DNA from: Acidobacteriota bacterium
GTDB lineage: Bacteria > Acidobacteriota > Vicinamibacteria > Vicinamibacterales > UBA2999
Reading direction: 5' to 3'
Assembly: GCA_018000455.1 (NCBI GenBank)
Contig: JAGNJW010000001.1
Span: 262,311-326,310 of the forward strand
DNA length: 64,000 bases
Part shown: in pieces, positions 1 through 64,000 of the stretch
How the letters are laid out: each line of letters opens with the position of its first letter
How positions within the stretch are numbered: position 1 is the stretch's first letter
Notes under the pieces: model-generated
Database searches by the model: none
Seen by the model: the letters and a program-made list of their open reading frames with translations, nothing else
Told to the model about the DNA's origin: nothing
Translations under genes and position numbers: made by a program

Positions 1-31
1 AGGTTCCCTCAGTCATTCCGTGCCGTCGAGC

Positions 32-310
32 CTACCGCTGGAGCGTCCTGGCGTCAGGCAGCCCCGACACGTCGAACGCTCCGTCGGTGACCTCGACCGT
101 GCCCTTCTCCATGGCGAACGTCGTGTCGAGCGAGTTCAGGGTTGCCTTCGTGGAACACATCACGGCCGGAGTGGTCTCGGGCGGGAAGAGCAGACGGAAT
201 GGCGCTGGCGCGCCCTGAATATTGAGATTGATCAACAGCGTCGACCCGGCGTCGTCACCATCCGATGTCGGAATGTTGTTCGGCCCCCAGGTGACCGCTC
301 GAAGTCGCTC
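32..310 (-). other. in-frame continuation of the 311..835 ORF beyond a TAG stop (stop-interrupted gene or separate small ORF)
   Basis: Same frame as 311..835. My translation after the TAG reads ERLRAVTWGPNNIPTSDGDDAGSTLLINLNIQGAP...EKGTVEVTDGAFDVSGL. This resembles the upstream module LTGAKVTITAASATEISGTF. The only start candidate is TTG at 235. Confidence 0.35.
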
Positions 311-1348
<1,038 letters not shown>

Positions 1349-1453
1349 CCGATTACGAGACACCGGTCCGAGCTTGGCCTGGTCGCGCCGGGCACGCCGG
1401 AGGACGGTCTCGCAGGACATCGCCGTCGAACGAACGCTCGAAGGAGGTGCGCG

Positions 1454-3565
1454 GTGACCATCGCCAGACATCGCGAACGACGCACCGGCTGGAGCGGACG
1501 CGTATCGCGCCTCGCCGGTGCGGGCCTCCTGTTCCTGAGCGCGAGCGGCCTGGCCGTCACGTTCGGCCCATTCCATCCCGCCGTGCAATGGGCACTGCTG
1601 GTGCACGCGCTCTTCGGTGTGATCCTGGCTGCGCCGTTCGCGTGGTACATAGCCGTGCACTGGCTCGACTATCGCCGTGTCCAGATTACGCACATCGCGC
1701 TGCTCGGGTACGTCGCCGGGCTGGCGCTGACCGTGTGCGTCGTCTCAGGACTCGTCGTGACCTGGCAGGGCGCGTTCGACAGCCGCATGTCCTGGGCGTG
1801 GCGACAGGTGCACCTCGTCTCGACGTTCGCGATGCTCGGAACCGCCCTGCCGCATGTCGTCCTCCTGGCCGTGCGAGCCTGGCGCACGCTGCGTGCGACG
1901 CGGCGTTATGCGTGGCAGATCATGGGAGCCTCCGCCGCGCTGACCGCGCTGACGGCTGGACTCCCGGGCCTCTACGCCGGCACGCGCTACCTCAACGAGT
2001 TCCCAAAGGATTATGTCTTCCTCTACGGTCCGGACCGCGCCTTTGCCCCAAGCCTCGCCAAGACGGCCACCGGCGGCGCCTACGATGCCCGGTCGCTCGC
2101 CGGCTCCGAGGGCTGCGGGACGGCCCGCTGCCACACTCAGATCGTCGAGGAGTGGCGGCCGAGTGCCCACAGGTACGCCGCGATGGATCCGCTCTTCCAA
2201 GGCATCCAAACCGCCATGGCCGAGCAGAACGGCGCGGAATCGACACGGTACTGCGGCGGTTGCCACGATCCCATCTCCCTCTTCTCGGGCACGAAGAACA
2301 TCTTCGTGAAGGATCTCACCACTCTGCAGGGCTTTCAGGAGGGCGTCTCCTGCCTGTCGTGCCACAGCATCCGGAAAACCGACGTCAAGGGTAACGCGGA
2401 TTTCACCGTGGCGCAGCCGCGTGAGTATCTGTGGCAATGGCACGACGCTGGCGCCCCGCGCCTGGCTCGCGATTTCCTGATCCGTACCTACCCTGACGAA
2501 CACGCCGGGCTCAGCAAACGGCTGTTCAAGTCGCCCGAATACTGCGCGGCCTGCCACAAACAGTTCATCGACCAGGAAGTCAACAGCGTCGGGTGGGTGC
2601 AGCTGCAGAATCAGTACGACAACTGGGCCAACAGCCACTGGAACACGAAAGGCGACCCCCGCAAGACCGTCGAGTGCCGTGAGTGCCACATGCCACTCGT
2701 CGAGTCGAGCGACCCGGCGGCGGGCGATGACAGCGACTACAACCGCCGGCCGGATGACGGTCGACACCGTAGCCATCGGTTCATCGCCTCGAACCAACTG
2801 GTGCCCGCGCTGCTCAAGTTGCCAGGTTGGGAGGAGCAGGTGCGCCTCACGGAGCAGTGGATGCGAGGTGAGCGGGAGGTGCCGGAGATCGCCGACAAGT
2901 GGGCGCACGGTCCCATCGTGACGATGGCGCTCGAGCTCGGGACCGCACAGCCTGGCACGGCGTCCGTTCCCCTGCGCGTGGTGATGACCTCCAACAAGGT
3001 CGGCCACGATTACCCGACCGGCCCGCTCGACATCATTCAAAGCTGGGTCGAGATCCGTATCACCGACGAGCAGAAGCGCACGGTGTTCTCGTCGGGCGCG
3101 CGCGACGACCGGCATTTCCTCGCGCCGGGAACGGTCCTCTTCAAGGCCGAGCCGGTCGATCAGCACGGCAATCTGATCGATCGCCACAATCTTTGGGAGA
3201 TGGTGGGCGTACGTTTCCGACGCTCGCTCTTCCCGGGTTACTCGGACACGTTCGAGTACCGGGTGCCCTGCCTGCTCCCCGGCGAGCCCAGACCCGTGCT
3301 CGACAAGAGTACAGGGGACGAGTCGGCTCACCGGGGCTTCAGCATGCCGCCCCTCGGCGTCGGGCGCTATCGCGTCGAAGCCGTCTTGAACTACCGCAAG
3401 GTCGATCAGTTCTTGATCAATTACCTGCTCGACGAGAAGCTGGGACACACCTCACCAGTCGTCGAGATCGCGCGCGTCGCAGCGTCGCTCGTCGTGGCGC
3501 CGCCCACTCGGGAAGGCCAGCCCGTCGTCGGTTTGATCCCCGAGGCCAGCACGGGACGCGAATGA
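1454..3565 (+). CDS. membrane-anchored multihaem c-type cytochrome (N-terminal His-rich 4-5 TM segment + cytochrome c554/NrfA-like domain)
   Basis: GTG start preceded by AAGGAGG 6 nt upstream. There are hydrophobic helices with embedded His in the first ~175 aa. Four CxxCH motifs are present (YCGGCH, SCLSCH, YCAACH, ECRECH) plus one CX4CH (CGTARCH). WxxSxH motifs (EEWRPSAH, DNWANSHW) are also present. Confidence 0.85.
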   Translation: MTIARHRERRTGWSGRVSRLAGAGLLFLSASGLAVTFGPFHPAVQWALLVHALFGVILAAPFAWYIAVHWLDYRRVQITHIALLGYVAGLALTVCVVSGLVVTWQGAFDSRMSWAWRQVHLVSTFAMLGTALPHVVLLAVRAWRTLRATRRYAWQIMGASAALTALTAGLPGLYAGTRYLNEFPKDYVFLYGPDRAFAPSLAKTATGGAYDARSLAGSEGCGTARCHTQIVEEWRPSAHRYAAMDPLFQGIQTAMAEQNGAESTRYCGGCHDPISLFSGTKNIFVKDLTTLQGFQEGVSCLSCHSIRKTDVKGNADFTVAQPREYLWQWHDAGAPRLARDFLIRTYPDEHAGLSKRLFKSPEYCAACHKQFIDQEVNSVGWVQLQNQYDNWANSHWNTKGDPRKTVECRECHMPLVESSDPAAGDDSDYNRRPDDGRHRSHRFIASNQLVPALLKLPGWEEQVRLTEQWMRGEREVPEIADKWAHGPIVTMALELGTAQPGTASVPLRVVMTSNKVGHDYPTGPLDIIQSWVEIRITDEQKRTVFSSGARDDRHFLAPGTVLFKAEPVDQHGNLIDRHNLWEMVGVRFRRSLFPGYSDTFEYRVPCLLPGEPRPVLDKSTGDESAHRGFSMPPLGVGRYRVEAVLNYRKVDQFLINYLLDEKLGHTSPVVEIARVAASLVVAPPTREGQPVVGLIPEASTGRE

Positions 3566-6171
3566 GCACCGGTCGAGGACTCAGCCGGCGCCGGCGGCAA
3601 CTGCTCGCTACCGCAGGGATGCTCGTGGCCGCTACTGCGGTCGCGGCGACGGCGCTCGTTCAGTACTACCGCTCCAGCGCCGCGGCAACCTACCGTCCAG
3701 GCGAAGAGAACGCCGATATCACCAACTCGCTGGCGAAGGGATTGCCGGAAGACGCCCCGACGCCACGCTTCACCGACGTCACCGCCGAAGCCGGACTCGA
3801 CGGCTTCCGCGTCTTCCAGGGCGCCCGTGCTTCCCAGTTGCCCGAAGACATGGGCTCTGGCGCCGCGTGGGGGGATTTCGACAACGACGGCGACGACGAC
3901 CTGTTCCTCGTGAGCGCGGGCGCCGCGCTCGCGGCGGCACCCGGCGAGCGTGCCCCCAGCCAGCTGTTCGAGAACATCGGCGGGCGCTTCCGCCCGGTGG
4001 CCGATTTCCCCGACACCCGCATCCTGGGGATGGGCGCGGCATGGGGCGACGTCGACGGCGACGGCTGGCTCGATCTCGTCGTCACGGGCTACGACACCGT
4101 GCTGCTCTTCAGGAACGCCAAGGGCCACTTGACCGTGGATGCGCGGTTCGTTGCACCGAAGGGTTTTTGGGCCGGCGCGGCTTTTGGCGACTACGACCGC
4201 GACGGCGACCTCGACCTGTATATCTGCGGCTACGTGCAGTACCGCGAAGAAGCGGCCGACGCGGCACCAACGTCGCAGCAGTACGGCGCCTCAGTGCCCT
4301 ACACGCTCAACCCGGCATCGTACCAGCCCGAACGGAACCTGCTCTTCCAGAACAGCGGCAACGGCGTCTTCCGCGACGTAGCGCACGCCCTGGGTGTCGA
4401 CAACCCCGAGGGCCGCAGCCTCAGCGCGGCGTGGCACGACTTCGACGGCGACGGCTGGCTCGATCTGTATGTGGCCAACGATATCTCCGACAACGTCATG
4501 TACCGCAACGTGCGGGGACGGTTCGAAGACGTCAGCCACGCCGCGTGGGTGGCCGACTACCGGGGCGCGATGGGACTGGCGGTCGGCGATTGGAACCGCG
4601 ACGGCGACGACGACCTGTTCGTGAGTCATTGGGTGGCTCAGGAGAACGCGCTCTTCGATTCGCTGGTCGTCGATGCCACAAGGCAACCGACGGCGCGCCC
4701 CGCCGACGCAGGCGGCGCACAGGACGTGGCATCGCCGCTTCGGTTCGTCGATGTGGCCGATGTGCGTGGTCTCGGGCACATTGGGCTACCGATGATCGGC
4801 TGGGGCGCGGAGTTCGCCGATTTCGATGCGGACGGCTGGCTGGATCTCGTCGTCGCCAACGGCAGTACGTTCGAGACCGACACCGTGCCCCGGCAACTCA
4901 AGCCGCAGGCGCCATTTCTCTTCTGGAACCGTCGGGGCGAGCACTTCTACGATCTGGCGCCGCTCGCGCCGGCGCTCGCGCAGCCGTCGGTGGCGCGCGG
5001 CCTCGCCGTCGCAGACTACGACAACGATGGCGACCTCGACATCCTCATCGTCCGTCGCGACACGGGCGTGCAGCTGCTGAGCAACGGCATGCAGCGCGGG
5101 CACTGGCTGAAGGTGCGGCTGCGCAGCCGCGTGACAGCGCGACCGGACGTGCATGGCTACGGGCTGGGTGCCCAGGCTGTCGCCTATCTGGGCGCCACCG
5201 AGCTGCGGCGCTCGGTCAGCCCCGCATCGTACCTGAGCCAGAGCAGCCAGGTCTTGCACTTCGGCCTCGGTGACAAGACCGGCATCGAGCGGCTGGACAT
5301 CAGGTGGGCCAGCGGCGCGACGGCCACGGTCGGTACCCTTGCAGGAGACCGCCTGTGGGAGATCACAGAAGGCGCCGAGTCGACCCCGCGTGAAGTGCCT
5401 GGCACCGCGTCCCAGACGGCCACCGATCCTGCGGCCGCCGCCGACCACAAGACCCGGACCGTCGCGTTCTGGGCGAAGCAGCGCGAGGCCATGCGGGCAT
5501 TGAAGGTGGATCGTGACGTCGCGCGAGCCGTGATGCTGCTGCGCGAGGCAGTCGTCCTCGATCCCGCGCACGAGGATACTCGCTACTACCTGGCCAGCGC
5601 CCAGGCGACTCTCGGCGACGTGCCAGGAGCGCTCGCCGAACTGGAGACCCTTGCGCGCCTGAACCCGAGCAGCCACCGCGCGCTCGCGCGCTGGGGTACG
5701 CTGCGCGCGCAGACCGCCCGAAACAAGGCGGATCTCGTGGCCGCCGAAGCGTCCCTGCTGCAAGCTCATGATTTGAACCCCGAAGAAACGGGTGCGCTGC
5801 TGGCTCTTGGCGAGATCTCCCTGATGCTGGGCGATCGCACGCGTGCAGCGGAACGGCTCGGCGCCGCGTGTGCTGCCAACCCCCGCGCGGCGGGCGGGCT
5901 GTTCCTGCTCGGATACCTGCACTGGACGCGCGGCGACGAACGACAGGCAACGGAACTGCTGGCGCGCGCGCGGGCCGCGCTCGGCGGCGACTGGAAGCCG
6001 CGCGGTTCAACCGCCGAAGGCGACGTCGCACGAAAAGCCCACGAAGACACGACGCCGCTGGCGCGGTTTCTCGATGGCTGGAGTGGCTACGAACGACCAG
6101 CGGAAGCATACGCCGACCTGGACAGCCATCTGCGAGGCCTGTTCGCCGTCGGGGTGAAACGTCCCATGTAA
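3562..6171 (+). CDS. CRTAC1-family protein: seven FG-GAP/VCBS repeats + ASPIC/UnbV-like segment + C-terminal TPR-like repeats
   Basis: Seven Ca-binding-type repeats: GDFDNDGDDDLF, GDVDGDGWLDLVV, GDYDRDGDLDLYI, HDFDGDGWLDLYV, GDWNRDGDDDLFV, ADFDADGWLDLVV, ADYDNDGDLDILI. RR-containing signal (SRRRRQLLATAG). ATG 3562 overlaps the upstream stop (ATGA). The ORF-track extension back to 2899 is Arg/Pro-rich and not protein-like. Confidence 0.85.
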   Translation: MSTGRGLSRRRRQLLATAGMLVAATAVAATALVQYYRSSAAATYRPGEENADITNSLAKGLPEDAPTPRFTDVTAEAGLDGFRVFQGARASQLPEDMGSGAAWGDFDNDGDDDLFLVSAGAALAAAPGERAPSQLFENIGGRFRPVADFPDTRILGMGAAWGDVDGDGWLDLVVTGYDTVLLFRNAKGHLTVDARFVAPKGFWAGAAFGDYDRDGDLDLYICGYVQYREEAADAAPTSQQYGASVPYTLNPASYQPERNLLFQNSGNGVFRDVAHALGVDNPEGRSLSAAWHDFDGDGWLDLYVANDISDNVMYRNVRGRFEDVSHAAWVADYRGAMGLAVGDWNRDGDDDLFVSHWVAQENALFDSLVVDATRQPTARPADAGGAQDVASPLRFVDVADVRGLGHIGLPMIGWGAEFADFDADGWLDLVVANGSTFETDTVPRQLKPQAPFLFWNRRGEHFYDLAPLAPALAQPSVARGLAVADYDNDGDLDILIVRRDTGVQLLSNGMQRGHWLKVRLRSRVTARPDVHGYGLGAQAVAYLGATELRRSVSPASYLSQSSQVLHFGLGDKTGIERLDIRWASGATATVGTLAGDRLWEITEGAESTPREVPGTASQTATDPAAAADHKTRTVAFWAKQREAMRALKVDRDVARAVMLLREAVVLDPAHEDTRYYLASAQATLGDVPGALAELETLARLNPSSHRALARWGTLRAQTARNKADLVAAEASLLQAHDLNPEETGALLALGEISLMLGDRTRAAERLGAACAANPRAAGGLFLLGYLHWTRGDERQATELLARARAALGGDWKPRGSTAEGDVARKAHEDTTPLARFLDGWSGYERPAEAYADLDSHLRGLFAVGVKRPM

Positions 6172-6417
6172 CCGGCGGCCGGCGACCTGAGGATGAAGGT
6201 GTGACCGGTCTCGTCGTCGTCATCGTGGGCGGAGGGATGTCCGGGAACGACTCCGTGTTCGATGTCGACCTCGCCGGCGACTGACAGCCGCGGCGTGGCG
6301 AATCACTGCGCAATCGGACCTCAAATTCCACCCCAACGTGTGCTAGCCTCGCGCGATCGATCGGGTCGCTCGGGCTCCAACCTCGTCAACGGGATTTCGC
6401 TTTTCCTGGAGGTCGGC

Positions 6418-9354
6418 ATGCGTACGTTACTCGTCGGCGTAAGTCTCGTCATCACAGTGGCTGGCGCGGCCGCGCCGGCGTCCGCACAACAGGGCACCTC
6501 GCAGATCGCCGGCAAGATCACCGACGAACAGGGTGCCGTGCTTCCGGGCGTGTCGGTGATGGTCACCAACGAAGACACCGGCGTCTTCCGCGAGGTGTTC
6601 ACCGGAGAATCCGGCGCCTACTTCGTCTCGCAGATCGTCCCGGGTCGCTACAAGGTGCGGGCGACCCTTGAAGGTTTTGCGCCCTTCGATCGATCCGGGC
6701 TCATTCTGCAGGTCGGCAACACGCTGACGGTGGATCTCTCGCTCAAGGTCGGCACGCTGTCCGAGACCGTTCTGGTCACCGGGCAGTCGCCGCTCGTCGA
6801 CACGACGAGCGCCAGCGTCGGCGGCAACATCGGCACGACCGACCTGGCGACCCTGCCGGCGATCAACCGCAACTACTTCGCGACGGTGGCACTGCTGCCC
6901 GGCGTGCAGTTCACGCCGTCGAACCAGATGGGCAACGACACCATCATCGCTGCCGGCCAGACGGCGCAGAACACCAACGTCTCGGTCGACGGCGGCTACA
7001 ACGCCGACAACGCGCTCGGCACGAGCGCCGGCGCGCAGGTGCGCACGCCGCTCGAAGCCATCCAGGAGTTCCAGGTCGTCACCTCGATGTACGACGCGGA
7101 GTTCGGGAGGTCCAGCGGCGCCATCGTGAACGCCGTGACCAAGGCGGGCACCAACGAGTTCCGCGGCGTCGGCTTCGCGTTCGCCGCCAGCAACCAGCTG
7201 ACCTCGCGCGACTTCTTCGTGAAGCAGCGCGGCCTGGCGAAGCCGTCGGTCACCAAGCGCGAGTGGGGCGGAGTGCTGGGTGGCCCGATCGTGAAGAACA
7301 AGGCTCACTTCTTCGTGAGCCTCGAACGACAGGTCGACAACCCCAACCGTTCGGCCGTGTTCCCGACGCGTCCCGACAAGGACTTCTCCGTGGTGGAGGA
7401 GCGCTCGGGCTGGAACACGCTCATCCGCCTCGACCACCAGCTCACGGCGAACCACACCTGGGCGGCTCGTTGGCTGCGCGAGTCGGCGCCGCAGTTCCCG
7501 GTGGTCGGCGCGCGGCAGACACTGGACTCATTCCAGGACGAGACCGACCTCGACCAGACGGCCGTCTTCACGTTGACGAGCGTGCTCGGCAACTCGCGGG
7601 TGAATACGATCCGGATGGCGCGCACGTGGGAGCACTGGTGGCACGCCAATGCCTGCACACGGGCGCAGGGCGACGAAGAGGTACAGGATCAGTCGCTCTG
7701 CCCGCCGCAGCTCGATCAACTCAGCTTCCTCGCCCAGGCCAGCACCGAGCAGCAGGGCCCGTGGGACTCGAACTGGCAGATCGAGGACGATCTGTCGTGG
7801 TACATCCCGTCGAAGCGCGGTGACCACGAAGTGAAGCTCGGCGTGCGCTACAACTACACGGAGCTCGAGCGCGTTTCCGAGATCAACCGCAACGGCACCT
7901 TCCGGTTCAACACCGACCTGGCCTTCAACGCAGCCGACCCGCGCACCTATCCCGAACGCCTGACGATCCGCGTCGGCCGCTACCGCCAGTTCGTGAAGGA
8001 CCACACGCTGGAGGCGTTCTTCCAGGACAAGTGGCGCATCGGCCGCAACACCATCAGCCTCGGCCTGCGCTACGACCTGGAAGTGATCCCGCTCGTGCAG
8101 CAGTCCAATCCGCTGTATGCGGGCAGCGGCAAGGACTACGCCGTCGACAAGAACAACATCGCGCCGCGCATCGGCTTCACGAGGGCGCTCGACGCACAGA
8201 ACCGGTCGGTGGTGCGCGCCGGCTACGGCATCTTCTACAACCGGACCATCCTGGGCGCCATCGACGACGTGATCGAGTTCGGCAAGTTCACGTCGTCGTC
8301 GGTCGTGCAGTTCCCGAACAACGCGGCCGATCCGGGCCCTGGCGCCGGGCGGTTCCCCACCGATCCGTTCCTCGTCAACGGGCCGTTCGTCAACTCGGCC
8401 CGGCTGGACCAGCTGTTCCCGCCTGGAGCGCTATACAGGAATGCCGGCGTGGTCATTTTCGACGGCCCCGATCGCGGCACGCCGTACGCGCACCAGATGA
8501 CCCTCGGCTACACGCGCCAGATCGGCGCCGCCATGGCGGCAAGCGCCGACTACGTCCACGCGGCCAACCGGTCGATGTTCCTGGCCCGCAACCTGAACCC
8601 GATGCAGCGCGCCGACACGACCCGCACCGGCGCCATCACCCGCAGCGACGCCTTCGGGGTGCTCGGCGAGGCCTACAACCAACAGGTCTGGCTCATGGAG
8701 AACACCGGCGAGAACAACTACGACGCGCTCAACCTGTCGCTCGAGAAGCGGCTGTCGCACAACTGGTCTGGACGCATCTCGTACTCGCTGGGCTACTCGC
8801 GCGGCACCGCCGAGAACCAGGCCGACAAGAACACCTACCAAGTGGGCACGGATCTGAACCTTGACGACTGGTACGGACCGAGCGGCGTCGATCGGCGTCA
8901 CATCCTGGCGGTGAGCGGGCAGATCGAGATCCCGAAGACCTTCGGCATGAACGTCTCGGCCACCGGGCGCTACATGTCCGGTCCCCCCTTCACGATTTTC
9001 AACAGCAATGTCGACGTCGATCGCAACGGCGAGCTGGTCGATCCGGTCCCAGCGGGGACCTTCAGCGGCACCGCGCTCAACGCGATGACCGATGTGAAGA
9101 ACGAGGGCGGCCGCAACGGCGCGCGCGGTCCCGACTACTTCCAGCTCGACATCCGTGCCGGCTGGAAGGTGAAGACGCGGGAGAGCCACGCGCTCAACGT
9201 CTTCCTCGACATCTTCAACGTGACCAACCGTGCCAACTTCGACAATCCGTCGGGCGATCAACGCATCCCGGCCACGTTCCTCGTGAAGACGAGCCTGCGC
9301 GGCGGCGGTGGCTTCCCACGGCAGGCGCAGTTCGGCCTCCGCTACCAGTTCTGA
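6418..9354 (+). CDS. TonB-dependent receptor-like outer membrane protein with N-terminal carboxypeptidase-regulatory-like domain
   Basis: GGAGG lies 6 nt before ATG 6418. Signal peptide MRTLLVGVSLVITVAGAAAPASAQQ. CarboxypepD_reg-type start (GTSQIAGKITDEQGAVLPGVSVMVTNEDTG...YKVRATLEGF), a plug-like region, a long beta-barrel and a terminal aromatic residue (RYQF). Confidence 0.85.
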   Translation: MRTLLVGVSLVITVAGAAAPASAQQGTSQIAGKITDEQGAVLPGVSVMVTNEDTGVFREVFTGESGAYFVSQIVPGRYKVRATLEGFAPFDRSGLILQVGNTLTVDLSLKVGTLSETVLVTGQSPLVDTTSASVGGNIGTTDLATLPAINRNYFATVALLPGVQFTPSNQMGNDTIIAAGQTAQNTNVSVDGGYNADNALGTSAGAQVRTPLEAIQEFQVVTSMYDAEFGRSSGAIVNAVTKAGTNEFRGVGFAFAASNQLTSRDFFVKQRGLAKPSVTKREWGGVLGGPIVKNKAHFFVSLERQVDNPNRSAVFPTRPDKDFSVVEERSGWNTLIRLDHQLTANHTWAARWLRESAPQFPVVGARQTLDSFQDETDLDQTAVFTLTSVLGNSRVNTIRMARTWEHWWHANACTRAQGDEEVQDQSLCPPQLDQLSFLAQASTEQQGPWDSNWQIEDDLSWYIPSKRGDHEVKLGVRYNYTELERVSEINRNGTFRFNTDLAFNAADPRTYPERLTIRVGRYRQFVKDHTLEAFFQDKWRIGRNTISLGLRYDLEVIPLVQQSNPLYAGSGKDYAVDKNNIAPRIGFTRALDAQNRSVVRAGYGIFYNRTILGAIDDVIEFGKFTSSSVVQFPNNAADPGPGAGRFPTDPFLVNGPFVNSARLDQLFPPGALYRNAGVVIFDGPDRGTPYAHQMTLGYTRQIGAAMAASADYVHAANRSMFLARNLNPMQRADTTRTGAITRSDAFGVLGEAYNQQVWLMENTGENNYDALNLSLEKRLSHNWSGRISYSLGYSRGTAENQADKNTYQVGTDLNLDDWYGPSGVDRRHILAVSGQIEIPKTFGMNVSATGRYMSGPPFTIFNSNVDVDRNGELVDPVPAGTFSGTALNAMTDVKNEGGRNGARGPDYFQLDIRAGWKVKTRESHALNVFLDIFNVTNRANFDNPSGDQRIPATFLVKTSLRGGGGFPRQAQFGLRYQF

Positions 9355-9502
9355 TGCGTCTCGAGCGGCGGACACCACCCAGGCGGCGTCATCATCGGCC
9401 GCGCTCGCCGGCCAGGTATGCGCGCAGCGCGCCAGTCGATTACACTCCCGGGCGCGGCTCCCTGGCGGGAGCCTGGCGGGACGACGCGCGAGGAGCCTCG
9501 AC

Positions 9503-10918
9503 ATGAACGGCGATCACGAACCCACCGGCCGCGCAAACACCCGCGCCAGCCGCCGTCAGTTCTTCAGGATGCTGGCAGCCAGCCCGGCCCTGGCCCTGGC
9601 CTACCCGGCGCTGTCGCCCGTCTGGCAGCGGGAAGTCGATCGCGAGCTGGCGCGCACGCGGGCCACGCGGGCGGTGTGCGCCGACTGCGGTCAGGAGTTC
9701 CACCTGGCGCCGATGGAGCCGATGCGGTCGACGGCGGCCCAGACCGCTGACGCACAACCGCTCGCGCTCGACGTGCACCTGACCGGCCAGGTGGTCGACT
9801 CGGCCGCCGAGGCCATCAACGTCTGGGACTTCGAGCAGGTGGCCCACGCCAACGTCCTGCCGCAGCACTGGGCCTACATCCACATGGGCGTCGACGACTT
9901 CGAGACACGCCGCGCCAATCGCGAGGGCTTCCAGCGCCTCGCGCTCAGGGCCCGGCGCCTGGGCCCGGACGTGAAGCTCGACACCGCGGTGACGCTCTTC
10001 GGCAAGCGCTGGGCCAGCCCGCTCTTCCTGTGCCCGGTCGCGGCGCTCGAGGCGTACCACACCGAAGGCGAAAGCGGCGCCGCCCGTGCCGCCCGCGCCC
10101 GTGGCATCCTGCAGATCCAGTCGCATCAGAGTTCGCAGTCGTACGAGGCGATTGCCGAGGCGCGGGGCGAGCCGCACTGGTTCCAGCTCTACGCCAATTC
10201 GGACTGGGGCATCACCAAGCGCACGCTCGACAAAGTCGCGGCCGCCGGCTGCCCGGTGCTGGTCTGGACCATCGACCTGCTTGGCGGCAGCAACCGCGAG
10301 CTGTCGCGCCGGTCGCAGGGCCGCGAAGGCTACGACCGTCCGCTCTGCCAGAGCTGCCACAACCACCAGCCGGCCTACGAGCGGCCGATGCATCGCGGTG
10401 TGTCCGGCCCTCCTGGTCCGCGCGTGCCCTTCGACTGGGACTACGTCAAGCGCCTGAAGGACACCAGCAAGATGAAGGTGGTGCTGAAGGGCATCGTCAC
10501 CCGCGAAGACGCCGAGCTGGCGGTGCAGAGCGGCGCCGACGGCGTGTTCGTGTCGAACCACGGCGGGCGCGCAGAGAATAGCCTGCGCGGCGCGATCGAC
10601 AGCCTGCCGGAGGTCGTGGCGGGCGTGAAGGGCCGCGTGCCGGTGATGCTCGACAGCGGCGTACGGCGCGGGGCCGACATCTTCAAGGCGTTGGCCCTCG
10701 GCGCCGATGCCGTCGGCATCGGCCGGCCGTACGTGTGGGGACTGGCTGCCTTCGGACAACCGGGTGTCGACAAGGTCATCGAGATGCTGCTGGTTGAGTT
10801 CGCCATGGTGATGCGGCAGACCCGCACCGCGACGCTCGACCAGATCGGCCCGCAGTACCTGGTGCCCGGGGCCGCGCCGATCATGATGCGCGACAATCAC
10901 CAGGGGTTCGGACTATGA
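9503..10918 (+). CDS. FMN-dependent alpha-hydroxy acid dehydrogenase/oxidase family protein with Tat-type signal
   Basis: Twin-arginine motif SRRQFFRMLAASPALALA. TIM-barrel FMN-dehydrogenase signatures (VLKGIVTREDAELA, GVFVSNHGGR, LDSGVRRGADIFKALALGA). The stop overlaps the next start (ATGA). Confidence 0.85.
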   Translation: MNGDHEPTGRANTRASRRQFFRMLAASPALALAYPALSPVWQREVDRELARTRATRAVCADCGQEFHLAPMEPMRSTAAQTADAQPLALDVHLTGQVVDSAAEAINVWDFEQVAHANVLPQHWAYIHMGVDDFETRRANREGFQRLALRARRLGPDVKLDTAVTLFGKRWASPLFLCPVAALEAYHTEGESGAARAARARGILQIQSHQSSQSYEAIAEARGEPHWFQLYANSDWGITKRTLDKVAAAGCPVLVWTIDLLGGSNRELSRRSQGREGYDRPLCQSCHNHQPAYERPMHRGVSGPPGPRVPFDWDYVKRLKDTSKMKVVLKGIVTREDAELAVQSGADGVFVSNHGGRAENSLRGAIDSLPEVVAGVKGRVPVMLDSGVRRGADIFKALALGADAVGIGRPYVWGLAAFGQPGVDKVIEMLLVEFAMVMRQTRTATLDQIGPQYLVPGAAPIMMRDNHQGFGL

Positions 10919-11463
10919 GCCAGCGGTCGATCGTCCTCGGGCTCGCAGCTCTGCTGCTGCCGGCGGCGGCAGCCGCCCAGTCGACCGTCGAGTTCACGGT
11001 CTCGGGTACCTCGACCGTGCGCAGCTGGACGTGCACGGCGCAGGGCGTGATCGCGGTCACCCCGGGAGCCGCGGCCACGCCTTTGCCGGGCTTCGCCACC
11101 GGCGTGCAGGCCGCCACCGTCACGGTGCCGCTCAAGAGCTTCAGGTGCCCCAGCGACGAGATGACGCAGCACCTCAACGAGACGATGAAGTCCGACAAGT
11201 TCCCGGAGATCGTCTATCGCCTCGACAAGTACGACGTCGCCGGTGGGCAGGCGCAGGTCACGGGCACGATGACGATCACCGGCGTCTCGCAGCCGGTGAC
11301 CGTGCCGGTGACGTTGACGGCGTCTGACAAGGGCGTGCAGGTCGAGGGCAACGTGCGCCTCGAGTTCGCGACCTTCAGCATCGATCCGCCCACGGTGTTC
11401 CTCGGCATGCTGAAGGTCGGGCCGCAGTTGCGCATCACCGTCAAGGGCACGATCGCGCGCTGA
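10915..11463 (+). CDS. YceI-like periplasmic (polyisoprenoid-binding) protein
   Basis: Signal peptide followed by a YceI-like pattern: STVEFTVSGTSTVRSW...KSDKFPEIVYRL...VTGTMTITGVSQPVTVPVTL...FSIDPP. Confidence 0.75.
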   Translation: MSQRSIVLGLAALLLPAAAAAQSTVEFTVSGTSTVRSWTCTAQGVIAVTPGAAATPLPGFATGVQAATVTVPLKSFRCPSDEMTQHLNETMKSDKFPEIVYRLDKYDVAGGQAQVTGTMTITGVSQPVTVPVTLTASDKGVQVEGNVRLEFATFSIDPPTVFLGMLKVGPQLRITVKGTIAR

Positions 11464-11668
11464 GCAGACGTCAATGGGCTCGCGCGTCCGGGCCCGGTGC
11501 CGCCACACCCGCCGCCGACGCAAGCTGCCGCTCGCGTTGCGCGCGGGGCCGTGTGCGCGCGGCGCGATGTCTTGCGTAAGTCCGGCAGGCGCCTGATAAT
11601 CCCGGTAGGCGCGCATTCAATCAGGGACCGGAACTGCACCATGTCCATCTGGTGCACCGTGGTCCTCC

Positions 11669-13036
11669 ATGGTACGCAAGGGCGTCACCGTCCCCGAGAG
11701 CACTGTCCCCGAGAGCATCCCATTGAACAATCACCTCAGGCGTTCTCATAGAGCACCGTTCGTGCTTGGCGTTCCGGTCGTTGCGTTCGCGACGATCTTG
11801 GCATCCGCGCAACAGGCGCCGGCGCCAATGCAGTTGGCTATTCGCGCCGCGCATCTCATTGACGTCGTCACCGGTACGCGCACAGACGACGTGACCGTCC
11901 TCATCGAGGGTGACCGGATCGTGCGGGTGGGGCGCGAATTGGCCGTTCCGGAGGGGACCCGAACAATCGACCTGGGCGGCGCAACACTGCTGCCAGGGTT
12001 GATCGATGTGCACACGCATCTGACATCGCAGAGTGGCGACTACTACACGAATCTGTTTCGTCGCAGTCCGATCGACGACGCGGTCCGCGCTCCGACCTAT
12101 GCGAAGCGCACGCTCGAGGCAGGGTTTACCACAGTACGTGACGTCGCCGCTCCCGAGTATGTTGACGTCGCGTTGCGCGACGCGATCAATGACGGGACCG
12201 TCGTCGGACCCCGCATGGCCGTTGCCACGCTGGCCATCAGCGCCACCGGCGGTCATGGGGACTTGAACGGGTTTTCGCCGTACCTGCATATTGCGGGGGT
12301 TTCGGGTGTCGCCGACGGCGTCGACGAGATCCGGAAACGCGTGCGCGAGAACATCAAGCGCGGCGCCGATGTCATCAAGGTGCTCGCCGGCGCCGGCGTA
12401 CTGTCGGAGGAGGAATCGGCGGGCGCGCCGCAGTATTCACAAGAGGAATTGAACGCGCTGGTCGGCGAAGCCACGATGTGGGGGCGCAAGGTCGCCGCCC
12501 ACGCGCACGGCACGGAGGCCATCAAGCGTGCCGTGATCGCCGGCGTGGCGAGTGTCGAGCACGGTGGGCTGGTTGACGCGGAGACGGTACGTCTCATGAT
12601 GACGAATGGCACGTTCCTCGTGCCCGACATCCTTACGGACGTCCATATCCTCGAACACGGCACCGAACTCGGTTTGCCGCAAAAGATCATTGACAAGGAG
12701 AAGTGGCTTCGGGGCCAACAGGACGCCAATTGGACGCACGCCTACAAGGCCGGTGTGAAGTTCGCATTCGGCACCGATGCCGGTGTGTATCCGCACGGGC
12801 AGAATGCGAAGCAGTTCTCGCTGCTGGTGACACACATCGGCATGTCACCCGCCGATGTGATCCGGATGGCGACGGTCAACGCCGCCGAACTGCTGGGTTG
12901 GTCGGATAAGGTGGGTCGCGTGGCGCCCGGATACTACGCCGACTTGATTGCCGTGGACGCCGATCCGCTCAGCGACGTGACGGCCTTGGAGCGGGTGCGC
13001 TGGGTCATGAAGGGTGGAATCGTGTATCGCGACTGA
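11669..13036 (+). CDS. amidohydrolase-family metal-dependent hydrolase (exported)
   Basis: LLPGLIDVHTH metal-binding motif, AHAHG, VEHG and FGTDAGV motifs typical of the amidohydrolase superfamily. Hydrophobic signal VLGVPVVAFATILASAQQ. The start is uncertain because the N-region is long. Confidence 0.85.
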   Translation: MVRKGVTVPESTVPESIPLNNHLRRSHRAPFVLGVPVVAFATILASAQQAPAPMQLAIRAAHLIDVVTGTRTDDVTVLIEGDRIVRVGRELAVPEGTRTIDLGGATLLPGLIDVHTHLTSQSGDYYTNLFRRSPIDDAVRAPTYAKRTLEAGFTTVRDVAAPEYVDVALRDAINDGTVVGPRMAVATLAISATGGHGDLNGFSPYLHIAGVSGVADGVDEIRKRVRENIKRGADVIKVLAGAGVLSEEESAGAPQYSQEELNALVGEATMWGRKVAAHAHGTEAIKRAVIAGVASVEHGGLVDAETVRLMMTNGTFLVPDILTDVHILEHGTELGLPQKIIDKEKWLRGQQDANWTHAYKAGVKFAFGTDAGVYPHGQNAKQFSLLVTHIGMSPADVIRMATVNAAELLGWSDKVGRVAPGYYADLIAVDADPLSDVTALERVRWVMKGGIVYRD

Positions 13037-13167
13037 TGCCCGTGCCGACGGTCCTTTGTGGATCCGGCAGTTGCGTGAGGGCAAGAGTGGGCGGCGGAAG
13101 ACGGAGGGGAAGGAGTGGGGGAGGGTGAGGGCCGGGAGGCTCACGGAGCCCCCCGGCCAGATTCGGG

Positions 13168-16005
13168 TTACCAGATAAAGCGGACGCCCAGTTCTCCCTG
13201 TGTGCCCGGCCGCGCGCTGAAGATGCGGCCGAAGTTGCTCGACAGGGCGTTGCCGACCCGGCCCACCAGGTTGTCGGTGTTGAACAGGTTGAACGCCTGC
13301 GCCAGCACCTGGAGCTTCACGCGCCCGCCGATCTGGAAGTCCTTGCTGGCGCGCACGTCGACCATGTTGATGCGCGAACTGTCGATCTGCGAGGCGTCGA
13401 TCGGCGACAGCCCCTGGCTGGCCCGGTAGGCGGCGACCGTCGCCAGGTCCAGCGTCCGGCTGCCGGCGTTACGCGTCGTGCCGGGCACCAGGTCGGAGTT
13501 GAAGCCGTCGCCGTTCAGGTCGCGGCCGGCCGTGGCCGACCACGGCAGCTCCGAGCGCCAGGACCAGATGGCGCCGAGCGTGATGTCAGCCGGCAGCAGC
13601 GCGGAGCCGCTGGCGATGATCGCGTGGCGACGCTCGCCAGACGAGGGCCCCCAGTCCCGGCCGAGGTCGAACGGATCCAGGTAGCGGCCGAGCAGGTTGT
13701 TGTCATCGCTCCGTGTGTAGGTGTAGCTGACGAGCGCCTGGGTCCGCCGGCTGTACCGCTTCTCGAGCTTCACGTAGACGGCCTTGTAGTCGAGCGACCC
13801 GGTGGACTGGTTCCGATCGACACGCCCGAAGACCGGATTGGGACGGTCCCGCGTGCCCGGGTCGCGCGGGTTGATGTCCAGGATCTTGCGGTCGTGGTTG
13901 GTGTCCGTGTAGACCGCGTCCACGTGCAGCGCCAGGTCACCCGTGAGGTGGTGTGACGCCCCGACGCTGTACTGGTTCGAGTACGGCTGTACGTAGTCGT
14001 TGGCGACGACGGTGATATTCGTCGGGGCCGAGACGATGAACTCGGCCGGGTCGCGCCCGCCGTAGGGGTCCGGGTAGGACGGGTTCGTGATGTTGACGCT
14101 GAACACCTTGTAGTTGCGGAACTCGTTCAGGTTCCCGAGGATCCGCACGTGCCCGTAGTAGAGGCCGTACCCTGTCCGGAAGACCGTCTCGCCGTTGCCG
14201 AAGACGTCCCACGCCAGGCCGACACGCGGCCCCCAGTTGTTGGTGTCCCCACGCTTCGACACGTCGATATAGGGGATCTCGACGGGAAACACCGACGGGT
14301 CCAGGTCCTCGTTGGCCGCGCCATAGAGCCGCTCGTAGCGCAGCCCCAGGTTCAGCGTCATGTTGTCGCGCACCTTCCACGAGTCCTGCACGAAGGCCAC
14401 GGAGTAGTGCGTGGGGTGCTTGGTGTTGACCGGCGGCAGGCTCGCGCTGAAGGTCGTCGCGCCGGTCAGCGCGGCGATCGACGCCGGGTCGTTCGGGTCG
14501 TAGTACTGGTCGGTGGCGAAGGTGTACGACCCGAGGATGTTACCGGTGTTCTCCTCCTGGTATGGCATGTAGCTGTAGTCGAACCCGAACTTGATGTCGT
14601 GATCGCCAGCGGCGATCGTGTAGGTGTCCTTGATCTGGTAGCGGCCCTCGGGGCCGAGTTCGTCGAAGCTGCTGCCGAAGGACATCGACGGGAAGTTCAG
14701 GCCCTGGCTCAGGCGGCTCATGCGCTCGGGCGGGAAGCTTCCGGTCTCGGTGAAGATCTTCGTGCCGGCCGGCGCGATGTAGTACGCCGCGGTCGCGATC
14801 TGGATGCGGAAGTCGTTGAGCTGCCGCGCCCCACGCACCCAGGTGTGCCCGACGACCAGCGACGTGCGCGGCACCTCGATGTCGTAGCCGGCCGAGCTCG
14901 CCGTCGTCCCGCCGCACCCGTTGCACTCGCTGCGCTCCTGCTCCTGGGCCCACCGGGCGAACATCGACTGGGTGTTGCTCACCTGGTAGTCGGCGCGGCC
15001 CAGGTAGAGGTTGCGCGTGAAGGGCTTCTTGAACGTCCCCTCGACCGCGGAGTAGAACTGCGGCAACCCGGTGTTGACCGTGTAGAACTCGTCCACCTGC
15101 GTCCGCTCGACCGCGCCGAAGAAGTGCATGCGGTCACGGATGATGGGGCCGCCCGTGCTGACGCCGAACTGGTGGCGCCGGAACTCGGGCTTCTCGGTCT
15201 CGAACAGGCCTTTGGCGTTCAGGGCCTTGTCGCGGAAGTACTCGAAGGCGCTGCCCGTGAACGCGTTGGTGCCCGACTTGGTCACGACCTGCACGACGCC
15301 GCCGGTGGCCAGGCCGAACTCGGCCGGGTACTGCTGGTTGCTGACCTTGAACTCCTGAACCGCGTCCTGCGGCAGGTTCTGGCGCGGCTCGCCGTCCTCG
15401 GCCATGTTGTTGATCATGCCGTCGACGATGTTGCCGGTGCTGTTGAAGCTCATCGAGCCGCCGACGTTGACGGTCGGGAAGAACGACCGGGTCGCGTCCA
15501 CGCTGGTGCCCGGCATGAGGAGGGCGAGCGAGAGATACTGCCGTGAGTTGATCGGCAGGGCCTCGATTTGTTCCTGCGTGACCACGCCCGACACTTCGGC
15601 CTTGGTCGTATCCACGACCGGCGTCTCGCCGCTCACGATGATGGACTCGGTCAACGCGCCGATCTTGAGCGAGAAGTCCTGCTTGAGGGCGAGACCAATC
15701 GTCATCTCGATGTCCCGCACCTCCTGGGGCGTGAAGCCGGCCAGCTCCACCAGCAGCCGGTAGCGCCCGGGACCGAGGGCCGGGAAGCGGTAGCGGCCGT
15801 CAGCCTCGGTCACCGCCACGCGCTGAACGCCGCTCGCCTGGTTCTGCAGGGTGACGGTCACGCCCGGCAGGACCCCGCCCTGCTCGTCCTGCACCGCGCC
15901 CTCGATTTGTCCCGTGCCACCCTGCGCGCTTGCCAGCGCTGGCGCGATTGCCCACAGGGCTAGAGCCGCCGCTCCGGCCACCAACCATCCACGACAACGT
16001 TGCAT
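13168..16005 (-). CDS. TonB-dependent receptor-like outer membrane protein with carboxypeptidase-regulatory-like domain (paralogue type of 6418..9354)
   Basis: ATG at 16005 with GGAG upstream. Signal MQRCRGWLVAGAAALALWAIAPALASAQ, then GTGQIEGAVQDEQGGVLPGVTVTLQNQASG...YRLLVELAGF, ending in RFIW. The ORF-track extension to 16584 overlaps the neighbouring gene and is Arg-rich. Confidence 0.85.
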   Translation of the reverse strand: MQRCRGWLVAGAAALALWAIAPALASAQGGTGQIEGAVQDEQGGVLPGVTVTLQNQASGVQRVAVTEADGRYRFPALGPGRYRLLVELAGFTPQEVRDIEMTIGLALKQDFSLKIGALTESIIVSGETPVVDTTKAEVSGVVTQEQIEALPINSRQYLSLALLMPGTSVDATRSFFPTVNVGGSMSFNSTGNIVDGMINNMAEDGEPRQNLPQDAVQEFKVSNQQYPAEFGLATGGVVQVVTKSGTNAFTGSAFEYFRDKALNAKGLFETEKPEFRRHQFGVSTGGPIIRDRMHFFGAVERTQVDEFYTVNTGLPQFYSAVEGTFKKPFTRNLYLGRADYQVSNTQSMFARWAQEQERSECNGCGGTTASSAGYDIEVPRTSLVVGHTWVRGARQLNDFRIQIATAAYYIAPAGTKIFTETGSFPPERMSRLSQGLNFPSMSFGSSFDELGPEGRYQIKDTYTIAAGDHDIKFGFDYSYMPYQEENTGNILGSYTFATDQYYDPNDPASIAALTGATTFSASLPPVNTKHPTHYSVAFVQDSWKVRDNMTLNLGLRYERLYGAANEDLDPSVFPVEIPYIDVSKRGDTNNWGPRVGLAWDVFGNGETVFRTGYGLYYGHVRILGNLNEFRNYKVFSVNITNPSYPDPYGGRDPAEFIVSAPTNITVVANDYVQPYSNQYSVGASHHLTGDLALHVDAVYTDTNHDRKILDINPRDPGTRDRPNPVFGRVDRNQSTGSLDYKAVYVKLEKRYSRRTQALVSYTYTRSDDNNLLGRYLDPFDLGRDWGPSSGERRHAIIASGSALLPADITLGAIWSWRSELPWSATAGRDLNGDGFNSDLVPGTTRNAGSRTLDLATVAAYRASQGLSPIDASQIDSSRINMVDVRASKDFQIGGRVKLQVLAQAFNLFNTDNLVGRVGNALSSNFGRIFSARPGTQGELGVRFIW

Positions 16006-16070
16006 TCTCAATCTCCACTCCGGGAATTCGTTCAATCCATGCACCGGCGCCGGTCCTGACGCCGGCCTCA

Positions 16071-18170
16071 CTACCGCGACCCGCCAGCGCTGAAGTGCTT
16101 GTCGTACCACGCCAGGCTCCGGTCGATGATGTCGATGAGGTGGCCGGTCTGGCGAATGCCGTGGCCCTCGAACTGGTAGCGCAGCATGATCGTCTCGACG
16201 CCGACGTCCTTGAGTGCGATGTAGTACTGCTCGGCCTCCGCAATCGGCACGTCGTTGTCGTTCTCCCCGTGCACGAACATCACCGGCGTCTTCACGTTCG
16301 CGACGTAGCGCAGCGCCGAGCGCTGCCACAGGAAGTCCATCAGGTTCATGGCGTCGCCGGCCGCCGCCGGCCGCTTGCCGGCCGGCCACGTCTCGTGGGG
16401 CAGCATGCCGAACTCCACGGCGAGGTAGTCGTGGTAGTAGGACATGTAGTTGAAGCTCACGAGGTTGGCGATCCCCGCGGCGGGGATCGCGGCCTTGAAC
16501 CTGTCGGTCTGCGTGATGAGCCAGTCGGTCAACTGGCCGCCGTAGCTGCCGCCTTCGATGCCGAGGCGGTCTGCGTCGAGCCACGGGTAGCGGGCGAGAG
16601 CCGCATCAATCCCTGCGAGGACGTCCTGGGCCTCCGCCCCGTTCTGGTCCCCGAAGATGGCGTCGGCCACTGCCTGGCCGTAGCCGGTCGAGCCGCGGTA
16701 GTTGACCATCAGGACCGCGAAGCCGTGGGCCGCATAGACCTGCGCCTTGGCGTTGAACGTCGGTCCCTGCTGGCCGTGCGGTCCCCCCTTGATCATCGCG
16801 ACGAGCGGGGACTTCCGGGCCGGGTCCACGTGGAGCGGGCGCGTGAGGAACGCCTCGATCTGGAGGCCGTTGACGCTCGTGAACTGCAGCGCCTCGACGG
16901 GCGCCACCGAACGGCTCGCCAGGAGCTCGGCATTGATCGAGGTGAGCGCCCGGACCGCGCCGGCTCCGCTGCGGAAGTACAACTCGGAGGGTGCCCCCGG
17001 GGTCTCCAGCGTGTAGGCGATCAGTCCGTTCGGGCCCGCCGACCACCCGCCGATTTGTCCTCGCTCGGCTGCGGCTGGCACGACCACCGTCGGCGCATTG
17101 CCCTCCGGGTCGAACCGGTAGAGTCGCGTGCTGCCGCGCTCCTGGACGGTGGCCAGGACGGTCCGCCCGTCCCGCGACCAGCCCGGGTCGCCCTGCCGGT
17201 TGTCGAGCCGGCCCAGCTCCCGACGCCCGGAGCCGGTGGCGCCGATCAGCCACACGTGCGTGTCCTCCATCGTCGTCTCCGACGAGGTGAGGTCGCGCGT
17301 CGTGCCCAGGTACGCCAGCGTGCTGCCGTCGGGCGACCAGACGGGACGGTACTCGGCGCTCTTGGTGTCGGTGAGCCGCTTGATGGAGCCGTCGGCGACC
17401 GCCACCGTGAAGATGTCGTAGTTGAAGAAGCGATCGGGATCCGACTCGCGGTTCGAGACGAAGGCGATCACGTCCCCGCGCGGCGACCAGTCGATCGAGT
17501 GCTCGTAGTAGTCGCCCGTGGTCAACTGCTTGACGGCGCGCGTGCCGACGTCCACCGTGAAGATGTGCAGGCGGCGGTTGTCGTTGAATCGCGTGGCGCC
17601 CTCCGACGCCGTGGGCTTGTACAGGTACCGGGTGATCACCATGGGGTCGCCGTTGGCGTCCTCGGTCTCGGGACCCGGCGTCGCCGCGATGAACGCAATC
17701 TGCCGGCTGTCGGGGGACCACGTCAGCCGCTCGCCCGATGACGGCAAGGGGTGGTTGGTGCCCAGTACCTCGGCGAGGAACGTCACCGCGGTCCCGTCGG
17801 GCCGCGCGATCATCAGCCCGGACTTCCCCTCGTGACGCCCGAAGAAGGCGATCCAGGCGCCATTGGGCGACCACCGCGGTCCGGAGGCGCCATCGGCCTC
17901 CGACCCGAACCGGGTGGACTGGCCCGTGGCGACGTTCACGATCCGGACTTCGGTGGACGGGCGCCCTGGGCCATCGGCGTGCTGCACCGAATATGCGATG
18001 TGCGCACCGTCGGGCGAGACTTCGACCCCGGTGATGGCCTTCAGCCGGTGCAGATCGGCGCTCGAAAAGCCGGGATTCTGGGCCCACGCCGGGGCGATCC
18101 CAAGACCGAGCACGACCAGTGCGACCAGGGAGGCACGCGACACTCCCGCCCAACCCAAACGGCTGCCCAT
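16071..18170 (-). CDS. S9-family serine peptidase (TolB-like beta-propeller + prolyl oligopeptidase/acylaminoacyl-peptidase domain)
   Basis: Propeller repeats (SPDGAHIAY, SPNGAWIAF, SPDSRQIAF, SPRGDVIAF, SPDGSTLAY). Catalytic GGSYGG serine motif and C-terminal HGENDNDVP...EGHG. Signal peptide follows Met at 18170; an alternative start is at 18218. Confidence 0.85.
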   Translation of the reverse strand: MGSRLGWAGVSRASLVALVVLGLGIAPAWAQNPGFSSADLHRLKAITGVEVSPDGAHIAYSVQHADGPGRPSTEVRIVNVATGQSTRFGSEADGASGPRWSPNGAWIAFFGRHEGKSGLMIARPDGTAVTFLAEVLGTNHPLPSSGERLTWSPDSRQIAFIAATPGPETEDANGDPMVITRYLYKPTASEGATRFNDNRRLHIFTVDVGTRAVKQLTTGDYYEHSIDWSPRGDVIAFVSNRESDPDRFFNYDIFTVAVADGSIKRLTDTKSAEYRPVWSPDGSTLAYLGTTRDLTSSETTMEDTHVWLIGATGSGRRELGRLDNRQGDPGWSRDGRTVLATVQERGSTRLYRFDPEGNAPTVVVPAAAERGQIGGWSAGPNGLIAYTLETPGAPSELYFRSGAGAVRALTSINAELLASRSVAPVEALQFTSVNGLQIEAFLTRPLHVDPARKSPLVAMIKGGPHGQQGPTFNAKAQVYAAHGFAVLMVNYRGSTGYGQAVADAIFGDQNGAEAQDVLAGIDAALARYPWLDADRLGIEGGSYGGQLTDWLITQTDRFKAAIPAAGIANLVSFNYMSYYHDYLAVEFGMLPHETWPAGKRPAAAGDAMNLMDFLWQRSALRYVANVKTPVMFVHGENDNDVPIAEAEQYYIALKDVGVETIMLRYQFEGHGIRQTGHLIDIIDRSLAWYDKHFSAGGSR

Positions 18171-18319
18171 AGATTCCCGCCTTCTGCAGAGAAACGCGTT
18201 CGTGGAGCCAGCCGCCACGCGGCGAACGGCTACTCAAGCGCACAGTGTCCCCCGGGCGGCCGGGAGGAAGGCCGGGGGACGGACGACCACTCGAGAGGAG
18301 GCGCAGGAAACCACCCAGG

Positions 18320-18343
18320 CGCAGGTCCCGTCCGGGACCTGCG
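18320..18343 (-). terminator. stem-loop downstream of the RIC gene (candidate intrinsic terminator, weak U tract)
   Basis: Perfect 10-bp stem CGCAGGTCCC/GGGACCTGCG with a 4-nt loop, about 24 nt after the stop at 18367. Confidence 0.4.
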
Positions 18344-18366
18344 TGACCGACAGCGTCGTTACGCCA

Positions 18367-19101
18367 CTATTGAACCGCGCTCACCAACTGCTTCTGCAGG
18401 GCAATCGCACGTGGAAACATGATGTTGTTTTCGAGGTGGATGTGCCGATGCAAGTCTTCCTCGAAATCCTTCAGCATGGAAAACGCCGCTGAATACGTGG
18501 CACAGCCGTCGGCGGGCGTCGTGAAACCATTGCTCAAGGCAGCCATGCGTTCGAAACGTTCACCTTCTTCAAGGTGATCGGCCATCATCATGTGTACGGG
18601 ATTCTCTACCGAACCAAATGATGGTTGCGGGAGCGGCGCGCCGGCCCGTTCACTTTGTCCCAGGCTGCGCACGAATGGGAACAGCACGGCCTCTTCCTTG
18701 TGCATGTGCTCCGCCATGGCTGCCACGCAGGCGTTGAACTCTTCGGCTAGTTGGAACAGTTCGGGATGACGACCGCCGTGCACCTTGCACAACTTCGCCA
18801 AATACTGCTGAATGACCGGGCCGCGCTCTTCGACAAACCGGTGATGCACCGTTTCCACATGATCGGCCAATTTCTCCAGCGGCCATTGCGCGGCATCGTC
18901 GCCCGATTTCGCATCACGGGCCAACACTGTAGCGATCGCATCAGCGAGCTGCGCCTCATCGATGCTCTTCTTCTGGCAGACTTCCTGGATCGTCCGGCCG
19001 CCTTTACAACAGAAATCAATACCGTACTTGGTGAAGACAGCGGCCGCGCGATAGTCCTCGGCGACAATAGAGCCAACGGTACGTTCAGGTGTGATTTGCA
19101 T
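18367..19101 (-). CDS. ytfE: iron-sulfur cluster repair di-iron protein (RIC/YtfE/ScdA family)
   Basis: ScdA_N-type N-terminus (YGIDFCCKGGRTIQEVC) followed by hemerythrin-like His/Glu-rich helices (HHRFVEE, HMHKEE, HIHLENN). Confidence 0.9.
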   Translation of the reverse strand: MQITPERTVGSIVAEDYRAAAVFTKYGIDFCCKGGRTIQEVCQKKSIDEAQLADAIATVLARDAKSGDDAAQWPLEKLADHVETVHHRFVEERGPVIQQYLAKLCKVHGGRHPELFQLAEEFNACVAAMAEHMHKEEAVLFPFVRSLGQSERAGAPLPQPSFGSVENPVHMMMADHLEEGERFERMAALSNGFTTPADGCATYSAAFSMLKDFEEDLHRHIHLENNIMFPRAIALQKQLVSAVQ

Positions 19102-19161
19102 GTTCGGTCTCGGTATCAGTGAAGCGCCACACGGTTGGCGCTGGGGAAAAATGGTGCGTCT

Positions 19162-19791
19162 CTACGGGACCACCCGGTACGAGCATGAGTTGCCACCGGC
19201 GGGGATATAGCTCTCTCGCATGAGTTCCTCACCGAGCAGTTCCCCGATCAGTCCGATTTCGGCCACACACGGTATGGTGGTTTCGTCAACCATGGACTTG
19301 ATGGGGCAGTGACAGAGCCGCAATTGCGGTGCGTCGTTGCTGCCTTCAACCACCGCCATGAATCCGAGTTCGGTGAAAATGCGCCCCACTTCTTCCACCC
19401 GCGCTCGGCCTTGAAGGTGACGCACCCGCGCCAACGCATCGGCGCGACGTCCGCCAATGTGAGCTTTGAAAAACCCTTTCAGCAGATGACCGTGACCACG
19501 GTTCATCAAATAGGCGGTCAGTTCGCGCAGCGTATCGCCCTCACGACGAGGAAAAAACGCTTCCGCCGCATCGGTCACGACATATACCACCTCGGGTCGT
19601 CCAGGACCCGTGCTCCGACTTCCATCCCGTCGTGCCAACCCTGACGCCACGAGGCTCCGGAGATGCCCGCGAACCGTCTCGATATTGAGGCCGACTTCCT
19701 CGGCCAACTCAGGAATGGTCGAGTGCCCACGCTCTTTCAAGCGGCCGAGTATGGACTGCTGGCTCTCGCCGAGCCCCGGTGCGTTCAGCAT
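19162..19791 (-). CDS. ArsR-like winged-helix transcriptional regulator with Cys-containing C-terminal domain (COG2345-like)
   Basis: HTH segment ILGRLKERGHSTIPELAEEVGLNIETVRGHLRSLVASGLA. C-terminal LRLCHCP...PCVAE...CSY cysteines. Sits directly upstream of the RIC gene on the same strand. Confidence 0.7.
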   Translation of the reverse strand: MLNAPGLGESQQSILGRLKERGHSTIPELAEEVGLNIETVRGHLRSLVASGLARRDGSRSTGPGRPEVVYVVTDAAEAFFPRREGDTLRELTAYLMNRGHGHLLKGFFKAHIGGRRADALARVRHLQGRARVEEVGRIFTELGFMAVVEGSNDAPQLRLCHCPIKSMVDETTIPCVAEIGLIGELLGEELMRESYIPAGGNSCSYRVVP

Positions 19792-20045
19792 GGAGTTGCC
19801 ACGTGCCGAGACTACCCTGCTACCGCATAATTATCAAGTCAATAGCCATGACAATTATCCGCGCGCTGCACGCGGGGACGCGTCCTCGGGGGAAAACATA
19901 CGGCTGCGCTGGCTCGAAGGCCGGCGCCGACGGCGCGCCGGTGACAGAAGGCATGGTGAGGGGAATCGCGCAGAACGTCCGCTAGTCCACGAGAGGAAAC
20001 GCTCCATGCGGCCATCGACCTTTCGTGCTTCCGGGCTCCGGCTGA

Positions 20046-20363
20046 TTGTCAGTGCGGGATTTCTGCCAGCGCCGCAGAATCCCCGAGTATCGCCGCTATG
20101 TGGTCGAGGATGCTCAGCAACGGCTGCGGGACCTGGTGGCCGAAGAGTCGCGCACCTGGGTCGAAATCGCCGACATGGTGGTCAGTGGGCGCGCGCATCG
20201 CAAGATCCTTCGTGCCGCCGAGACGACGCCGGCTGACCTCATCGTCATTGGCGCGCAGGGCAGGGGCGGTGTGGGCCTCGCACTATTCGGATCGACGACG
20301 CAACAGATCGTTCGTGGCGCTACCTGCCCAGTCCTCACGGTGCGGGGGGTGCCACAGGCGTAA
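20046..20363 (+). pseudogene. universal stress protein (UspA family), C-terminal part only
   Basis: The C-terminal USP signature is present (ADLIVIGAQGRGGVGLALFGSTTQQIVRGATCPVLTV). The N-terminal beta1-alpha1 region is absent. The ORF opens with TTG, and two in-frame stops lie just upstream (TAG 19982, TGA ~20043). Confidence 0.55.
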
Positions 20364-20437
20364 TGAAGCGAACCATGCTGTCAGGCGGATGACCCTCGAC
20401 AGCCTCCGCACGCGATGGCCTGCATGGCCGTCATCCG

Positions 20438-22984
20438 TTATCGCTGCCACAGGATTCGCGCCTCCTCCAGGGGCACCGCCACACCGGAGTGCTGCGGGAT
20501 CACTCGCACCGTGTAGTCTGACGCCGGGCGGATGGCAGGCACTCGCGCGCGATACAGCCAGCCGCCCGGCGCGCCCATCAGTGGCTGGCTCCGTGTCATT
20601 TCCTGCCGCACGGGACTGCCGCCGTTCACTCCGTCGGCATACACCTCGGCCCGCACCGCCTGCGGGGCGAGATCGTCGAGATAGACCTCCGCGTCGATGA
20701 CGTGCTGCTCGCATGTGGTTTCGACCGTCACGTCGCCGAAGCGTACGGCGGACCATGTCTGGTCGAGCGTGTGCTGCCAGGCGACCACATGCGTGCCCAC
20801 AGCGCCGTTGTCGGCAGCACGCTCACGGTAGGCTGCGGCAGCCGGAACGTAGTAGCGATCGGCGTACTCACGGACCGACCGGTTGGCGGAAAACCGCGGC
20901 GTCAGCCGGGCCATGCTCTCGCGGATGCGCGCGACCCAGGCCGTGGGAATGCCGTTCCGGTCGCGACGGTAGAACTCGGGAATCAGCTCCCCTTCGAGCA
21001 GGTCGTAGAGCGCCTCGGCCTCGGCTGCGTCCCAGGCCGGATCACCTCCGTGTTCCTGGCCCTCACCCAAGGCCCACCCGACTTCCGGCGTATAGGCTTC
21101 GGCCCACCAGCCGTCCAACACCGAGAGGTTGAGGCCTCCGTTGACGAGCACCTTCATGCCGCTGGTTCCACTGGCTTCCCACGGTCGCCGCGGGGTGTTG
21201 ATCCAGACATCAACTCCTTGCACCAAGTGCTCGGTCAAGAGCGTGTCGTAGTCACTGAGGAAGATCACATGGGGCCACGCCTCGGGCCGGCGGATGAAAC
21301 GTGTCCATTCCTGGATCAGGGCTCGCCCGGCTTGATCCGCCGGATGCGCCTTGCCGGCCAGGATCAGTTGCACAGGTCGCTCGCGATCGGATAACAGGCG
21401 AAGCAACCGGGCGGAGTCGTGCAACAGCAGGTTCGGCCGCTTGTACGTCGCGAAGCGGCGCGCAAAGCCCAGCGTCAATGCGCGGGGATCGAATAGTCGT
21501 TTCGCCTCCTCCACCGTCTGATGCGAGGCGCCGCCGCTGGCCAGTTGCTCGGACAACCGTTCGCGCGCGTACTCAACGAGGTGTTGGCGGCCGGCGGTGC
21601 GCAGTGCCCAGAGCCTGGCGTCTGGCAGACGGCGGATGTCCCGCTCCAGGGTCTCGGTCGTTTCCAGCCAGCGACGTTTTCCAGCGGCGTCTGTCCAGAG
21701 AACGTCGGCCGCCGCCGAATCCCAGGTCGGCATGTGGACGCCGTTGGTCACATGAGCGACTGGCACGTCCCCTTCCGGCCAGCGCGGAAAGAGAGGCTGG
21801 AAGAGACGTCGACTCACCGTCCCGTGCAAGCGACTGACACCATTGACGGCCCCGCTCCCGCGGATCGCCAGATACGCCATGTTGAAATCCTCCGTCGCAT
21901 CGTTCGGGTTCCGGCGGCCGAGGGCCAGCAGGTCGTGAAGCGCGACGCCAAGTTCGTTCCTGGCGTACCCGCCGAGATATTGCTCGACGAGGGCCGGAGG
22001 GAAGCGGTCGAACCCGGCGGCCACGGCCGTGTGCGTGGTGAAGAGATTGCCCGCCCGCGTCACGGCGAGTGCGACGTCGAAGGGCTGTCCCGTCTCGGTC
22101 ATGAAATACCGGGCGCGCTCCAACACCGCGAGCGCCGCATGGCCCTCGTTCAAGTGGCAGACCTCCGGTTGGATGCCGAGTGCGGCCAGCAGCCGCCACC
22201 CGCCGATTCCCAGTACCAGTTCCTGCATCAGCCGCAAATCCGGCCCGCCACCGTACAGCTCGCTGGTGATCCCTCGATCCGCGGGGATGTTTGCCGCATC
22301 GTTGCTGTCCAGCAGGTAGAGCTGCAGTCGACCCACCCTCACCTGCCACGTGCGCAGCCAGACCGTGCGACCGGGCAGCTCGAGCTCCAGCCTCAACCAT
22401 TCACCGTCTGGCTGACGCAACGGCGCGATCGGCAACTGGCCGGGATCGTTGTAGGGAAAGAGCGCCTCTTGCGCGCCGTGCCGGTCGATCACCTGTCGAA
22501 AATAGCCTTGCTGATAGAGCAGCCCCACGCCGACGATCGGCACGCCGAGATCGCTGGCGGATTTGAGTTGATCGCCGGCGACATTACCCAGCCCGCCGGA
22601 ATAAATCGGCAGCGCTCCACCCAGCATGAACTCCATGCAGAAATACGCTACACGCGTCAGACTGCTCCCCGTGTGAGCCGTCTGAAACCATGCTGGCGCC
22701 TCCGTTGCGCGCCGTTCCGATTGCACGAGGTCGTCGAGGGTGTTGACGAAGACGGGATCGGCCAGCGCGCGCCGGAGCCGCTCGCGGGAGACAGTCTGCA
22801 GGACGATCCAGGGATTCTGCGTGCGTGCCCACAGCGCGGGATCGAGCTGCTCCCAGATGTCGTCGGTGCAGTGGTTCCACGACCAGCGCAGGTCGAGGGC
22901 CAGCTCGACGAGCGCTTCCACGCCTTTGATGTCAGGGAGGAAATGAGGGGTGATCTGGTTGCTGGAGGATGCCTGTTCGCTCAC
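20438..22984 (-). CDS. glgP: alpha-glucan phosphorylase (GT35, DUF3417-type N-terminus)
   Basis: N-terminus LALDLRWSWNH...W (DUF3417), GGLGNVAGD, the SGTSGMK pyridoxal-phosphate lysine region and DGWW. The GTG start overlaps the upstream stop (GTGA). Confidence 0.9.
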   Translation of the reverse strand: MSEQASSSNQITPHFLPDIKGVEALVELALDLRWSWNHCTDDIWEQLDPALWARTQNPWIVLQTVSRERLRRALADPVFVNTLDDLVQSERRATEAPAWFQTAHTGSSLTRVAYFCMEFMLGGALPIYSGGLGNVAGDQLKSASDLGVPIVGVGLLYQQGYFRQVIDRHGAQEALFPYNDPGQLPIAPLRQPDGEWLRLELELPGRTVWLRTWQVRVGRLQLYLLDSNDAANIPADRGITSELYGGGPDLRLMQELVLGIGGWRLLAALGIQPEVCHLNEGHAALAVLERARYFMTETGQPFDVALAVTRAGNLFTTHTAVAAGFDRFPPALVEQYLGGYARNELGVALHDLLALGRRNPNDATEDFNMAYLAIRGSGAVNGVSRLHGTVSRRLFQPLFPRWPEGDVPVAHVTNGVHMPTWDSAAADVLWTDAAGKRRWLETTETLERDIRRLPDARLWALRTAGRQHLVEYARERLSEQLASGGASHQTVEEAKRLFDPRALTLGFARRFATYKRPNLLLHDSARLLRLLSDRERPVQLILAGKAHPADQAGRALIQEWTRFIRRPEAWPHVIFLSDYDTLLTEHLVQGVDVWINTPRRPWEASGTSGMKVLVNGGLNLSVLDGWWAEAYTPEVGWALGEGQEHGGDPAWDAAEAEALYDLLEGELIPEFYRRDRNGIPTAWVARIRESMARLTPRFSANRSVREYADRYYVPAAAAYRERAADNGAVGTHVVAWQHTLDQTWSAVRFGDVTVETTCEQHVIDAEVYLDDLAPQAVRAEVYADGVNGGSPVRQEMTRSQPLMGAPGGWLYRARVPAIRPASDYTVRVIPQHSGVAVPLEEARILWQR

Positions 22985-23337
22985 CGGTTCACCTTCGGGG
23001 CAGGGCGGCCCGCATCATCGGTTAGCGGCGCCGCTAGTACCTCGAGGGCACTGGCACGGGCCGGCACGGAGCGCGCATGCGTGTCGATGCCGAGAGTCAG
23101 CGGGCCATCGATCGAATGCTCCACGCGATACAGGCAGATGGCCTGACTGATGGCCAGGATGTGGTCTTCGTCGAACGCCGCGTCGAGTGCGGACCCACGA
23201 TGATCCGAGGTGCCGAACGCCACCCGTTGTCCCCGTACCGACGGATCAGAGGTGTCGGTATAGCAAACCGTGATGAGCTTCGGCACGTTCACCAGCATCG
23301 CTGGCGTGGGCTTGCCTGCGAGAGGGCTTGCCGTCAT
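22981..23337 (-). pseudogene. pgm: phosphoglucomutase N-terminal remnant (~100 of ~545 aa)
   Basis: Collinear with the E. coli Pgm N-terminus from recall (AGKP...LVNVPKLIT.Y, FGTSDHRGS, HILAISQAI, GIDTHA.S.PA..SALEVLAA). It then diverges and stops. The TPSHNP phosphoserine loop and domains II-IV are absent. Confidence 0.7.
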
Positions 23338-23516
23338 GAGGAAAGCTCAAGGTCGATCTCACGGTACCACGCGGCCGGGTCTGCCTTCAATGGGGCCAGC
23401 GCACCGGGCACCTCGAGCGTCTCCCACTCTTCGTCCTGCTCGAGGCCCTGGGCGCGAAGAACAACCACAACTGCCGCGCCTGCAAGTGGCCCCACAATCT
23501 CGGATACTCTGAGCAC

Positions 23517-24305
23517 GTGTTCAATCGACGCGATTTCCTCGGGGGCGCCGTGGGTGGTGCGGCCGCCGGCGCCGCGGCCGTCGTGCTCACCGGCGCGGCG
23601 CGGCCCGAGCCTCCACCGCCAGCGCCCGCACCCGCAACTCCGCCACCGGCACTGCCGGAGCACGCGCGCCTGAGCTTCTCGCAGCAGGGCGAGGATATCG
23701 TCCTGTTCCATGTGCTGCACGAGCTGATGAAGATCGCGTCACCCACCTACCTGGACGTCGGTGCCGCGTATCCGGTGCGTGGCAACAACACCTACCTGCT
23801 CTACACGACCGGCGCGCGCGGCGTGTTGGTCGAGCCGAATCCGACGCTCGCCGCGCAGCTGCGAAGTCAGCGCCCACGCGACACCGTAGTCGAAGCGGGG
23901 ATTGGTGTGGCCAACGCCGTCGAGGCCGACTATTTCCAGATCAAAGGCAATGCGATGCTCAACACGTTCTCGACCGAGCAGGTCGCCCATCTGCAGCGGG
24001 GCAAGACCGAGAGCGTCGTCGAGCGGGTGGTGAAGATGCCGCTACTGAACATCAATCAGGTGATCCAGGACCACTTGGGACGGGCGCCCGATCTGCTGTC
24101 CACGGACGTCGAAGGCTTGGACGACGCCATCATCCGAACCCTCGAGCTGTCACGATTTCGTCCCGCGGCCATCTGCGCCGAAGGGATTGCGACGATGAAG
24201 TCGGGCCGGTCGTCCAGGATGACCCGGTACCTTGCGGCGCAAGGCTACATTCCCCGCGGCGGGTCGCTGTACAACACCATCTACGTGGATGCGCGACGGC
24301 TCTGA
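23517..24305 (+). CDS. FkbM-family methyltransferase with Tat-like N-terminal signal
   Basis: GTG start. FNRRDFLGGAVGGAAAGAAAV twin-arginine motif, a Pro/Ala linker, then an FkbM-type core (SFSQQGEDIVL, LDVGAAYPVRGNNTY, VLVEPNP, LLSTDVEGLD). Confidence 0.75.
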   Translation: MFNRRDFLGGAVGGAAAGAAAVVLTGAARPEPPPPAPAPATPPPALPEHARLSFSQQGEDIVLFHVLHELMKIASPTYLDVGAAYPVRGNNTYLLYTTGARGVLVEPNPTLAAQLRSQRPRDTVVEAGIGVANAVEADYFQIKGNAMLNTFSTEQVAHLQRGKTESVVERVVKMPLLNINQVIQDHLGRAPDLLSTDVEGLDDAIIRTLELSRFRPAAICAEGIATMKSGRSSRMTRYLAAQGYIPRGGSLYNTIYVDARRL

Positions 24306-24315
24306 GCAAGGGAAC

Positions 24316-24798
24316 ATGGACATGAAGCCAAAGAATACGCTCTGCCTCTGGTTCGACAAGGACGCGCATGACGCAGCGTGCTTCTATGCCGCGACGTTTC
24401 CGGATAGTTACGTGGCCGCGGTTCACAAGGCACCAGGCGACTACCCGAGCGGCAAGGCAGGCGATGTGCTCACGGTGGAGTTCACCGTTCTCGGCATTCC
24501 CTGTCTTGGTCTCAACGGCGGCCCGAACTTCAAGCACAGCGAGGCGTTTTCCTTTCAGATCGCGACGGACACGCAGGAAGAGACCGACCGCTACTGGAAC
24601 GCGATCGTCGGCAATGGCGGCACGGAGAGCGCCTGCGGTTGGTGCAAGGACCGCTGGGGCCTGTCCTGGCAGATCACCACGCGCGCGCTGACCGACGCCC
24701 TGGCGGCCGGCGGCGCCGAGGCCACGCGCGCTTTCGCCGCGATGATGACGATGCAGAAGATCGACGTTGCCGCCATCGAAGCGGCGCGGCGGGGCTGA
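24316..24798 (+). CDS. VOC/glyoxalase-fold protein (PhnB / 3-demethylubiquinone-9 3-methyltransferase-domain family)
   Basis: MDMKPKNTLCLWFDKDA..AA.FY...F, FTVLGIPCLGLNGGP.FKHSEAFSF and CGWCKDRWGLSWQI are typical of this family. Confidence 0.75.
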   Translation: MDMKPKNTLCLWFDKDAHDAACFYAATFPDSYVAAVHKAPGDYPSGKAGDVLTVEFTVLGIPCLGLNGGPNFKHSEAFSFQIATDTQEETDRYWNAIVGNGGTESACGWCKDRWGLSWQITTRALTDALAAGGAEATRAFAAMMTMQKIDVAAIEAARRG

Positions 24799-24908
24799 GC
24801 CGTCGGGCCGGCATGCGTTGGCACGCAGATGCTCGATGTGTCCGGGATTGGGCCACGCCCCACCGGCCGATAGCCAGGAAACGCTTGGGCGTACCCTCAA
24901 GCCGAGCC

Positions 24909-26159
24909 CTATTGTTCGCGGCTCAGGAACGAGCCGGCCTTCAACGCGAAGGTCGCCGCCAGTTCCGGAGAATCGTCCCTTCCCACGACTCGCTTGGCGA
25001 CGTAGTCGCCCATGACGATCCCGTGTTTGTATCCGTGGCCGGATCCGCCGCCGACCAGCCACACGTTGCTCAGTTCTGGATGTGGGGTGACGATGAAGTG
25101 CTGGTCGACGCTGTCTTCGCGCTGGCAGATCTTGCATTCGACCAGCGGCTGATTGGCGAGCGCAGGGAACCATTTCGTGGCAAACGCTCGCCCCTTCCGC
25201 AGCTCCTCGGCCGTCGGCGCGTGTTCCTGCGTGTCGGGGTCCACCAGCAGGCGATCGAAGGTCGGGGCCATCTTGAACCCCTGGCCTTCGATGCTCGGAA
25301 ACCCGTAGGCGTTGTCGACAGACCAGGTGGGGAAGTTGGGGTACGTGAAGCGCTCGTCGCCGGGCGGCGTGCCGTAGAAGAACACCACGCGCCTGGGCGT
25401 TTCGAGCTTGCCTTTCATCACCGCCGGGAAGATCTTCGGGAGCCACGGCCCGCACGCGAACACGAACGTCTGCGCCGCGATGCGCTGACCGGTTGAGGTC
25501 GTGACGTCCTGTAACGTGCCGCCGGCGCTTCGGCCCAGCTCCACCTTGGCGGTGAGGGACCTGCCGCCCTTGTTCTCGAACGCCTGCGCCACCGCCACGC
25601 AGCCTTCGCGCGCCTTCAACACGCCCGTGCTCGGCGTCTGCATCGCGAAATCGATGGTCTGCAGATTCATCTGCGGGTACTGACGCACCAGGTCGTCGTG
25701 TTTGATGACCTCGTACTTCACCCCCAGCTTGTCGAATACCGTCCTGGTGTCGCTCAGCTCTTTGGTCCACGCGCGCGCCAATGACAACTGGCCGGTCTGG
25801 TAGAAGAGCTTCTTGCCCCACTCGGCCTCTCGAGCGGTCCAGCGGTCGAAGGCCTGGAGGACCCACCGCGTGTAGATGTCGCGCTCACCGTAGACCGCTC
25901 GAATCTGGCGCGTCTCGCCGCCCGAAGTGGACCGCGAATTACCGGGGCCGTACTGGTCGATCAGCGTGACCGTGAAGCCCATCTCCCGGAGGTAGAGCGC
26001 AGTCCACCCCCCGAAGGCGCCGGCACCGACCACGACGATCTCCGGGCTACCAGTGGCGATCGTCCTCTGGCTTGCGACCACCCGGTCAGCACCGAGCGCC
26101 AGCGCGCCGGCACCTGCGCCGGCGGTCGTGAGGAACCTGCGTCGATTCAGGGACGTCAT
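24909..26159 (-). CDS. FAD-dependent oxidoreductase (DAO/sarcosine-oxidase-like) with Tat signal
   Basis: NRRRFLTTAGAGAGALALGA twin-arginine signal. VVVGAGAFGGWTALYL dinucleotide-binding motif. GGGSGHGYKHG near the C-terminus. Confidence 0.85.
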   Translation of the reverse strand: MTSLNRRRFLTTAGAGAGALALGADRVVASQRTIATGSPEIVVVGAGAFGGWTALYLREMGFTVTLIDQYGPGNSRSTSGGETRQIRAVYGERDIYTRWVLQAFDRWTAREAEWGKKLFYQTGQLSLARAWTKELSDTRTVFDKLGVKYEVIKHDDLVRQYPQMNLQTIDFAMQTPSTGVLKAREGCVAVAQAFENKGGRSLTAKVELGRSAGGTLQDVTTSTGQRIAAQTFVFACGPWLPKIFPAVMKGKLETPRRVVFFYGTPPGDERFTYPNFPTWSVDNAYGFPSIEGQGFKMAPTFDRLLVDPDTQEHAPTAEELRKGRAFATKWFPALANQPLVECKICQREDSVDQHFIVTPHPELSNVWLVGGGSGHGYKHGIVMGDYVAKRVVGRDDSPELAATFALKAGSFLSREQ

Positions 26160-26463
26160 GTGTGTCTCCTACGACGGCCACTCTACTACGGCGGGACGGG
26201 CGCGGGCCGCCGTCGGTGCCGGTCGAAGTTCGACAGAGCGCGGACGGACAGGCGGCCTACCACTGGATCTCCCGCGCGGCGCTCCGCGTGTCACTGCGGG
26301 TCACACTGGCGATGTGGCCACCGGCCAGCCGCATCAGTTTCCGATCATGCTACACCTCCTCCGTTGGCCGAGGCGGTCGTCGCGGTGGTGCGGAGATCAA
26401 ACACCGATTGCGGCTATGCTTTCAGCAGCGACGCCGATACGCTCCATTCCTGAAGGAACATCC

Positions 26464-26949
26464 ATGCCGCGACTCACTTCTGTCCGACTGATCCCTGCTC
26501 TGCTCGTGAGCGTGATGGCGTTCACCGCCGCCCCCCAGGCCCAGGCCCCTGCCGCCCCAGCCCCGCAGGCGCTCACGTACGAGATGGCCGTGCAGGTGAT
26601 CGACGCCGCCGAGGCCGAAGCGCGAGCCAACAAGTGGAACGTGACCATTGTCGTGACCGACGCGGCCGGCGTGCCGGTGGTGCTGCGCCGCCTGACCGGC
26701 GCCAGCCCGCGCTCCTACGACATCGCCACGCGCAAGGCCGCGACCGTCGTGGCCTCGAAGTTGACGACGGCGGAATACGGCGCCCAGCTGAAGAACAAGG
26801 CCGTCACGGAAGTGCCGAACGGTATCACCTTCGCCGGAGGCGTGCCGATCATGCGCGGCGCGGAGTTCCTCGGCGCAGTGGGCACCAGCGGCGTCACCGC
26901 CGCACAGGATGAGATCATCTCGAAATCCGGCGCGGCCGTCATCAAGTAG
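26464..26949 (+). CDS. GlcG/HbpS-like (DUF336) haem-binding-type protein, exported
   Basis: Signal peptide, then the DUF336 pattern (A.A.A.ANKWNVTIVVTDAAG, SYDIATRKAATV, GGVPI...G..LGAVGTSGVTAAQDE). Confidence 0.8.
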   Translation: MPRLTSVRLIPALLVSVMAFTAAPQAQAPAAPAPQALTYEMAVQVIDAAEAEARANKWNVTIVVTDAAGVPVVLRRLTGASPRSYDIATRKAATVVASKLTTAEYGAQLKNKAVTEVPNGITFAGGVPIMRGAEFLGAVGTSGVTAAQDEIISKSGAAVIK

Positions 26950-27144
26950 CGCGCACGACGGCTGGCGCCGCGGCGCTAGGAATCCCAGAACACCAGTCGC
27001 CAGTACGGCGACGAAGCCGCAGAATCGCTGACGGCAGCGGGCTTTCTTTGCGGCCAACTTCCGGTTGACAGCTATGGGCGGTCTGCCAAGCTCTTCACCG
27101 CACACGCCGGCGGAGTGGTCCAGATTTCGAGCGGCGCGAGGTAT

Positions 27145-27606
27145 ATGATGCCGCTCATGATGACACGCCGGGACGCCGTCGCTTCACTCGCCCTGTTCAC
27201 TGAACTTGTCGCCTCGAGCCGCCAGGCAGAGGCACAAGGCCAGGCCTCACCTGTCGCGCCTCGTCCACCTGTGTTCGTCCAGGATCTTCCGAGCATCGCA
27301 CTGGATGGGTGGGAGGTGACCGTGAGTCACGTCGACTACGCACCGGGACGCGTCGGCGCCGTGCACCACCACGCGGGGTTCGTGCTCGCGTACGTGCTCG
27401 AAGGCTCCGTTGTGGCGAAGGTCTCTGGCCAGGGTGACGAGAAGATCTACAACGTGGGTCAGATGTTCTACGAGCAGCCAGGGGCAACGCACGAGGTGTC
27501 GAGGAATGCGAGTCAGACGGCACCGGCAAAGCTGCTGGCGATGATCTTCGCGAAGAAGGGGGCGACACTGACGACTCCCGGCCGGGCGAAGCAGGGCGAC
27601 GCGTAG
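27145..27606 (+). CDS. cupin-domain protein, probably exported (TRRDAV Tat-like motif)
   Basis: Cupin core: VDYAPGRVGAVHHHAGFVLAYVLEGSV...GQMFYEQPGATHEV. Several in-frame ATGs lie between 27115 and 27160, so the start is uncertain. Confidence 0.7.
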   Translation: MMPLMMTRRDAVASLALFTELVASSRQAEAQGQASPVAPRPPVFVQDLPSIALDGWEVTVSHVDYAPGRVGAVHHHAGFVLAYVLEGSVVAKVSGQGDEKIYNVGQMFYEQPGATHEVSRNASQTAPAKLLAMIFAKKGATLTTPGRAKQGDA

Positions 27607-27624
27607 TTCGGTGATGCTCCGGGT

Positions 27625-29973
27625 TCACACGCGGAAGAAGCGCGTCACCTTGACCACGAAGGCCCGGTTCTTGAGTCCCGGGTACCCGCGGCCCGCGGTG
27701 TCGCGCTCGTCGGTATACACCACGAAGAGCTCGCTGCCCAGCTTGTACTCCCAGCGGTAGCGCACATTCGTGCTGACGCTCTTGTCGATGGAGTTGTACT
27801 GCACGAGCGCGCTGGCGAACATCCTCGGAGAGAACGCATAGTCGGCCCGCGTGCGCAGCAGCGTCGTGGTGAAGCTCGCCCGTGGCAGCTCCACGTGCGT
27901 GCACTGGACGGTGGGCTCGAGCGAGAACCGCTCGAGCAGCGACACGCGCGCGGCCGTGTAGGTCAGGGAGCGGATGGTGCCGTTCCAGAACCCGCCGATC
28001 TGCGCGCCGAGGGTGCCGGCGATGCGGCGCTGCGCGCCCAGCGCGTAGGCCACCTGCACGTCATCGAAGGAGTAGCTGCCGGGCGGTATCGCCACGCCCG
28101 TGACGACCTCGAACGGCCGCACCAGCATCTCGTAGTCGCGCGTGGCCTCCACGGTCAGGACATCGCTGTTCTCGAGCTCCGCGCTGAACTTGCCGACCTG
28201 CACGCGCGTCTCGAGCGCGCCGGCGCTGCTCGCCAGGTGCTCCAGGTCGGCCTGCCAGGTGAGCTTCCGCACGCCCTTCAGGTTCTGGGGGCGCGGACTG
28301 AAGCGCAACGATACGAAGCCGCGGCGGAAGTTGTCGCGCGGGACGAATCCGATTTCGGGGTTGAAGTCGTCGCCCACGTCCAGGTACTCGACGCGCGCCC
28401 CGTAGCGGTCGGCGAAGTAGTCGAAGCGCCCCTGGAAGCTGTCGTCGTCGCCCTCGCGCCCGTCGGTCCGGGTGCGCGCGTAGTAGCCGCCCACCGTGAG
28501 GTTCTCGAAGAAGCCGAACGCCGCGTCCATGCCGTAGGCCTGGTTCGACCCCGGCGTCACGTTCGACGCAGACCGACTGGTGAACATCCCGCCGATCGTG
28601 CTCTTCTTGAGGATGTCGCGCTTCACTCGGAGCACGGTGAAGTTCGTCGACGGCGTGGCCGATACGGCCTCGCGGTCGCCCTGGATGTTCAGCAGGCCGA
28701 CGCCGAACTTCCCCAGCTTGCCGGTGACGCGCGCGCCCGCCTCGATGGGCACCACGCTGCCCCGATTCAATCCGATGCGGCGGCTGTAGAACAGAAAGGG
28801 CGTGGACGACGCCGCGTTGAACGCGCTCGACAGTCCGCCGCTGCCACCGCCGGTGGCGCCACCCCGGCCGAAGTCGAAGATGCCACGGCCTTCGAGAAAA
28901 AAGTCCCGCTTCTCTGGAAAGAACAGGCCGAAGCGCGTCAGGTTCACCTGCTGTTCGTCCACCTCCACCTGCGCGAAGTCGGTGTTGTAGGTGAGGTCGG
29001 CGACGAGGTTCGCGGTGATGCCGTACTTCACGTCGAGGCCGGCCTGTGCCTCGAGGTCGTTCGACACGAGCGGCATCCGCAGACGATCGGTGGTCGAGCG
29101 GCCGAAGACGTACGGCTTGATCTCGAAGGTTCGCCCCGCGGCCGGTACGTCGATGCCCGTGGCGCTGCCGTACAGCGACACGCGGCTGAGTCCTGGGGAC
29201 CCGCCCATCGAGGCGGGCAATTTCGTGAGAAACGCCCACTCGTTCTTACGCCGGATGGAGCGGCGCACTTGGAAGCCCCATGTCTGATCGCGTCCGCCGG
29301 TGAAGCGCAGTGACTTGAAGGGGATGACCATCTCCATGGTCCAGCCGCCGACGAAGCGCCCCGTGCGCACGTTCCACACCGGATTCCAGTCGCCGTTGGG
29401 CTGTCCCTCGTCGATGATCGAATAGTCGGAGAACGCGCCGAGCGGGTTGGCGTAGAACATGAAGCCGCTGCGCCGGTCGTAGAAGGTGTCGAAGCCCACG
29501 CCGATATGGTCGTTCTGCCTGAGGGGCGCGCTGTCGCGGCGGTATTCATTGGCCACCCAGCGCTCGGGAGGCGCCGAGTCGTGGACACGGGCGCCCACGT
29601 AGATGTTGTCGTCGTCGAACATCAGCCAGAGATCGGTGGCTTCAGAGGCGGGTTCGCCGGTGGCCGGTACGGCCTGGATGAGGTCGCCGAAGGGCTGGTT
29701 GTCGGCATACACCAGCTCGTCGAGCTTGCCGTCGATCGCCAAGGGGACGCTCAGCCGGATAGCGCGGACCGTGGCGTGCCCGGCCGCATCGCGGGCGATC
29801 GTCGCGGGCGCTACCGGCGCCGCGGGCCCATCGATGGCCGCGGGCTCGCGGGCGCCCGACTCTTCCTGTGCCCGCGCCATTGAGTGACCGCCGCCGAGCA
29901 CGCACGCGGCCGCGAGCAGAGGGACGAATCTTGGCATGGGAAGAAACGAGCCTAGCCGAGGTCGCCGTGGCAT
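27625..29973 (-). CDS. CBM9-like + DUF5916 domain outer-membrane/secreted protein
   Basis: IDGKLDELVYADNQPFGDLIQ...DLWLMFDDDNIYVGARVHDS (carbohydrate-binding family 9-like), followed by a long beta-rich region ending in an aromatic residue (RFFRV). Alternative starts at 29937 or 30105. Confidence 0.75.
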   Translation of the reverse strand: MPRRPRLGSFLPMPRFVPLLAAACVLGGGHSMARAQEESGAREPAAIDGPAAPVAPATIARDAAGHATVRAIRLSVPLAIDGKLDELVYADNQPFGDLIQAVPATGEPASEATDLWLMFDDDNIYVGARVHDSAPPERWVANEYRRDSAPLRQNDHIGVGFDTFYDRRSGFMFYANPLGAFSDYSIIDEGQPNGDWNPVWNVRTGRFVGGWTMEMVIPFKSLRFTGGRDQTWGFQVRRSIRRKNEWAFLTKLPASMGGSPGLSRVSLYGSATGIDVPAAGRTFEIKPYVFGRSTTDRLRMPLVSNDLEAQAGLDVKYGITANLVADLTYNTDFAQVEVDEQQVNLTRFGLFFPEKRDFFLEGRGIFDFGRGGATGGGSGGLSSAFNAASSTPFLFYSRRIGLNRGSVVPIEAGARVTGKLGKFGVGLLNIQGDREAVSATPSTNFTVLRVKRDILKKSTIGGMFTSRSASNVTPGSNQAYGMDAAFGFFENLTVGGYYARTRTDGREGDDDSFQGRFDYFADRYGARVEYLDVGDDFNPEIGFVPRDNFRRGFVSLRFSPRPQNLKGVRKLTWQADLEHLASSAGALETRVQVGKFSAELENSDVLTVEATRDYEMLVRPFEVVTGVAIPPGSYSFDDVQVAYALGAQRRIAGTLGAQIGGFWNGTIRSLTYTAARVSLLERFSLEPTVQCTHVELPRASFTTTLLRTRADYAFSPRMFASALVQYNSIDKSVSTNVRYRWEYKLGSELFVVYTDERDTAGRGYPGLKNRAFVVKVTRFFRV

Positions 29974-30011
29974 GCGGGGGATTGTAGTGTGGGCGGGCGA
30001 CATGGACTTGC

Positions 30012-30851
30012 GTGGCGACGGCAGGATCCGCATCTGGCGTTCCTGGTGCGAATCGTGGATGCTGGGGCGTGACCTTGTCGAAAACCGACCGCGAGGCACT
30101 GGCATTGGCGAAGGCGCTGCTCGAGCACCCGGGGCTGCCCGCCAGGCTGGCCAGCCTCATCGGCATGCCGGTTGAGAAGGCCCTGGGCCTCCTGCCCGAT
30201 CGGTGGTCCGAGGCGATCGGCGTGGCCACCGAACGATCGCTCAACACGGCCCTGGACGTCGCCCTGACCACGCTCGACGCCGCCCCGCGCGGCCGCTCGC
30301 GCGAGCGCTGGCACCAGCTGGCTGTTGCCGCCACCGGCGCCGGTGGCGGCGCCCTCGGGCTGGTCGGACTTCCCGTCGAGCTCCCCGTATCGACGACAAT
30401 CATGCTGCGGTCGATCGCCGATATCGCGCGCAGCGAGGGCGAGGCGCTCGGCACTCCTGAGGCACGGATGGCCTGCCTGGAGGTCTTCGCGCTCGGCGGG
30501 CGGGCCAGCACGGACGATGCGGGCGAATCCTCGTATTTTCTAATACGGGCCGCGCTCGCCAAGGCGATTGCCGAGGCCGCTGCCTACGTGGCCCAGCGCG
30601 GCGTCGCCGAGCAGGGAGCGCCCGCGCTCGTCCGGTTGATTGCGCAGCTGGCCTCCAGATTCGGCACCACGATCTCGCAGAAGGTGGCGGCGCAGGCGCT
30701 CCCCATCGCGGGTGCGGCGGGCGGTGTCGCCGTGAACGTGCTGTTCATGACCCACTTCCAGGACATGGCACGCGGGCACTTCACGGTGCGCCGTCTCGAA
30801 CGCAGCTACTCGCCGGCGTTCATCAAAGAGATCTACGAACGGCTCGCGTGA
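30012..30851 (+). CDS. EcsC-family protein
   Basis: EcsC-like pattern: LAKALLEHPGLPARLASLIGMPVEKAL..LP, LPVELPVSTTIMLRSIADIARSEGE, IAGAAGGVAVNVLFM.HFQ. An alternative GTG start lies at 30069. Confidence 0.7.
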   Translation: MATAGSASGVPGANRGCWGVTLSKTDREALALAKALLEHPGLPARLASLIGMPVEKALGLLPDRWSEAIGVATERSLNTALDVALTTLDAAPRGRSRERWHQLAVAATGAGGGALGLVGLPVELPVSTTIMLRSIADIARSEGEALGTPEARMACLEVFALGGRASTDDAGESSYFLIRAALAKAIAEAAAYVAQRGVAEQGAPALVRLIAQLASRFGTTISQKVAAQALPIAGAAGGVAVNVLFMTHFQDMARGHFTVRRLERSYSPAFIKEIYERLA

Positions 30852-30881
30852 GCCTGCGCAGGTGCGCCCCCAGGGCCCGCG

Positions 30882-31988
30882 CTACAGGCGGCGGCCAGTG
30901 GATGCGTCGAACAAGTGCGCGTGCCCCTTTCCGATCCGCAGGCCCAAGCGGTCGCCGGTGCGCGGCGTGTGACCCGACGGCACCAGGACGCGGGTCAGCT
31001 CGCCCTCCAGTCCCAGCAGGCTCACGTGCACCGTCGCCTGCGCGCCGAGCGGCTCGACCACTTCCACGGTGGCCACGGCGTCGCCCTCACCAGGCGCCGT
31101 CACCGCGATATCGTGCGGGCGGATGCCGATGACCACGTCGCCACCATCGATCGCCGCGCTGGCGCCCGCCGCCTCTGTGACGCTCGCCTCCGACAGCTCG
31201 ATCGCCCCCGCGTGTGTCGTCACGCGCCACCGGTCAGTGGTGCGAGACAGGCGCCCGGGCCACAGGTTCATCGCCGGCGAACCCACGAACCGCGCGACGA
31301 AGGTCGTGGCCGGACGGTTGAAGGTGTCGAGCGGCGCCGCCACCTGTTCGATCGCGCCGTCGTTCATCACCGCGATCCGCGTGCCGAGCGTCATCGCCTC
31401 CTCCTGGTCGTGCGTCACGTAGACCATGGTCGCCCCGAGGCGGCGGTGCAGCAGCGCCAGCTCGGCGCGCGTCGTCACGCGCAGCAGCGGGTCCAGGTTC
31501 GAGAGTGGTTCGTCCAGCAGGAATGCCTGCGGCTCGCGGACGATGGCGCGGCCGAGCGCCACGCGCTGACGCTGGCCGCCCGAGAGCTGGGCGGGCCGGC
31601 GATCCAGCAGCGCCGCCAGGCCCAGCGAGGCTGCCGTGCTCGCGACCCTGGCGTCGACCACTCCAGGATCCGTCCCTCGCACGCGGAGGCCGAATGCCAG
31701 GTTCTCGGCGACGCTCTTGTGCGGGTAGAGCGCGTAGTTCTGGAAGACCATCGCCAGGTCGCGCTGCTGCGGCGGCACGCTCGTCACGTCGCGGTCGCCG
31801 ATGACGATCCGCCCACCCGTCGGGGCTTCGAGGCCGGCGATGAGCCGCAGCACGGTGCTCTTGCCGCTCCCGGACGGGCCCACCAGCACCAGCAGCTCGC
31901 CGTCGGCGATGTCGAGCGAGAGATCGCGAACGGCGGTGTGGCCGGTCGGAAAGACCTTGTCCACGTGGTGCAGGGCGATCGATGCCAT
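30882..31988 (-). CDS. sugar ABC transporter ATP-binding protein (MalK/UgpC type)
   Basis: Walker A GPSGSGKST, signature LSGGQRQRVALGRA, Walker B FLLDEPLSNLD, and a C-terminal TOBE-like regulatory domain. Confidence 0.9.
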   Translation of the reverse strand: MASIALHHVDKVFPTGHTAVRDLSLDIADGELLVLVGPSGSGKSTVLRLIAGLEAPTGGRIVIGDRDVTSVPPQQRDLAMVFQNYALYPHKSVAENLAFGLRVRGTDPGVVDARVASTAASLGLAALLDRRPAQLSGGQRQRVALGRAIVREPQAFLLDEPLSNLDPLLRVTTRAELALLHRRLGATMVYVTHDQEEAMTLGTRIAVMNDGAIEQVAAPLDTFNRPATTFVARFVGSPAMNLWPGRLSRTTDRWRVTTHAGAIELSEASVTEAAGASAAIDGGDVVIGIRPHDIAVTAPGEGDAVATVEVVEPLGAQATVHVSLLGLEGELTRVLVPSGHTPRTGDRLGLRIGKGHAHLFDASTGRRL

Positions 31989-31989
31989 G

Positions 31990-32808
31990 TCAGCCTTTCA
32001 CGGCTCCGGACGTGAGTCCCGCGACGATGCGCCGCTGGGCCAGCAGCACGATGATCGCCACCGGCGCCGTGGCCACGATCGCCGCGGCCAGGATCTCGCC
32101 CCACGGCACCTGGTACTGGCCCCGGAAGAGGGCGATGGCGACCGGCACGGTGTAGCGTTCGGGTCCCAGGGCGAACGACAGCGCGAAGAGGAACTCGTTC
32201 CAACTGTAGAGGAAGGTGAGGATGGCCGTGGTCGCCAGGCCCGGCGCCGAGAGCGGCAGCACCACCTCCCACAGCGTGCGCAGCCGGCCCGCGCCGTCCA
32301 TGAACGCGGCCTCTTCGAGCTGCGCCGGGAGCTGCCGGAAGAACCCGACCAGCATCCAGATGGTCAGCGGCATGGCGAAGGTCAAATAGGGCAGCACCAG
32401 CCCCGGATAGGTGTTGAGCAGCCGCAGCTCCCGCAGCACCAGGTACAACGGTGAGACGATGGAGATCTGCGGAAACATCGAGACGGCCAGCACGAAGGCG
32501 AGGGTGAACGTCTTGCCCGGGAACTGCATGCGCGCCAGGGCATAGGCGCAGCCGGCGCCCAGGGTGACCGAGAGCAGCGTCGTCAGCCCGGCGACGATGA
32601 GCGAGTTCCGTACGGGCGTCCAGAAGTCGCGGGCGTCGAAGAGCGCGCGGTAATGGTCGAGCACCAGCCTGTCGGGCACGAGCGAGGGCGCGTCGAACAG
32701 CCGGCTCTCCGGCGTGAAGGACGACACGAGCGCCCAGTACAGCGGGAACAGCACGGCGCCCACGACCAGCGTCGTCACGACCGCCCAGCGCCAGGAGGGC
32801 CGGGTCAT
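31990..32808 (-). CDS. carbohydrate ABC transporter permease (MalG-like)
   Basis: Six-TM BPD_transp_1 permease with an EAA-type loop (EEAAFMDGAGRLRTLWEVVLP). ATG at 32808 overlaps the upstream stop. Confidence 0.9.
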   Translation of the reverse strand: MTRPSWRWAVVTTLVVGAVLFPLYWALVSSFTPESRLFDAPSLVPDRLVLDHYRALFDARDFWTPVRNSLIVAGLTTLLSVTLGAGCAYALARMQFPGKTFTLAFVLAVSMFPQISIVSPLYLVLRELRLLNTYPGLVLPYLTFAMPLTIWMLVGFFRQLPAQLEEAAFMDGAGRLRTLWEVVLPLSAPGLATTAILTFLYSWNEFLFALSFALGPERYTVPVAIALFRGQYQVPWGEILAAAIVATAPVAIIVLLAQRRIVAGLTSGAVKG

Positions 32809-33704
32809 GCCGACCGCTCCAGGAACGCACCGCTGCCGAACAGGCGGATAGCGCCCAGCGCGAACAGGAACGCGACGGCGAAGACGAGGATCGAGAGCGC
32901 CGAGCCGAGGCCGAACTGCAGGTTCTGGAGCAGGGTCGTGAAGGTGTAGAGGGCAATCGGCTCGGTGGCGCTGCCCGGCCCGCCGCCGGTCATGACGTAG
33001 ACGAGATCGAAGACGCGGAAGGCATCCAGCGAGCGGAAGAGCGCGGCCACGAGGAGGGCCGGCCGCAAGAGCGGCAGCGTGATGTCGACGAACTGACGCC
33101 ACGCGCCGGCGCCATCCACCGCGGCGGCTTCGTAGAGGGCGCGGTCGATGTTCTGGAGGCCGGCCAGCAGCAGGATGGCCACAAACGGCGTCGTCTTCCA
33201 CGCATCGGCCAGGATGAGCGGCACCCAGGCGGCAAGCGCGTCGGCAAACCAGGTTGGCGCGCCGATGCCCAAACCGCCAAGCAGCGCCGTGGCCAGCCCC
33301 GCCGGGCTCTCGAAGATGAAGCGCCACACGAGCGCGGCGACCACCGTGGGAATGGCCCACGGCAGCAGCACCGCCGTGCGCACGAGGCCGCGCGCCCTGG
33401 TCACGCGGTCGAGCGCCATGGCCAGCAGGAGGCCGGCCGAGAGCTCCAGGGTGAGCGTGGCGGCGACGAAGACGCCGGTGTGGCCGAGCGCACTCCAGAC
33501 CCGCGGCGTGCCCAGTACCTCGCGGTAGTTGGCCGCACCCACGAAGGGCCGGCCGAGCCATGGCATCCGGAGATCGTGCAGGTGCAGCGACTCCCAGAAC
33601 GTCCAGAGAATGGGGAAGAGCGCGACGAGCGCGATGACCGCCAGCGCCGGCGTGGCCAGGGTCCAGGCCAGGCGCCGCTCGCTCGCACTTCGAGGCGCGA
33701 TCAC
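32805..33704 (-). CDS. carbohydrate ABC transporter permease (MalF-like)
   Basis: EAA loop YEAAAVDGAGAWRQFVDITLP. GTG 33704 overlaps the stop of the binding-protein gene (GTGA). Confidence 0.85.
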   Translation of the reverse strand: MIAPRSASERRLAWTLATPALAVIALVALFPILWTFWESLHLHDLRMPWLGRPFVGAANYREVLGTPRVWSALGHTGVFVAATLTLELSAGLLLAMALDRVTRARGLVRTAVLLPWAIPTVVAALVWRFIFESPAGLATALLGGLGIGAPTWFADALAAWVPLILADAWKTTPFVAILLLAGLQNIDRALYEAAAVDGAGAWRQFVDITLPLLRPALLVAALFRSLDAFRVFDLVYVMTGGGPGSATEPIALYTFTTLLQNLQFGLGSALSILVFAVAFLFALGAIRLFGSGAFLERSA

Positions 33705-34975
33705 GGCCGCCCCAGCTTCAGCCGTGCCAGCAGGGCGCGCATGCCGCCCGCGGCGTCCTGAAGGGCCGCCCGCGGCTCCTGCTGCCGGGTCAGCGCCCGG
33801 TGCAACGACACCTGCAGGAGGTTCGAGAGCTGGCTGTAGACCGGCGACACCGGCCGTGGCACCGCGGCCTCGATGATGCGCCGCGCCTCGGCCGGCGGCA
33901 TCGCCAGGGCACGGGCGAGCTCGGGCGTGTCGTAGAGAGCGGGTCGCGGCGGAAACTGCCCGGCGAGTGCCGCACGCTCGATCATCTGTTCCGGCGCCAG
34001 CAGGAACGCGACCAGCGCATACGCCTCGTCCGGCTGATCGCTGTAGGCGTTGATGGCGAGCGTCGACCCACCGAGCGCCGCCGTGGGCGCGCCGCCCGGC
34101 TGCGCGGGCAGGGGCGCCACGGCGAATTTCCCCGCCACGGTCGATTCGGCGGTGTCGTCCAGCAGCGCGTAGGCGTACGGCCAGTTCCGCATGAACAGCG
34201 CCTGGCCGTTCTGGAACGCGAAGCGGGTCTGCTCCTCCTGCCACGTCAGCACGGCCGGCGGCACGACCCCGTCCTCGTAGATGGCGTCGCGCATGAAGGT
34301 GAGCGCCCCGACGGCCGCCTCCGAATCCACGACCACCTGACCGGCGTCGTCGAGGATGGCGCCGCCAAACGCCCCCAGGTGCTCCACGAACACGGTCACG
34401 AGGCCCTCGTAGCGCGCGCCCTGCCAGAGGAAGCCGAAGGTGGTCTGGCGCGCGGCCTGTGCGACCTTCGACATCCGCACGAGATCGGCAAGCGTCTCCG
34501 GCGGTCCAGGCAGCAGATCCGTGCGCCAGTAGAGCATGCCCACGTCCACGAACCAGGGCAGCGCGTAGAGCGCCCCATCCCAGCGACTGGCGGCCATCGC
34601 CGGCGCGAAGAACTCCGCCACGGGCGGCTGAAACCCGTCGAGCGGTGCGATCCACCCGGCGGCGGCGAACTCCGGCGTCCACACCACGTCCAGCTGCAGC
34701 ACGTCCGGCTCGCTCACCCGCGCGTTGAGCCATTGCACGTAGAGCCGATGGCGCTGGTCGGCGGCATCGGGCGTGGGGCGAAGGGCCACCGCGATTCCGG
34801 GGTGGGTCTGGCGAAACCGCTCGAGCTGACGACGGATGACGTCGCCTTCTTTGCCCACCAGGCTCCCGGAGAGGGTGAGCACGCGCCCGGGCTCCCCCGT
34901 GCAGCCGGCGGCCAGCGTCGCCACGGCCGTGGCGCAGAGAGACAGGACGGCGATGCGCGGGAACGCGAGCAGCAT
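33701..34975 (-). CDS. ABC transporter extracellular solute-binding lipoprotein (family 1)
   Basis: Lipobox-like LAAGCTG after a hydrophobic leader. SBP_bac_1-like length and motifs (FMRNWPYAY, AINAYS). Confidence 0.85.
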   Translation of the reverse strand: MLLAFPRIAVLSLCATAVATLAAGCTGEPGRVLTLSGSLVGKEGDVIRRQLERFRQTHPGIAVALRPTPDAADQRHRLYVQWLNARVSEPDVLQLDVVWTPEFAAAGWIAPLDGFQPPVAEFFAPAMAASRWDGALYALPWFVDVGMLYWRTDLLPGPPETLADLVRMSKVAQAARQTTFGFLWQGARYEGLVTVFVEHLGAFGGAILDDAGQVVVDSEAAVGALTFMRDAIYEDGVVPPAVLTWQEEQTRFAFQNGQALFMRNWPYAYALLDDTAESTVAGKFAVAPLPAQPGGAPTAALGGSTLAINAYSDQPDEAYALVAFLLAPEQMIERAALAGQFPPRPALYDTPELARALAMPPAEARRIIEAAVPRPVSPVYSQLSNLLQVSLHRALTRQQEPRAALQDAAGGMRALLARLKLGRP

Positions 34976-35014
34976 CGTTGGCCTACTGTATCGCCTGCGG
35001 CCGACGGCCCGGCG

Positions 35015-36079
35015 TCAGCGTTGGGACCCGCGCTGCTGCTGGGCGCGCGCGAGCCGCTCGAGTATCGGCTCGGTCGCTTCGAGCGACAAACAGCCGTCGG
35101 TGATGCTCTGGCCATGGCGCACGGGCAGTCCAGCCGCGAAGTCCTGCCGCCCCTCGACGAGATGGCTCTCGATCATCGCGCCGAAGACCTGCCACGACCC
35201 GGCCGCCACCTGTCGGGCAATCGACTCGGCGACCTCGGGCTGGCGCCGGAAGTCCTTCAGGCTGTTGCCGTGCGAACAGTCGATCATCAACGCCGGCGTG
35301 CGGCCCTGCTGCGCCAGCCGCGCGCAGACCTCGCGCACGCGGTCGGCGTCGTAGTTCGGCCCGGTCTGGGAGCCGCCGCGCAGGATCACGTGGCAGCTGT
35401 CGTTGCCGGTGGTCTGGAAGATCGCCGAGACGCCCTGCTTGGTGACGCCGGGGAACCAGTGCTCGGAGGCGGCGACACAGACCGCATCGATAGCCGGCTG
35501 CACGTTGCCGTCGGTGCTGTTCTTGAAGCCCACCGGCATCGACAAGCCTGACGCCAGCTCGCGATGCACCTGGCTTTCGGTCGTCCGCGCGCCGATGGCC
35601 GCCCACGATGTGAGGTCGTCGATGTACTGCGGGATCTGCGTGTCGAGAAACTCCGATGCCGTGGGCAGGCCCAGGGTGTTGACGTCGAGCAGCAGCCGGC
35701 GCGCCAGGCGCAGGCCCTTGTTCACGTGAAAGCTGCCATCGAGATCCGGATCGTTGATGAGTCCCTTCCAGCCCACCGTCGTGCGCGGCTTCTCGAAATA
35801 ACAGCGCAGCACCATGAGGAGCTCGCTCCGATAGCGATCCGCGAGGGTCTTGAGCCTGGCCGCGTACTCCAGCGCGGCGCCGGGGTCATGAATCGAGCAC
35901 GGTCCGACGACCACGACCAGGCGGGGATCGTGCCCCTGCACCACCCGCGTGATCGCCTGGCGTGTGTCGGCCACGACATCCGCGGCCGCGTCGCTCAGTG
36001 GGACCTCCTCGATGAGGATGGCGGGCGCAATCAGCGGCCTCACGCCGGTGATGCGGAGATCTTGCGTCGGTCGGCTCAT
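35015..36079 (-). CDS. aroG: 3-deoxy-7-phosphoheptulonate (DAHP) synthase, class I
   Basis: GPCSIHD, KPRTTVGWKGLINDP, IGARTTESQVHRELASGLS and DCSHGNS motifs. The ORF-track extension to 36370 is Arg/Ala-rich and not supported. Confidence 0.9.
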   Translation of the reverse strand: MSRPTQDLRITGVRPLIAPAILIEEVPLSDAAADVVADTRQAITRVVQGHDPRLVVVVGPCSIHDPGAALEYAARLKTLADRYRSELLMVLRCYFEKPRTTVGWKGLINDPDLDGSFHVNKGLRLARRLLLDVNTLGLPTASEFLDTQIPQYIDDLTSWAAIGARTTESQVHRELASGLSMPVGFKNSTDGNVQPAIDAVCVAASEHWFPGVTKQGVSAIFQTTGNDSCHVILRGGSQTGPNYDADRVREVCARLAQQGRTPALMIDCSHGNSLKDFRRQPEVAESIARQVAAGSWQVFGAMIESHLVEGRQDFAAGLPVRHGQSITDGCLSLEATEPILERLARAQQQRGSQR

Positions 36080-36578
36080 GGCAGACCAGCCTAACGCATC
36101 CGGCACCGGCGCCGAAGCGCGAGCGGCGCCGACAGGCTCCAGTCGCCGTGACGGGCCGCCGCGTGCCCGCCGAGCGCGGGCGTTCGAGGAACTTGAGGAA
36201 GTCGCTGCCGGTGTCGGGAAGAGCAGCGTGGCGGGGGCCGCGACTTTCTCGTCGGCCTCGGCCTCGGCATTGCCTCGCGGCGTCTCGCTTCCTTGAAGGG
36301 GCGACGGGCGGCTTGACGCGAGGCTGGCAGTCCGTGCGCTCAAATCGCCATTAGGAGGATGTCGATGCAAACATCCGCCTCCTGCCGCGATGCTTCGGAC
36401 GCCTCCGGAGATCGCGGCCCGGCCGCTGGCCGGATGTCCGGTGTGCGACTTGGCCGCGCAGGGCGGTGTCGACTCTCAGTCCGCCTGCCAGGGGGTGTCC
36501 CCGCCTCCGCCTCCTTTGCGTATGATCCGGTACGGACACGGATCCGCGTATCGGCTACACCACGTGCTGGAGGCTGTC

Positions 36579-38408
36579 ATGATGACCGTTCCCCGAATCA
36601 CCCTGGTTCTGGTCCTGCTGATTGGCGTCATCGGAGGCGAGCCGGTGATCGACCGGACCGTGATCGCGGCCGGATTTGGCGACTCACGCTTCGTGACGGC
36701 AAGCCACGCCGCGCGGGCGTGGTCGCCCGACCAGTTGATCACGGCCTCCGCCAACAGGGCGCTGATCGAGTTCGCGACCCTCTCCCCGAGCCAGCAGCGA
36801 TGGTTTGCGTCCGTAGCGATTCAGATTGGCAAGCTGCGGCGAGCAGCACTGGCGCGCCTGATTCAGCGCGATCCGAAGGAGGCGCTGCGGCTGTCGCTGA
36901 CCTCTGGGCAACGGCAGGGCCTGCCCAAGTACATCCACAACCTTTTGGAAGCTCGACTCCATACCGTCGGGGACCTGACGCAGTCCATCGGCGAGTTCGC
37001 GTCGGCGGGCTCTCCCAACGACCCGCAGGTCGCCCAACCGCCAGCGCCGGTTACATCGTGGAGGGTGCGGATCGGTCAAACCACCCGGCGGGCCTTCGTG
37101 TACGGCTTGCGGCTGCGCCACCAGACCAAGGTCGACACACCCGTCCACGGCATCGCGCTCGACGACCTGATGGCCATCGACGAGAGCCCTCTCTACCTCT
37201 ACGACGAATTCGAGACCATCCAGCTGGGGTTCCAGCCCGGCCAGATCGTGGCGACCGACGGGCACCTGCCGATTCCGCTGCCCGACTTCCCGTCCTACGC
37301 CAAACTTCGTCAGCAGCTCATTGATCAGCTCCTGCTGTTCGGGCCGCGGCCCCTGCCTTTCAACCTGTACGCGTGGACAACAGGTGTCAAGCGCGTGCTC
37401 ATCGTCAAGGCGGACTACCGCGACCGGACCGGTCAGGTCGCCAACGATACGGAAATACTGAACGCCCTGGAGACGACAAGCGCATTCTACGAGGCGAACT
37501 CGCAAGGCCGCACGTCACTGGTCCCAATGCTCCTGCCAGCGGTCCTGCGCATGCCCTTGCCGTTGACGACTTACGACCGGCAAGGCACCGGATCCGGTTC
37601 GGATGCGATCATTCATGACGCGACGGAGCTGGCTCGGCGCTTCGACATGGATGCCGGCGACACCGGCATGTACGATCCCGATGCCTACGATTTCGTGATC
37701 GTCACGACGCCCCTGGTGTTCGCTGAGAGCAGTTTTGCCGCGGCCGACCTCGGTGGTCGCGTGGTCGTGGCCACCGGTCCCGGCACGTTAGACCTTCCGA
37801 CCCTGGCGCACGAACTGGGGCACGCCTTCGGATTCATCCACTCGGCCTTCTGGTCCGTGCCGTACGGCGCTGACCCCGTCGGGCCGGGGACGCGACACGA
37901 GTATGGCGATGTCTGGGACATGATGGGCATCAACGCGGAGCTCGACATGGTCAATGTCGATCCCAGCCGGCGTCACTTCAACGCGTTCTTCAAGACCCGC
38001 GCCGGCTGGCTTCCGGCGTCGGCGGTGGCCAACGGCACGGCGGGCGGCAGCTTCCGCCTGTACCGTCACGACGCGACCGACGCCAGGGGCCTGCGTGCCA
38101 TCTGGATCGATAGCGGCTCCGGGACGACCTACTGGCTCGGGATCCGGCGGCAGTTCCCCTGGAACCCCTCTATGGCGAACGGCATCGAGGTGCGACGGGT
38201 CGTGAGCACTCCGGACACGGCTTACGGGCTGGTGGAGTTGCTCGACATGGACCATCTGACGCTCGGCGTTGGCGGCTCGATCGGCCATTCGCTCGTCCGT
38301 CTCCGCACCTTCGACGATGCGCCGAACGGCATCCACATTCAGGTAGGGGGTGTGTGGTTCGACGAGATTGGGGAATATGCCGACGTCGTCATTACGCGCA
38401 CGCCATGA
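36579..38408 (+). CDS. secreted zinc metalloprotease, gametolysin (M11)-like
   Basis: GGAGG 5 nt before ATG 36579. Signal/TM MMTVPRITLVLVLLIGV. HELGHAFGFIHS (HExxHxxGxxH) followed by YGDVWDMMG. Confidence 0.75.
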   Translation: MMTVPRITLVLVLLIGVIGGEPVIDRTVIAAGFGDSRFVTASHAARAWSPDQLITASANRALIEFATLSPSQQRWFASVAIQIGKLRRAALARLIQRDPKEALRLSLTSGQRQGLPKYIHNLLEARLHTVGDLTQSIGEFASAGSPNDPQVAQPPAPVTSWRVRIGQTTRRAFVYGLRLRHQTKVDTPVHGIALDDLMAIDESPLYLYDEFETIQLGFQPGQIVATDGHLPIPLPDFPSYAKLRQQLIDQLLLFGPRPLPFNLYAWTTGVKRVLIVKADYRDRTGQVANDTEILNALETTSAFYEANSQGRTSLVPMLLPAVLRMPLPLTTYDRQGTGSGSDAIIHDATELARRFDMDAGDTGMYDPDAYDFVIVTTPLVFAESSFAAADLGGRVVVATGPGTLDLPTLAHELGHAFGFIHSAFWSVPYGADPVGPGTRHEYGDVWDMMGINAELDMVNVDPSRRHFNAFFKTRAGWLPASAVANGTAGGSFRLYRHDATDARGLRAIWIDSGSGTTYWLGIRRQFPWNPSMANGIEVRRVVSTPDTAYGLVELLDMDHLTLGVGGSIGHSLVRLRTFDDAPNGIHIQVGGVWFDEIGEYADVVITRTP

Positions 38409-38599
38409 CCGTCGCGCGGGGCCGTTCGTCGGAGTCTCGGGGCGACGCTGGTCGCTCTTGCGAGCGGGAAGGTGTCCCTGGTGAGCTCGAGATGGAGACT
38501 GGCGCCCCACGGGCGTTCTGCCACGGGCCCGCCGCGGCGTACCGCTGGTTCGGCGGCAGGGCACACGGGCGGGGCAACAAACGGAGACCAGGGTGCACC

Positions 38600-38809
38600 G
38601 CCGCCACACCAAGGCGCAAACGAATGTCCCCAGCCCCAATGATGGCCGACCTCGTGATGGTAACTGGCGTTAGCGATCAGGTCCATATAGGCCTGATCGA
38701 CAGGGCCACTGCGCGCGAGGAGGTTTCCCATGTAGATATAGCGAGAGCTGCTGTTCGCGAATCCACCCTCACTCTTCCCTGGGTCGATGTCTCCTGCGGC
38801 GTTCGCCAA
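38600..38809 (-). pseudogene. metalloprotease active-site fragment (HEVGHHWGWGHS), probable remnant
   Basis: The first ~65 codons of ORF 38339..38809 read ...YMDLIANASYHHEVGHHWGWGHSF. The architecture around the zinc site parallels the neighbouring M11-like gene. No N-terminal domain is present, and the remainder is low complexity (PWCGGGAPWSPFVAPPVCPAA). Confidence 0.45.
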
Positions 38810-38933
38810 GCCGGGGTCGGGAAATCGGCCAGCCGGAGCAGCAGCGCCAGCACCGTCTCGCGATCGGCCACGACCGGCCGGCGCCCCGTCGCCGGCCCCG
38901 TCGCGGCGTCACCATCCTGGCGCCCTGAGCGCG

Positions 38934-40865
38934 TCATCGCGGCGGCTGGCTCGTCGTGACGCCCGCCGGGATGATCGGCAGGATGATGTGCGATGCGTGC
39001 GCCGGTTCGTGGAACACGGCGTTCTCGGCGACCTGCGTGCGGCGGTTGTCGTTGAGCGGCTCACCCGTGTTGGGGTTCACGTCGAAGCGCGGGAAGTTGC
39101 TGCTCGAGATGTCGAGCCGGATGCGGTGTCCTTTCCGGAACACCAGCGACGTCGGGTACATCTCGATCGTGAACGCGTAGGGCGTGCCCGGCGTCATCAG
39201 CGCGGCCGGGCCGGCGCCGTTGCGGTAGCGCGCGCGCACGATGCTGTCGCCGACGTTCAAGTCCACGCCGTTCGGGTAGTCCCTGCTCGGTGGATACACG
39301 TCGACGAGCTTGGCGGTGAAGTCGGTGTCGGTGGCGCTCGACGCGGCGAAGAGCTTCACGACGAGCCTGCCGGTCACCTCGGTGTCCCGGTCGAGCGGCG
39401 GTGTCTGGAACACGAGCACGTCGTTTCGTGCCGAGAGGGGATTGGCATCGGTGCACAGCCAGAAGTCGGCGCGGCACTTCTGGTCGGATGCCCCCTGGAA
39501 CATCAGCACGCCCTGCGACGACACGTTCCCGCCGAGCGTGGGCACGGGGTGCTTCGGGTCGAACAGGTACTTCGTGGGCGGCCCCTCCTTCGGCGTCTCG
39601 GGCGACAGGCGCCCGCCGGCGTGCAGGTAGTAGGGCGTGGCCTGGGTGCGGGCCAGCGGCCATTCCTGTTCGTCGCGCCAGCGGCCGCCGACGAACAGCC
39701 GCCCGGCGGCGGTCTTGCGCGGCTCGCCTGCGCCCATCACGTAGAGCCGCACCGGCGGCTCCTTGTCGACGCCGTTCTGCGTGCCCTTCAGCCAGCGGTC
39801 GAGCCACCGCAGGCGCCACGCGTCGAAGTCGAGGGCCGCGTCGGCCGTGAACTCCGCGTCGCCGGCAAAGCTGCGGGTCTGGCCGCCGTGAGTCCACGGA
39901 CCGATGATGAGGCGCTGCAGGCTCTTCTTGGCCTTCGTCAGCTCCACGTAGTTCATGTTGGCGACCTGCGTGCCCCACGAGTCGTACCAGCCCGTGATGT
40001 GGTACACGGGCACGTCCTTGTAGTCGGCCAGGTGGTCCACCACGCTCGATCCGGCGTTCTTCCAGAAGTCGTCGTAGTCGCCATGCTGCATCGCTTCGAC
40101 GAGCCAGCGCTCGTAGTCGGGCGCGAACTTGAGCGGCGTGGTGCCGGGCCGGAGCGGCAGCGCGAAGATGTAGTCGCGCGTGCGGGTGCCGAAGTCCGCG
40201 AGCGCCGGGGCCGCCTCGGGCGGCGACGCCGCCCGCAGGGCCGCCGCGCCTTCGAACGGCGTGCCCGTGGCGTTGCCCATCGTGTAGACCCAGTTGAGGA
40301 ACCGCAGTTCGAAGGCGCCGTTGTGACGCACGCCGTAATGGCCGGTGTTCGACATGGCATCCACCGGGATCATCGTCTTCAGCCCGGGCGCGCCGGCAAT
40401 CGCGAGTGCGTGCTGCGTCGCGCCGGCGTACGACGTGCCCACGGTGCCGATGCCGCCGTCGCTCCATGGCTGCCGGATGATCCACGCGGCCGTGTCGGCG
40501 CCGTCGTTCGGGTCGTCGGCGATCGGACGCCAGTGCCCTTCCGAGGCGTAGCGGCCACGGACATCCTGCAGCACCACCACGTAGCCGCGGGGCACGAAGT
40601 AGTCGGCCAGCGCCGAGTCGCGCGCCTTGTTGTAGGGCGTGCGCTGGAGGATCGCCGGGAACGCGCCGTCTACGGGCAGGCCGTCCTTCGCCGGCCGGTA
40701 GACGTCGGTGCCGAGCTTCACGCCGTCACGGGCGGACACCATCACGTTCCTGGCCATGACTACGTCGTAGGCAACGGCCGACTGCCCGGCGGCGGGCACG
40801 CGAAGGTCCGCGGCGGCGATGCCGGCGGCGATCAGCAGGGCGACGAGCGAGCGGCGCAGGGTCAT
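38934..40865 (-). CDS. CocE/NonD-family hydrolase (S15 X-Pro dipeptidyl-peptidase-like), exported
   Basis: Signal peptide. RTPYNK, VVLQDVRGRYASEG, the GTSYAG nucleophile elbow, and a C-terminal beta-sandwich (PTSLVFRKGHRIRLDISSSNFPRFD). Confidence 0.85.
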   Translation of the reverse strand: MTLRRSLVALLIAAGIAAADLRVPAAGQSAVAYDVVMARNVMVSARDGVKLGTDVYRPAKDGLPVDGAFPAILQRTPYNKARDSALADYFVPRGYVVVLQDVRGRYASEGHWRPIADDPNDGADTAAWIIRQPWSDGGIGTVGTSYAGATQHALAIAGAPGLKTMIPVDAMSNTGHYGVRHNGAFELRFLNWVYTMGNATGTPFEGAAALRAASPPEAAPALADFGTRTRDYIFALPLRPGTTPLKFAPDYERWLVEAMQHGDYDDFWKNAGSSVVDHLADYKDVPVYHITGWYDSWGTQVANMNYVELTKAKKSLQRLIIGPWTHGGQTRSFAGDAEFTADAALDFDAWRLRWLDRWLKGTQNGVDKEPPVRLYVMGAGEPRKTAAGRLFVGGRWRDEQEWPLARTQATPYYLHAGGRLSPETPKEGPPTKYLFDPKHPVPTLGGNVSSQGVLMFQGASDQKCRADFWLCTDANPLSARNDVLVFQTPPLDRDTEVTGRLVVKLFAASSATDTDFTAKLVDVYPPSRDYPNGVDLNVGDSIVRARYRNGAGPAALMTPGTPYAFTIEMYPTSLVFRKGHRIRLDISSSNFPRFDVNPNTGEPLNDNRRTQVAENAVFHEPAHASHIILPIIPAGVTTSQPPR

Positions 40866-40934
40866 GGGGTCCCTCGTGACGCGGATTCTACTCCCGGAGC
40901 GGGCGCCACGGCGCTCTCGCTAGCGGGCCCATGA

Positions 40935-41235
40935 GTGCTGAAGTACGCCGTCGACGACCTGGCGTCCGGCGTCACCGGCGGAACGGATCCGCGGCGACGC
41001 CCTGGTGATGTTCGAGCTCACCGCCGTCGGCGGCGTCTTCCGCTTCTTCCAGCGCCGCCTGATCATCGACGTGTCGCGCGACGTCGAGTACGACCTGCGC
41101 AACGACTTCTTCGCAGCCTTGCAGACCTTCGAGCCCGCCTACCTCCAGCGCAATCGCACCGGCGACCTGATGTTGCGGGCCACCAACGACCTCAATGCAG
41201 TCCGCCCCCGACTCCCTCGAGAGCTCGGCACTTGA
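40935..41235 (+). pseudogene. ABC exporter transmembrane-domain fragment (frameshifted, truncated at both ends)
   Basis: [13 protein letters not shown] in one frame, then [64 protein letters not shown] in another. This is a typical ABC_membrane segment. There is no ATPase domain. Confidence 0.6.
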
Positions 41236-41485
41236 TAAAAACGCGTCCGCCACGAGTTTCCGCTGTGCCAAGCCTGGGTCGGATAACACTGATTCTGTCG
41301 CCCCCAGACCCTGCCAATATTGCCTATCGTCCCGACGAGGACCCGGCGCACCTGGCCGCGCGAAAGGCCGTGGAACAAGGCTTCCATCCGCCGCTCGACA
41401 TCGTGGACGGCGCCGCCCGGATCGGCGATCCCATCATCACCGGTATCAACACCGGCACGCACGTGTGGGGACAGTTCCTGAAGGA

Positions 41486-42670
41486 CTACCGTCCGACCGA
41501 CTGGTAGTCGGGTGCGCCAGCCGGCGTCAGCGACTCGAGTCCGGCGACGATGTCGGCCACGAGGTCGCGGGTGCTCTCCAGGCCAGGCGATAGACGGATG
41601 AGCGTCTCGGTGATCCCGCGCGCGTGCCGCGTCTCGGCCGGGATCGAAGCGTGGGTCATTCGCGCCGGCAGGCTGATGAGCGCGCGCACGCCGCCGAGGC
41701 TCTCGCCGAGGGCGAAGTAGCGGCACGACGAGGCGAGACGCACGGCCTCGTCCGGCGTCCCGTCCAGTTCGAACGACACCATGCCGCCGAATCCACTCAT
41801 CTGCGCGGTGGCGATGGCGTGACCGGGATGCGACGGCAGGCCGGGATAGTAGGTGCGGCTGACGCGCGGGTGGGCCAGCAGGGCTTCGGCAATGGCCCGG
41901 GCCGTCGCGGCATGACGCTCCATCCTGAGTTCGAGGGTCTTGAGCCCACGCAGCGTGAGCCAGCAATCGAAGGCCCCGGGTACGGCGCCGAGCGCGTTCT
42001 GCAGGAACCTCACCGGCTCGAAGACCGCCTGCTCACGGGCGATGACTGCGCCCTGGATGACGTCCGAGTGGCCGGCCAGGTACTTCGTCACGCTGTGCAC
42101 GACGAGGTCGGCGCCAAGCTCGAGCGGCTGCTGAAAATACGGGGTCGCAAAGGTGTTGTCGACGACGACGAGCGCATTCCGCTGGTGCGCGATGGCGGCA
42201 ATGGCGCGGAGGTCGTAGACGAGCAGTCGCGGGTTGGTCGGCGACTCGAGCCACACGAGCCGGACTTCGGGCGTGATGGCGCGAGCGACGGCATCGGGAT
42301 CGGAGAAGTCGACCGGGATCACCGTGCAGCCCAGCGGCTCGAACACGCGATGCAGCAGGCGGAACGTGCCGCCGTAGAGGTCGAGCGGCACGACGATGGC
42401 GCTGCCCGGCGGCAGGTAGGCCTGCAGGACGGCGTGCTCGGCGGCCAGACCCGACCCGAACACGGCGCAGTGACGGCCGCGCTCGAGGTCGGCGAGCACT
42501 CCTTCCAACCGCTCACGCGTGGGATTGTTGGTGCGCGAGTAGTCGAAACCGCGATTGTCGCCGGGTGCCTGCTGCTCGTATGTCGTCGTCTGGTAGATCG
42601 GCGCCACGATGGCGCCGGTCGCCGGATCGGTCGGCTGGTTGAAGTGAATGGTCCTGGTCGCGAACTCCAT
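41486..42670 (-). CDS. Cys/Met-metabolism PLP-dependent enzyme (cystathionine gamma-synthase / beta-lyase / sulfhydrylase family)
   Basis: [17 protein letters not shown] and the [15 protein letters not shown]-lysine motif. AGGAG lies 7 nt before ATG 42670. A SAM-I riboswitch lies upstream. Confidence 0.9.
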
Positions 42671-42852
42671 GCGTGACTCCTGAACGAGGGGCCTCGGGCT
42701 GGCCAGGTACTGATGAGTGCGGCGTGCCGTGCCCGGGCGGCCTCCGCGATGGCGTGGCGCCATCTGGATGAAGGGCCGGCCGGTGCCGGGGTTGAGCGTG
42801 GGAACCGCGAACGCCACGAGGGCGACAGGTCGAACGACAGGCATCACGGCGG

Positions 42853-42950
42853 CTTATCTCCCCGAACGTTCGGGCAGGAATTGGCACCTGGGCGCTGCGC
42901 CTGGTTGCCGTGGCGTCGTCGGGCCTGGCCCCTCAGCCACTCTGGATAAG
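42853..42950 (-). promoter_or_regulatory. SAM-I (S-box) riboswitch aptamer
   Basis: The minus-strand RNA is CUUAUCCAGAGUGGCUGAGGGGCCAGGCCCGACGACGCCACGGCAACCAG..AGGUGCCAAUUCCUGCCCGAACGUUCGGGGAGAUAAG. It has P1 CUUAUC/GAUAAG, the GAGGG kink-turn region, the GGCAACC and GGUGCCAAUUCC conserved blocks and a P4 hairpin. It lies upstream of a methionine-pathway gene. Confidence 0.85.
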
Positions 42951-42977
42951 TGCCGCGAGCGGGTCGCGACGAGGGGC

Positions 42978-43006
42978 AGGATATGATAACAATCAATGTA
43001 TGTCAA
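42978..43006 (-). promoter_or_regulatory. candidate sigma70-type promoter for the riboswitch/met gene
   Basis: On the minus strand: TTGACA (43006..43001), a 17-nt spacer, then TATCCT (42983..42978). It sits about 28 nt upstream of riboswitch P1, inside an AT-rich island. Confidence 0.5.
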
Positions 43007-43017
43007 TACATTGATTG
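42990..43017. repeat. perfect 12-bp inverted repeat with 4-nt spacer (CAATCAATGTAT-GTCA-ATACATTGATTG)
   Basis: Read directly from the sequence. The centre of the palindrome coincides with the TTGACA -35 hexamer. Confidence 0.9.
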
Positions 43018-43055
43018 ACATGAAGACGCCTCTGCCTGCGACTGGTTGGGCGGCG

Positions 43056-43244
43056 TTACCGCCGGTGGGCGTAGACAGAGAGGCGGCGGGCCGAGAGAAA
43101 CGCCAGGAGCACCCCGCCGACGACCGGCGCCGGGATGTCCAAGCGGTCGAGCACGCCCACCCGCCGCCGGATGCCGTAGCCCGCAAACAGGACCAGCGTG
43201 GCCATGGCCAGCGTCTGGATGAGGTCGAGTGTGAGTGTCGTCAC
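43056..43244 (-). pseudogene. gltS: sodium/glutamate symporter GltS N-terminal remnant
   Basis: MTTLTLDLIQTLAMATLVLFAGYGIRRRVGVLDRLDIPAPVVGGVLLAFL parallels the GltS N-terminus (..TL..LLLG......FL.K..IPEPV.GGLL.AL). It stops after ~60 aa, against ~400 aa expected. Confidence 0.65.
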
Positions 43245-43365
43245 AGGGTGCCGGCGCCACTATGCGGCACCTCGGTCACTCGTGATTGATCCTCGCGATG
43301 TCGTTCCGTCTTGCTATCATCTCCGGCTGTCGGTCGCACCCTGGCGACCGGGATGGGACCCGATA

Positions 43366-45444
43366 ATGTCTGCACAGCGTTGGAATCGAATCGGCGTCGC
43401 GGCGACGCTCACGGTGGCTGTCGCGTTGGTGGCCGGGCCTGACCTCCGCCTCACGGCGCAGTCTCCGGCGCAGGCCGGCACGGCCGGTGGGGAGTGGGGA
43501 GTCTGGGGTGGCGACCTCGCCAGCTCGAGGTATTCGCCGCTTTCGCAGATCGACGAGACCAACTTCGACAAACTGCAGGTCATCTGGCGTTGGAAGGCAG
43601 CCAACTACGGGCCCGAGCCGGACCGCATCTATCGCGCCACGCCGCTCTACGTGAACGGCAAGCTCTACACGGTGGCAGGTCTCAGGCGCACGGTCACCTG
43701 CATCGACCCGGCCACCGGCGAGACGCTCTGGATGTTCCGTGAGAAGGACAACCCGCGCTGGGCCGCCTCGACGCGCAAGAACTACGGCAAGGGCGTGGCC
43801 TTTGCGCGCGTCGACGGCCGGCCCGTCATCTACATGGCGAGCGCGGGGTCGTACCTCTACGCGCTCGATGCCGATACCGGCCAGCCGCTGCCGTTCTTCG
43901 GCAACAACGGGGTCGTGGATCTGCACCTGGGCCTCGGACCGTACTCCGTCGATCCCGACCGCGGCGTGCTCGACTGGGGCGACATCACGACGTCATCGGC
44001 GCCGATTGTCGTCAACGGCGTGCTCGTCGTCGGCAACTCGCACGACCGTGGCTACTATCCCGAGAACCGCGAGAACATCCCGGGCGTGATCCGCGGCTAC
44101 GACGCCAGGTCGGGGCGGCTGCTCTGGAAGTTCAACCCGGTGCCCCAGGCCGGCGAGCCGTTCAACGACACCTGGGAGGACGAGTCCTGGAAGTACACCG
44201 GCAACGTGTCGCCGTGGGCGCCGCTGTCGGCCGATCCGGCGCTCGGCCTCGTCTACGTGGGCACCGATACCCCCACCAACGACTACTACGGCGGCAGCCG
44301 GCACGGCGCCAATGCCTTTGGCACGACGCTGCTGGCGCTCGATGTGAAGACCGGCGCGCGCAAGTGGCACTTCCAGTTCGTCCATCACGACATCTGGAAC
44401 ATGGACTTGCCCGACGCCCCGCATCTGCTCGACATCACGGTGGACGGGCGTCGCATCCCCGCCATCGCGCAGGCGACCAAGCAGGGGTGGGTCTATGTCT
44501 TCAACCGCGAGACGGGCGAGCCCGTGTGGCCGATTGTCGAGAAGGCCGTGCCGCAGTCGGACGTGCCCGGTGAGAAGACCTGGCCCACCCAGCCGCATGT
44601 GACCCGGCCGGCGCCGTTCGCCATCCAGGGATTCACCGAGAACGACATGGTGGACTTCACGCCAGCGCTGCGGGCCGAGGCCATCGCGAACGCGAAGCTG
44701 TTTCGCCAGGGGCCGCTCTTCACGCCGCCGTCGCTCGTCAACGCGCCCGACGGCACGCTCGGCGCGTTTCTCGTGCCGGGCTCGAACGGCGGAGCGAACA
44801 TCCCCGGCGGCGCCGCCGTCGACCCGGAGACCGGCTGGATGTACGTGGCCGCCCAGCACGGTTACACCGAGATCATCGCGCTGACGCCCGCCCAGGAGAA
44901 GTACCCCGAGGGCAAGCCGTGGGCCGGCTGGGGCAGTGAGACCGGCAAGATTACCTCGCTGTACGTCTCGACGCCGTCGCCCGTGCGCGGCGTGTCCGGC
45001 GGGCCCAACGCCCAGCTGCCGATCATCAAGCCGCCTTACGGCAGCATCACCGGCTACGACATGAACAAGGGCGATCTCGTTTTCCAGATCCCGAATGGCG
45101 AGACGCCGGACTTCGTGCGCGACCACCCGGCGCTCAAAGGGGTGACGATCGGCAACACGGGGCAGAACTCGCACGCCAACCTGCTCGTGACCAAGACGCT
45201 GCTGATGTACGGCGAGGGCCGCGGCGGCGACCGCTACTTCCGGGCTGTGGACAAGAAGACCGGCCGTGAGTTCGGGAAGGTGGCCCTGCCGGCGCAGACC
45301 AACACCGCGCCCCTGACCTTCATGCACAACGGCCATCAATACATCGTGGCCGCGATCGCCAGCGGCGATGTCGCCGCCGAGCTGGTGGCGCTGGCCCTGC
45401 CGGCCGCTCGAGTGGCGCGTACGCCCAACGGCCCCGGGAACTGA
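43366..45444 (+). CDS. PQQ-dependent dehydrogenase (quinoprotein glucose/alcohol dehydrogenase family), exported
   Basis: Signal peptide. PQQ beta-propeller motifs (W..WGGDLASSRYSPL, ATPLYVNGKLYT, DPATGETLW, ALDADTGQ, DIWNMD, ALDVKTGARKW). Confidence 0.85.
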   Translation: MSAQRWNRIGVAATLTVAVALVAGPDLRLTAQSPAQAGTAGGEWGVWGGDLASSRYSPLSQIDETNFDKLQVIWRWKAANYGPEPDRIYRATPLYVNGKLYTVAGLRRTVTCIDPATGETLWMFREKDNPRWAASTRKNYGKGVAFARVDGRPVIYMASAGSYLYALDADTGQPLPFFGNNGVVDLHLGLGPYSVDPDRGVLDWGDITTSSAPIVVNGVLVVGNSHDRGYYPENRENIPGVIRGYDARSGRLLWKFNPVPQAGEPFNDTWEDESWKYTGNVSPWAPLSADPALGLVYVGTDTPTNDYYGGSRHGANAFGTTLLALDVKTGARKWHFQFVHHDIWNMDLPDAPHLLDITVDGRRIPAIAQATKQGWVYVFNRETGEPVWPIVEKAVPQSDVPGEKTWPTQPHVTRPAPFAIQGFTENDMVDFTPALRAEAIANAKLFRQGPLFTPPSLVNAPDGTLGAFLVPGSNGGANIPGGAAVDPETGWMYVAAQHGYTEIIALTPAQEKYPEGKPWAGWGSETGKITSLYVSTPSPVRGVSGGPNAQLPIIKPPYGSITGYDMNKGDLVFQIPNGETPDFVRDHPALKGVTIGNTGQNSHANLLVTKTLLMYGEGRGGDRYFRAVDKKTGREFGKVALPAQTNTAPLTFMHNGHQYIVAAIASGDVAAELVALALPAARVARTPNGPGN

Positions 45445-45539
45445 CCGACCCCGCATTGGCCGGGATGGACCCAGGCGCGTGGCGGTGTTTCAGCGCGCTG
45501 CCCAGCGCATGCGTTCCAGCGTCTGGCGCCAGACGTCCG

Positions 45540-45670
45540 CCGCTCGAGTACCAGCACCCTGGCGCCGGCCTTGGCCAGTCGGTAGGCGCACACCGCGCCG
45601 CCGAATCCGCTGCCCACGATGGCGACATCGAACTGCGCAGCCACGGCCTGCCGGTGAACATCTCGTTCAT
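45540..45670 (-). pseudogene. GMC/FAD oxidoreductase N-terminal fragment
   Basis: Only the dinucleotide-binding start FDVAIVGSGFGGAVCAYRLAKAGARVLVLER is present. The sequence then degenerates and no clean start codon is in frame. Confidence 0.55.
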
Positions 45671-45754
45671 GGGCTGGGCGTGGAGCGAGCCGATGTTCTT
45701 CCGTCAGGGGGTATGCGTTCGAGCACGCGGCGAAAGCCCGCAGGACGCCGCAGT

Positions 45755-47119
45755 TCATACCGACCCTGGGGGAGACGCTTCGCAGCTCATGGCCCTGAGC
45801 AACTCGTCCCAGGCGCGCACGGCCCGAGCCCAGGAGTAAGTGCGGGCCACGTCGACTCCGCGCTGACCCAGCCGCTGCCGCTCTGAGCGATCGCGTGACA
45901 GCCAAAAAAGCGCCTGGATCGCGAGGCCCATGTCGATGACGCCGCGCACGCCATTGGTATTGAACGGCCGTGCGACCGTGGGCACGAGCACCGAGAAGGG
46001 CGCCGCATACTCGGGTGGCGCCGCGATGTCGGTGATGATGTTCGCGACGCCGCAGGCGCCAGTCTCGAGGACCGTCAACTCCCAGCCCCCGCTGTCGTAG
46101 GGTAGCAGATGCACGTCGCACGCCCCCATGCGACGAGCCAGTTCGTGCTCATCGACGCCGAGGCCCACACGGATCGATCGATCGAAGACGACCTGGTCCG
46201 AGATGCCCATGCGGTCGGCCAACAGGTCCAGATGCCATCCTCCCGACTGCGACCGCTCGATCCTCGACGGCAACTCGGTGTGCAAGTAGAGCCGCGCCGC
46301 CCGATTGACGGGCCCTCGGTGCACGTGCCCCGATCCGCAGTACCGGCAGGTCGGTGGCGCGTTTCCGGGGCCGTCGACTGGATCGACCGTAAACGGCGTG
46401 ACGCGCCAGCAGGCGTGGCACCGGACGAACGCACCCTGGGCGAACGCGCTGAATATCTCCAGGGCCCGGTCTGGATGCTTGTGCCCGGTATTCCTGCCGA
46501 AGTAGCCGACGAGCAGCGCATCGCCGTCATCGAGCCCGAAGAACCGGCGCCGCATGTCCTCGCGCGCATCCCCCGTCGGGGGCGTGAAGACGCTGGTGTC
46601 CACCCCGTGCGGAATGGGGGAAGCGACGCGCGGCGTCTCTTGCCCTGCACAGACCACATGGAGGGCGCGGCCGGCAAACGCCGTGTACGGCACGACCACA
46701 TCCACTCGTCGAAGCAGGCTGCCGGTGGGCGGGGCGAGTGGCGCCCAGTCCGTCGGCATGTAGGCCACGACGTCGACGCGGCCCCGGAGTCCCAACTGCT
46801 CCAACTGGTCGAGCACGAGGCTCTGCTGGGATCCGATCGACAGCAACAGACGTCGCGACTGCCCGGGCTGCACATCTGAAGTCAGTTCCGCCAAGAGCTT
46901 CCCGAGGCGCTCTCCGCTCAGGTCTTCAGGGGCGTCGGGCGGATCCACATCGAAGACCCGATAGGGCGGCGGCTGCCGCCAGACCGCCGGCGGATAGAAG
47001 CCGACGAAGTCCACGGACCACTGGTGCTGCGTCTGCAGTCCTCGCGCGATCTGGTCTCCGACCACCGAGAAGCCGCGGTGGAGCGAGGGGTGATCGCCGA
47101 CGACAATCAGCGCTGGCAT
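45755..47119 (-). CDS. GT-B (GT4-like) glycosyltransferase with inserted Cys4 zinc-ribbon
   Basis: N-terminal Rossmann-like start MPALIVVGDH. LVGYFGRNTGHKHPDRALEIF. C-terminal EX7E-like WELTVLETGACGV. Insert CHAC-x20-CRYC at 46337..46420. ATG 47119 lies 1 nt after the upstream stop. Confidence 0.7.
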   Translation of the reverse strand: MPALIVVGDHPSLHRGFSVVGDQIARGLQTQHQWSVDFVGFYPPAVWRQPPPYRVFDVDPPDAPEDLSGERLGKLLAELTSDVQPGQSRRLLLSIGSQQSLVLDQLEQLGLRGRVDVVAYMPTDWAPLAPPTGSLLRRVDVVVPYTAFAGRALHVVCAGQETPRVASPIPHGVDTSVFTPPTGDAREDMRRRFFGLDDGDALLVGYFGRNTGHKHPDRALEIFSAFAQGAFVRCHACWRVTPFTVDPVDGPGNAPPTCRYCGSGHVHRGPVNRAARLYLHTELPSRIERSQSGGWHLDLLADRMGISDQVVFDRSIRVGLGVDEHELARRMGACDVHLLPYDSGGWELTVLETGACGVANIITDIAAPPEYAAPFSVLVPTVARPFNTNGVRGVIDMGLAIQALFWLSRDRSERQRLGQRGVDVARTYSWARAVRAWDELLRAMSCEASPPGSV

Positions 47120-47120
47120 G

Positions 47121-48416
47121 CTAGAGCCGCTCCGAGAGCCGATCGATCTCCGCACGCCACTGACCCACGGCGACGGCCCGACGTTGTCGGCGCATGGCGT
47201 CGCCCGCCGCCAGGCTGAGGGCCGCTCGGTCAGCGGGCGATTCGGCAAGGGAGCACAGCGCTTGCACGGCGACGCCGCCGTCGATGAGCGCGTTCAGATG
47301 CCCTTCCGACGCGTAGGAAAGCGCGCAGGGCTGGACGAGCCTCGCGTGGGGCCCGATGATGTCGACTGCCGCACCGTAGCGCGTGGTGATCGTCGGGACG
47401 CCGAGGGCGCATCCCGCGAGTACTGCCGGCTCGACATCCGCCAACTGGTGAGGCAGGAAGTGGATGTCCATGGCCGTCAGCGCCTCGAGCAGCAACTCGC
47501 GCGACGTGATGAGGCGGTGCCCTTCGTCTCCGCCGATCGACACTTGACCCTCCAAGCCACAGGCGCGCCGGAACGCCGCAAACGTCCATTGGTTGGGCAC
47601 GAAGGATCGGCCGCGGGACGCCAGGACCCCATCGATGAGGACGAGGCGCGCCTCGGGATGTGGCCGACCGCGTGTCCCTTCGGTGCCCAGGCACGACGCG
47701 CACCTCGATGTCGAGATCGCCACGAGTGCATCGTCAATCGCGAACACCGTGACGCGTGCGCAGCGCGTGCAGGCCCAATACAGGCCCTGGACGAAAAGCC
47801 GGAAGATCTGAATTGCGAGAAAGCCTCGGCGATCCCCGATATCGCCGAGGCAACAACCGATGACCAGGCTCTCTGGCGGGAGACGCCACAGGCGCTGCCG
47901 AAGCGCGTCGCCATCTGAGGGCGGGCGCCGATCGTCGGATGCCACGTCCACCAGCGGCGGGATGATGACAGGAGGTCGCCGAAGGGGCGCCGACCGTTCC
48001 GCGCAGACGCGATTCACCGCGCGCGCGCCAAACGCGGACTCGGTCACGATCAGGTCGGCGAAACGAAATAGATCCGATGTCCCTGGTTGAAACGGGATCT
48101 CGGCGGAGGACGCGTGCACGACCACGCTCACGCGGGCCTTGAGGCCTGCGGTGACGAGCGCCCACATCACACGACGTTGCTCGGCGATGCTGCCGCGCAG
48201 CAGCACCAGAGGCCGCGAGGCCGCCGGCTCGAGAGAGCCGATCAACCGGCGGACGAGTCGAACCGCGCGTGTGACGACGCGCGGGGTGTCGGGCAACTCG
48301 TGGCAGCTGACCTCCCAGCGTCCCTGTTCCGCAAGCGCCCGTGCCAACGCAGGCGACGCCGGCAGCACCGGCGAACGTTCCGCGTCTCCGGCCTCGAGGA
48401 TCAGGAGGCGCTGCAC
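47121..48416 (-). CDS. GT-B-like protein, paralogue of 45755..47119, with Cys4 zinc-ribbon and degenerate acceptor/donor motif
   Basis: Same architecture as its paralogue: CTRC-x19-CASC at 47691..47771. The C-terminal region reads DVEPAVLAGCALGVPTITT, so the second Glu of EX7E is replaced. GTG start lies 9 nt after the precursor stop. Confidence 0.65.
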   Translation of the reverse strand: MQRLLILEAGDAERSPVLPASPALARALAEQGRWEVSCHELPDTPRVVTRAVRLVRRLIGSLEPAASRPLVLLRGSIAEQRRVMWALVTAGLKARVSVVVHASSAEIPFQPGTSDLFRFADLIVTESAFGARAVNRVCAERSAPLRRPPVIIPPLVDVASDDRRPPSDGDALRQRLWRLPPESLVIGCCLGDIGDRRGFLAIQIFRLFVQGLYWACTRCARVTVFAIDDALVAISTSRCASCLGTEGTRGRPHPEARLVLIDGVLASRGRSFVPNQWTFAAFRRACGLEGQVSIGGDEGHRLITSRELLLEALTAMDIHFLPHQLADVEPAVLAGCALGVPTITTRYGAAVDIIGPHARLVQPCALSYASEGHLNALIDGGVAVQALCSLAESPADRAALSLAAGDAMRRQRRAVAVGQWRAEIDRLSERL

Positions 48417-48425
48417 GCGTCGGGG

Positions 48426-48665
48426 CTAGCTGTCGGCGAACCGCCGGGCGCGGCCGCCGGCGATGCTCCGCAGGTCGGCGTCCGAGAGCTTGTCGAGCTC
48501 GTCGACGTCCTCCATCGCGCTGCTCAGGTCGCCGTCCGAGAAAGCGTAGCCCAGTTCCTGAGCCAGGCCCAGCAGGGCGCCCCGCTGCGCGTCCTCAGCC
48601 CTCGTTGCCAACTGCTCGTCGGTTGCGATCTTGACCAGGAACTCTTTCGCGGATTGCACGCTCAT
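48426..48665 (-). CDS. Nif11-like leader peptide / RiPP precursor candidate with double-glycine motif
   Basis: MSVQSAKEFLVKIATDEQLATRAED...LAQELGYAFSDGDL...LSDADLRSIAGG|RARRFADS. The Nif11-type N-terminal helix pattern and the LSxxELxxIxGG consensus are both met. GAGGGGG lies 5 nt upstream of the ATG. Confidence 0.75.
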   Translation of the reverse strand: MSVQSAKEFLVKIATDEQLATRAEDAQRGALLGLAQELGYAFSDGDLSSAMEDVDELDKLSDADLRSIAGGRARRFADS

Positions 48666-48767
48666 GATTCCCCCTCAGGAGCCTATTTGCGTTGCCGACA
48701 GCGACAGGACGCTCGCCAGCCGCATGATGAGCCGAGGGGCAATGCGGTGTCAAACCGACGTCCTGCG

Positions 48768-50282
48768 CTAACTACACATGACGGCCGCGCGATATGTCAT
48801 GAGGCCGCTGAACAACTGTCGATTCAACGCCTTCGGCGAAATCGTGGGCAAGGCATATCCTGCAGCCTCGAATCGCGAACCCTTCAAGAGGCCATAGAGT
48901 TCCAGGATGCAGTCCTTGTGAAACGGCTCCATGATGAATCTGAACAAATCCTGGTGATACTGAGAAGTCTCATGATGACCAGCCGCGTCGGCCAGGACAT
49001 ACAGTTCCTTTTGTGCGCATAGTGTTCGCGGGCGGTCGGTGAGGTATCGAACAAGCCTGTGCTGCAGCCGGATTGCGGTGTCGTCGATGTCACGGCTGCC
49101 CGCGAACGCGCCGAAGTACGCCTGCAGGACTCCATTGAATATGTTGACCGCGCCCGGACCGGACAGGAGGGCCATCAGGTCCTCCGACAACGCGCACAGA
49201 CACAACGATGTCGTCATCTTGACGAGCGCGCTCGAGACGTCCCGGATGACCTGCGGGCCACGCAGATTGTCCGGCAGATCACGCATGTCGAGACAGCTGT
49301 CGAGGTCGGTCTGATACACCCGCTCACTGAATTGGTTGATCAGGAAGTTGGTGGTCACGGACGCATGCCTCGCGACGCCCGCTTCGAGAATCGCGCGAGC
49401 GTTGACCTGGGCAACCTTCTGATAGATCGCCACGAAATTGGCGACCAGGTCCTCGAGATCGCACGCGGGGGACAGGTGTCCTGAGGCGGGCCGCCTGACG
49501 GTCAGCGGCCCATGGCTCAGACGATGCCAGATGAAGCGGATACGCGCGGCCACAGTCGTGGCGTCGGCGTCGTGAGCAAGGAACACGCCCCCCGTCCGCC
49601 TCGTTCTCGTGCCCCGATCGAAACAGTCGAACTCCGGCGTGTCGTGGGTCCCGAACCGCACCGCCAACAGTGCCGCGAGGCCTGCGTCAACCGACGCCAG
49701 TGCCTGCTGGAACCTGTACTCATTCGCGGCGCCCGTTTCTAGCAGTGAGTGCAAGGCCTTCAGCCCGCTCCCCACGACTTGCAGTCTCAAGTGCTCATCG
49801 AGCATCAGGTGGACCCGGGGAAAGTCGGAGTAAGACCTGTCAGGACTGGGCCGGACTTGCTGGAAGCTCGTCTCCGAAAGGGCGGTCAGCCCCTGGATGC
49901 CTTTTGACTTGACGCCCCGTATGCCGCGCTTGGCAAGGCTGCCGGCCTCGGCGGATCGTGAATAGATGGTGCGACCAGCCGCGAGTGGCGTCGAGCAGGG
50001 TTGCGGCTCCGCACAGGAGGCAAAGCGTCCAAGCAGGTCTGCCTCTTCGGGCGTCAGGTCTGGATGTCGATGAGTGATGAGAAAGCGGCGAAGAACACGG
50101 TCCGTCGCAGGAAGAAACTCGGAACGATCGACTGTTTCAACTGACGGGGCAAGAAGGGGACTGGCCACCAGGGCATCGTATCGGAGATCCCGGGGGCTTC
50201 TCCGGCCGGCACCCAGGCGGAACCGATGGCGACAGGGCGTGGGCCCCACCGTATGATCGGCGAGGAGCAGTCCCGTGTCCAA
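48768..50282 (-). CDS. orphan 504-aa protein, no recognisable family
   Basis: Long ORF in a visibly AT-richer stretch with protein-like, largely helical composition. It lies directly upstream of the precursor gene. The TTG start at 50282 overlaps the divergent GT2 start, so the true start is uncertain. Confidence 0.5.
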   Translation of the reverse strand: MDTGLLLADHTVGPTPCRHRFRLGAGRRSPRDLRYDALVASPLLAPSVETVDRSEFLPATDRVLRRFLITHRHPDLTPEEADLLGRFASCAEPQPCSTPLAAGRTIYSRSAEAGSLAKRGIRGVKSKGIQGLTALSETSFQQVRPSPDRSYSDFPRVHLMLDEHLRLQVVGSGLKALHSLLETGAANEYRFQQALASVDAGLAALLAVRFGTHDTPEFDCFDRGTRTRRTGGVFLAHDADATTVAARIRFIWHRLSHGPLTVRRPASGHLSPACDLEDLVANFVAIYQKVAQVNARAILEAGVARHASVTTNFLINQFSERVYQTDLDSCLDMRDLPDNLRGPQVIRDVSSALVKMTTSLCLCALSEDLMALLSGPGAVNIFNGVLQAYFGAFAGSRDIDDTAIRLQHRLVRYLTDRPRTLCAQKELYVLADAAGHHETSQYHQDLFRFIMEPFHKDCILELYGLLKGSRFEAAGYALPTISPKALNRQLFSGLMTYRAAVMCS

Positions 50283-51114
50283 TAGACCGCGCTATAGGGC
50301 CGTGGTGGTGGTGCCCACCTTCAACGCCAGGCACACGATCGGCCAGACGCTCTCTTCCATCGCCGACAGCATTCGCCACTGCGCTTCGACCCGAGGTGGG
50401 GCCGACCGAATCGCCGTGTCGGTGGTCGACGACGCCTCGACCGACGACACGGCGTCGCTCGTCGTGGCCTTCGCCAGGACGTCGCCCTTCGATGTCCTCC
50501 TGACCGCCCTCGAGCAGAACCACGGGCGTGGACACGCGCGCAATCGAGCGGTCGCGGCCGCCGCGGCGGACTGCTACTTCTTCCTTGATCACGACGACGA
50601 GTACCTGCCGTCGCACATCACGGGGTGTCTCGACGCACTCGACGCTGATCCGCGGGCCGATTTCGTCAAGACCGGCGTCCAGCTGTCGGACCCAGTACAC
50701 CCGGACTGGGAACCCCGGATCGCGGCCAGTCTAACGCAGAATCTGTGCATCCGGGCGTACTGCCATGGCCTCGTCGGTGGGTTCCACGAAGAGCCCGAGG
50801 TCGAAGTCTTCGGGTGCGATGACATTCTGTACAATCGCTCGCTGCGCGCGTGTTGCCGTGGCTTGGACACGCCGGCCAGGACGGTCACGTTCAGCCGTCG
50901 GCCGGGCAACTCCTTCGACCGACAGTTCGAGCGGAAGTTCTCGCGGCCGGCGTCAGAAGCGGAGGTGACGTTGTCGCCGAGGCAACTCGAAGTGCGGGCC
51001 CGGGTCTGGGAGATTCACGCGCAGCGGCTGGCAGAGGTGAACGGGCGGCTGCGCCGGATAGCCTCCACGTCGCGCCGCGCGAGCGCGCCCATGGAGGCTC
51101 CCGCGCATGACTGA
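50275..51114 (+). CDS. family 2 glycosyltransferase (GT-A)
   Basis: GTG start with GGAG 7 nt upstream. VVVVPTFNARHTIGQTLSSI, VVDDASTDDT, NHGRGHARN, and FFLDHDDEY (DxD). Confidence 0.85.
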   Translation: MSNRPRYRAVVVVPTFNARHTIGQTLSSIADSIRHCASTRGGADRIAVSVVDDASTDDTASLVVAFARTSPFDVLLTALEQNHGRGHARNRAVAAAAADCYFFLDHDDEYLPSHITGCLDALDADPRADFVKTGVQLSDPVHPDWEPRIAASLTQNLCIRAYCHGLVGGFHEEPEVEVFGCDDILYNRSLRACCRGLDTPARTVTFSRRPGNSFDRQFERKFSRPASEAEVTLSPRQLEVRARVWEIHAQRLAEVNGRLRRIASTSRRASAPMEAPAHD

Positions 51115-51880
51115 CTCCTCGGGCTCCCCCTTCCGGGTCGAGTGTCGGGCCGTTCCGGCTGACGAGCCGGTGCACGTCGATGACGAAGGATGTCGGATCT
51201 ACGCCGTGATGGTGACGGGCAAGACCTCCGCGCGTGCGGGACTCGCCAGGGCGTCGGTCCAGAGTTTTCTTTCGCAGACCTACGGCAACCGTGTCCTGGT
51301 GATTGTCAATGACGGGGCATTCGATCTCCGCGTGCTGGGGCTTCCAGCGGACCGCGTCGTGCACATTCGCCCGGGTGACAGGCAATCACTCGGCCACTTG
51401 AGAAACTGCGGGCTCGACGCCGTCCCGGCCGGGGCCGTCTGGACCTATTGGGACGATGACGACTGGCATCATCCGCGTTTGATGGCCTCGCAGTATCGGG
51501 TGATGTCGCGACTCGGGGTCGAGGCGTGCTTCCTCCGCAATCAGGTCAAGTGCAGCCTCGTGACGAGCACCGCCTTTGTCGATCGTCACCCTGGGGGCTT
51601 TGCGGGCACCTTCATGGGGCATGCCAGTCCGCACTTCCGGTTTCCCGACTTGGGGAAACGCGAGGACTCGGTCTTCACTGCCGCCGTCAAGCACGGCGCG
51701 CGATGGTATCCCTGGAACAACCCGCCCCATTACTATCTGCGGTTCTTCCATCGGGCCAACGTGTGGGACGAGCAGCATTTCGGCTTCGACCGTCGCGAGC
51801 CCGGGACGTGGCAGGTGCCGCGGCAGTCGGCCGAGTATCTCTCGTCCGTCCTGCGGCACTATCCCGGAGTCGCGCCGTGA
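51107..51880 (+). CDS. GT-A-like glycosyltransferase (divergent family 2)
   Basis: YAVMVTGKTSARAGLARASVQSFLSQTYGNRVLVIVNDG, GHLRNCGLDA, and YWDDDDWHHP (DxD). Overlaps the upstream gene by 8 nt. Confidence 0.7.
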   Translation: MTDSSGSPFRVECRAVPADEPVHVDDEGCRIYAVMVTGKTSARAGLARASVQSFLSQTYGNRVLVIVNDGAFDLRVLGLPADRVVHIRPGDRQSLGHLRNCGLDAVPAGAVWTYWDDDDWHHPRLMASQYRVMSRLGVEACFLRNQVKCSLVTSTAFVDRHPGGFAGTFMGHASPHFRFPDLGKREDSVFTAAVKHGARWYPWNNPPHYYLRFFHRANVWDEQHFGFDRREPGTWQVPRQSAEYLSSVLRHYPGVAP

Positions 51881-52506
51881 CCGCGGCCAAGCTCGCGGAG
51901 ATCGCCGTATTTCGCGGGGCGTGTCAGAAGATGCGTGAGCTGACGCCGCTCGTGTCGCTCGTGAAGCGCCGGCGAATCCGATCCGTCCTGGAGATCGGCA
52001 CGCTCAAAGGAGGCACGCTGTGGTTGTGGTGCCAGTTGACCGCCCCCGACGGTACGATCGTGAGCGTCGACTTGCCCGGCGGTGAGTTCGGCGGCGGGTA
52101 CGCCGAGGACGACATCGGCCGGCTGCGCGCCCATGCCAAGCCTGGGCAGTCACTGCATCTGATCCGCGGAGACTCGCACCTGCCGCGCACGTTGGGCGAG
52201 GTCACCGCGGCCCTTTCCGGAAGGTCACTCGATCTGCTGTTTCTCGACGGCGACCATCGCTACGCCGGAGTGAAGCAGGATTTCGAGATGTACGCGCCGT
52301 TGGTGCGGCAGGGGGGCCTGATCGTGATGCACGACATCTTGCCGCACCCCAGGGTCCCGGTCTGTGGTGTGCATCGATTCTGGAATGCGACCAAGAGGCA
52401 CTATCGCCATCGCGAGTTTTCCGAAGCGCACGACGACCGTGGGTGGGGACAATGGGGAGGCCTCGGCGTCATCACCTACACCCCGCAACGGCTCACATCG
52501 TCGTGA
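51877..52506 (+). CDS. class I SAM-dependent methyltransferase (CmcI/Methyltransf_24-like)
   Basis: GTG 51877 overlaps the upstream TGA (GTGA). VLEIGTLKGGTLWLW SAM-binding motif, FLDGDHRY, and GGLIVMHD. Confidence 0.8.
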   Translation: MTAAKLAEIAVFRGACQKMRELTPLVSLVKRRRIRSVLEIGTLKGGTLWLWCQLTAPDGTIVSVDLPGGEFGGGYAEDDIGRLRAHAKPGQSLHLIRGDSHLPRTLGEVTAALSGRSLDLLFLDGDHRYAGVKQDFEMYAPLVRQGGLIVMHDILPHPRVPVCGVHRFWNATKRHYRHREFSEAHDDRGWGQWGGLGVITYTPQRLTSS

Positions 52507-53558
52507 CAAAGACTGCGCGCGCCGGACCGTGGTGTCGACGCGATCGCGCGTCGGTACGACCCCTCCTCGTGGCCAACTATGCCTACGTCCTCGGGGGCGG
52601 CGAGGTCGGCCTTCGCATGTTGGTCGAAGGCCTCACGGCTCGTGGGCTTCGGCCGGTCCTCGCTGTTCCCGGCACGGGGCGACTCTTCGATGAGTTCGAG
52701 CAGCAGTCCATCGCCGAGGAACCGCCCCAGGCCGCGGCTGATCTCCGAGCCCTGGCGGCAGGCTGCCACGTGATCCACACGTTCTCCGCTCGCTGGGCGC
52801 TCGCGGCGGCGCGCGGCATGACCGGCAAGCCGCTGATCCTGCACGCATTGCTGCCGACCCGCTCCAGGGACGATCGCGCGGCGGCCAGCGCAGTGGACCT
52901 CGTCGTGTGCAACTCGCGCGCCACGGCTGCGCGCTTCGATCCTCCCGTGCGTCCCAGGGTCGTCTACAACGGCGTGCGAAGGCCGGAACCGGCGCGGCCG
53001 CCGCTTCACGTCCGTCCGGGGCGGCGCACCATCGGTCTTGTTGGGAATATCTGCCCCAGGAAAGGGCAGTACGACGTCTTGCCGGCGCTCGAGCGCGTGC
53101 TCGAACTCAGGCCCGATATCGACGTGGTCTTTGCCGGCCGTGTCAGCGGAGCGATCGGGCTGGTGCTCAGCGAGCGCGCGGCAACATCGGCAGGCCGCAT
53201 CCGCATGCTCGGATTCGTGCCGGACATCGCCGACCACCTCGCCACGTTGTCGCTCGTCCTCGTGCCCTCTCGATCCGAAGGGTTCGGGCGGGTCGCCGTC
53301 GAAGCCATGCGCGCCGGCACACCCATACTGGCGACGCGCGTCGAAGGCTTGATCGAAGGATTGTCCGGCCTGCGCGATCCGTGGCTGCCTGACGATCGAG
53401 CCCGGTGGGCCGAGCGGATCGTGCAGGAACTGGATGCGCCCTCACATTCCCGGGCAGAGCTCGAAGCGGCCGGTGCCAGATTCGACCCTTCGGCGTACAT
53501 CGAGGCGATCGTGGGTTGTTACGAAGACGTGCTGGGCGGGAGGGCGAACACGGACTAG
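52503..53558 (+). CDS. family 4 glycosyltransferase (GT-B, glycosyl transferases group 1)
   Basis: GTG 52503 overlaps the upstream TGA (GTGA). LLVANYAYVLGGGEVGL, LVGNICPRKGQ, and PSRSEGFGRVAVEAMRAGTPILAT (EX7E). Confidence 0.85.
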   Translation: MTKTARAGPWCRRDRASVRPLLVANYAYVLGGGEVGLRMLVEGLTARGLRPVLAVPGTGRLFDEFEQQSIAEEPPQAAADLRALAAGCHVIHTFSARWALAAARGMTGKPLILHALLPTRSRDDRAAASAVDLVVCNSRATAARFDPPVRPRVVYNGVRRPEPARPPLHVRPGRRTIGLVGNICPRKGQYDVLPALERVLELRPDIDVVFAGRVSGAIGLVLSERAATSAGRIRMLGFVPDIADHLATLSLVLVPSRSEGFGRVAVEAMRAGTPILATRVEGLIEGLSGLRDPWLPDDRARWAERIVQELDAPSHSRAELEAAGARFDPSAYIEAIVGCYEDVLGGRANTD

Positions 53559-53813
53559 CCGTTCCGCGCGAAGTGCCCCGCGAGTAACCACGTCGATGCC
53601 GTGCGCGCATCGGCCGCCTTCCGAGGCAACCGCGAGGTTACTGGCGTCGGTCCCCGTCGTGGAACCACACCACCTCGGATGGACCACCGAGATACGGGCC
53701 TCACCCGTCGCACCGCCACCAATAACAGCGCTCGGACATCGGCGGGCAAGGCGGGGACCTTGACCGTGGCGACCTCCCAGACCTGTTCGACGTCGCGCAG
53801 GTACTTCTTGGAT

Positions 53814-53993
53814 TCAAGCCGCATACACCAACGTCTCGAGGCGCTCGAGCAGGCCAAAGCAGGCGTCCGGTTCCGTCGCGCCGGATCCGAACAGCTCCAG
53901 CCGGCGGACGCCGAATCGGCGGCAGAGGGCGGTCACTTCGGCGTTGTGGCGGGAGGCGAGGTTCACAAGGACTTGCCCGGGAGCGCGGCTTTT
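53814..53993 (-). pseudogene. possible nucleotidyltransferase (MNT-type antitoxin) remnant
   Basis: My own translation gives ...LVNLASRHNAEVTALCRRFGVRRLELFGSGATEPDA... This resembles the N-terminal LFGS motif region of MNT antitoxins but lacks the DxD. The next ORF starts with an overlapping ATG and reads ESKKYLRDVEQVW (weakly DUF86/HepT-like) before degenerating. Confidence 0.3.
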
Positions 53994-54210
53994 TCAGCGG
54001 GCTGAAACTTGGCTCGCCAGAATGCCGATCGACGCGGCTCTGCCGTCGGCATCCGCCGGCCGCTTGCTGAACCATTCAAGGCGATGCGCAGGGAGGGCAG
54101 TCCACCGGCGGTTCCAATTCAGGGTCTTGGCCGATCACGGCCGGGCGCGTAAGATCGGCAACGTGAGGGGGCGCGCGAACGACGTGTCCCGATAGCCACT
54201 GGAGGGACGT

Positions 54211-54804
54211 ATGAAGTGGACAGCAGCGCTCGTGTTCGGGGTGTTCATGGGGGCGATGGCGACGTTGGTCTCCGGTCAGGGCGGCCAGGCCACGCCGCCG
54301 CCGGCGCTCGAACCCGGCGCTTCACCGGCCGACGTCGAGAAGGCGCTTATCGCCGCGCCCGAGAGTCAGCGCGACCAGGCGACGGTCGTCAAGTGGAAGA
54401 AAGACTTCACCTACGACACGCTGCGCAAGGGCACGAACCAACTGATCTGCTACGACCGCTCGGGGTTCCCGCAGCAGCAGCCGTTCTCGATTCAATGCAC
54501 GAGCCTCGCCAACCTCGAGCGCGTGGCTCAGAACATGAAGGCCGAAGCGTCGGGTGATCGCAAGGTGTCGGAGGCCATGCTGTCCGCGATGGAGAAGGAC
54601 GGCACCCGCATCAAGCCGCAATACGGGTCGATGTGGCACAGCGTCGCCGGCAAGGACCGTGAGAGCGCCCAGCGGCATCACCAGATGATCGCGGTACCGG
54701 GTGCGACCACCGAGACGATCGGTCTGCCCGAGAACGGCCGTCAGGGCGGGGCCTGGATCATGAACGCCGGCACCTCGACTGCGCACATCATGATGCCGCG
54801 CTAG
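54211..54804 (+). CDS. exported hypothetical protein
   Basis: GGAGGG 5 nt before the ATG. Signal peptide MKWTAALVFGVFMGAMATLVSGQ. Protein-like composition, no family recognised. Confidence 0.6.
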   Translation: MKWTAALVFGVFMGAMATLVSGQGGQATPPPALEPGASPADVEKALIAAPESQRDQATVVKWKKDFTYDTLRKGTNQLICYDRSGFPQQQPFSIQCTSLANLERVAQNMKAEASGDRKVSEAMLSAMEKDGTRIKPQYGSMWHSVAGKDRESAQRHHQMIAVPGATTETIGLPENGRQGGAWIMNAGTSTAHIMMPR

Positions 54805-54813
54805 GGACCGGCG

Positions 54814-54836
54814 GGCGCGCTGCCTCTCAGCGCGCC
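54814..54836. terminator. stem-loop between convergent genes (candidate bidirectional terminator)
   Basis: GGCGCGCTG-CCTCT-CAGCGCGCC, a 9-bp perfect stem. It overlaps the stop codon of the minus-strand gene. Confidence 0.4.
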
Positions 54837-55816
54837 GGGCCTCGCACCGTGTGACGCGCCAGCACCACGTTGTCGAGCAGCAGGTTGCGCGTCCAGATGA
54901 ACTCGGCGCGGCCGAAGAGCGCCGCGTGTCTCACGTATCCCGGCGTCGAGGTGACGTCGGCCGGTGGGTAGACGGTGGCCGGCACCCAGGAGGCGTCGTC
55001 GAAGCCCGGAGCCGTCCAGGTGCCGGGGATCGCGAAGTGCAGCGCCGAGCACGTCTTCGGATCGGCCAGCCCGCACGGGGCCTTGTTGCCTCCGGGCCGT
55101 TTCTCGGCGGGGCAGGCGGACGAATCGTGGCCGTTGGTCGTCGTGACGCAGGCCGGATCGCCGAGCGGCGCGATGTAGAAGGTCTCCACTTTCCAGTGCG
55201 GGCCGGTGATGGTGCCGTCGGAGAAGTGCGCGATGACGCCGCCGTCGCCGACGTTGTAGCGGTCGTACTCCATCCCGACGCCGAGATGCGTCTCCCAGTC
55301 CACGCCCTTGATGGCGTAGGTGATGGGATATTTCGCCCGGAACCGCACCACGGTGGAGTTGAACGGCGTCATCCCCATGCCGTCCTTGCCGATGAACGTG
55401 CCGTTGACGTACAGCTCGTAGTAGTTGTCGGCGAAGACATAACCGGTGATCTCGACGCCGTCCGGATCCACCACCACCGTTTTCACCTGCGCCAGGTAGT
55501 CGGGCATGTCACCCGGCCCCGTGCAGTCGTTGTAGACGTCCACCGCGGCCGGCCCCGGGTGCACGGCCGCCGGCACGTCCCACCGGCTGCCATCGGCAGC
55601 GGTCACCGTGCCGCACATCTGCGGGCTGAAGTTGACCTTGAGACCCGACGTGCAGGCCGTGACGACGCCGCAGTTCGTGCCATTCACTTCGCCCGTGGTC
55701 ACCGTGCCCCGTGGGGGCTGGCTGGCGACCGCCACCACGTCCCCGGGCACGCCGCCGAACTCCGTCACCGTGGCGAGCAGCGCGAAAGCCAGACCGAATC
55801 CGAACGCAATACGCAT
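54827..55816 (-). CDS. exported hypothetical protein (Cys-rich, beta-sandwich-like)
   Basis: Signal MRIAFGFGLAFALLATV. Segment YVFADNYYELYVNGTFIGKDG is reminiscent of jelly-roll/galactose-binding-like folds. No confident family. Confidence 0.6.
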   Translation of the reverse strand: MRIAFGFGLAFALLATVTEFGGVPGDVVAVASQPPRGTVTTGEVNGTNCGVVTACTSGLKVNFSPQMCGTVTAADGSRWDVPAAVHPGPAAVDVYNDCTGPGDMPDYLAQVKTVVVDPDGVEITGYVFADNYYELYVNGTFIGKDGMGMTPFNSTVVRFRAKYPITYAIKGVDWETHLGVGMEYDRYNVGDGGVIAHFSDGTITGPHWKVETFYIAPLGDPACVTTTNGHDSSACPAEKRPGGNKAPCGLADPKTCSALHFAIPGTWTAPGFDDASWVPATVYPPADVTSTPGYVRHAALFGRAEFIWTRNLLLDNVVLARHTVRGPAR

Positions 55817-55921
55817 GAGACGTTCCCCTGATTGGCTGAAGCTAACCAGCAAGCCTCGACCACAGCATTTCACAGCCCAGGACGACAGCGGAGGTTCAAG
55901 GGGGCCCCACGTCCATGGCGG

Positions 55922-56949
55922 TCAGAGCGAATCGAGGAACCGCAGCAGCTGCTGCTGAGCGGCTTCTGACAGCGCGCGGTAGCGCCGCCGCACCGGATCG
56001 GCCTCGCCCTGGTGGCGTTCGATGGCCGCCTGCCTCGTGAACGACAGGCCGTCGTGCATCAGCCGGTTCCGCGTCCGCAGCCCCCACAGGGGCGCCGTCC
56101 GCATCTTGTTGGCCGTGTCGGCATATTCGGGGTGCGGCAGCACCGGGATGCCGTCGCCAGACCCGATGTCGTGCGAGAGAAAGTCGCTGTACTAGTGGAT
56201 GAGCTTGTTCCCGAGTGCCGGCGGCACGGTGAACGCGCCGCCGTTGATCCTGGTGCCGGTCGGCGCCGTGATGATCGCGGCGACGTGGCAGGTGGCGCAG
56301 CCGATCTGATGGAACACCGCTTCGCCGGCCTCGACCTCCGGCGTGATCGCACCGCGGGACGGTACTTTGGTCGACCGCATGAAGTTCGCAAAGGCCACGA
56401 CATCCACGCCGTCGTCCTCCGGATCGGCGACGGTGTCGTAGACCGACACGTCGCGGCCGCTCGACGTGTTCTCGTCGGGCAGGAGCGGCGAGGTGATGCC
56501 CATCTCGTTCAGATAGGCGTCGGCGGAGAACGATTCCAGGCTGGCATGCTGGTTCTTCCAGCCGAAGCGGCCGATGCGCGTCGCGCCCCCTGATTCGAGC
56601 ACCGGCACGAGCACCACGGTCCCCTGCATCGCACGAGGCTGCTGCCTCTGGAACTCAGTAGCGTGCCGTTGGCAATCGCCTCGATGTAACCGCCTCCCAG
56701 CGTGCTGGTCGACAGACGAAGCGTGCTGATGTTGTCATCGAAGTTCACGAGCTCGAGGATCTCCGGATCCGTCGCGCGTGAGTGCACGAGTGACCCCCCC
56801 AGCGACTCGAAGAACTGGCCGTCGAGCAGGCGGCCCGTGTGATGTTCGGCGACCTGGCTGCCCGCCCCGGTCACCACGTTCTGGTGGCATTCGCGGCAGG
56901 ACTGCGCGTTGTAGGTCGGGCCCAAGCCGTCGGCAATCGTCTCGACTGG
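55922..56949 (-). pseudogene. DUF1111 di-haem oxidoreductase-family gene, 5'-truncated with one frameshift and one in-frame TAG
   Basis: Three collinear pieces. (1) DGLGPTYNAQSCRECH. (2) RIGRFGWKNQHASLESFSADAYLNEMGITSP...GCATCH. (3) YSDFLSHDIG...MRTAPLWGLRTRNRLMHDGLS...FLDSL. There is a frame change near 56630-56650 and a TAG at 56192-56194. Homology begins right after an in-frame TGA at 56950-56952. Confidence 0.8.
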
Positions 56950-56952
56950 TCA

Positions 56953-57876
56953 CCGCAGATTGCGAAACCCGCAAAGCGCAGATCGAAGGGCAGACCACGG
57001 GAGTCACGGTCACCTGCAACCCGGACAACACGATGGCCCTGGCCTCGGACAACGGACTGCCGAACCACGACATGATGCACGGCATCATCAACTGGATCGA
57101 CCGAGTCCCCGTGCCCTACCCGATCACCTGGACAGTACCCCTGGAGCCCGAGTTCCAGGATGCCATCACCAACAACCACCGGCATCGGCCCGAACGCGTT
57201 TGCCATCAACGGTGTTCCCATTTTTCACTACAGCACGGCTCCCGACCCGGACATCGACCCAAACCGAACCTATCGCGATACGGTCAAGGGGCAAGAGCTA
57301 GACGAGTGCGGAGGTCACTCGGGGCAAGGCGATGACTACCACTATCACCAAGCCCCTACGTGCGTGGTCGACGTGCTGCATCTTGACCAGCCCATCGCCT
57401 ACACCATTGACGGGGCTCCCGTGTTCTTCGGTGGCGCTCCCGCCTCGCCGGAACTAGCAGCCCGCAGCCTCGACGGCTACAACGCCCCTTCAGGCCTCGA
57501 CGAATGCAACGCCATGCGCCACGGTGATACGTGGATCTACTACACGACCGAGACGGTCCCCTACGTGGTCGGCTGCCACCACACGGCGGGCATCGACAAC
57601 GCCGGCTACAACGTGCGCTTGTTTCGCGATCAGAAGGTCGCAGATGCGCTCGGAAACCGCGTCGGCGAGGTCAATCCCGGCATCGGGCCGCTGAGAGCGG
57701 TAACTCGCGACGGCGACGTGTACGAACAGGTCTTCGAGCAAGATGGTACCACCCGGAGCATCCGCTACGAAGTGAGCGACGATGGCTCCATTCAGGTGAT
57801 CCACATGCGCTGGCTCGAAGGACAAGATGTCATCGACTCGCGAACGTATCAGCGACCGCTCCAGCGCTCTCGATGA
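56953..57876 (+). pseudogene. YHYH-domain protein, 5'-truncated and frameshifted
   Basis: Frame A reads VTVTCNPDNTMALASDNGLPNHDMMHGIINWIDRVPVPYPITWTVPLEPEFQDAITNN. Frame B (+1) reads TTGIGPNAFAINGVPIF...ECGGHSGQGDDYHYHQAP. The switch lies near 57150-57185 in the tract CAACAACCACC. There is no signal peptide or start codon for frame A. Confidence 0.7.
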
Positions 57877-57982
57877 ATGGGAGCCTGGCGGTCCGTCCTA
57901 CGATCAGTCGTGAGAACAGATCCATGACGTGGTCTGGACGTCGTGTCGTACCCTGTTGTGTATTTTCCGGCCCTCTCCGCAC

Positions 57983-58081
57983 CTGAACGGGATCGTTCGC
58001 GGCACGCGCGACGTGACCGCCGACACGGCGCTGTGGCTCGCGCAAGTCTTCAAGGCACCGCCGCAGTTCTGGATGCACATG
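57983..58081 (+). pseudogene. HigA-type antitoxin C-terminal remnant
   Basis: LNGIVRGTRDVTADTALWLAQVFKAPPQFWMHM matches the HigA pattern (l..iv.G.r.iTad.AlrLa..F.t.p.fWl.lQ). The N-terminal half of the HTH is missing and there is no partner toxin. Confidence 0.5.
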
Positions 58082-58177
58082 CGGGCAAGACGTCGACCTG
58101 AAGACGGCGATGGGTGCGCCAGCGCGCATTGACGCCTCAGGCCTTGCTGATGCTTCCTGTCTCCCGTGACGCGTCGG

Positions 58178-59548
58178 CTAGCGCGGTCCGGCGGCAGCGG
58201 TGACGTAGGTCAAGGCGCCATCACGTTCGACCTGCAGCACCACTGGCAGTTCTGGGCGCACCCGTGCCAGGCGCTCGGTCAGTTGGGCCGGTGTCGCCAC
58301 CGGGTCGCCGTTCACCGCCCGGATGATGTCGCCACGCGCCAGGCCGTCGCCGCGGGCGTCGCCGTCGAGGTGCAGGAACACCGCAACGCCGGTGACCGGC
58401 CGCTCGCCGGACTGCGCCCCAGGTGTACGGCCTTCGACCGGCAAGCCGATGATGCCGAGTGGTGCGACCACCTGACTCGTGAGCTCGACCAGGTCCGGCC
58501 GCGCGCACTCGTGATCGGGCACGGTGGCGGTGACGACGGTGGTGTGGGCGCGTCCGCCGCGTTCGATGGTAACCGGCACCTCGTCGCCGTCGTCGAGCGC
58601 CAGCAGATGCTGGGTGAACGAGGCGGTCGTCAGGTCCGCGAGCGACAGGCCGCCGATGGCGGTGACGAGATCGCCGGGTTGCAGCCCGGCCCGATCGGCC
58701 GGACCGCCGCGCGCCACATCCGCCACGAGCAGGCCCGGCGTGGTTCCGAGGCCGAGGCCGGCGCGCAGATCCGCGGAGACGGATTCGGTCGCCAGACCGA
58801 GACGGGCGCGATGCAGGTGACCGAAGGCGCCCAGATGCGGCACGGTCAGCGCGACGACGGCGGCTGGCACGGCGTAGCCGGCGCCGGCACGGCCGGTGGC
58901 CGGGCACGTCGTCATGCCCACGAGCGCCCCCACAGCGTCGACGAGCGGACCGCCGCAGGCCATCGCGTCCGCGCCGTCGCGGGTCTGAATCCAGGCGGTG
59001 GCCGCACCGGGTTCGACCGGCATGGCCACGGCGTCGACCGTGGTGGCCGTGACGCCTGGCAGCGCCCCGGCCGCACTGAGCGCGAACACGGCCTGCCCGT
59101 CCGCGAGGCCGCCTGATGCCAGTGGCAGGGGCGGCAACACATCAGACTCGATTGCCAACAACGCCACCCCGACCTCCGGGGCTATCCCGATGAGCCGTGC
59201 CGCGACGGTCCGCGCGGCCGCGGCGCCAGGCGCCGGCAGCACGACATCGACCCGCTCGGCGCCGACGAGCAGGTCACTCGACGTCACGATCAACCCGCCG
59301 TCGATGGCGAAGCCCGATCCGGAGATCTGCTGGTAACGCACGCGCGGGTCGGCGCCGTCGAGGCCGGCCACCGGACGATAGCCACGGGTCGTGACCCCGA
59401 CGACGCTGGCGGCGCGCTCCCTTCGGAGCTCGGCGAGGGCCGGCGCACTGAGCGGCAATGTCGCCGACGCGTCGGCGGCCGGTTGAGCCGCGAGCGGCGC
59501 GGCGATGGCGAGGGTCGTCACGAAGGTGAGAGTGAGTGGCGAACGCAT
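58178..59548 (-). CDS. HtrA/DegP-like trypsin-fold protein with two PDZ-like domains and a non-canonical (probably inactive) catalytic triad
   Basis: Signal peptide MRSPLTLTFVTTLAIAAPLAAQ. Fold motifs GSGFAIDGGLIVTSSDLL, VGVALLAIE and MACGGPLVD take the place of TN.HV, DLAVLKI and GNSGGPL. PDZ motifs present (GLLVADVARGGPADRAGLQPGDLV, GDGLARGDIIRAVNG). Confidence 0.75.
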   Translation of the reverse strand: MRSPLTLTFVTTLAIAAPLAAQPAADASATLPLSAPALAELRRERAASVVGVTTRGYRPVAGLDGADPRVRYQQISGSGFAIDGGLIVTSSDLLVGAERVDVVLPAPGAAAARTVAARLIGIAPEVGVALLAIESDVLPPLPLASGGLADGQAVFALSAAGALPGVTATTVDAVAMPVEPGAATAWIQTRDGADAMACGGPLVDAVGALVGMTTCPATGRAGAGYAVPAAVVALTVPHLGAFGHLHRARLGLATESVSADLRAGLGLGTTPGLLVADVARGGPADRAGLQPGDLVTAIGGLSLADLTTASFTQHLLALDDGDEVPVTIERGGRAHTTVVTATVPDHECARPDLVELTSQVVAPLGIIGLPVEGRTPGAQSGERPVTGVAVFLHLDGDARGDGLARGDIIRAVNGDPVATPAQLTERLARVRPELPVVLQVERDGALTYVTAAAGPR

Positions 59549-59637
59549 GGCGGTGGCAATCAGGAAAAGGCGGCGTGGCGTCGAGGGGTAAGACCGTGCC
59601 CCCCGCCCGCCGGCCGGTAAAGATTCGTCAACGGGCC

Positions 59638-60846
59638 TCACTCGTGACGCAAGGCATCGATCGGGTCGAGCTGCGCGGCCCGGCGGGCCGGCAGATAGCC
59701 GAACAGCACGCCCATGCCGGCGGAGAAGGCGAACGCCAGCAGGTTGATGGCCGGATCGAACAGGAACGGCACCTGCATGAGCGAGGCGAGATACATCGAC
59801 GCGCCGGCCGCCACGAGCAGGCCGATGACGCCGCCGATTGACGACAAGGTCACCGCTTCGACCAGGAACTGGAGCAGCACCTCGCGCTCGAGCGCGCCGA
59901 TCGCCAGGCGCGTGCCGATCTCGCGCGTCCGCTCGGTGATCGACACCAGCATGATGTTCATGATGCCGATGCCGCCGACCAGCAAACTCACGGCGGCGAC
60001 CGCGCCGAGCAGCGTCGTGAGGAGTTGCGTCGTGCCGGTCATGGTTTGGGCGATCTCGCGGGTATCGAGCACGTTGAAGTTGTCATCGACGCCCTCGCCG
60101 ATGTGGCGCCGTTCACGCATCAGCTGTTCGGCCGCCGCCTTGACCCGGTCGGTGTCCACGCCGTCGCGGACGGAGAGCTGGATCTGGCTGACCTCGTCGC
60201 TGCCGGTGATACGGCGCTGCAGCGTGCGTAGCGGCACCAGCACCGTGTCGTCCTGGTCGCGCCCCATCGACGCTTGGCCCTTCGACCTGAGCAGGCCGAT
60301 CACCTCGCACGAGAACTGCTTGACGCGGATGGTGTTGCCGACGGGATTGGTGACGCCGAAGAGCTTCGTCCGCACCGTCTCGCCAACGATGCAGACCGGC
60401 GCGCCAGACTTCTCTTCGGCTTCGGTGAAGGCGCGGCCGGAAGCGAGCGTCCAGTTGCCGACGGTCAGGTAGTCGGCGGTCGTGCCGGTGACGTTCGTCG
60501 TCCAGTTCTTCGCCATCGCCACGACGGTGACGCTCTGACTCATGCTCGGCGCCACCGCGCGCAGGCCGCTCAACTGCTCGCGCGCCGCGTTGGCGTCGGC
60601 GACCTTGAAGCGCGGCGCCGGCTGCCCTGCCGAGCCGGAGCCCCGCCCCTGACCGGGGCTGATGATCAGCAGATTGCTGCCCAGGCTGGCAATCTGCGCC
60701 GACACCGACTGCGTCGTGCCGTTGCCGAGCGTCACCATCGTGACCACAGCCGAGACGCCGATGACGACTCCCAGGATGGTGAGCGTCGACCGCATCACGT
60801 TGCGGCTGAGGCTCTTGAGCGCCATCAGGATCGTAGTCATGACCAT
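59638..60846 (-). CDS. MacB-type ABC transporter permease (MacB_PCD + FtsX domains)
   Basis: N-terminal TM, a large periplasmic domain, and a C-terminal FtsX 3-TM bundle (LVGGIGIMNIMLVSITERTREIGTRLAIGA). Confidence 0.9.
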   Translation of the reverse strand: MVMTTILMALKSLSRNVMRSTLTILGVVIGVSAVVTMVTLGNGTTQSVSAQIASLGSNLLIISPGQGRGSGSAGQPAPRFKVADANAAREQLSGLRAVAPSMSQSVTVVAMAKNWTTNVTGTTADYLTVGNWTLASGRAFTEAEEKSGAPVCIVGETVRTKLFGVTNPVGNTIRVKQFSCEVIGLLRSKGQASMGRDQDDTVLVPLRTLQRRITGSDEVSQIQLSVRDGVDTDRVKAAAEQLMRERRHIGEGVDDNFNVLDTREIAQTMTGTTQLLTTLLGAVAAVSLLVGGIGIMNIMLVSITERTREIGTRLAIGALEREVLLQFLVEAVTLSSIGGVIGLLVAAGASMYLASLMQVPFLFDPAINLLAFAFSAGMGVLFGYLPARRAAQLDPIDALRHE

Positions 60847-61598
60847 CAGTGCACCGGCTCCCTTCCAGTGTCTCGTGCCACCTGGCCATCCACGATCTGG
60901 ATGGTGCGGTCGGCAAGGGCGGCGACGTCGGGTTCGTGCGTCACCATCAGCACGGTGAGACCGCGGTCGCGGTTCAGCCCGGCGATCAGATCGAGAATCT
61001 CGCGGCCGCGGGCCGAGTCGAGGTTGCCGGTAGGCTCATCGGCGAACAGGACATCCGGATCGGCCACGAGCGCGCGGGCGATGGCGACGCGCTGCTGCTG
61101 CCCGCCCGAGAGCTCCGACGGTGTGTGCGTGGCCCAGCGCTCGAGGCCGACCAGCGCCAGCGCCTCCATCGCGCTCTGGCGGCGGGCCCGGCCGCGGACG
61201 CCTCGATAGAGCAGCGGCAGTTCCACGTTTTCGAGCGCGGACGTGCGCTTCAGCAGGTTGAACCCCTGAAAGACGAAGCCGAGATAGTGACGGCGCAGCA
61301 GCGCCCGCTGCGAGCGCGTCAGGCGCTCGACTTCGACGCCCCGGAAGCGATAGCTGCCCGAGGTCGGCGTGTCGAGACAGCCGAGGATGTTCATCAGCGT
61401 CGACTTGCCTGAGCCGCTCGGCCCGGTGATGGCCACGAACTCGCCACGCTGGATGGTGAGGCTGACGCCGCGCAAGGCCTGGAACGCGGCATCGCCCTGC
61501 CCGTAGGTCTTGACGACGCTGGTCAGCGCGATGATCGGCTCGGCCGCCGGCGCGACGGCGACTGGCGGCGCCGTCAGTTCCGTGCTGCTGAGGCTCAT
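60846..61598 (-). CDS. ABC transporter ATP-binding protein (MacB/LolD type)
   Basis: Walker A GPSGSGKST, LSGGQQQRVAIARAL, Walker B LFADEPTGNLD. ATG 61598 overlaps the upstream stop (ATGA). Confidence 0.9.
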   Translation of the reverse strand: MSLSSTELTAPPVAVAPAAEPIIALTSVVKTYGQGDAAFQALRGVSLTIQRGEFVAITGPSGSGKSTLMNILGCLDTPTSGSYRFRGVEVERLTRSQRALLRRHYLGFVFQGFNLLKRTSALENVELPLLYRGVRGRARRQSAMEALALVGLERWATHTPSELSGGQQQRVAIARALVADPDVLFADEPTGNLDSARGREILDLIAGLNRDRGLTVLMVTHEPDVAALADRTIQIVDGQVARDTGREPVH

Positions 61599-62884
61599 GA
61601 TCTGGCTCCTGTCGTCGCTTCGGTGATGACCTGGTCGCCCTCGGCGAGGGCACCGGCCAGCACCTCGGTGGCGCTGCCGTCGGTGACGCCCGTCGTGACC
61701 GCCACGGCTTGAGCGGCGCCGTTGCGCAGCACCCACACCGTGCTGGTGCCATCGGCCGGCGTCGTGGTGGCGACGCGGGTGGTGTTGTTGCGGGGCGGCC
61801 CGGGCATCAGGCTGCCGACGAAACCGCGGCCGCTGGCCGCGGCGGCCTCGGGCGTGTAGCGCAGCGCGGCGTTCGGCACCAGCAGGGCCGCGGTGACCGA
61901 GGCGGTGGCAATCTCGGCCGAGGCCGTCATGCCAGGACGCAAGCTCAGGTCGTCATTGGCAACCACCAGCACCGTCGCATACGAGACGACGTCGGCAGTG
62001 GTCGTGGCGCCGAAGGCCACGCGCGTCACGTGTGCGTCGTAGGTCCGGCCTGGATAGGCGTCGACCGAGAAGGTCGCGGTCTGCCCGTCGCCCACGCGGC
62101 CCACGTCGGCTTCGTCGACGGCGACTTCAAGTTCCATCTTGCGCAGGTCTTCGGCGATCGTGAACAGGGTCGCGACCTGCAGGGACGCGGCCACGGTCTG
62201 GCCGGGCTCGACCGACCGCTGCAGCACGATGCCGTCGATTGGCGAGCGGATCGACGCCTTGGCCAGGCTCGTGCTATCGGAGTTCAGCGTGGCGCGGGCT
62301 TCCGTCACCGCGGCCACCGCGCTCAGGCGGTCGGCGTCGGCGCGTGCCAGCGTCGCCTCGGCGGTGTCCATCTCGACCTTCGACGGCACCTTGCCGTTCG
62401 ACAGGCGCGACACCTCGCGCAGCCGCTCGATCGTGGCGGTCGCTTCACGCACGGTGGCGTCCGTCTGTGTCAGGCGCGCCTCGGCCGAGGCCAGCAAGGC
62501 TTCAGACCGCGTGATCTGATCCTGCAGGCGCGACGTGTCGAGGCGGGCCAGCACCTGGCCCTTCTTCACGACGGCGTTCTCGTCGACGAACACGGCGACG
62601 ACGAGACCCGAGAGCTCCGAGCCGACGTCGACGGTGTTGGTCGGCTGCAGCGTCCCGGTCGCCGAGACGTGCACGTGCAGGTCGCCGCGTTCGACCGAGG
62701 CGGTGAGGTACGCCGGCGCGTTGGCCGCCGGGCTCGTGGCCCGGACGTAGTACACGGTGAGGCCGGCGGCCGCGATCAGCGCGGCGACGACCAGCCAGGC
62801 GCCGAGGCGCCGGCTCCTGCTGCCGGTCGCTTCACCTGCCAGCAGGGCGGTCATGTCGTCGTGGGTGTCAGTTCTGGTGCTCAT
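61595..62884 (-). CDS. efflux periplasmic adaptor (MacA/HlyD family)
   Basis: N-terminal TM, then lipoyl/hairpin/beta-barrel pattern (TGTLQPTNTVDVGSELSG, coiled-coil region, DGIVL.RSVEPGQTV, V.VDAYPG). Confidence 0.85.
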   Translation of the reverse strand: MSTRTDTHDDMTALLAGEATGSRSRRLGAWLVVAALIAAAGLTVYYVRATSPAANAPAYLTASVERGDLHVHVSATGTLQPTNTVDVGSELSGLVVAVFVDENAVVKKGQVLARLDTSRLQDQITRSEALLASAEARLTQTDATVREATATIERLREVSRLSNGKVPSKVEMDTAEATLARADADRLSAVAAVTEARATLNSDSTSLAKASIRSPIDGIVLQRSVEPGQTVAASLQVATLFTIAEDLRKMELEVAVDEADVGRVGDGQTATFSVDAYPGRTYDAHVTRVAFGATTTADVVSYATVLVVANDDLSLRPGMTASAEIATASVTAALLVPNAALRYTPEAAAASGRGFVGSLMPGPPRNNTTRVATTTPADGTSTVWVLRNGAAQAVAVTTGVTDGSATEVLAGALAEGDQVITEATTGARS

Positions 62885-64000
62885 GATGTCGTCGTCTCCG
62901 TCGTCGCCGCGGGCGACCAGCCGCCGCCGAGCGCTCTGTAGAGCTGCACGAGCGCCGCCATCCGGTCACCGGTCGTGACCACGACGCTCTCCTGCACGCT
63001 GAGCACGGTGCGCTCGGTCGAGAGCACCGTCTGGAAGTCGATGAGGCCGGCCGCGTACTGCGTCCGCGCCAGGGTGGCGGCCGTGTCGGCGGCGGTGGCC
63101 GCCGCCTCGAGCGCGTTCAGGCGATCGCGGCTGCGCTCGAAGGCCACCAGCGCGCGTTCGACGTCTTCGAGCGCGGTGAGCACCGTGCCCTCGTAGGTGG
63201 CGACCGCCTGGGCCTGCACCGCGCCCTGGGCGGCAATCTGCTCGCGGATGCGGCCGCGGTCGAACAGCGGCTGGAAGAGGCTGCCGAGAATCGACGTCGC
63301 CACCGACGTGCCGGCGCTGCCGGCGCCCTTCAGTACCTCGGCGCCGACGCTGCCCGACAGCGCGAACGAGGGCAGCCGGCGGGCATCGGTCTGGGCCAGC
63401 CGCGCGGTCTCCGCCGCGAGGCGGCGTTCGGCCGCCTGCACGTCGGGCCGCTGCCGCAGCGTCTCGGCGGGAATGCCGAACGCCAGGCTCTCGGGCACCG
63501 CCGGCAGCGCGATGACGGCGGTGAGTTCCGCCACGAAGGCGCCGGGCTCGGCGCCGGCCAGCGTGGCCAGCCGATACATCGCCTGCCGCGCACTCGCCTC
63601 CAGCGTCGGGATGGCGGCCCGCGTCTGCTCGAGGTTGGCGCGTGCCTGTTCGACATCGAGCTCGGTGACGAGTCCGGCCTGTGCCCGGAAGCCGGTCAGC
63701 TCGAGCGTCTCGGCCTGGCTGGCGACGTTCCGCTCGGCCACATCGAGGCGCGCCTGCAGTGTCCGGAGTTCGAGATAAGTGGTCGCGACATCGGCGGCGA
63801 GCGACACGTGCGCGCCGGCGAGGTCGGCGGCCACGGCCTGCAGATCGGCGGTGGCGGCGTCGCGTCCCTTGCGGATGCCGCCGACGATGTCCGGCTCCCA
63901 GCTCGCGTCCAGACTGCCACCGTAAGAGCCGGTGTTGACGTTGACGATGCTGGTCTGGCCGTCGAGTCCGAGGGCGCGCTGGCCACTTCGCCGCGCCGTC
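62881..64000 (-). CDS. TolC/NodT-family outer membrane efflux protein (5' end outside window)
   Basis: OEP repeats (LDASWEPDIVGGIRKGRDAATADLQA, TTYLELRTLQARLDVAERN, VQLYRALGGGW). The reading frame stays open to the window edge. The stop overlaps the adaptor start (ATGA). Confidence 0.8.
   Translation of the reverse strand, partial: TARRSGQRALGLDGQTSIVNVNTGSYGGSLDASWEPDIVGGIRKGRDAATADLQAVAADLAGAHVSLAADVATTYLELRTLQARLDVAERNVASQAETLELTGFRAQAGLVTELDVEQARANLEQTRAAIPTLEASARQAMYRLATLAGAEPGAFVAELTAVIALPAVPESLAFGIPAETLRQRPDVQAAERRLAAETARLAQTDARRLPSFALSGSVGAEVLKGAGSAGTSVATSILGSLFQPLFDRGRIREQIAAQGAVQAQAVATYEGTVLTALEDVERALVAFERSRDRLNALEAAATAADTAATLARTQYAAGLIDFQTVLSTERTVLSVQESVVVTTGDRMAALVQLYRALGGGWSPAATTETTTS

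Follow-up and report, generated by a model that had tools for sequence, protein, structure and literature searches.

A compact gene cluster in the 64-kb stretch of Acidobacteriota DNA analysed here (the window) probably directs the biosynthesis of a glycosylated ribosomal peptide (RiPP), a reading whose support is comparative. The first-pass annotation had proposed such a pathway, and the proposal was further backed by a D-[ST] dipeptide present in 74 of 74 precursor cores, by a C39 exporter in the operon of one relative (L085) and by gene fusions. Because the cluster arrangement recurs in many soil bacteria, it looks like an undescribed family of glycosylated ribosomal peptides; no published paper or curated model describing a Nif11/Cys4 GT-B system was found.

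All eight open reading frames (ORFs) of the cluster were present at the coordinates first assigned to them, with coding-type GC3 values of 0.73-0.90. On the minus strand the precursor gene is followed by genes for two GT-B proteins, B and A. The gap between the precursor stop codon and the start of B is 9 nt and that between the stop of B and the start of A is 1 nt, suggesting that the three are translationally coupled. The divergent plus-strand genes overlap at each junction (8 nt between GT2 and the GT-A-like gene, 4 nt between the latter and the methyltransferase gene, and 4 nt between the methyltransferase gene and GT4). These gaps and overlaps were all as originally described. Unrelated housekeeping genes flank the cluster, and none of its eight proteins contains a hydrophobic segment of transmembrane strength.

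A family scan covering every window ORF large enough for a PCAT detected no C39, LanM, YcaO, radical-SAM, Wzx/Wzy or priming transferase gene, either within the cluster or among the other scanned ORFs. The reported lack of polysaccharide export and priming genes, LanM, YcaO and radical-SAM enzymes in the cluster thus stood. Two further reported absences held for the window cluster and failed in relatives, the second of them in some relatives. No nucleotide-sugar gene occurs in the window cluster, although relatives carry such genes; likewise, no C39 peptidase or exporter was found within the 64 kb, whereas in L085 a 1041-aa protein combining cNMP-binding, Peptidase_C39, ABC membrane and ABC ATPase domains is encoded right after A, and the same C39 ABC protein is encoded ~10 kb upstream in L080.

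The precursor gene (48426..48665, minus strand; GC3 0.90) encodes a 79-aa product that had been called a leader peptide from its letters. This assignment was borne out by the Nif11 leader model TIGR03798, which it matched at 51.7 bits (cutoff 32.3, E 7.6e-14) over residues 1-71, and by Pfam Nif11 PF07862 (36.6 bits, cutoff 23.8). The Nif11-type leader (residues 1-71; 48453-48665, minus strand) ends in a Gly-Gly pair at residues 70-71 that closes the conserved region, and the published mean Gly-Gly position for Nif11-derived precursors is 70 (PMC2887384). The variable core that follows has only eight residues, RARRFADS (48429-48452, minus strand), with the stop codon next to it. Upstream of the gene lies a predicted sigma-70-like promoter, TTGACA-18 nt-CATCAT (48724..48753, minus strand), recognized purely by its agreement with the consensus at 10 of 12 positions; a scan of the region found 3 such sites against 0.6 expected. 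The TTGACACC box upstream of the precursor gene is kept in L003, L081, L087 and L009, and a GAGGGGG ribosome-binding site can be read in the sequence immediately 5' of the precursor ATG.

The precursor is one of 74 distinct Nif11-type peptides that form a discrete subfamily, each scoring at least 96 bits against the family profile. Below these, scores fell to 91, 78 and 64 bits for the next hits and to ~50 for unrelated Nif11 precursors. Core length across the subfamily ranges from 7 to 37 residues; Cys is absent from all 1059 core residues, and Arg and Lys together make up 22% of them. Every core contains D-[ST], with Ser in 66 and Thr in 8, and in 26 of the 74 this residue is the sole Ser/Thr. 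The dipeptide forms the extreme C-terminus of 32 members and is internal in the other 42, where 2-25 residues follow it. Arg directly precedes it in 29/74 and is not invariant, since L, Y, V, F, I, A, N, G, P and W also occur at that position. That D-[ST] is invariant while the cores are otherwise hypervariable suggests that a modification site is under selection.

Adjoining the precursor gene are B (431 aa; 47121..48416, minus strand) and A (454 aa; 45755..47119, minus strand), described at the outset as paralogues with a Cys4 insert. The two do share 30% identity (E 2e-32) and a CxxC...CxxC insert, which in A occupies residues 234-261, within the C-terminal domain. Pfam returned sub-threshold GT1 matches for A and, searched to E 10, no match for B. 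An AlphaFold2 model of A (pLDDT 89.4, pTM 0.89) has a GT-B fold, and its best Foldseek matches in the PDB were the PBCV-NY2A GT, MshA, GlgM, BshA and PimB' (E 6e-18 to 2e-14). WaaG was also among the matches (E 1e-14 to 1e-17 for MshA, BshA, PimB' and WaaG), and SdgB ranked 45th (E 9e-13). GRNxxxK[RH] and WELTVLE motifs are kept in 17/17 A-type sequences, and A combines two Rossmann domains with the donor-binding Arg/Lys and Glu motifs of a retaining GT4-like GT-B enzyme. From its modelled fold and these motifs, A is predicted to be a catalytic, retaining GT4-like enzyme. In contrast, the 'GRNxxxK' motif and the Glu of 'LE[TA]' are missing in 12/12 B-type sequences, which do retain the Cys4 insert, and the structure model of B is poor (pLDDT 57). 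Lacking the GT4 donor-binding motifs, B is probably a non-catalytic partner of A and possibly its peptide-binding subunit. The initial count of five glycosyltransferases would therefore come down to four probably active enzymes and one probable pseudo-enzyme. The Cys4 GT-B family was found also in a very different, phage-like setting, so that the fold is not specific to the Nif11 peptide.

The divergent plus-strand genes encode the remaining candidate tailoring enzymes. GT2 (279 aa; 50275..51114), of GT-A fold, matched PF00535 at 79.7 bits, carries DDxxxDD and DHDD motifs and has generic GT2 enzymes as its nearest solved relatives; its orthologues in L003, L005, L006 and L009 are 61-71% identical. 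The GT-A-like protein (257 aa; 51107..51880), with NDG and DDDD motifs, scored just under the cutoff for the same model (22 bits). It is 53-57% identical to the C-terminal half of a 527-537-aa fused GT2 in L003, L005 and L009, and orthologues of the two proteins are fused in L003, L009, L078 and L081, a Rosetta-stone link between the two genes. The SAM-dependent methyltransferase (209 aa; 51877..52506) matched Methyltransf_24 (PF13578) at 62.2 bits and, against a cutoff of 23.2, CmcI/RMNT (PF04989) at 28.5 bits, with weak similarity in the PDB to family-3 O-methyltransferases and to 6g7d. Its role is likely sugar O-methylation. Methyltransf_24 genes also occur in L003, L081, L084 and L087, with one fused to the B-type protein in L084. 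GT4 (351 aa; 52503..53558), a GT-B protein whose start is uncertain by ~17 codons, matched PF13692 (72.7 bits), PF00534 (66.9), PF20706 (42.6) and PF13439 (34). Orthologues with 56-63% identity were found in L003, L005, L006, L007 and L009, and wherever both genes occur GT4 is divergent from the Nif11 gene.

The remaining gene, a 504-aa orphan (48768..50282, minus strand), ranks last in the cluster for GC3 (0.73) and matched nothing in Pfam, NCBIfam, PADLOC or the PDB; start codons of the orphan and GT4 are uncertain by ~10-40 codons. Only three relatives were detected among 5.8 billion proteins. It had been counted as a member of the system, a placement that did not survive comparison. It is absent from L003, L005, L009 and L078-L088, its homologues in L001 and L002 have neither a Nif11 gene nor the GT pair alongside, and it is joined to glycosyltransferase genes only in the window and in L006. 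On this distribution the orphan is outside the conserved system, and is probably an accessory gene or a recent or unrelated insertion.

Co-occurrence of the Cys4 pair with a small Nif11 gene, proposed as a check on the pathway, was seen from both directions. In a search starting from the glycosyltransferases, a Nif11 gene adjoins the pair in 6 loci (L003, L004, L005, L007, L009 and L011), with two precursors in L009. None was found in L006, L008, L010 or L012-L015, all of which except L010 are rearranged (as is L006) or very short (as is L008). L010 (7.8 kb) has transferases with no detectable peptide and a B-like protein lacking Cys4, and L014 also has transferases with no detectable peptide. 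Starting from the peptide, all five of the five peptides looked up led to loci, 11 in number (L078-L088), and a Cys4 GT-B pair, checked by HMM and Cys4 motif, adjoins the peptide in every one long enough to show it. Relatives of the cluster thus do carry the peptide, as opposed to the refuting case in which they never would. B adjoins the Nif11 gene in L003, L004, L005, L007, L009, L078-L083, L085 and L087, and in the majority of loci there is also a GT4 gene in divergent orientation, together with a GT2/GT-A-like fusion. The order peptide, B, A is kept with close spacing in distant relatives (A 40-61% and B 36-50% identity to the window proteins), in loci of 61-74% GC. No flippase, polymerase or priming transferase (Wzx/Wzy, Bac_transf) was found in the window cluster and its flanks or among the genes tabulated for L003 and L078-L088. 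Glycan-tailoring genes in the relatives include those for a pyruvyl transferase, an NDP-sugar epimerase, an NTP transferase and a GFO/DAO oxidoreductase.

These results support a model in which the cytoplasmic A/B pair would act directly on the leader-bearing peptide. A would add the first sugar to the Ser/Thr hydroxyl that follows the invariant Asp, while B, retaining the fold and a zinc-ribbon-like insert, would bind the substrate or act as a scaffold, in the way that GtfB assists GtfA. A short oligosaccharide may then be built up from this first sugar by GT4, GT2 and the GT-A-like protein, and one of its sugars may be O-methylated by the methyltransferase. Finally, a C39-peptidase ABC transporter would cleave after Gly-Gly and export the small cationic glycopeptide; its gene, within the operon in L085, would lie outside the 64-kb window in the window genome.

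It is unlikely, though not negligibly so, that the transferases instead glycosylate a non-peptide acceptor (a glycan, glycolipid or small molecule) and that the Nif11 peptide is an unmodified bacteriocin, signal or regulator inherited with them; the glycan could, for example, be a surface change conferring self-immunity. GT2, GT4 and the methyltransferase look generic, and their nearest curated models, matched at low scores, describe polysaccharide or thiol-glycoside enzymes. The glycan-tailoring genes of the relatives are typical ones, and L010 and L014 have transferases with no detectable peptide. Against such an acceptor, gene order and the 9-nt and 1-nt gaps are kept across distant relatives, and D-[ST] is invariant in hypervariable cores; moreover, no locus has a flippase, polymerase, priming transferase or membrane protein, and the C39 exporter of L085 shares an operon with the pair.

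Other alternatives keep the peptide in the pathway and change its role or the atom that is modified. Small molecules are built on a Nif11-like scaffold peptide in pearlin pathways, and glycogenin primes glycogen synthesis. The peptide could similarly be a scaffold or primer, with an oligosaccharide or glycosyl-amino acid built on the Ser/Thr close to its C-terminus and then released. A D-[ST] at the extreme C-terminus in 32/74 members would suit this, a C-terminal position being typical of scaffold-peptide chemistry such as that of pearlin pathways, as would cores down to 7-8 residues, uncommonly short for a bioactive RiPP, and a 64-kb window with no exporter. We nevertheless consider it very unlikely, as the motif is internal in 42/74 members, the loci contain no conserved peptide aminoacyl-tRNA ligase, release protease or hydrolase, and the L085 operon includes a C39 exporter, which implies export of the peptide itself. 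There is also a small chance that the peptide is the substrate and that the modified atom is an Arg guanidinium, the Asp side chain or the C-terminal carboxylate; as a corollary, the methyltransferase might modify the peptide rather than a sugar. EarP and NleB modify Arg guanidinium, and the arginine rhamnosyltransferase EarP is, like A, a GT-B enzyme. The cores are Arg-rich, with Arg immediately before the motif in 29/74, and the Methyltransf_24/CmcI assignment leaves the methyltransferase substrate unfixed. However, Ser and Thr replace one another at the invariant position (66/8) while the flanking Arg varies, and the nearest mechanistic precedent for an Asp-Ser motif is SdgB, a GT-B enzyme that O-glycosylates Ser (PMC8561734).

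The preferred reading, a glycosylated ribosomal peptide with a Ser/Thr-linked sugar, would have a wider meaning if the cluster represents a new class of RiPPs, one defined by glycosylation and perhaps carrying no other modification. Taken jointly with priming by A/B, an oligosaccharide product and broad distribution, this larger proposal is tentative, and we place it a little short of an even chance. If true, a leader-guided, heteromeric Cys4 GT-B unit primes a single invariant Asp-Ser/Thr, with A catalytic and the pseudo-enzyme B reading the leader or the core. The core would be cationic and Cys-free, 7-8 residues at its shortest, and three more transferases and a methyltransferase would assemble a tailored oligosaccharide on the peptide. 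Such a system would be common both among the uncultured Acidobacteriota of soils (Vicinamibacterales) and in further lineages of high GC content.

Among known systems, Nif11-derived RiPP precursors such as those of the prochlorosins share with the window peptide the leader family, a Gly-Gly near position 70 and a variable core, and their C39 ABC transporter is also found in some relatives of the window cluster. In that family Gly-Ala or Gly-Ser can stand in for Gly-Gly at the cleavage site. Their founding paper leaves glycosylation unmentioned (PMC2887384). In known systems of this kind LanM, cyclodehydratases or radical-SAM enzymes modify cores rich in Cys, Ser and Thr, whereas the window family has Cys-free cores of 7-37 residues with one invariant D-[ST], and no enzymes other than glycosyltransferases and methyltransferases are encoded beside them. 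The glycocins (sublancin, glycocin F, thurandacin and relatives) have double-glycine leaders, are glycosylated on Ser, Thr or Cys and are exported by a peptidase-containing ABC transporter. They therefore resemble the proposed product in being ribosomal, double-glycine-led, glycosylated and exported by a peptidase-ABC protein. In glycocins, however, one SunS-type GT2 of GT-A fold adds single sugars to cores of ~30-45 residues that have disulfide-stabilised helices and often an S-glycosylated Cys; in the window a GT2 gene is present, the genes coupled to the precursor encode a GT-B pair, and no Cys occurs in any of the 74 cores. The three additional transferases and the methyltransferase imply an oligosaccharide, unlike in glycocins. 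Glycocins are treated in PMC12457901.

The GtfA/GtfB system of serine-rich-repeat adhesins shows the division of labour proposed for A and B: a cytoplasmic two-protein GT-B unit, with GtfA catalytic and GtfB binding the acceptor, primes Ser/Thr, and GtfC and later transferases lengthen the glycan, which then leaves by a dedicated export route (PMC6973325). The motifs kept in A and lost in B would fit such a split. Nevertheless, GtfA/B act on very large repeat adhesins in Firmicutes, their substrates leave by SecA2/Y2 rather than a C39 ABC transporter, and they carry a DUF1975 beta-domain, which was matched in neither A (E up to 0.01) nor B (E up to 10); A and B instead carry the Cys4 insert in the C-terminal domain. 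SdgB/SdgA of Staphylococcus aureus are likewise a paralogous GT-B pair, and SdgB, a structural neighbour of A, O-GlcNAcylates Ser within a minimal Asp-Ser-Asp motif (PMC8561734). They differ in having a DUF1975 insert, a long SD-repeat acceptor rather than a single D-S/T, and no leader peptide; in addition, SdgB and SdgA are both active and work sequentially, whereas B of the window is probably non-catalytic. Tailoring glycosyltransferases also lie inside the RiPP clusters of cacaoidin, NAI-112 and glycosylated lasso peptides and thiopeptides, as proposed for the window, and in cacaoidin and one lasso peptide several sugars are attached to the same residue (PMC8068269, PMC11912497). There, a class-defining enzyme such as a lanthipeptide, lasso or thiopeptide synthetase makes the scaffold and glycosylation decorates it late, whereas in the window cluster glycosylation appears to be the sole and class-defining modification.

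The eight ORFs of the cluster (45755-53558) lie at the coordinates and on the strands given by the first-pass annotation, whose intergenic gaps and overlapping junctions were likewise borne out by the window sequence. In every ORF the enrichment in third-position GC (GC3) is that of real genes, with values of 0.73-0.90 in the cluster and 0.86-0.94 in flanking genes (the window is 67% GC). The minus strand carries in order a 504-aa orphan gene (48768-50282), the gene for a 79-aa peptide (48426-48665), after a 9-nt gap the GT-B protein B (47121-48416), and after a further 1 nt its paralogue A (45755-47119). The plus strand encodes GT2 (50275-51114), a GT-A-like protein (51107-51880), a methyltransferase (51877-52506) and GT4 (52503-53558), with successive overlaps of 8, 4 and 4 nt. 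The flanking genes are unrelated to the cluster on both sides: an S15 peptidase, cystathionine gamma-synthase and PQQ dehydrogenase on one; two unknowns, a YHYH protein, an HtrA-like protease and a MacB/HlyD/OEP efflux set on the other. No tRNA gene was found in the window. Elsewhere in the window, a strong AT skew (0.29) at 32-34 kb was dismissed as an oddity, as it coincides with an ordinary sugar ABC-transporter operon (30882-34975, minus strand; ATPase, two permeases, binding protein). CxxCH haem-binding motifs also occur on the minus strand in three ORFs (55922-56143, 56192-56629 and 56509-56925) that adjoin or overlap one another in different frames (CRECH, CATCH), which suggests pieces of one di-haem protein, split by a frame shift in the gene or by sequencing errors.

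The 79-aa peptide scores 51.7 bits on TIGR03798 (Nif11-like leader RiPP precursor; curated cutoff 32.3) and 36.6 bits on PF07862. A Gly-Gly at residues 70-71 closes the leader and leaves the core RARRFADS. Based on the TIGR03798 score and the position of the Gly-Gly, the peptide can be assigned to the Nif11-leader precursor family, in keeping with the double-glycine leader initially proposed for it; close relatives are named "Nif11-like leader peptide family RiPP precursor" in the databases. Consensus matching placed a promoter-like site (TTGACA-18-CATCAT) and a ribosome-binding site (GAGGGGG) upstream of the window precursor gene, and a TTGACACC box at the same place, before the precursor gene, is conserved in four related loci.

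A profile built from seven related precursors and searched against 5.8 billion proteins recovered 74 distinct peptides scoring at least 96 bits. Scores then fall to 91, 78 and 64 bits for the next matches and to about 50 bits for ordinary Nif11 precursors, those with Cys-rich cores. By this measure the peptide belongs to a discrete family, which shares one invariant core feature. Core length ranges from 7 to 37 residues with modes at 8 and 11, Cys is absent from all 74 cores (1059 residues), and Arg and Lys together make up 22% of core residues. Every core contains either Asp-Ser (66/74) or Asp-Thr (the remaining 8). This dipeptide forms the C-terminus in 32 cores (e.g. RARRF[AFY]DS, RIRRRYVDT, ...RRRSLLDT) and is internal in the others (e.g. 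FTGRDSLMR, GWRDDSLLW, AWNDTMMFS..., IYRDSLFWF...), its hydroxyl residue being the sole Ser/Thr of the core in 26 of the 74; twelve residue types were seen immediately before the invariant Asp. One invariant dipeptide within a hypervariable core, with Ser and Thr interchangeable, is the pattern expected where a hydroxyl is modified. The peptides come mainly from Vicinamibacterales-type Acidobacteriota, and one family peptide alone occurs on 37 contigs and in 71 indexed blocks of the assembly collection, thus the product may be ecologically relevant in soil.

Linkage of the peptide to the A/B pair was examined in loci of relatives (L-numbers). A word-indexed search returned three matches each for B and for the orphan, a result that for B badly understated the family size found by exhaustive profile search. 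The two relatives of B obtained in this way lie in L003 and L004. L003, on a 99-kb contig, encodes a Nif11 peptide, then B (40% identical), then A (50% identical), with divergent GT4, a 529-aa GT2 and further genes; L004, a 1.8-kb contig, contains the peptide and B genes and breaks off within A. The called 83-aa precursor product of L003 (9935-10000) is out of frame and reads into the next gene. A 1-nt frame shift restores ...ELDRVAGG followed by the core RARRFFDS and a stop, in agreement with the independent peptide P0161, and an assembly indel is the most likely cause. A scan of species-representative genomes identified the full arrangement in a Vicinamibacterales MAG (L005, core RARRYLDS) and a rearranged, partly frame-shifted copy in an Acidobacteria MAG (L006). 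Four more loci came from a metagenome scan with an A-type alignment, which found the same peptide-pair arrangement in L007, an arrangement with two tandem precursors in L009 and the peptide downstream of A in L011. No peptide was found in L008, where the contig stops 83 nt past A. In the variant represented by L010 (2588-7826) and L014, A is followed on the same strand by GT4, and the genes before it encode a B-like protein lacking Cys4, a DAO oxidoreductase and another GT; the 7.8-kb L010 contig has no detectable Nif11 gene, and a relaxed HMM search for Nif11-like ORFs in the peptide-less loci L006, L008, L010 and L012-L015 found none.

The reverse look-up started from five family peptides with differing core types. 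The pair, checked by HMM and by the Cys4 motif, adjoins the peptide in every sufficiently long locus (L078-80, L081-83, L084, L085 and L087), one of L081-83 being on a 378-kb Vicinamibacterales contig. Across these loci, peptide and pair are linked in both search directions, and thus relatives do carry the peptide gene beside the transferases, a point on which the proposed RiPP pathway depended.

A and B are 30% identical (E 2e-32) and share a CxxC-x(18-24)-CxxC insert, consistent with their initial description as Cys4-bearing paralogues. In family scans A gave only sub-threshold GT1 matches and B none; neither has a model in Pfam or NCBIfam (June 2026), and B-type relatives are named "hypothetical protein" in databases. 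Exhaustive profile searching of 1.84 billion representatives recovered 52 members of this Cys4 GT-B family at E <1e-30 and 256 at <1e-10, dividing into A-type and B-type, with the insert kept in nearly all full-length members. An AlphaFold2 model of A built with 17 A-type sequences (pLDDT 89.4, pTM 0.89) comprises a pair of Rossmann-type domains, with the four Cys carried at residues 234-261 by a small beta-hairpin insert. In Foldseek it groups with retaining GT4 enzymes (chlorovirus NY2A GT, MshA, GlgM, BshA, PimB', WaaG; E 6e-18 to 2e-14), with the protein O-GlcNAc transferase SdgB at rank 45, and sequence comparison with the PDB gave weak GT4 matches. For B, four sequences gave a model of too low quality to be informative (pLDDT 57), and any claim about the fold of B is therefore limited to paralogy with A. 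When 17 A-type and 12 B-type sequences were aligned with the window's canonical GT4, [GAS]RNxxxK[RH] and the Glu of WELTVLE[TA], which align with the GT4 diphosphate- and sugar-binding positions, were kept in 17/17 A-type proteins, whereas in 12/12 B-type proteins the first motif is variable or gapped and a non-acidic residue replaces the Glu. From this pattern we infer that A is the transferase and B a non-catalytic partner.

The Cys4 GT-B family extends beyond the Nif11 system. P0054, a distant motif-intact member, is encoded on a 33% GC phage-like contig (L089, 4314-17362; also L090 and L091), where it adjoins a DnaG/DnaB primase-helicase and a PD-(D/E)XK nuclease. The block around it comprises about eight glycosyltransferase genes together with one for a DegT aminotransferase, three of radical-SAM/SPASM type and two tiny ORFs (51 and 48 aa). 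The family may also glycosylate other peptides or virion proteins.

Four of the five glycosyltransferase-like genes counted in the first-pass annotation, encoding GT2, GT4, A and the GT-A-like protein, were supported as probably active enzymes; B, which has lost the motifs, is the probable exception. GT2 matches PF00535 at 79.7 bits and the GT-A-like protein matches the same model at no more than 22 bits; DxD-type motifs can be read in both. These two proteins correspond to the halves of a single 527-537-aa protein in L003 (7048-8637), L009 (5328-6917), L078 and L081, a fusion that links the GT-A-like protein to the pathway despite its weak score. GT4 matches PF13692 and PF00534 at 73 and 67 bits; its orthologues are 56-63% identical in L003, L005, L006, L007 and L009, and GT4 is also present in L078-83 and L085-88. 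GT4 and its orthologues in L003 and L078-L088 also match PF20706, "Family 4 glycosyltransferase in conflict systems"; the window match (42.6 bits) spans only about 60 residues. The methyltransferase matches PF13578 at 62 bits and PF04989 (CmcI/rhamnosyl O-methyltransferase) at 28.5 bits, over the cutoff. Methyltransf_24 genes recur in related loci, and one is fused to a B-type GT-B in L084 (2056-4047, 663 aa); both fusions are useful pointers to probable partner proteins. Lineage-specific extras include a GFO_IDH_MocA+DAO oxidoreductase, a 271-aa unknown, further GT2 genes, a pyruvyl transferase, FkbM-type and other methyltransferases, an NTP transferase and an NDP-sugar epimerase. These sugar-tailoring functions imply that the glycan would be elaborated and vary between lineages.

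As first noted for the cluster, polysaccharide export and priming genes are missing: flippase, polymerase and phosphoglycosyl priming transferase are absent from every locus examined, and none of the eight window cluster proteins has a hydrophobic segment of transmembrane strength, from which we infer cytoplasmic, non-lipid-linked chemistry. An anti-phage defence system was rejected, PADLOC matching 0/8 cluster proteins. Likewise the orphan was rejected as a core enzyme. It has no family or solved relative in Pfam, NCBIfam or the PDB, even with a four-sequence profile, and only three relatives among 5.8 billion proteins. Its homologues in L001, which is 51% identical and lies on a contig of 40.7% GC beside a nucleotidyl transferase and a GH114 gene, and in L002, where it adjoins a methyltransferase-like gene, have neither peptide nor GT pair nearby, and orphan-transferase linkage is repeated only in L006. 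Of the co-occurrence anticipated in relatives, the pair with a small Nif11-type gene was found but the orphan is missing from more than ten related clusters. GT4 is usually directly divergent from the precursor gene, a place taken in the window by the orphan. Its GC (61.8%) and GC3 (0.73) are the lowest in the cluster, which, together with the homologue at 40.7% GC, suggests horizontal movement between very different genomes, and we treat it as an accessory or inserted gene.

The observation that the cluster lacks a C39 peptidase and a RiPP maturase was upheld: neither a C39 transporter nor a known RiPP maturase was found among the cluster proteins or in ten further window ORFs, including all of PCAT-capable size. 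The MacB/HlyD/OEP genes (59.6-63.8 kb) were rejected as the exporter because they are not conserved alongside related clusters and because unrelated genes intervene between them and the window cluster. In L085 a 1041-aa protein with cNMP-binding, Peptidase_C39, ABC-membrane and ABC-ATPase domains is encoded directly after A on the same strand, and in L080 the same protein is encoded some 10 kb upstream. Processing and export by such a protein would be expected for a Gly-Gly leader, and the L085 exporter is the strongest single argument that the peptides are probably true exported RiPP precursors. Two genes downstream of the transporter in L080, a very acidic 70-aa ORF (1104-1316) ends in ...EEEEAAGVEGG followed by QRVTGRWHGRRM and may represent another Gly-Gly-type precursor, unrelated to the first; L085 has a similar gene, of 64 aa, after its transporter.

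Taken together, comparative genomics supports the reading of the cluster as a glycosylated RiPP pathway, the main strengths being two-way linkage across lineages, an invariant candidate acceptor motif and a C39 exporter within the operon of a relative. In the proposed scheme the precursor would be expressed from its own promoter along with B and A, and the A/B unit would recognise the leader-bearing peptide and attach the first sugar at the Ser/Thr that follows the invariant Asp. Further sugars would come from GT4, GT2 and the GT-A-like protein, and the CmcI/RMNT-like methyltransferase would methylate a sugar. A C39 ABC transporter encoded elsewhere in the genome would then cut after Gly-Gly and export a cationic glyco-octapeptide. 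We consider it likely that the peptide is the glycosylation substrate, and hold the specific site, the order of the enzymes and the role of B with less confidence. If correct, the scheme would widen RiPP chemistry with an assembly line of several sugar-adding enzymes acting on a short ribosomal peptide, give the unmodelled Cys4 GT-B family a first function, and supply glyco-engineering with a compact, leader-directed acceptor tag (leader plus Asp-Ser/Thr).

Glycosylation is rare among RiPPs (PMC10783134). The glycosylated RiPPs checked acquire their sugars from a single enzyme or at a late tailoring step. The initial statement that no described Nif11 system of this composition was known agrees with full-text searches of the open literature, which found no Nif11 or other RiPP system centred on a GT-B pair. 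The nearest match is a comment on GT2 genes in the vicinity of prochlorosin clusters (PMC10783134), and the founding Nif11 paper does not mention glycosylation. Within that literature the system would be a glycosylated RiPP variant without prior description, and plausibly a new RiPP class. The scheme appears chemically ordinary given two precedents. The GT-B enzyme SdgB O-GlcNAcylates Ser in a minimal Asp-Ser-Asp peptide, its paralogue SdgA acting second (PMC8561734), and in the pathways of serine-rich-repeat adhesins catalysis falls to GtfA and acceptor binding to GtfB, the glycan then being extended by GtfC and subsequent enzymes ahead of export (PMC6973325). The window system would work alike yet lies outside their family, since A and B lack the DUF1975 domain that defines SdgA/SdgB and GtfA/GtfB; its substrate, unlike theirs, would be a leader-guided short peptide. 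Nor does it appear to be a glycocin in the usual sense, because its family's cores contain no Cys and, whereas glycocins use a single GT2, its precursor-coupled enzymes are GT-B proteins accompanied by several transferases.

Follow-up and report, generated by a model that had tools for sequence, protein, structure and literature searches.

RiPP precursors of the Nif11/NHLP type, such as the prochlorosin precursors, are known to work together with LanM-type lanthionine synthetases, cyclodehydratases or radical SAM enzymes. In the glycocins (sublancin, glycocin F, thurandacin, pallidocin), a single SunS-type enzyme of the GT-A fold (GT2) decorates each site of a disulfide-stapled, helical core of 30-45 aa with one sugar. 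These S- or O-glycosylated bacteriocins receive the sugar on a side chain prior to their export (PMC9576775; PMC12457901). Besides, two systems built on GT-B enzymes are relevant here. In GtfA/GtfB, a catalytic GT-B enzyme acts with a non-catalytic, acceptor-binding paralogue, and soluble glycosyltransferases then lengthen the glycan step by step in the cytoplasm, ahead of dedicated export (PMC6973325). SdgB is a GT-B enzyme with an inserted peptide-binding domain that O-GlcNAcylates serine within a minimal D-S-D motif (PMC8561734).

Nif11-leader precursors and glycosylated bacteriocins are known separately; their combination, as encountered in the window (the whole 64-kb stretch of DNA analysed here), is undescribed in the literature searched, which held nothing specific in the way of a Nif11/NHLP system with glycosyltransferases. 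What sets the locus apart is an eight-residue, Cys-free core with a D-S/T sequon, a GT4-like pair with one predicted catalytic and one degenerate member, and soluble, putatively extending glycosyltransferases. It resembles known Nif11/NHLP precursors in the end-to-end match of the leader, its GG end and the cognate exporter of one relative (locus L024), but differs from them in that the partners have glycosyltransferase folds, the core comprises only eight residues without Cys and the window holds no exporter. With the glycocins it shares a double-glycine-type leader on a ribosomal peptide; however, a Cys-free octapeptide is found here together with a GT4-like GT-B pair carrying a Zn-ribbon-like insert, and the 3-6 further glycosyltransferases plus methyltransferase imply an oligosaccharide. 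Neither hallmark of the glycocins is present: a helix-loop-helix core of ~30-45 residues with at least four Cys is lacking, 19/20 family cores being without Cys, and the precursor-coupled enzymes are GT4-like GT-B proteins and not GT2 enzymes of the SunS/ThuS type, the two GT2 proteins nearby (GT2a and GT2b) being judged by generic family matches.

We put the probability at roughly 55% that the ORF discussed below encodes the precursor of a ribosomal, post-translationally glycosylated peptide of an undescribed family, which would be O-glycosylated at Ser79, have its glycan extended to a methylated oligosaccharide, be cut after the double glycine and be exported. This agrees with the central reading of the initial annotation, namely a double-glycine precursor of the Nif11 type whose core is very short, lacks Cys and would carry non-lanthionine, non-azole chemistry, most plausibly glycosylation; this reading is supported by the family models, the conservation of the octapeptide, the linkage to glycosyltransferases and the C39 exporter of a relative.

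The precursor gene and its homologues

The precursor peptide gene (48426..48665, minus strand; 79 aa plus stop) is backed by its translation (MSVQSAKEFLVKIATDEQLATRAEDAQRGALLGLAQELGYAFSDGDLSSAMEDVDELDKLSDADLRSIAGGRARRFADS*), by family-model matches, by a GC3 of 0.90 and by conserved homologues. It falls into a leader of residues 1-71 (48453..48665, minus strand), which ends in LSDADLRSIAGG (residues 60-71), and a predicted core of residues 72-79, RARRFADS (48429..48452, minus strand), whose eight codons include none for Cys. Translation thus reproduced both the earlier reading of positions -12 to -1 as L-S-D-A-D-L-R-S-I-A-G-G and the proposed location and residues of the core. The leader-core junction satisfies the double-glycine pattern L(-12) S(-11) E/D(-8) L(-7) I/L/V(-4). 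At 51.7 bits, the precursor exceeds the cutoff of 32.3 set for the NCBIfam model TIGR03798 ('Nif11-like leader peptide family RiPP precursor'), with residues 1-71 aligned to positions 1-68 of the model's 68, so that the model stops exactly at GG; Pfam Nif11 (PF07862) gives 36.6 bits (cutoff 23.8). With both models above their curated cutoffs, the Nif11-type leader suggested in the initial annotation holds. Codon-position GC (0.70/0.44/0.90) is strongly coding-like in a window of 67% GC. As at least 24 public contigs have a gene call for exactly this peptide and the tail is kept in diverged homologues, the ORF is a real gene, beyond chance.

A Shine-Dalgarno-like GAGGGGG, earlier named as the gene's own, is indeed readable from the sequence 4 nt before the ATG (48670..48676, minus strand). 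The TTGACA hexamer that had been pointed out at 48748..48753 (minus strand) belongs to a sigma-70-like promoter match, TTGACA-18-CATCAT (48724..48753, minus strand; a consensus match at 10/12 positions), which begins 15 nt past the stop codon of the upstream ORF; a consensus scan of 5.2 kb returned three such promoter-like sites versus 0.3 expected from shuffles. A terminator or attenuator was looked for after the precursor and none was found; the gap to the next gene measures 9 nt. We propose that the gene of the 79-aa precursor, served by a promoter and a ribosome-binding site of its own, opens a precursor-GTa-GTb operon.

A word-index search of 5.8 billion proteins matched the peptide to four clusters only, and further family members were reached via the GTb gene; a combined alignment of GTa and GTb proved too divergent as a query for related loci, and a GTb-only alignment was used. 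In this way, ~20 relatives of the peptide were collected, which come from Acidobacteriota (Vicinamibacterales), Burkholderiales and Gammaproteobacteria or from metagenomes. Their double-glycine motif is kept in the four homologue clusters as well as at L004/L024, L025, L009 and L014. The initial annotation had named loss or lack of conservation of the octapeptide among homologues as speaking against a precursor; the tail turned out to be conserved in the ~20 relatives, and the core is kept among homologues whose leaders are only 40-60% identical. Short cores (RARRFADS, RSRRFFDS, RARRFLDS, LLRRRILDS, RARRFFDS, RARRYLDS, RARRVVDS, RIRRRVLDS and RIRRRYVDT) follow the tail consensus R-x-R-R-(R)-hydrophobic-x-D-S/T, and long cores contain an internal D-S (FTIRDSLLY, FHLDSLGF, WRDDSLLW, FTLDSF, YNDSLG, HNDSVL, SHSDSI). 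D-S/T is the sole feature common to both kinds: it is present in 19/20 cores, with Ser or Thr in every core and Cys in 1/20, counts that are not independent of each other since the peptide-glycosyltransferase loci are related by descent. The exception without D-S/T is the core of L015b, and those of L015 and L012 are of a different appearance.

Across the family, core length ranges from 8 to 55 residues, and L009, L014, L015 and L018 each carry two precursor genes. Hypervariable cores and paired peptide genes are typical of RiPP precursors and argue against a non-cleaved, cytoplasmic Nif11-domain protein that would serve as regulatory or chaperone subunit of a glycosyltransferase complex, with the tail as docking motif. 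The same is true of the full TIGR03798 leader with its conserved L-S-x-x-D/E-L-x-x-I-x-G-G end and of the dedicated C39 exporter within the L024 operon. Such a subunit would fit the occurrence of Pfam Nif11 in stand-alone proteins and the lack of an exporter in the window, and a methyltransferase with an N-terminal Nif11-like segment at L018 hints at contacts between Nif11 domains and enzymes; on balance, we hold this explanation to be quite improbable.

Glycosyltransferases linked to the peptide

GTa (47121..48416, minus strand; 431 aa) starts 9 nt after the precursor stop, and the ATG of GTb (45755..47119, minus strand; 454 aa, with its true start at M44 of a 497-aa ORF) lies 1 nt after the GTa stop, giving the gene order precursor-GTa-GTb. 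The two proteins are 30% identical (E 4e-32). GTa had no match in Pfam or NCBIfam and was assigned through its AF2 model, Foldseek and its similarity to GTb, for which Pfam returned weak GT1 matches. Among structures, the GTa model (pLDDT 85.6) was best matched by BshA, MshA and other GT4 enzymes, and the GTb model (pLDDT 92.6) by GlgM, MshA, BshA, PimB' and WaaG, with SdgB at rank 37; for both models, Foldseek gave a probability of 1.00 to GT4 structures including SdgB. As modelled, GTa and GTb have GT4-like, retaining-type GT-B folds. Each carries a CxxC...CxxC insert of ~45 residues with short strands that appears Zn-ribbon-like, and neither has a Pfam match to DUF1975. The donor-binding motifs DHPSxHRGF, GRNSxHK and GGWELTVLETGACGVPNV of GTb are retained in 10/10 loci, and all three are lost from GTa. 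On this basis, GTb is predicted to be the catalytic priming enzyme, and GTa, to judge from the motif loss, a non-catalytic partner or substrate-binding subunit; locus L005 has GTb only, without GTa.

This motif pattern of the putative pair fits the division of labour between GtfA and GtfB. However, GtfA/GtfB have a DUF1975 insertion, a beta-sandwich through which partner and acceptor are bound, act on huge Ser-rich repeat proteins, depend on SecA2/Y2 export and occur in Firmicutes, whereas the present pair has a CxxC...CxxC insert, is associated with a leader-bearing mini-peptide, would rely on a proposed PCAT export route and resides in Gram-negative hosts. The Ser-Asp-repeat O-GlcNAc transferases SdgB/SdgA of Staphylococcus provide a further parallel in that SdgB is among the Foldseek matches of both models, yet it ranks only 34-37, behind MshA, BshA and GlgM, at 11-15% identity. 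They also differ in their DUF1975, as opposed to the Zn-ribbon-like insert, and in acting on a long repeat protein, as opposed to a leader-guided peptide.

The GTb family is small, with 81 proteins at E <= 0.001, 80 of which are close relatives (E <= 5e-54), and its 90%-identity clusters mostly have 1-8 members. A Nif11-type peptide adjoins the GTb-family gene at L001-L005, L007, L009, L012, L014-L016, L018, L024 and L025, with up to a few genes in between at L007 and L016. Of the loci whose length allows a judgement, only one is without a Nif11 peptide; at L011, no peptide was present within its 7.8 kb. Peptide and rare glycosyltransferase pair are linked in Acidobacteriota, Burkholderiales and Gammaproteobacteria, and the other neighbours change. 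Usually, the loci also encode one GT4 and two GT2 enzymes as well as a methyltransferase of the sugar type, all of them soluble, next to a variable set of accessory sugar-tailoring genes (Methyltransf_24, GFO/IDH/MocA-DAO, NTP_transferase, sulfotransferase, GT8, radical SAM), and at L009 and L014 the number of glycosyltransferases rises to 5-8.

The peptide could also leave the cell as the unmodified octapeptide RARRFADS, pheromone- or bacteriocin-like, while the neighbouring glycosyltransferases make an unrelated glycan. Double-glycine leaders serve competence pheromones and class II bacteriocins as well, and the export set of L024 needs no modification enzyme. We nevertheless consider this unlikely, given the gaps of only 9 nt and 1 nt to GTa and GTb, the small size of the GTb family, the linkage of peptide and pair across three bacterial groups despite changing neighbours, the near-universal presence of the peptide at judgeable loci and the lack of the membrane machinery expected of a polysaccharide pathway. 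That the peptide is a substrate of the glycosyltransferases seems probable to us.

A divergently transcribed operon follows upstream. Its first gene, GT2a (50275..51114, plus strand), encodes a family 2 glycosyltransferase (Pfam Glycos_transf_2, 79.7 bits) with homologues at L001, L002, L004, L007, L009 and L011. The start of the GT2-like GT2b (51107..51880, plus strand; a weak Pfam GT2 match of 22 bits, below cutoff) overlaps the GT2a stop (ATGA), and its homologues at L002, L004, L007 and L009 (53-57% identical) are fused with GT2a in proteins of 529-545 aa; the best NCBIfam matches of both are polysaccharide or small-molecule glycosyltransferases. A Methyltransf_24/RMNT_CmcI-like methyltransferase (51877..52506, plus strand; Pfam Methyltransf_24 60.9 bits, RMNT_CmcI 26.8 bits), called at 209 aa on public contigs (L019, L020), overlaps GT2b by GTGA. 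The family 4 glycosyltransferase GT4 (52503..53558, plus strand; Pfam Glyco_trans_1_4 72.5 bits, Glycos_transf_1 66.8 bits), the start of which is uncertain (52443, 52503 or 52569), has homologues that are 51-59% identical at L002, L004, L007, L009 and L011. GT2a and GT4 are predicted to extend the glycan, and the Methyltransf_24 protein to be a sugar O-methyltransferase. The specificity, donor sugar and acceptor of a glycosyltransferase cannot be read from its sequence, which counts against the glycosylation reading.

We rejected the reading of these genes as a polysaccharide cluster, as the locus listings contain no membrane glycosyltransferase, flippase or polymerase: none of them includes a Wzx, Wzy or polyprenyl-phosphate transferase, and the enzymes of the window show no transmembrane-like stretch (maximum KD19 <= 1.52).

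Acceptor site and export

According to the pathway that we favour, the GTa/GTb pair would engage the precursor in the cytoplasm. GTa would take the part that GtfB plays for GtfA and hold the leader or the core, and GTb would transfer the first sugar onto the hydroxyl of Ser79 within the hydrophobic-x-D-S/T sequon. The glycan would then be lengthened by GT4, GT2a and GT2b, soluble enzymes that the divergent operon encodes, and the Methyltransf_24/RMNT_CmcI-like enzyme might O-methylate one of its sugars. Finally, an NHLP/Nif11-type exporter encoded outside the window, composed of two ABC subunits, one of them with a C39 peptidase, and an HlyD adaptor, would cut after Gly71 and release a cationic glyco-octapeptide.

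As acceptors, the initial annotation had left a choice between Ser79 and the arginines. Ser79 is favoured, since D-S/T is what short and long cores have in common (19/20) and Arg residues are not universal; the arginine option found no specific support. We would give Ser79 even odds of being the acceptor. It would be unusual for the acceptor to be a lone Ser placed at the very C-terminus, and this counts against the glycosylation reading.

Arginine N-glycosylation would have the GT-B enzymes modify the guanidinium group of R72, R74 or R75, following the precedent of EarP (the EF-P Arg32 rhamnosyltransferase) or of the Arg-GlcNAc transferases NleB/SseK. The core is Arg-rich (three of its eight residues), the short cores all show the R-x-R-R block without variation and EarP, too, is a GT-B fold enzyme. 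NleB-type enzymes, however, are GT-A and not GT-B, and neither GTa nor GTb gave a sequence or structural signal for any of these proteins in Pfam, NCBIfam or the Foldseek top 50: no EarP-family Pfam match was obtained, the 50 best PDB matches that Foldseek gave for each model include no EarP structure, and Foldseek groups both with GT4 enzymes (MshA, BshA, GlgM, PimB', WaaG, SdgB). In addition, Arg is unconserved in the long cores of L018, where the only shared elements are YNDSLG, HNDSVL and YNDSLG, and a swap from S to T in L009b preserves the hydroxyl. Taken together, arginine as the acceptor is very unlikely.

The position of the presumed acceptor, as the very last residue of the short cores, lends itself to another explanation, in which a methylated oligosaccharide or small glycoside is built on the C-terminal Ser and then released, so that the peptide would be scaffold or primer and not end product. 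This logic is analogous to that of pearlins or of glycogenin-type priming, and it would go along with the large and variable set of glycosyltransferases and tailoring enzymes, as in L009 and L014. Against it stand the long cores, in which conserved hydrophobic residues come after an internal D-S, the lack of a conserved releasing hydrolase or protease in the loci and the in-cluster C39 exporter of L024, which points to peptide export. We therefore doubt that the peptide is such an intermediate.

At L024, the core of which reads RARRYLDS, a full NHLP/Nif11 export set lies directly downstream of GTb in the same operon direction: TIGR03896, TIGR03794 (317 bits, cutoff 156), TIGR03797 (816 bits, cutoff 709) and TIGR03796 with Peptidase_C39 (961 bits, cutoff 853). 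Fragments of this set occur at L004 and L015, and at L005 a cNMP-binding protein and a TolC-like fragment come after GTb. C39 peptidase transporters are known to act on GG leaders of the Nif11/NHLP family (PMC9576775). In the 64-kb window, motif greps and NCBIfam scans detected no C39 or NHLM transporter. An exporter or protease inside the window was accordingly rejected, the only transporters of that general kind being a single further ABC ATPase and, ~11 kb from the precursor locus, a MacAB-TolC-like operon (59.6-63.8 kb).

More tentatively, and with less confidence than in the precursor assignment as such, the locus may represent the first member of a new RiPP class, in which the Nif11 leader recruits a heterodimer of pseudo-glycosyltransferase and GT4-like enzyme that primes hydrophobic-x-D-S/T, and soluble glycosyltransferases and a methyltransferase build a methylated oligosaccharide in the cytoplasm. 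Were this the case, the product would be a cationic octapeptide with a multi-sugar chain on its C-terminal Ser, made by a leader-guided, GT-B-primed, multi-step logic that is undescribed for ribosomal peptides, in poorly explored soil phyla such as that of the Vicinamibacterales. Leader-guided, multi-step O-glycosylation would then join the RiPP repertoire, leader and x-D-S could form a compact tag for enzymatic glyco-engineering, and uncultured Acidobacteriota and Proteobacteria would be the source of a new class of small cationic glycopeptides. Comprising one peptide and six enzymes, the system is compact enough to be expressed heterologously.

Further genes of the neighbourhood

Downstream of GTb, a 140-aa ORF with an FAD-binding GxGxxG N-terminus (45336..45758, minus strand), which the gene calls of L022 and L023 label a DAO/FAD_binding fragment, weakly matches the DAO part of a 671-aa protein of L002. 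Full-length DAO or GFO-DAO oxidoreductases take its place in L002, L011, L014, L016 and L025, and the ORF is probably a truncated leftover. With the DAO-type oxidoreductase reduced to a remnant, the locus may be partly decayed.

A partial match to the Pfam entry 'GT4-conflict' had prompted an anti-phage defence reading of the locus, which we rejected as PADLOC found nothing.

Between precursor and GT2a lies an ORF of unassigned function (48768..50282, minus strand; 504 aa maximal, ~455 aa by homologue alignment). It had no match in Pfam, NCBIfam, PADLOC or PDB sequences, even with a 24-member profile, and was rejected as a modifying enzyme of the system, being absent from all other peptide-glycosyltransferase loci. 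With 51 proteins at E <= 0.001 among 50%-identity representatives, it nonetheless belongs to a real but unnamed family, and its local GC is 0.59-0.65 vs 0.67.

Precursor gene and core peptides

The precursor ORF (48426..48665, minus strand) translates as MSVQSAKEFLVKIATDEQLATRAEDAQRGALLGLAQELGYAFSDGDLSSAMEDVDELDKLSDADLRSIAGGRARRFADS*, with residues 60-71 reading L-S-D-A-D-L-R-S-I-A-G-G and the last eight codons (48429..48452) encoding the core RARRFADS, in exact agreement with the initial annotation. Its codon-position GC content (0.70/0.44/0.90, in a window of 67% GC) is the signature of a translated gene. The previously proposed SD sequence, GAGGGGG, lies at 48670..48676, 4 nt ahead of the precursor ATG, and the TTGACA hexamer (48748..48753) belongs to a TTGACA-18-CATCAT consensus match (10/12 positions); over 5.2 kb there are three promoter-like sites, this match included, where shuffles give 0.3. 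The suspected Nif11 leader was recovered by both Pfam Nif11 (36.6 bits, cutoff 23.8) and NCBIfam TIGR03798, 'Nif11-like leader peptide family RiPP precursor' (51.7 bits, cutoff 32.3). As precursor residues 1-71 align to the entire 68-position profile of the latter, this model ends exactly at the GG. Gene calls on 24 or more public contigs, including NCBI assembly GCA_020054605.1, give an identical peptide, and JGI annotation already describes one homologue as 'predicted ribosomally synthesized peptide with nif11-like leader'. The window peptide can be recognised as belonging to an established precursor superfamily and is, in our assessment, very likely RiPP-type.

A direct peptide search of 5.8 billion proteins returned four clusters only, with cores RARRFADS, RSRRFFDS, RARRFLDS and LLRRRILDS; further relatives were reached via neighbouring genes. 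Among the related loci from public contigs, metagenomes and MAGs (L001-L025), two Vicinamibacterales MAGs (L004 and L024) carry RARRYLDS, L025 carries RARRVVDS, and the two precursor genes of L009 encode RIRRRVLDS and RIRRRYVDT. The L002 core, ELDRVAGGRARRFFDS*, emerges after correction of an apparent one-base frameshift: the peptide gene on this ENA contig (9757..10008) was called with a nonsense tail, …SEARVGPRGRRPGQTLLRLLVVG, and because the +1 frame reads …ELDRVAGGRARRFFDS*, an assembly error probably hides a conserved core. These short cores share the consensus R-x-R-R-(R)-hydrophobic-x-D-S/T-COOH, at only 40-60% identity between their leaders and the window leader. Homologues keep the C-terminal tail, whose loss the initial annotation had named as grounds against its reading.

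Other members have Ser/Thr-rich cores of 16-55 residues in which an internal D-S is kept, namely GLGL...GIGGLGLRRFFDS (L003), IARAFPSHSDSITRSR (L005, Burkholderiales), ...ISGWRDDSLLW (L007), ...GRGGFTIRDSLLY and ...ARRGFHLDSLGF (L014), AFSRGGFTLDSFTV... (L016), and ...CGYNDSLG... and ATRYAIHNDSVLPLRGIYNDSLG... (L018). D[ST] is present in 19/20 cores, Ser or Thr in 20/20 and Cys in 1/20. Per-core shuffles gave D[ST] with probabilities of 0.03-0.5, and the product of these over the nine dissimilar long cores (~1e-7) is a rough guide only, because the loci are kin. We put the odds of Ser79 being the acceptor at about even. Glycosylation of the core arginines is far less probable, since some long cores lack the Arg block that is invariant in the short ones, and no EarP or NleB affinity is seen in the linked enzymes.

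In the L003 peptide (1..285), a second GG stands nine residues before the end (…NLLGIGG, followed by LGLRRFFDS), perhaps marking an inserted spacer or another site of processing; the final nine residues of this peptide are similar to LLRRRILDS, the L001 core. Besides, the internal D-S in L005, L007, L014, L016 and L018 is followed by L, V, I or F, and the short cores stop at D-S, without a +1 residue. The internal sequon resembles the D-(S/T)-(A/I/L/V/M/T) motif of general O-glycosylation in Bacteroidetes, probably by coincidence of acceptor preference, as that system is periplasmic and draws on a lipid-linked glycan.

Glycosyltransferases linked to the precursor

A tight minus-strand operon opens with the precursor gene and continues with GTa (47121..48416, 431 aa), which starts 9 nt past the precursor stop, and GTb (45755..47119, 454 aa), whose true start is M44 of the mechanical ORF, 1 nt past the GTa stop. 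On the opposite strand, GT2a (50275..51114), GT2b (51107..51880), a Methyltransf_24/RMNT_CmcI-like methyltransferase (51877..52506) and GT4 (~52503..53558) form an operon translationally coupled by ATGA/GTGA overlaps. GT4 and GT2a/GT2b, the latter two often fused, are also found in divergent orientation to precursor-GTa-GTb in metagenomes (L001, L002, L007, L009, L014, L016, L018, L025), in Vicinamibacterales (L004, L024), in rearranged form in a Gammaproteobacteria MAG (L015) and, with GTb only, in a Burkholderiales MAG (L005). Such tight coupling and cross-phylum linkage speak against an octapeptide that is exported unmodified beside unrelated GTs, which we consider unlikely; the peptide is probably a substrate of the GT set. 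PADLOC gave no defence-system match. Flippase, polymerase and polyprenyl-phosphate transferase genes are absent from every locus listing, and the window enzymes have no transmembrane-like stretch (maximum 19-residue Kyte-Doolittle mean <= 1.52), a pattern more in keeping with a soluble acceptor being glycosylated step by step in the cytoplasm than with a lipid-linked polysaccharide pathway.

GTa and GTb are paralogues (30% identity, E 4e-32), both with a CxxC...CxxC insert. The GTb family is small and coherent: of its 81 members (E <= 0.001), 80 are close relatives (E <= 5e-54), and any name they bear is simply 'glycosyltransferase'; a word-indexed search for GTa gave just three clusters. In Foldseek searches against the PDB, the AlphaFold2 models of GTb (pLDDT 92.6, pTM 0.91) and GTa (pLDDT 85.6) both fall among GT4-type GT-B enzymes (GlgM, MshA, BshA, PimB', WaaG and a chlorovirus GT), with SdgB at ranks 34-37 and no EarP structure in the top 50 for either model. 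Over ten loci, GTb always keeps an N-terminal DHPSxHRGF loop, a GRNSxHK phosphate-binding motif and GGWELTVLETGACGVPNV, the last being equivalent to the second Glu in the EX7E region of family GT4, whereas GTa has lost all three (e.g. LGDIGDRR and ADVEPAVLAGCALGVP) and usually retains the four Cys. From this loss of donor motifs in GTa we infer that GTb would be the catalyst and GTa a degenerate partner. One parallel for this proposed division of labour is the GtfA/GtfB priming complex, whose catalytic GT-B subunit works with a non-catalytic, acceptor-binding paralogue (PMC6973325). A second is SdgB, a GT-B enzyme into which a peptide-binding domain is inserted and for which D-S-D is the minimal motif for O-GlcNAcylation of Ser (PMC8561734). 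Membership in the GtfA/GtfB and SdgB families fails, as DUF1975 was not detected in GTa or GTb, whose insert is a Zn-ribbon-like segment; the claim for the pair is therefore 'works like', not 'is a'.

Proposed export and pathway

Directly past GTb, on the same strand, L024 encodes a cNMP-binding protein (TIGR03896 'bacteriocin-type transport-associated', 142 bits, below cutoff), followed by an NHLP bacteriocin system HlyD protein (TIGR03794, 317 bits, cutoff 156), a peptidase/permease/ATPase subunit with Pfam Peptidase_C39 (TIGR03796, 961 bits, cutoff 853) and a TIGR03797 protein (816 bits, cutoff 709). The near-identical locus L004 is on a shorter contig that breaks off within the HlyD gene, L015 begins within a TIGR03797 gene (fragment, 518 bits), and L005 has the cNMP protein and then a TolC-like fragment. 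C39 transporters of this kind are known to act on GG leaders of the NHLP/Nif11 family (PMC9576775), so the peptide with core RARRYLDS has the full precursor-to-exporter logic in one operon direction. An in-cluster exporter and the internal D-S of long cores also make it improbable that the peptide is a scaffold or primer from which the glycan is later released. Even less probable is an uncleaved cytoplasmic Nif11-domain subunit, given the exporter, the textbook GG motif, the hypervariable cores and the duplicated precursor genes.

Within the 64-kb window there is no C39/NHLM-type transporter, and L025 likewise has none nearby. The only window transporters of this general kind are one separate ABC ATPase and a MacAB-TolC-like efflux operon at 59.6-63.8 kb (59638..63834, minus strand, ~11 kb from the precursor), whose four genes encode a NodT-family outer-membrane factor, a MacA-like adaptor, an ABC ATPase and a MacB/FtsX-type permease; it is generic and not of the NHLM type seen in L024. 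An exporter for the window locus, if there is one, must lie in another part of the genome.

Overall, we favour, at a probability of roughly 0.55, a leader-bearing precursor that is glycosylated on Ser79, cut after Gly71 and exported. The ribosomally made precursor would be recognised by the GTa/GTb pair, and GTb would place the first sugar on Ser79, inside the hydrophobic-x-D-S/T sequon; GT4, GT2a and GT2b could then extend the glycan, the methyltransferase O-methylate it, and a C39 transporter cleave after Gly71 and export the product. Of this scheme, membership in the precursor family, the GG motif, conservation of the core, linkage of the genes, the folds and the loss of motifs in GTa are observed, and all the enzymatic steps are proposed. 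Full-text literature searches brought up no account in which GT4-type enzymes partner a Nif11/NHLP precursor, and the minimal core, its sequon and the set of partner enzymes appear new. If confirmed, an oligosaccharide-bearing octapeptide might reasonably, though this is tentative, constitute a new RiPP class.

Variable genes around the cluster

Accessory genes vary by locus and belong to sugar-tailoring classes (Methyltransf_24, GFO/IDH/MocA-DAO oxidoreductase, NTP_transferase, sulfotransferase, GT8, extra GT2 and GT1, epimerase, radical SAM). In the window, a 140-aa minus-strand ORF with a GxGxxG N-terminus (45336..45758) directly follows GTb, with a 4-nt overlap, and at its 3' end overlaps a convergent PQQ-dehydrogenase gene. 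It looks like a truncated FAD-binding remnant, as relatives carry a full DAO or GFO-DAO oxidoreductase of 470-676 aa at this position, and the window copy of the cluster may thus be partly decayed. Between GT2a and the precursor lies a minus-strand ORF (48768..50282) of at most 504 aa (~455 aa by homologue alignment), with a GC3 of 0.73 in a lower-GC stretch (0.59-0.65). It is missing from all related loci, including L001, where GT2a abuts the peptide, and is therefore probably an insertion. It has no match in Pfam, NCBIfam, PADLOC or the PDB sequences. Its family, real but unnamed, counts 51 proteins at E <= 0.001 among 50%-identity representatives, with conserved motifs G-R-S...K-x-K-G...E...H-x5-N...D-x-D and invariant residues G103, R104, K125, K127, G128, E188, H306, N312, D326, D328 and D348.

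Large radical SAM proteins are encoded beside the GT genes in L004/L024 (3006..5897) and L005 (8976..10979, with a B12-binding domain) and not in the window; the L024 edge also has an rSAM/SPASM gene. Extra tailoring steps in these relatives are possible. In L018, a Methyltransf_11-type methyltransferase (7753..8640) adjoining two precursor genes starts with a Nif11-like segment (weak HMM match, E 4e-4) followed by a CxxC...CxxC motif, a possible hint that the system reuses Nif11-like modules and Zn-ribbon-like motifs for interactions. A PQQ-dependent dehydrogenase gene recurs near the cluster (window 43198..45444, plus strand; L014 16026..17984; L018 1..577), which may reflect shared genome ancestry rather than function. 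Just beyond the L016 cluster, at 14600..19241, an AbiEii-like gene, a nucleotidyltransferase and a group II intron reverse transcriptase suggest that the cluster borders mobile or defence-type DNA in that genome.
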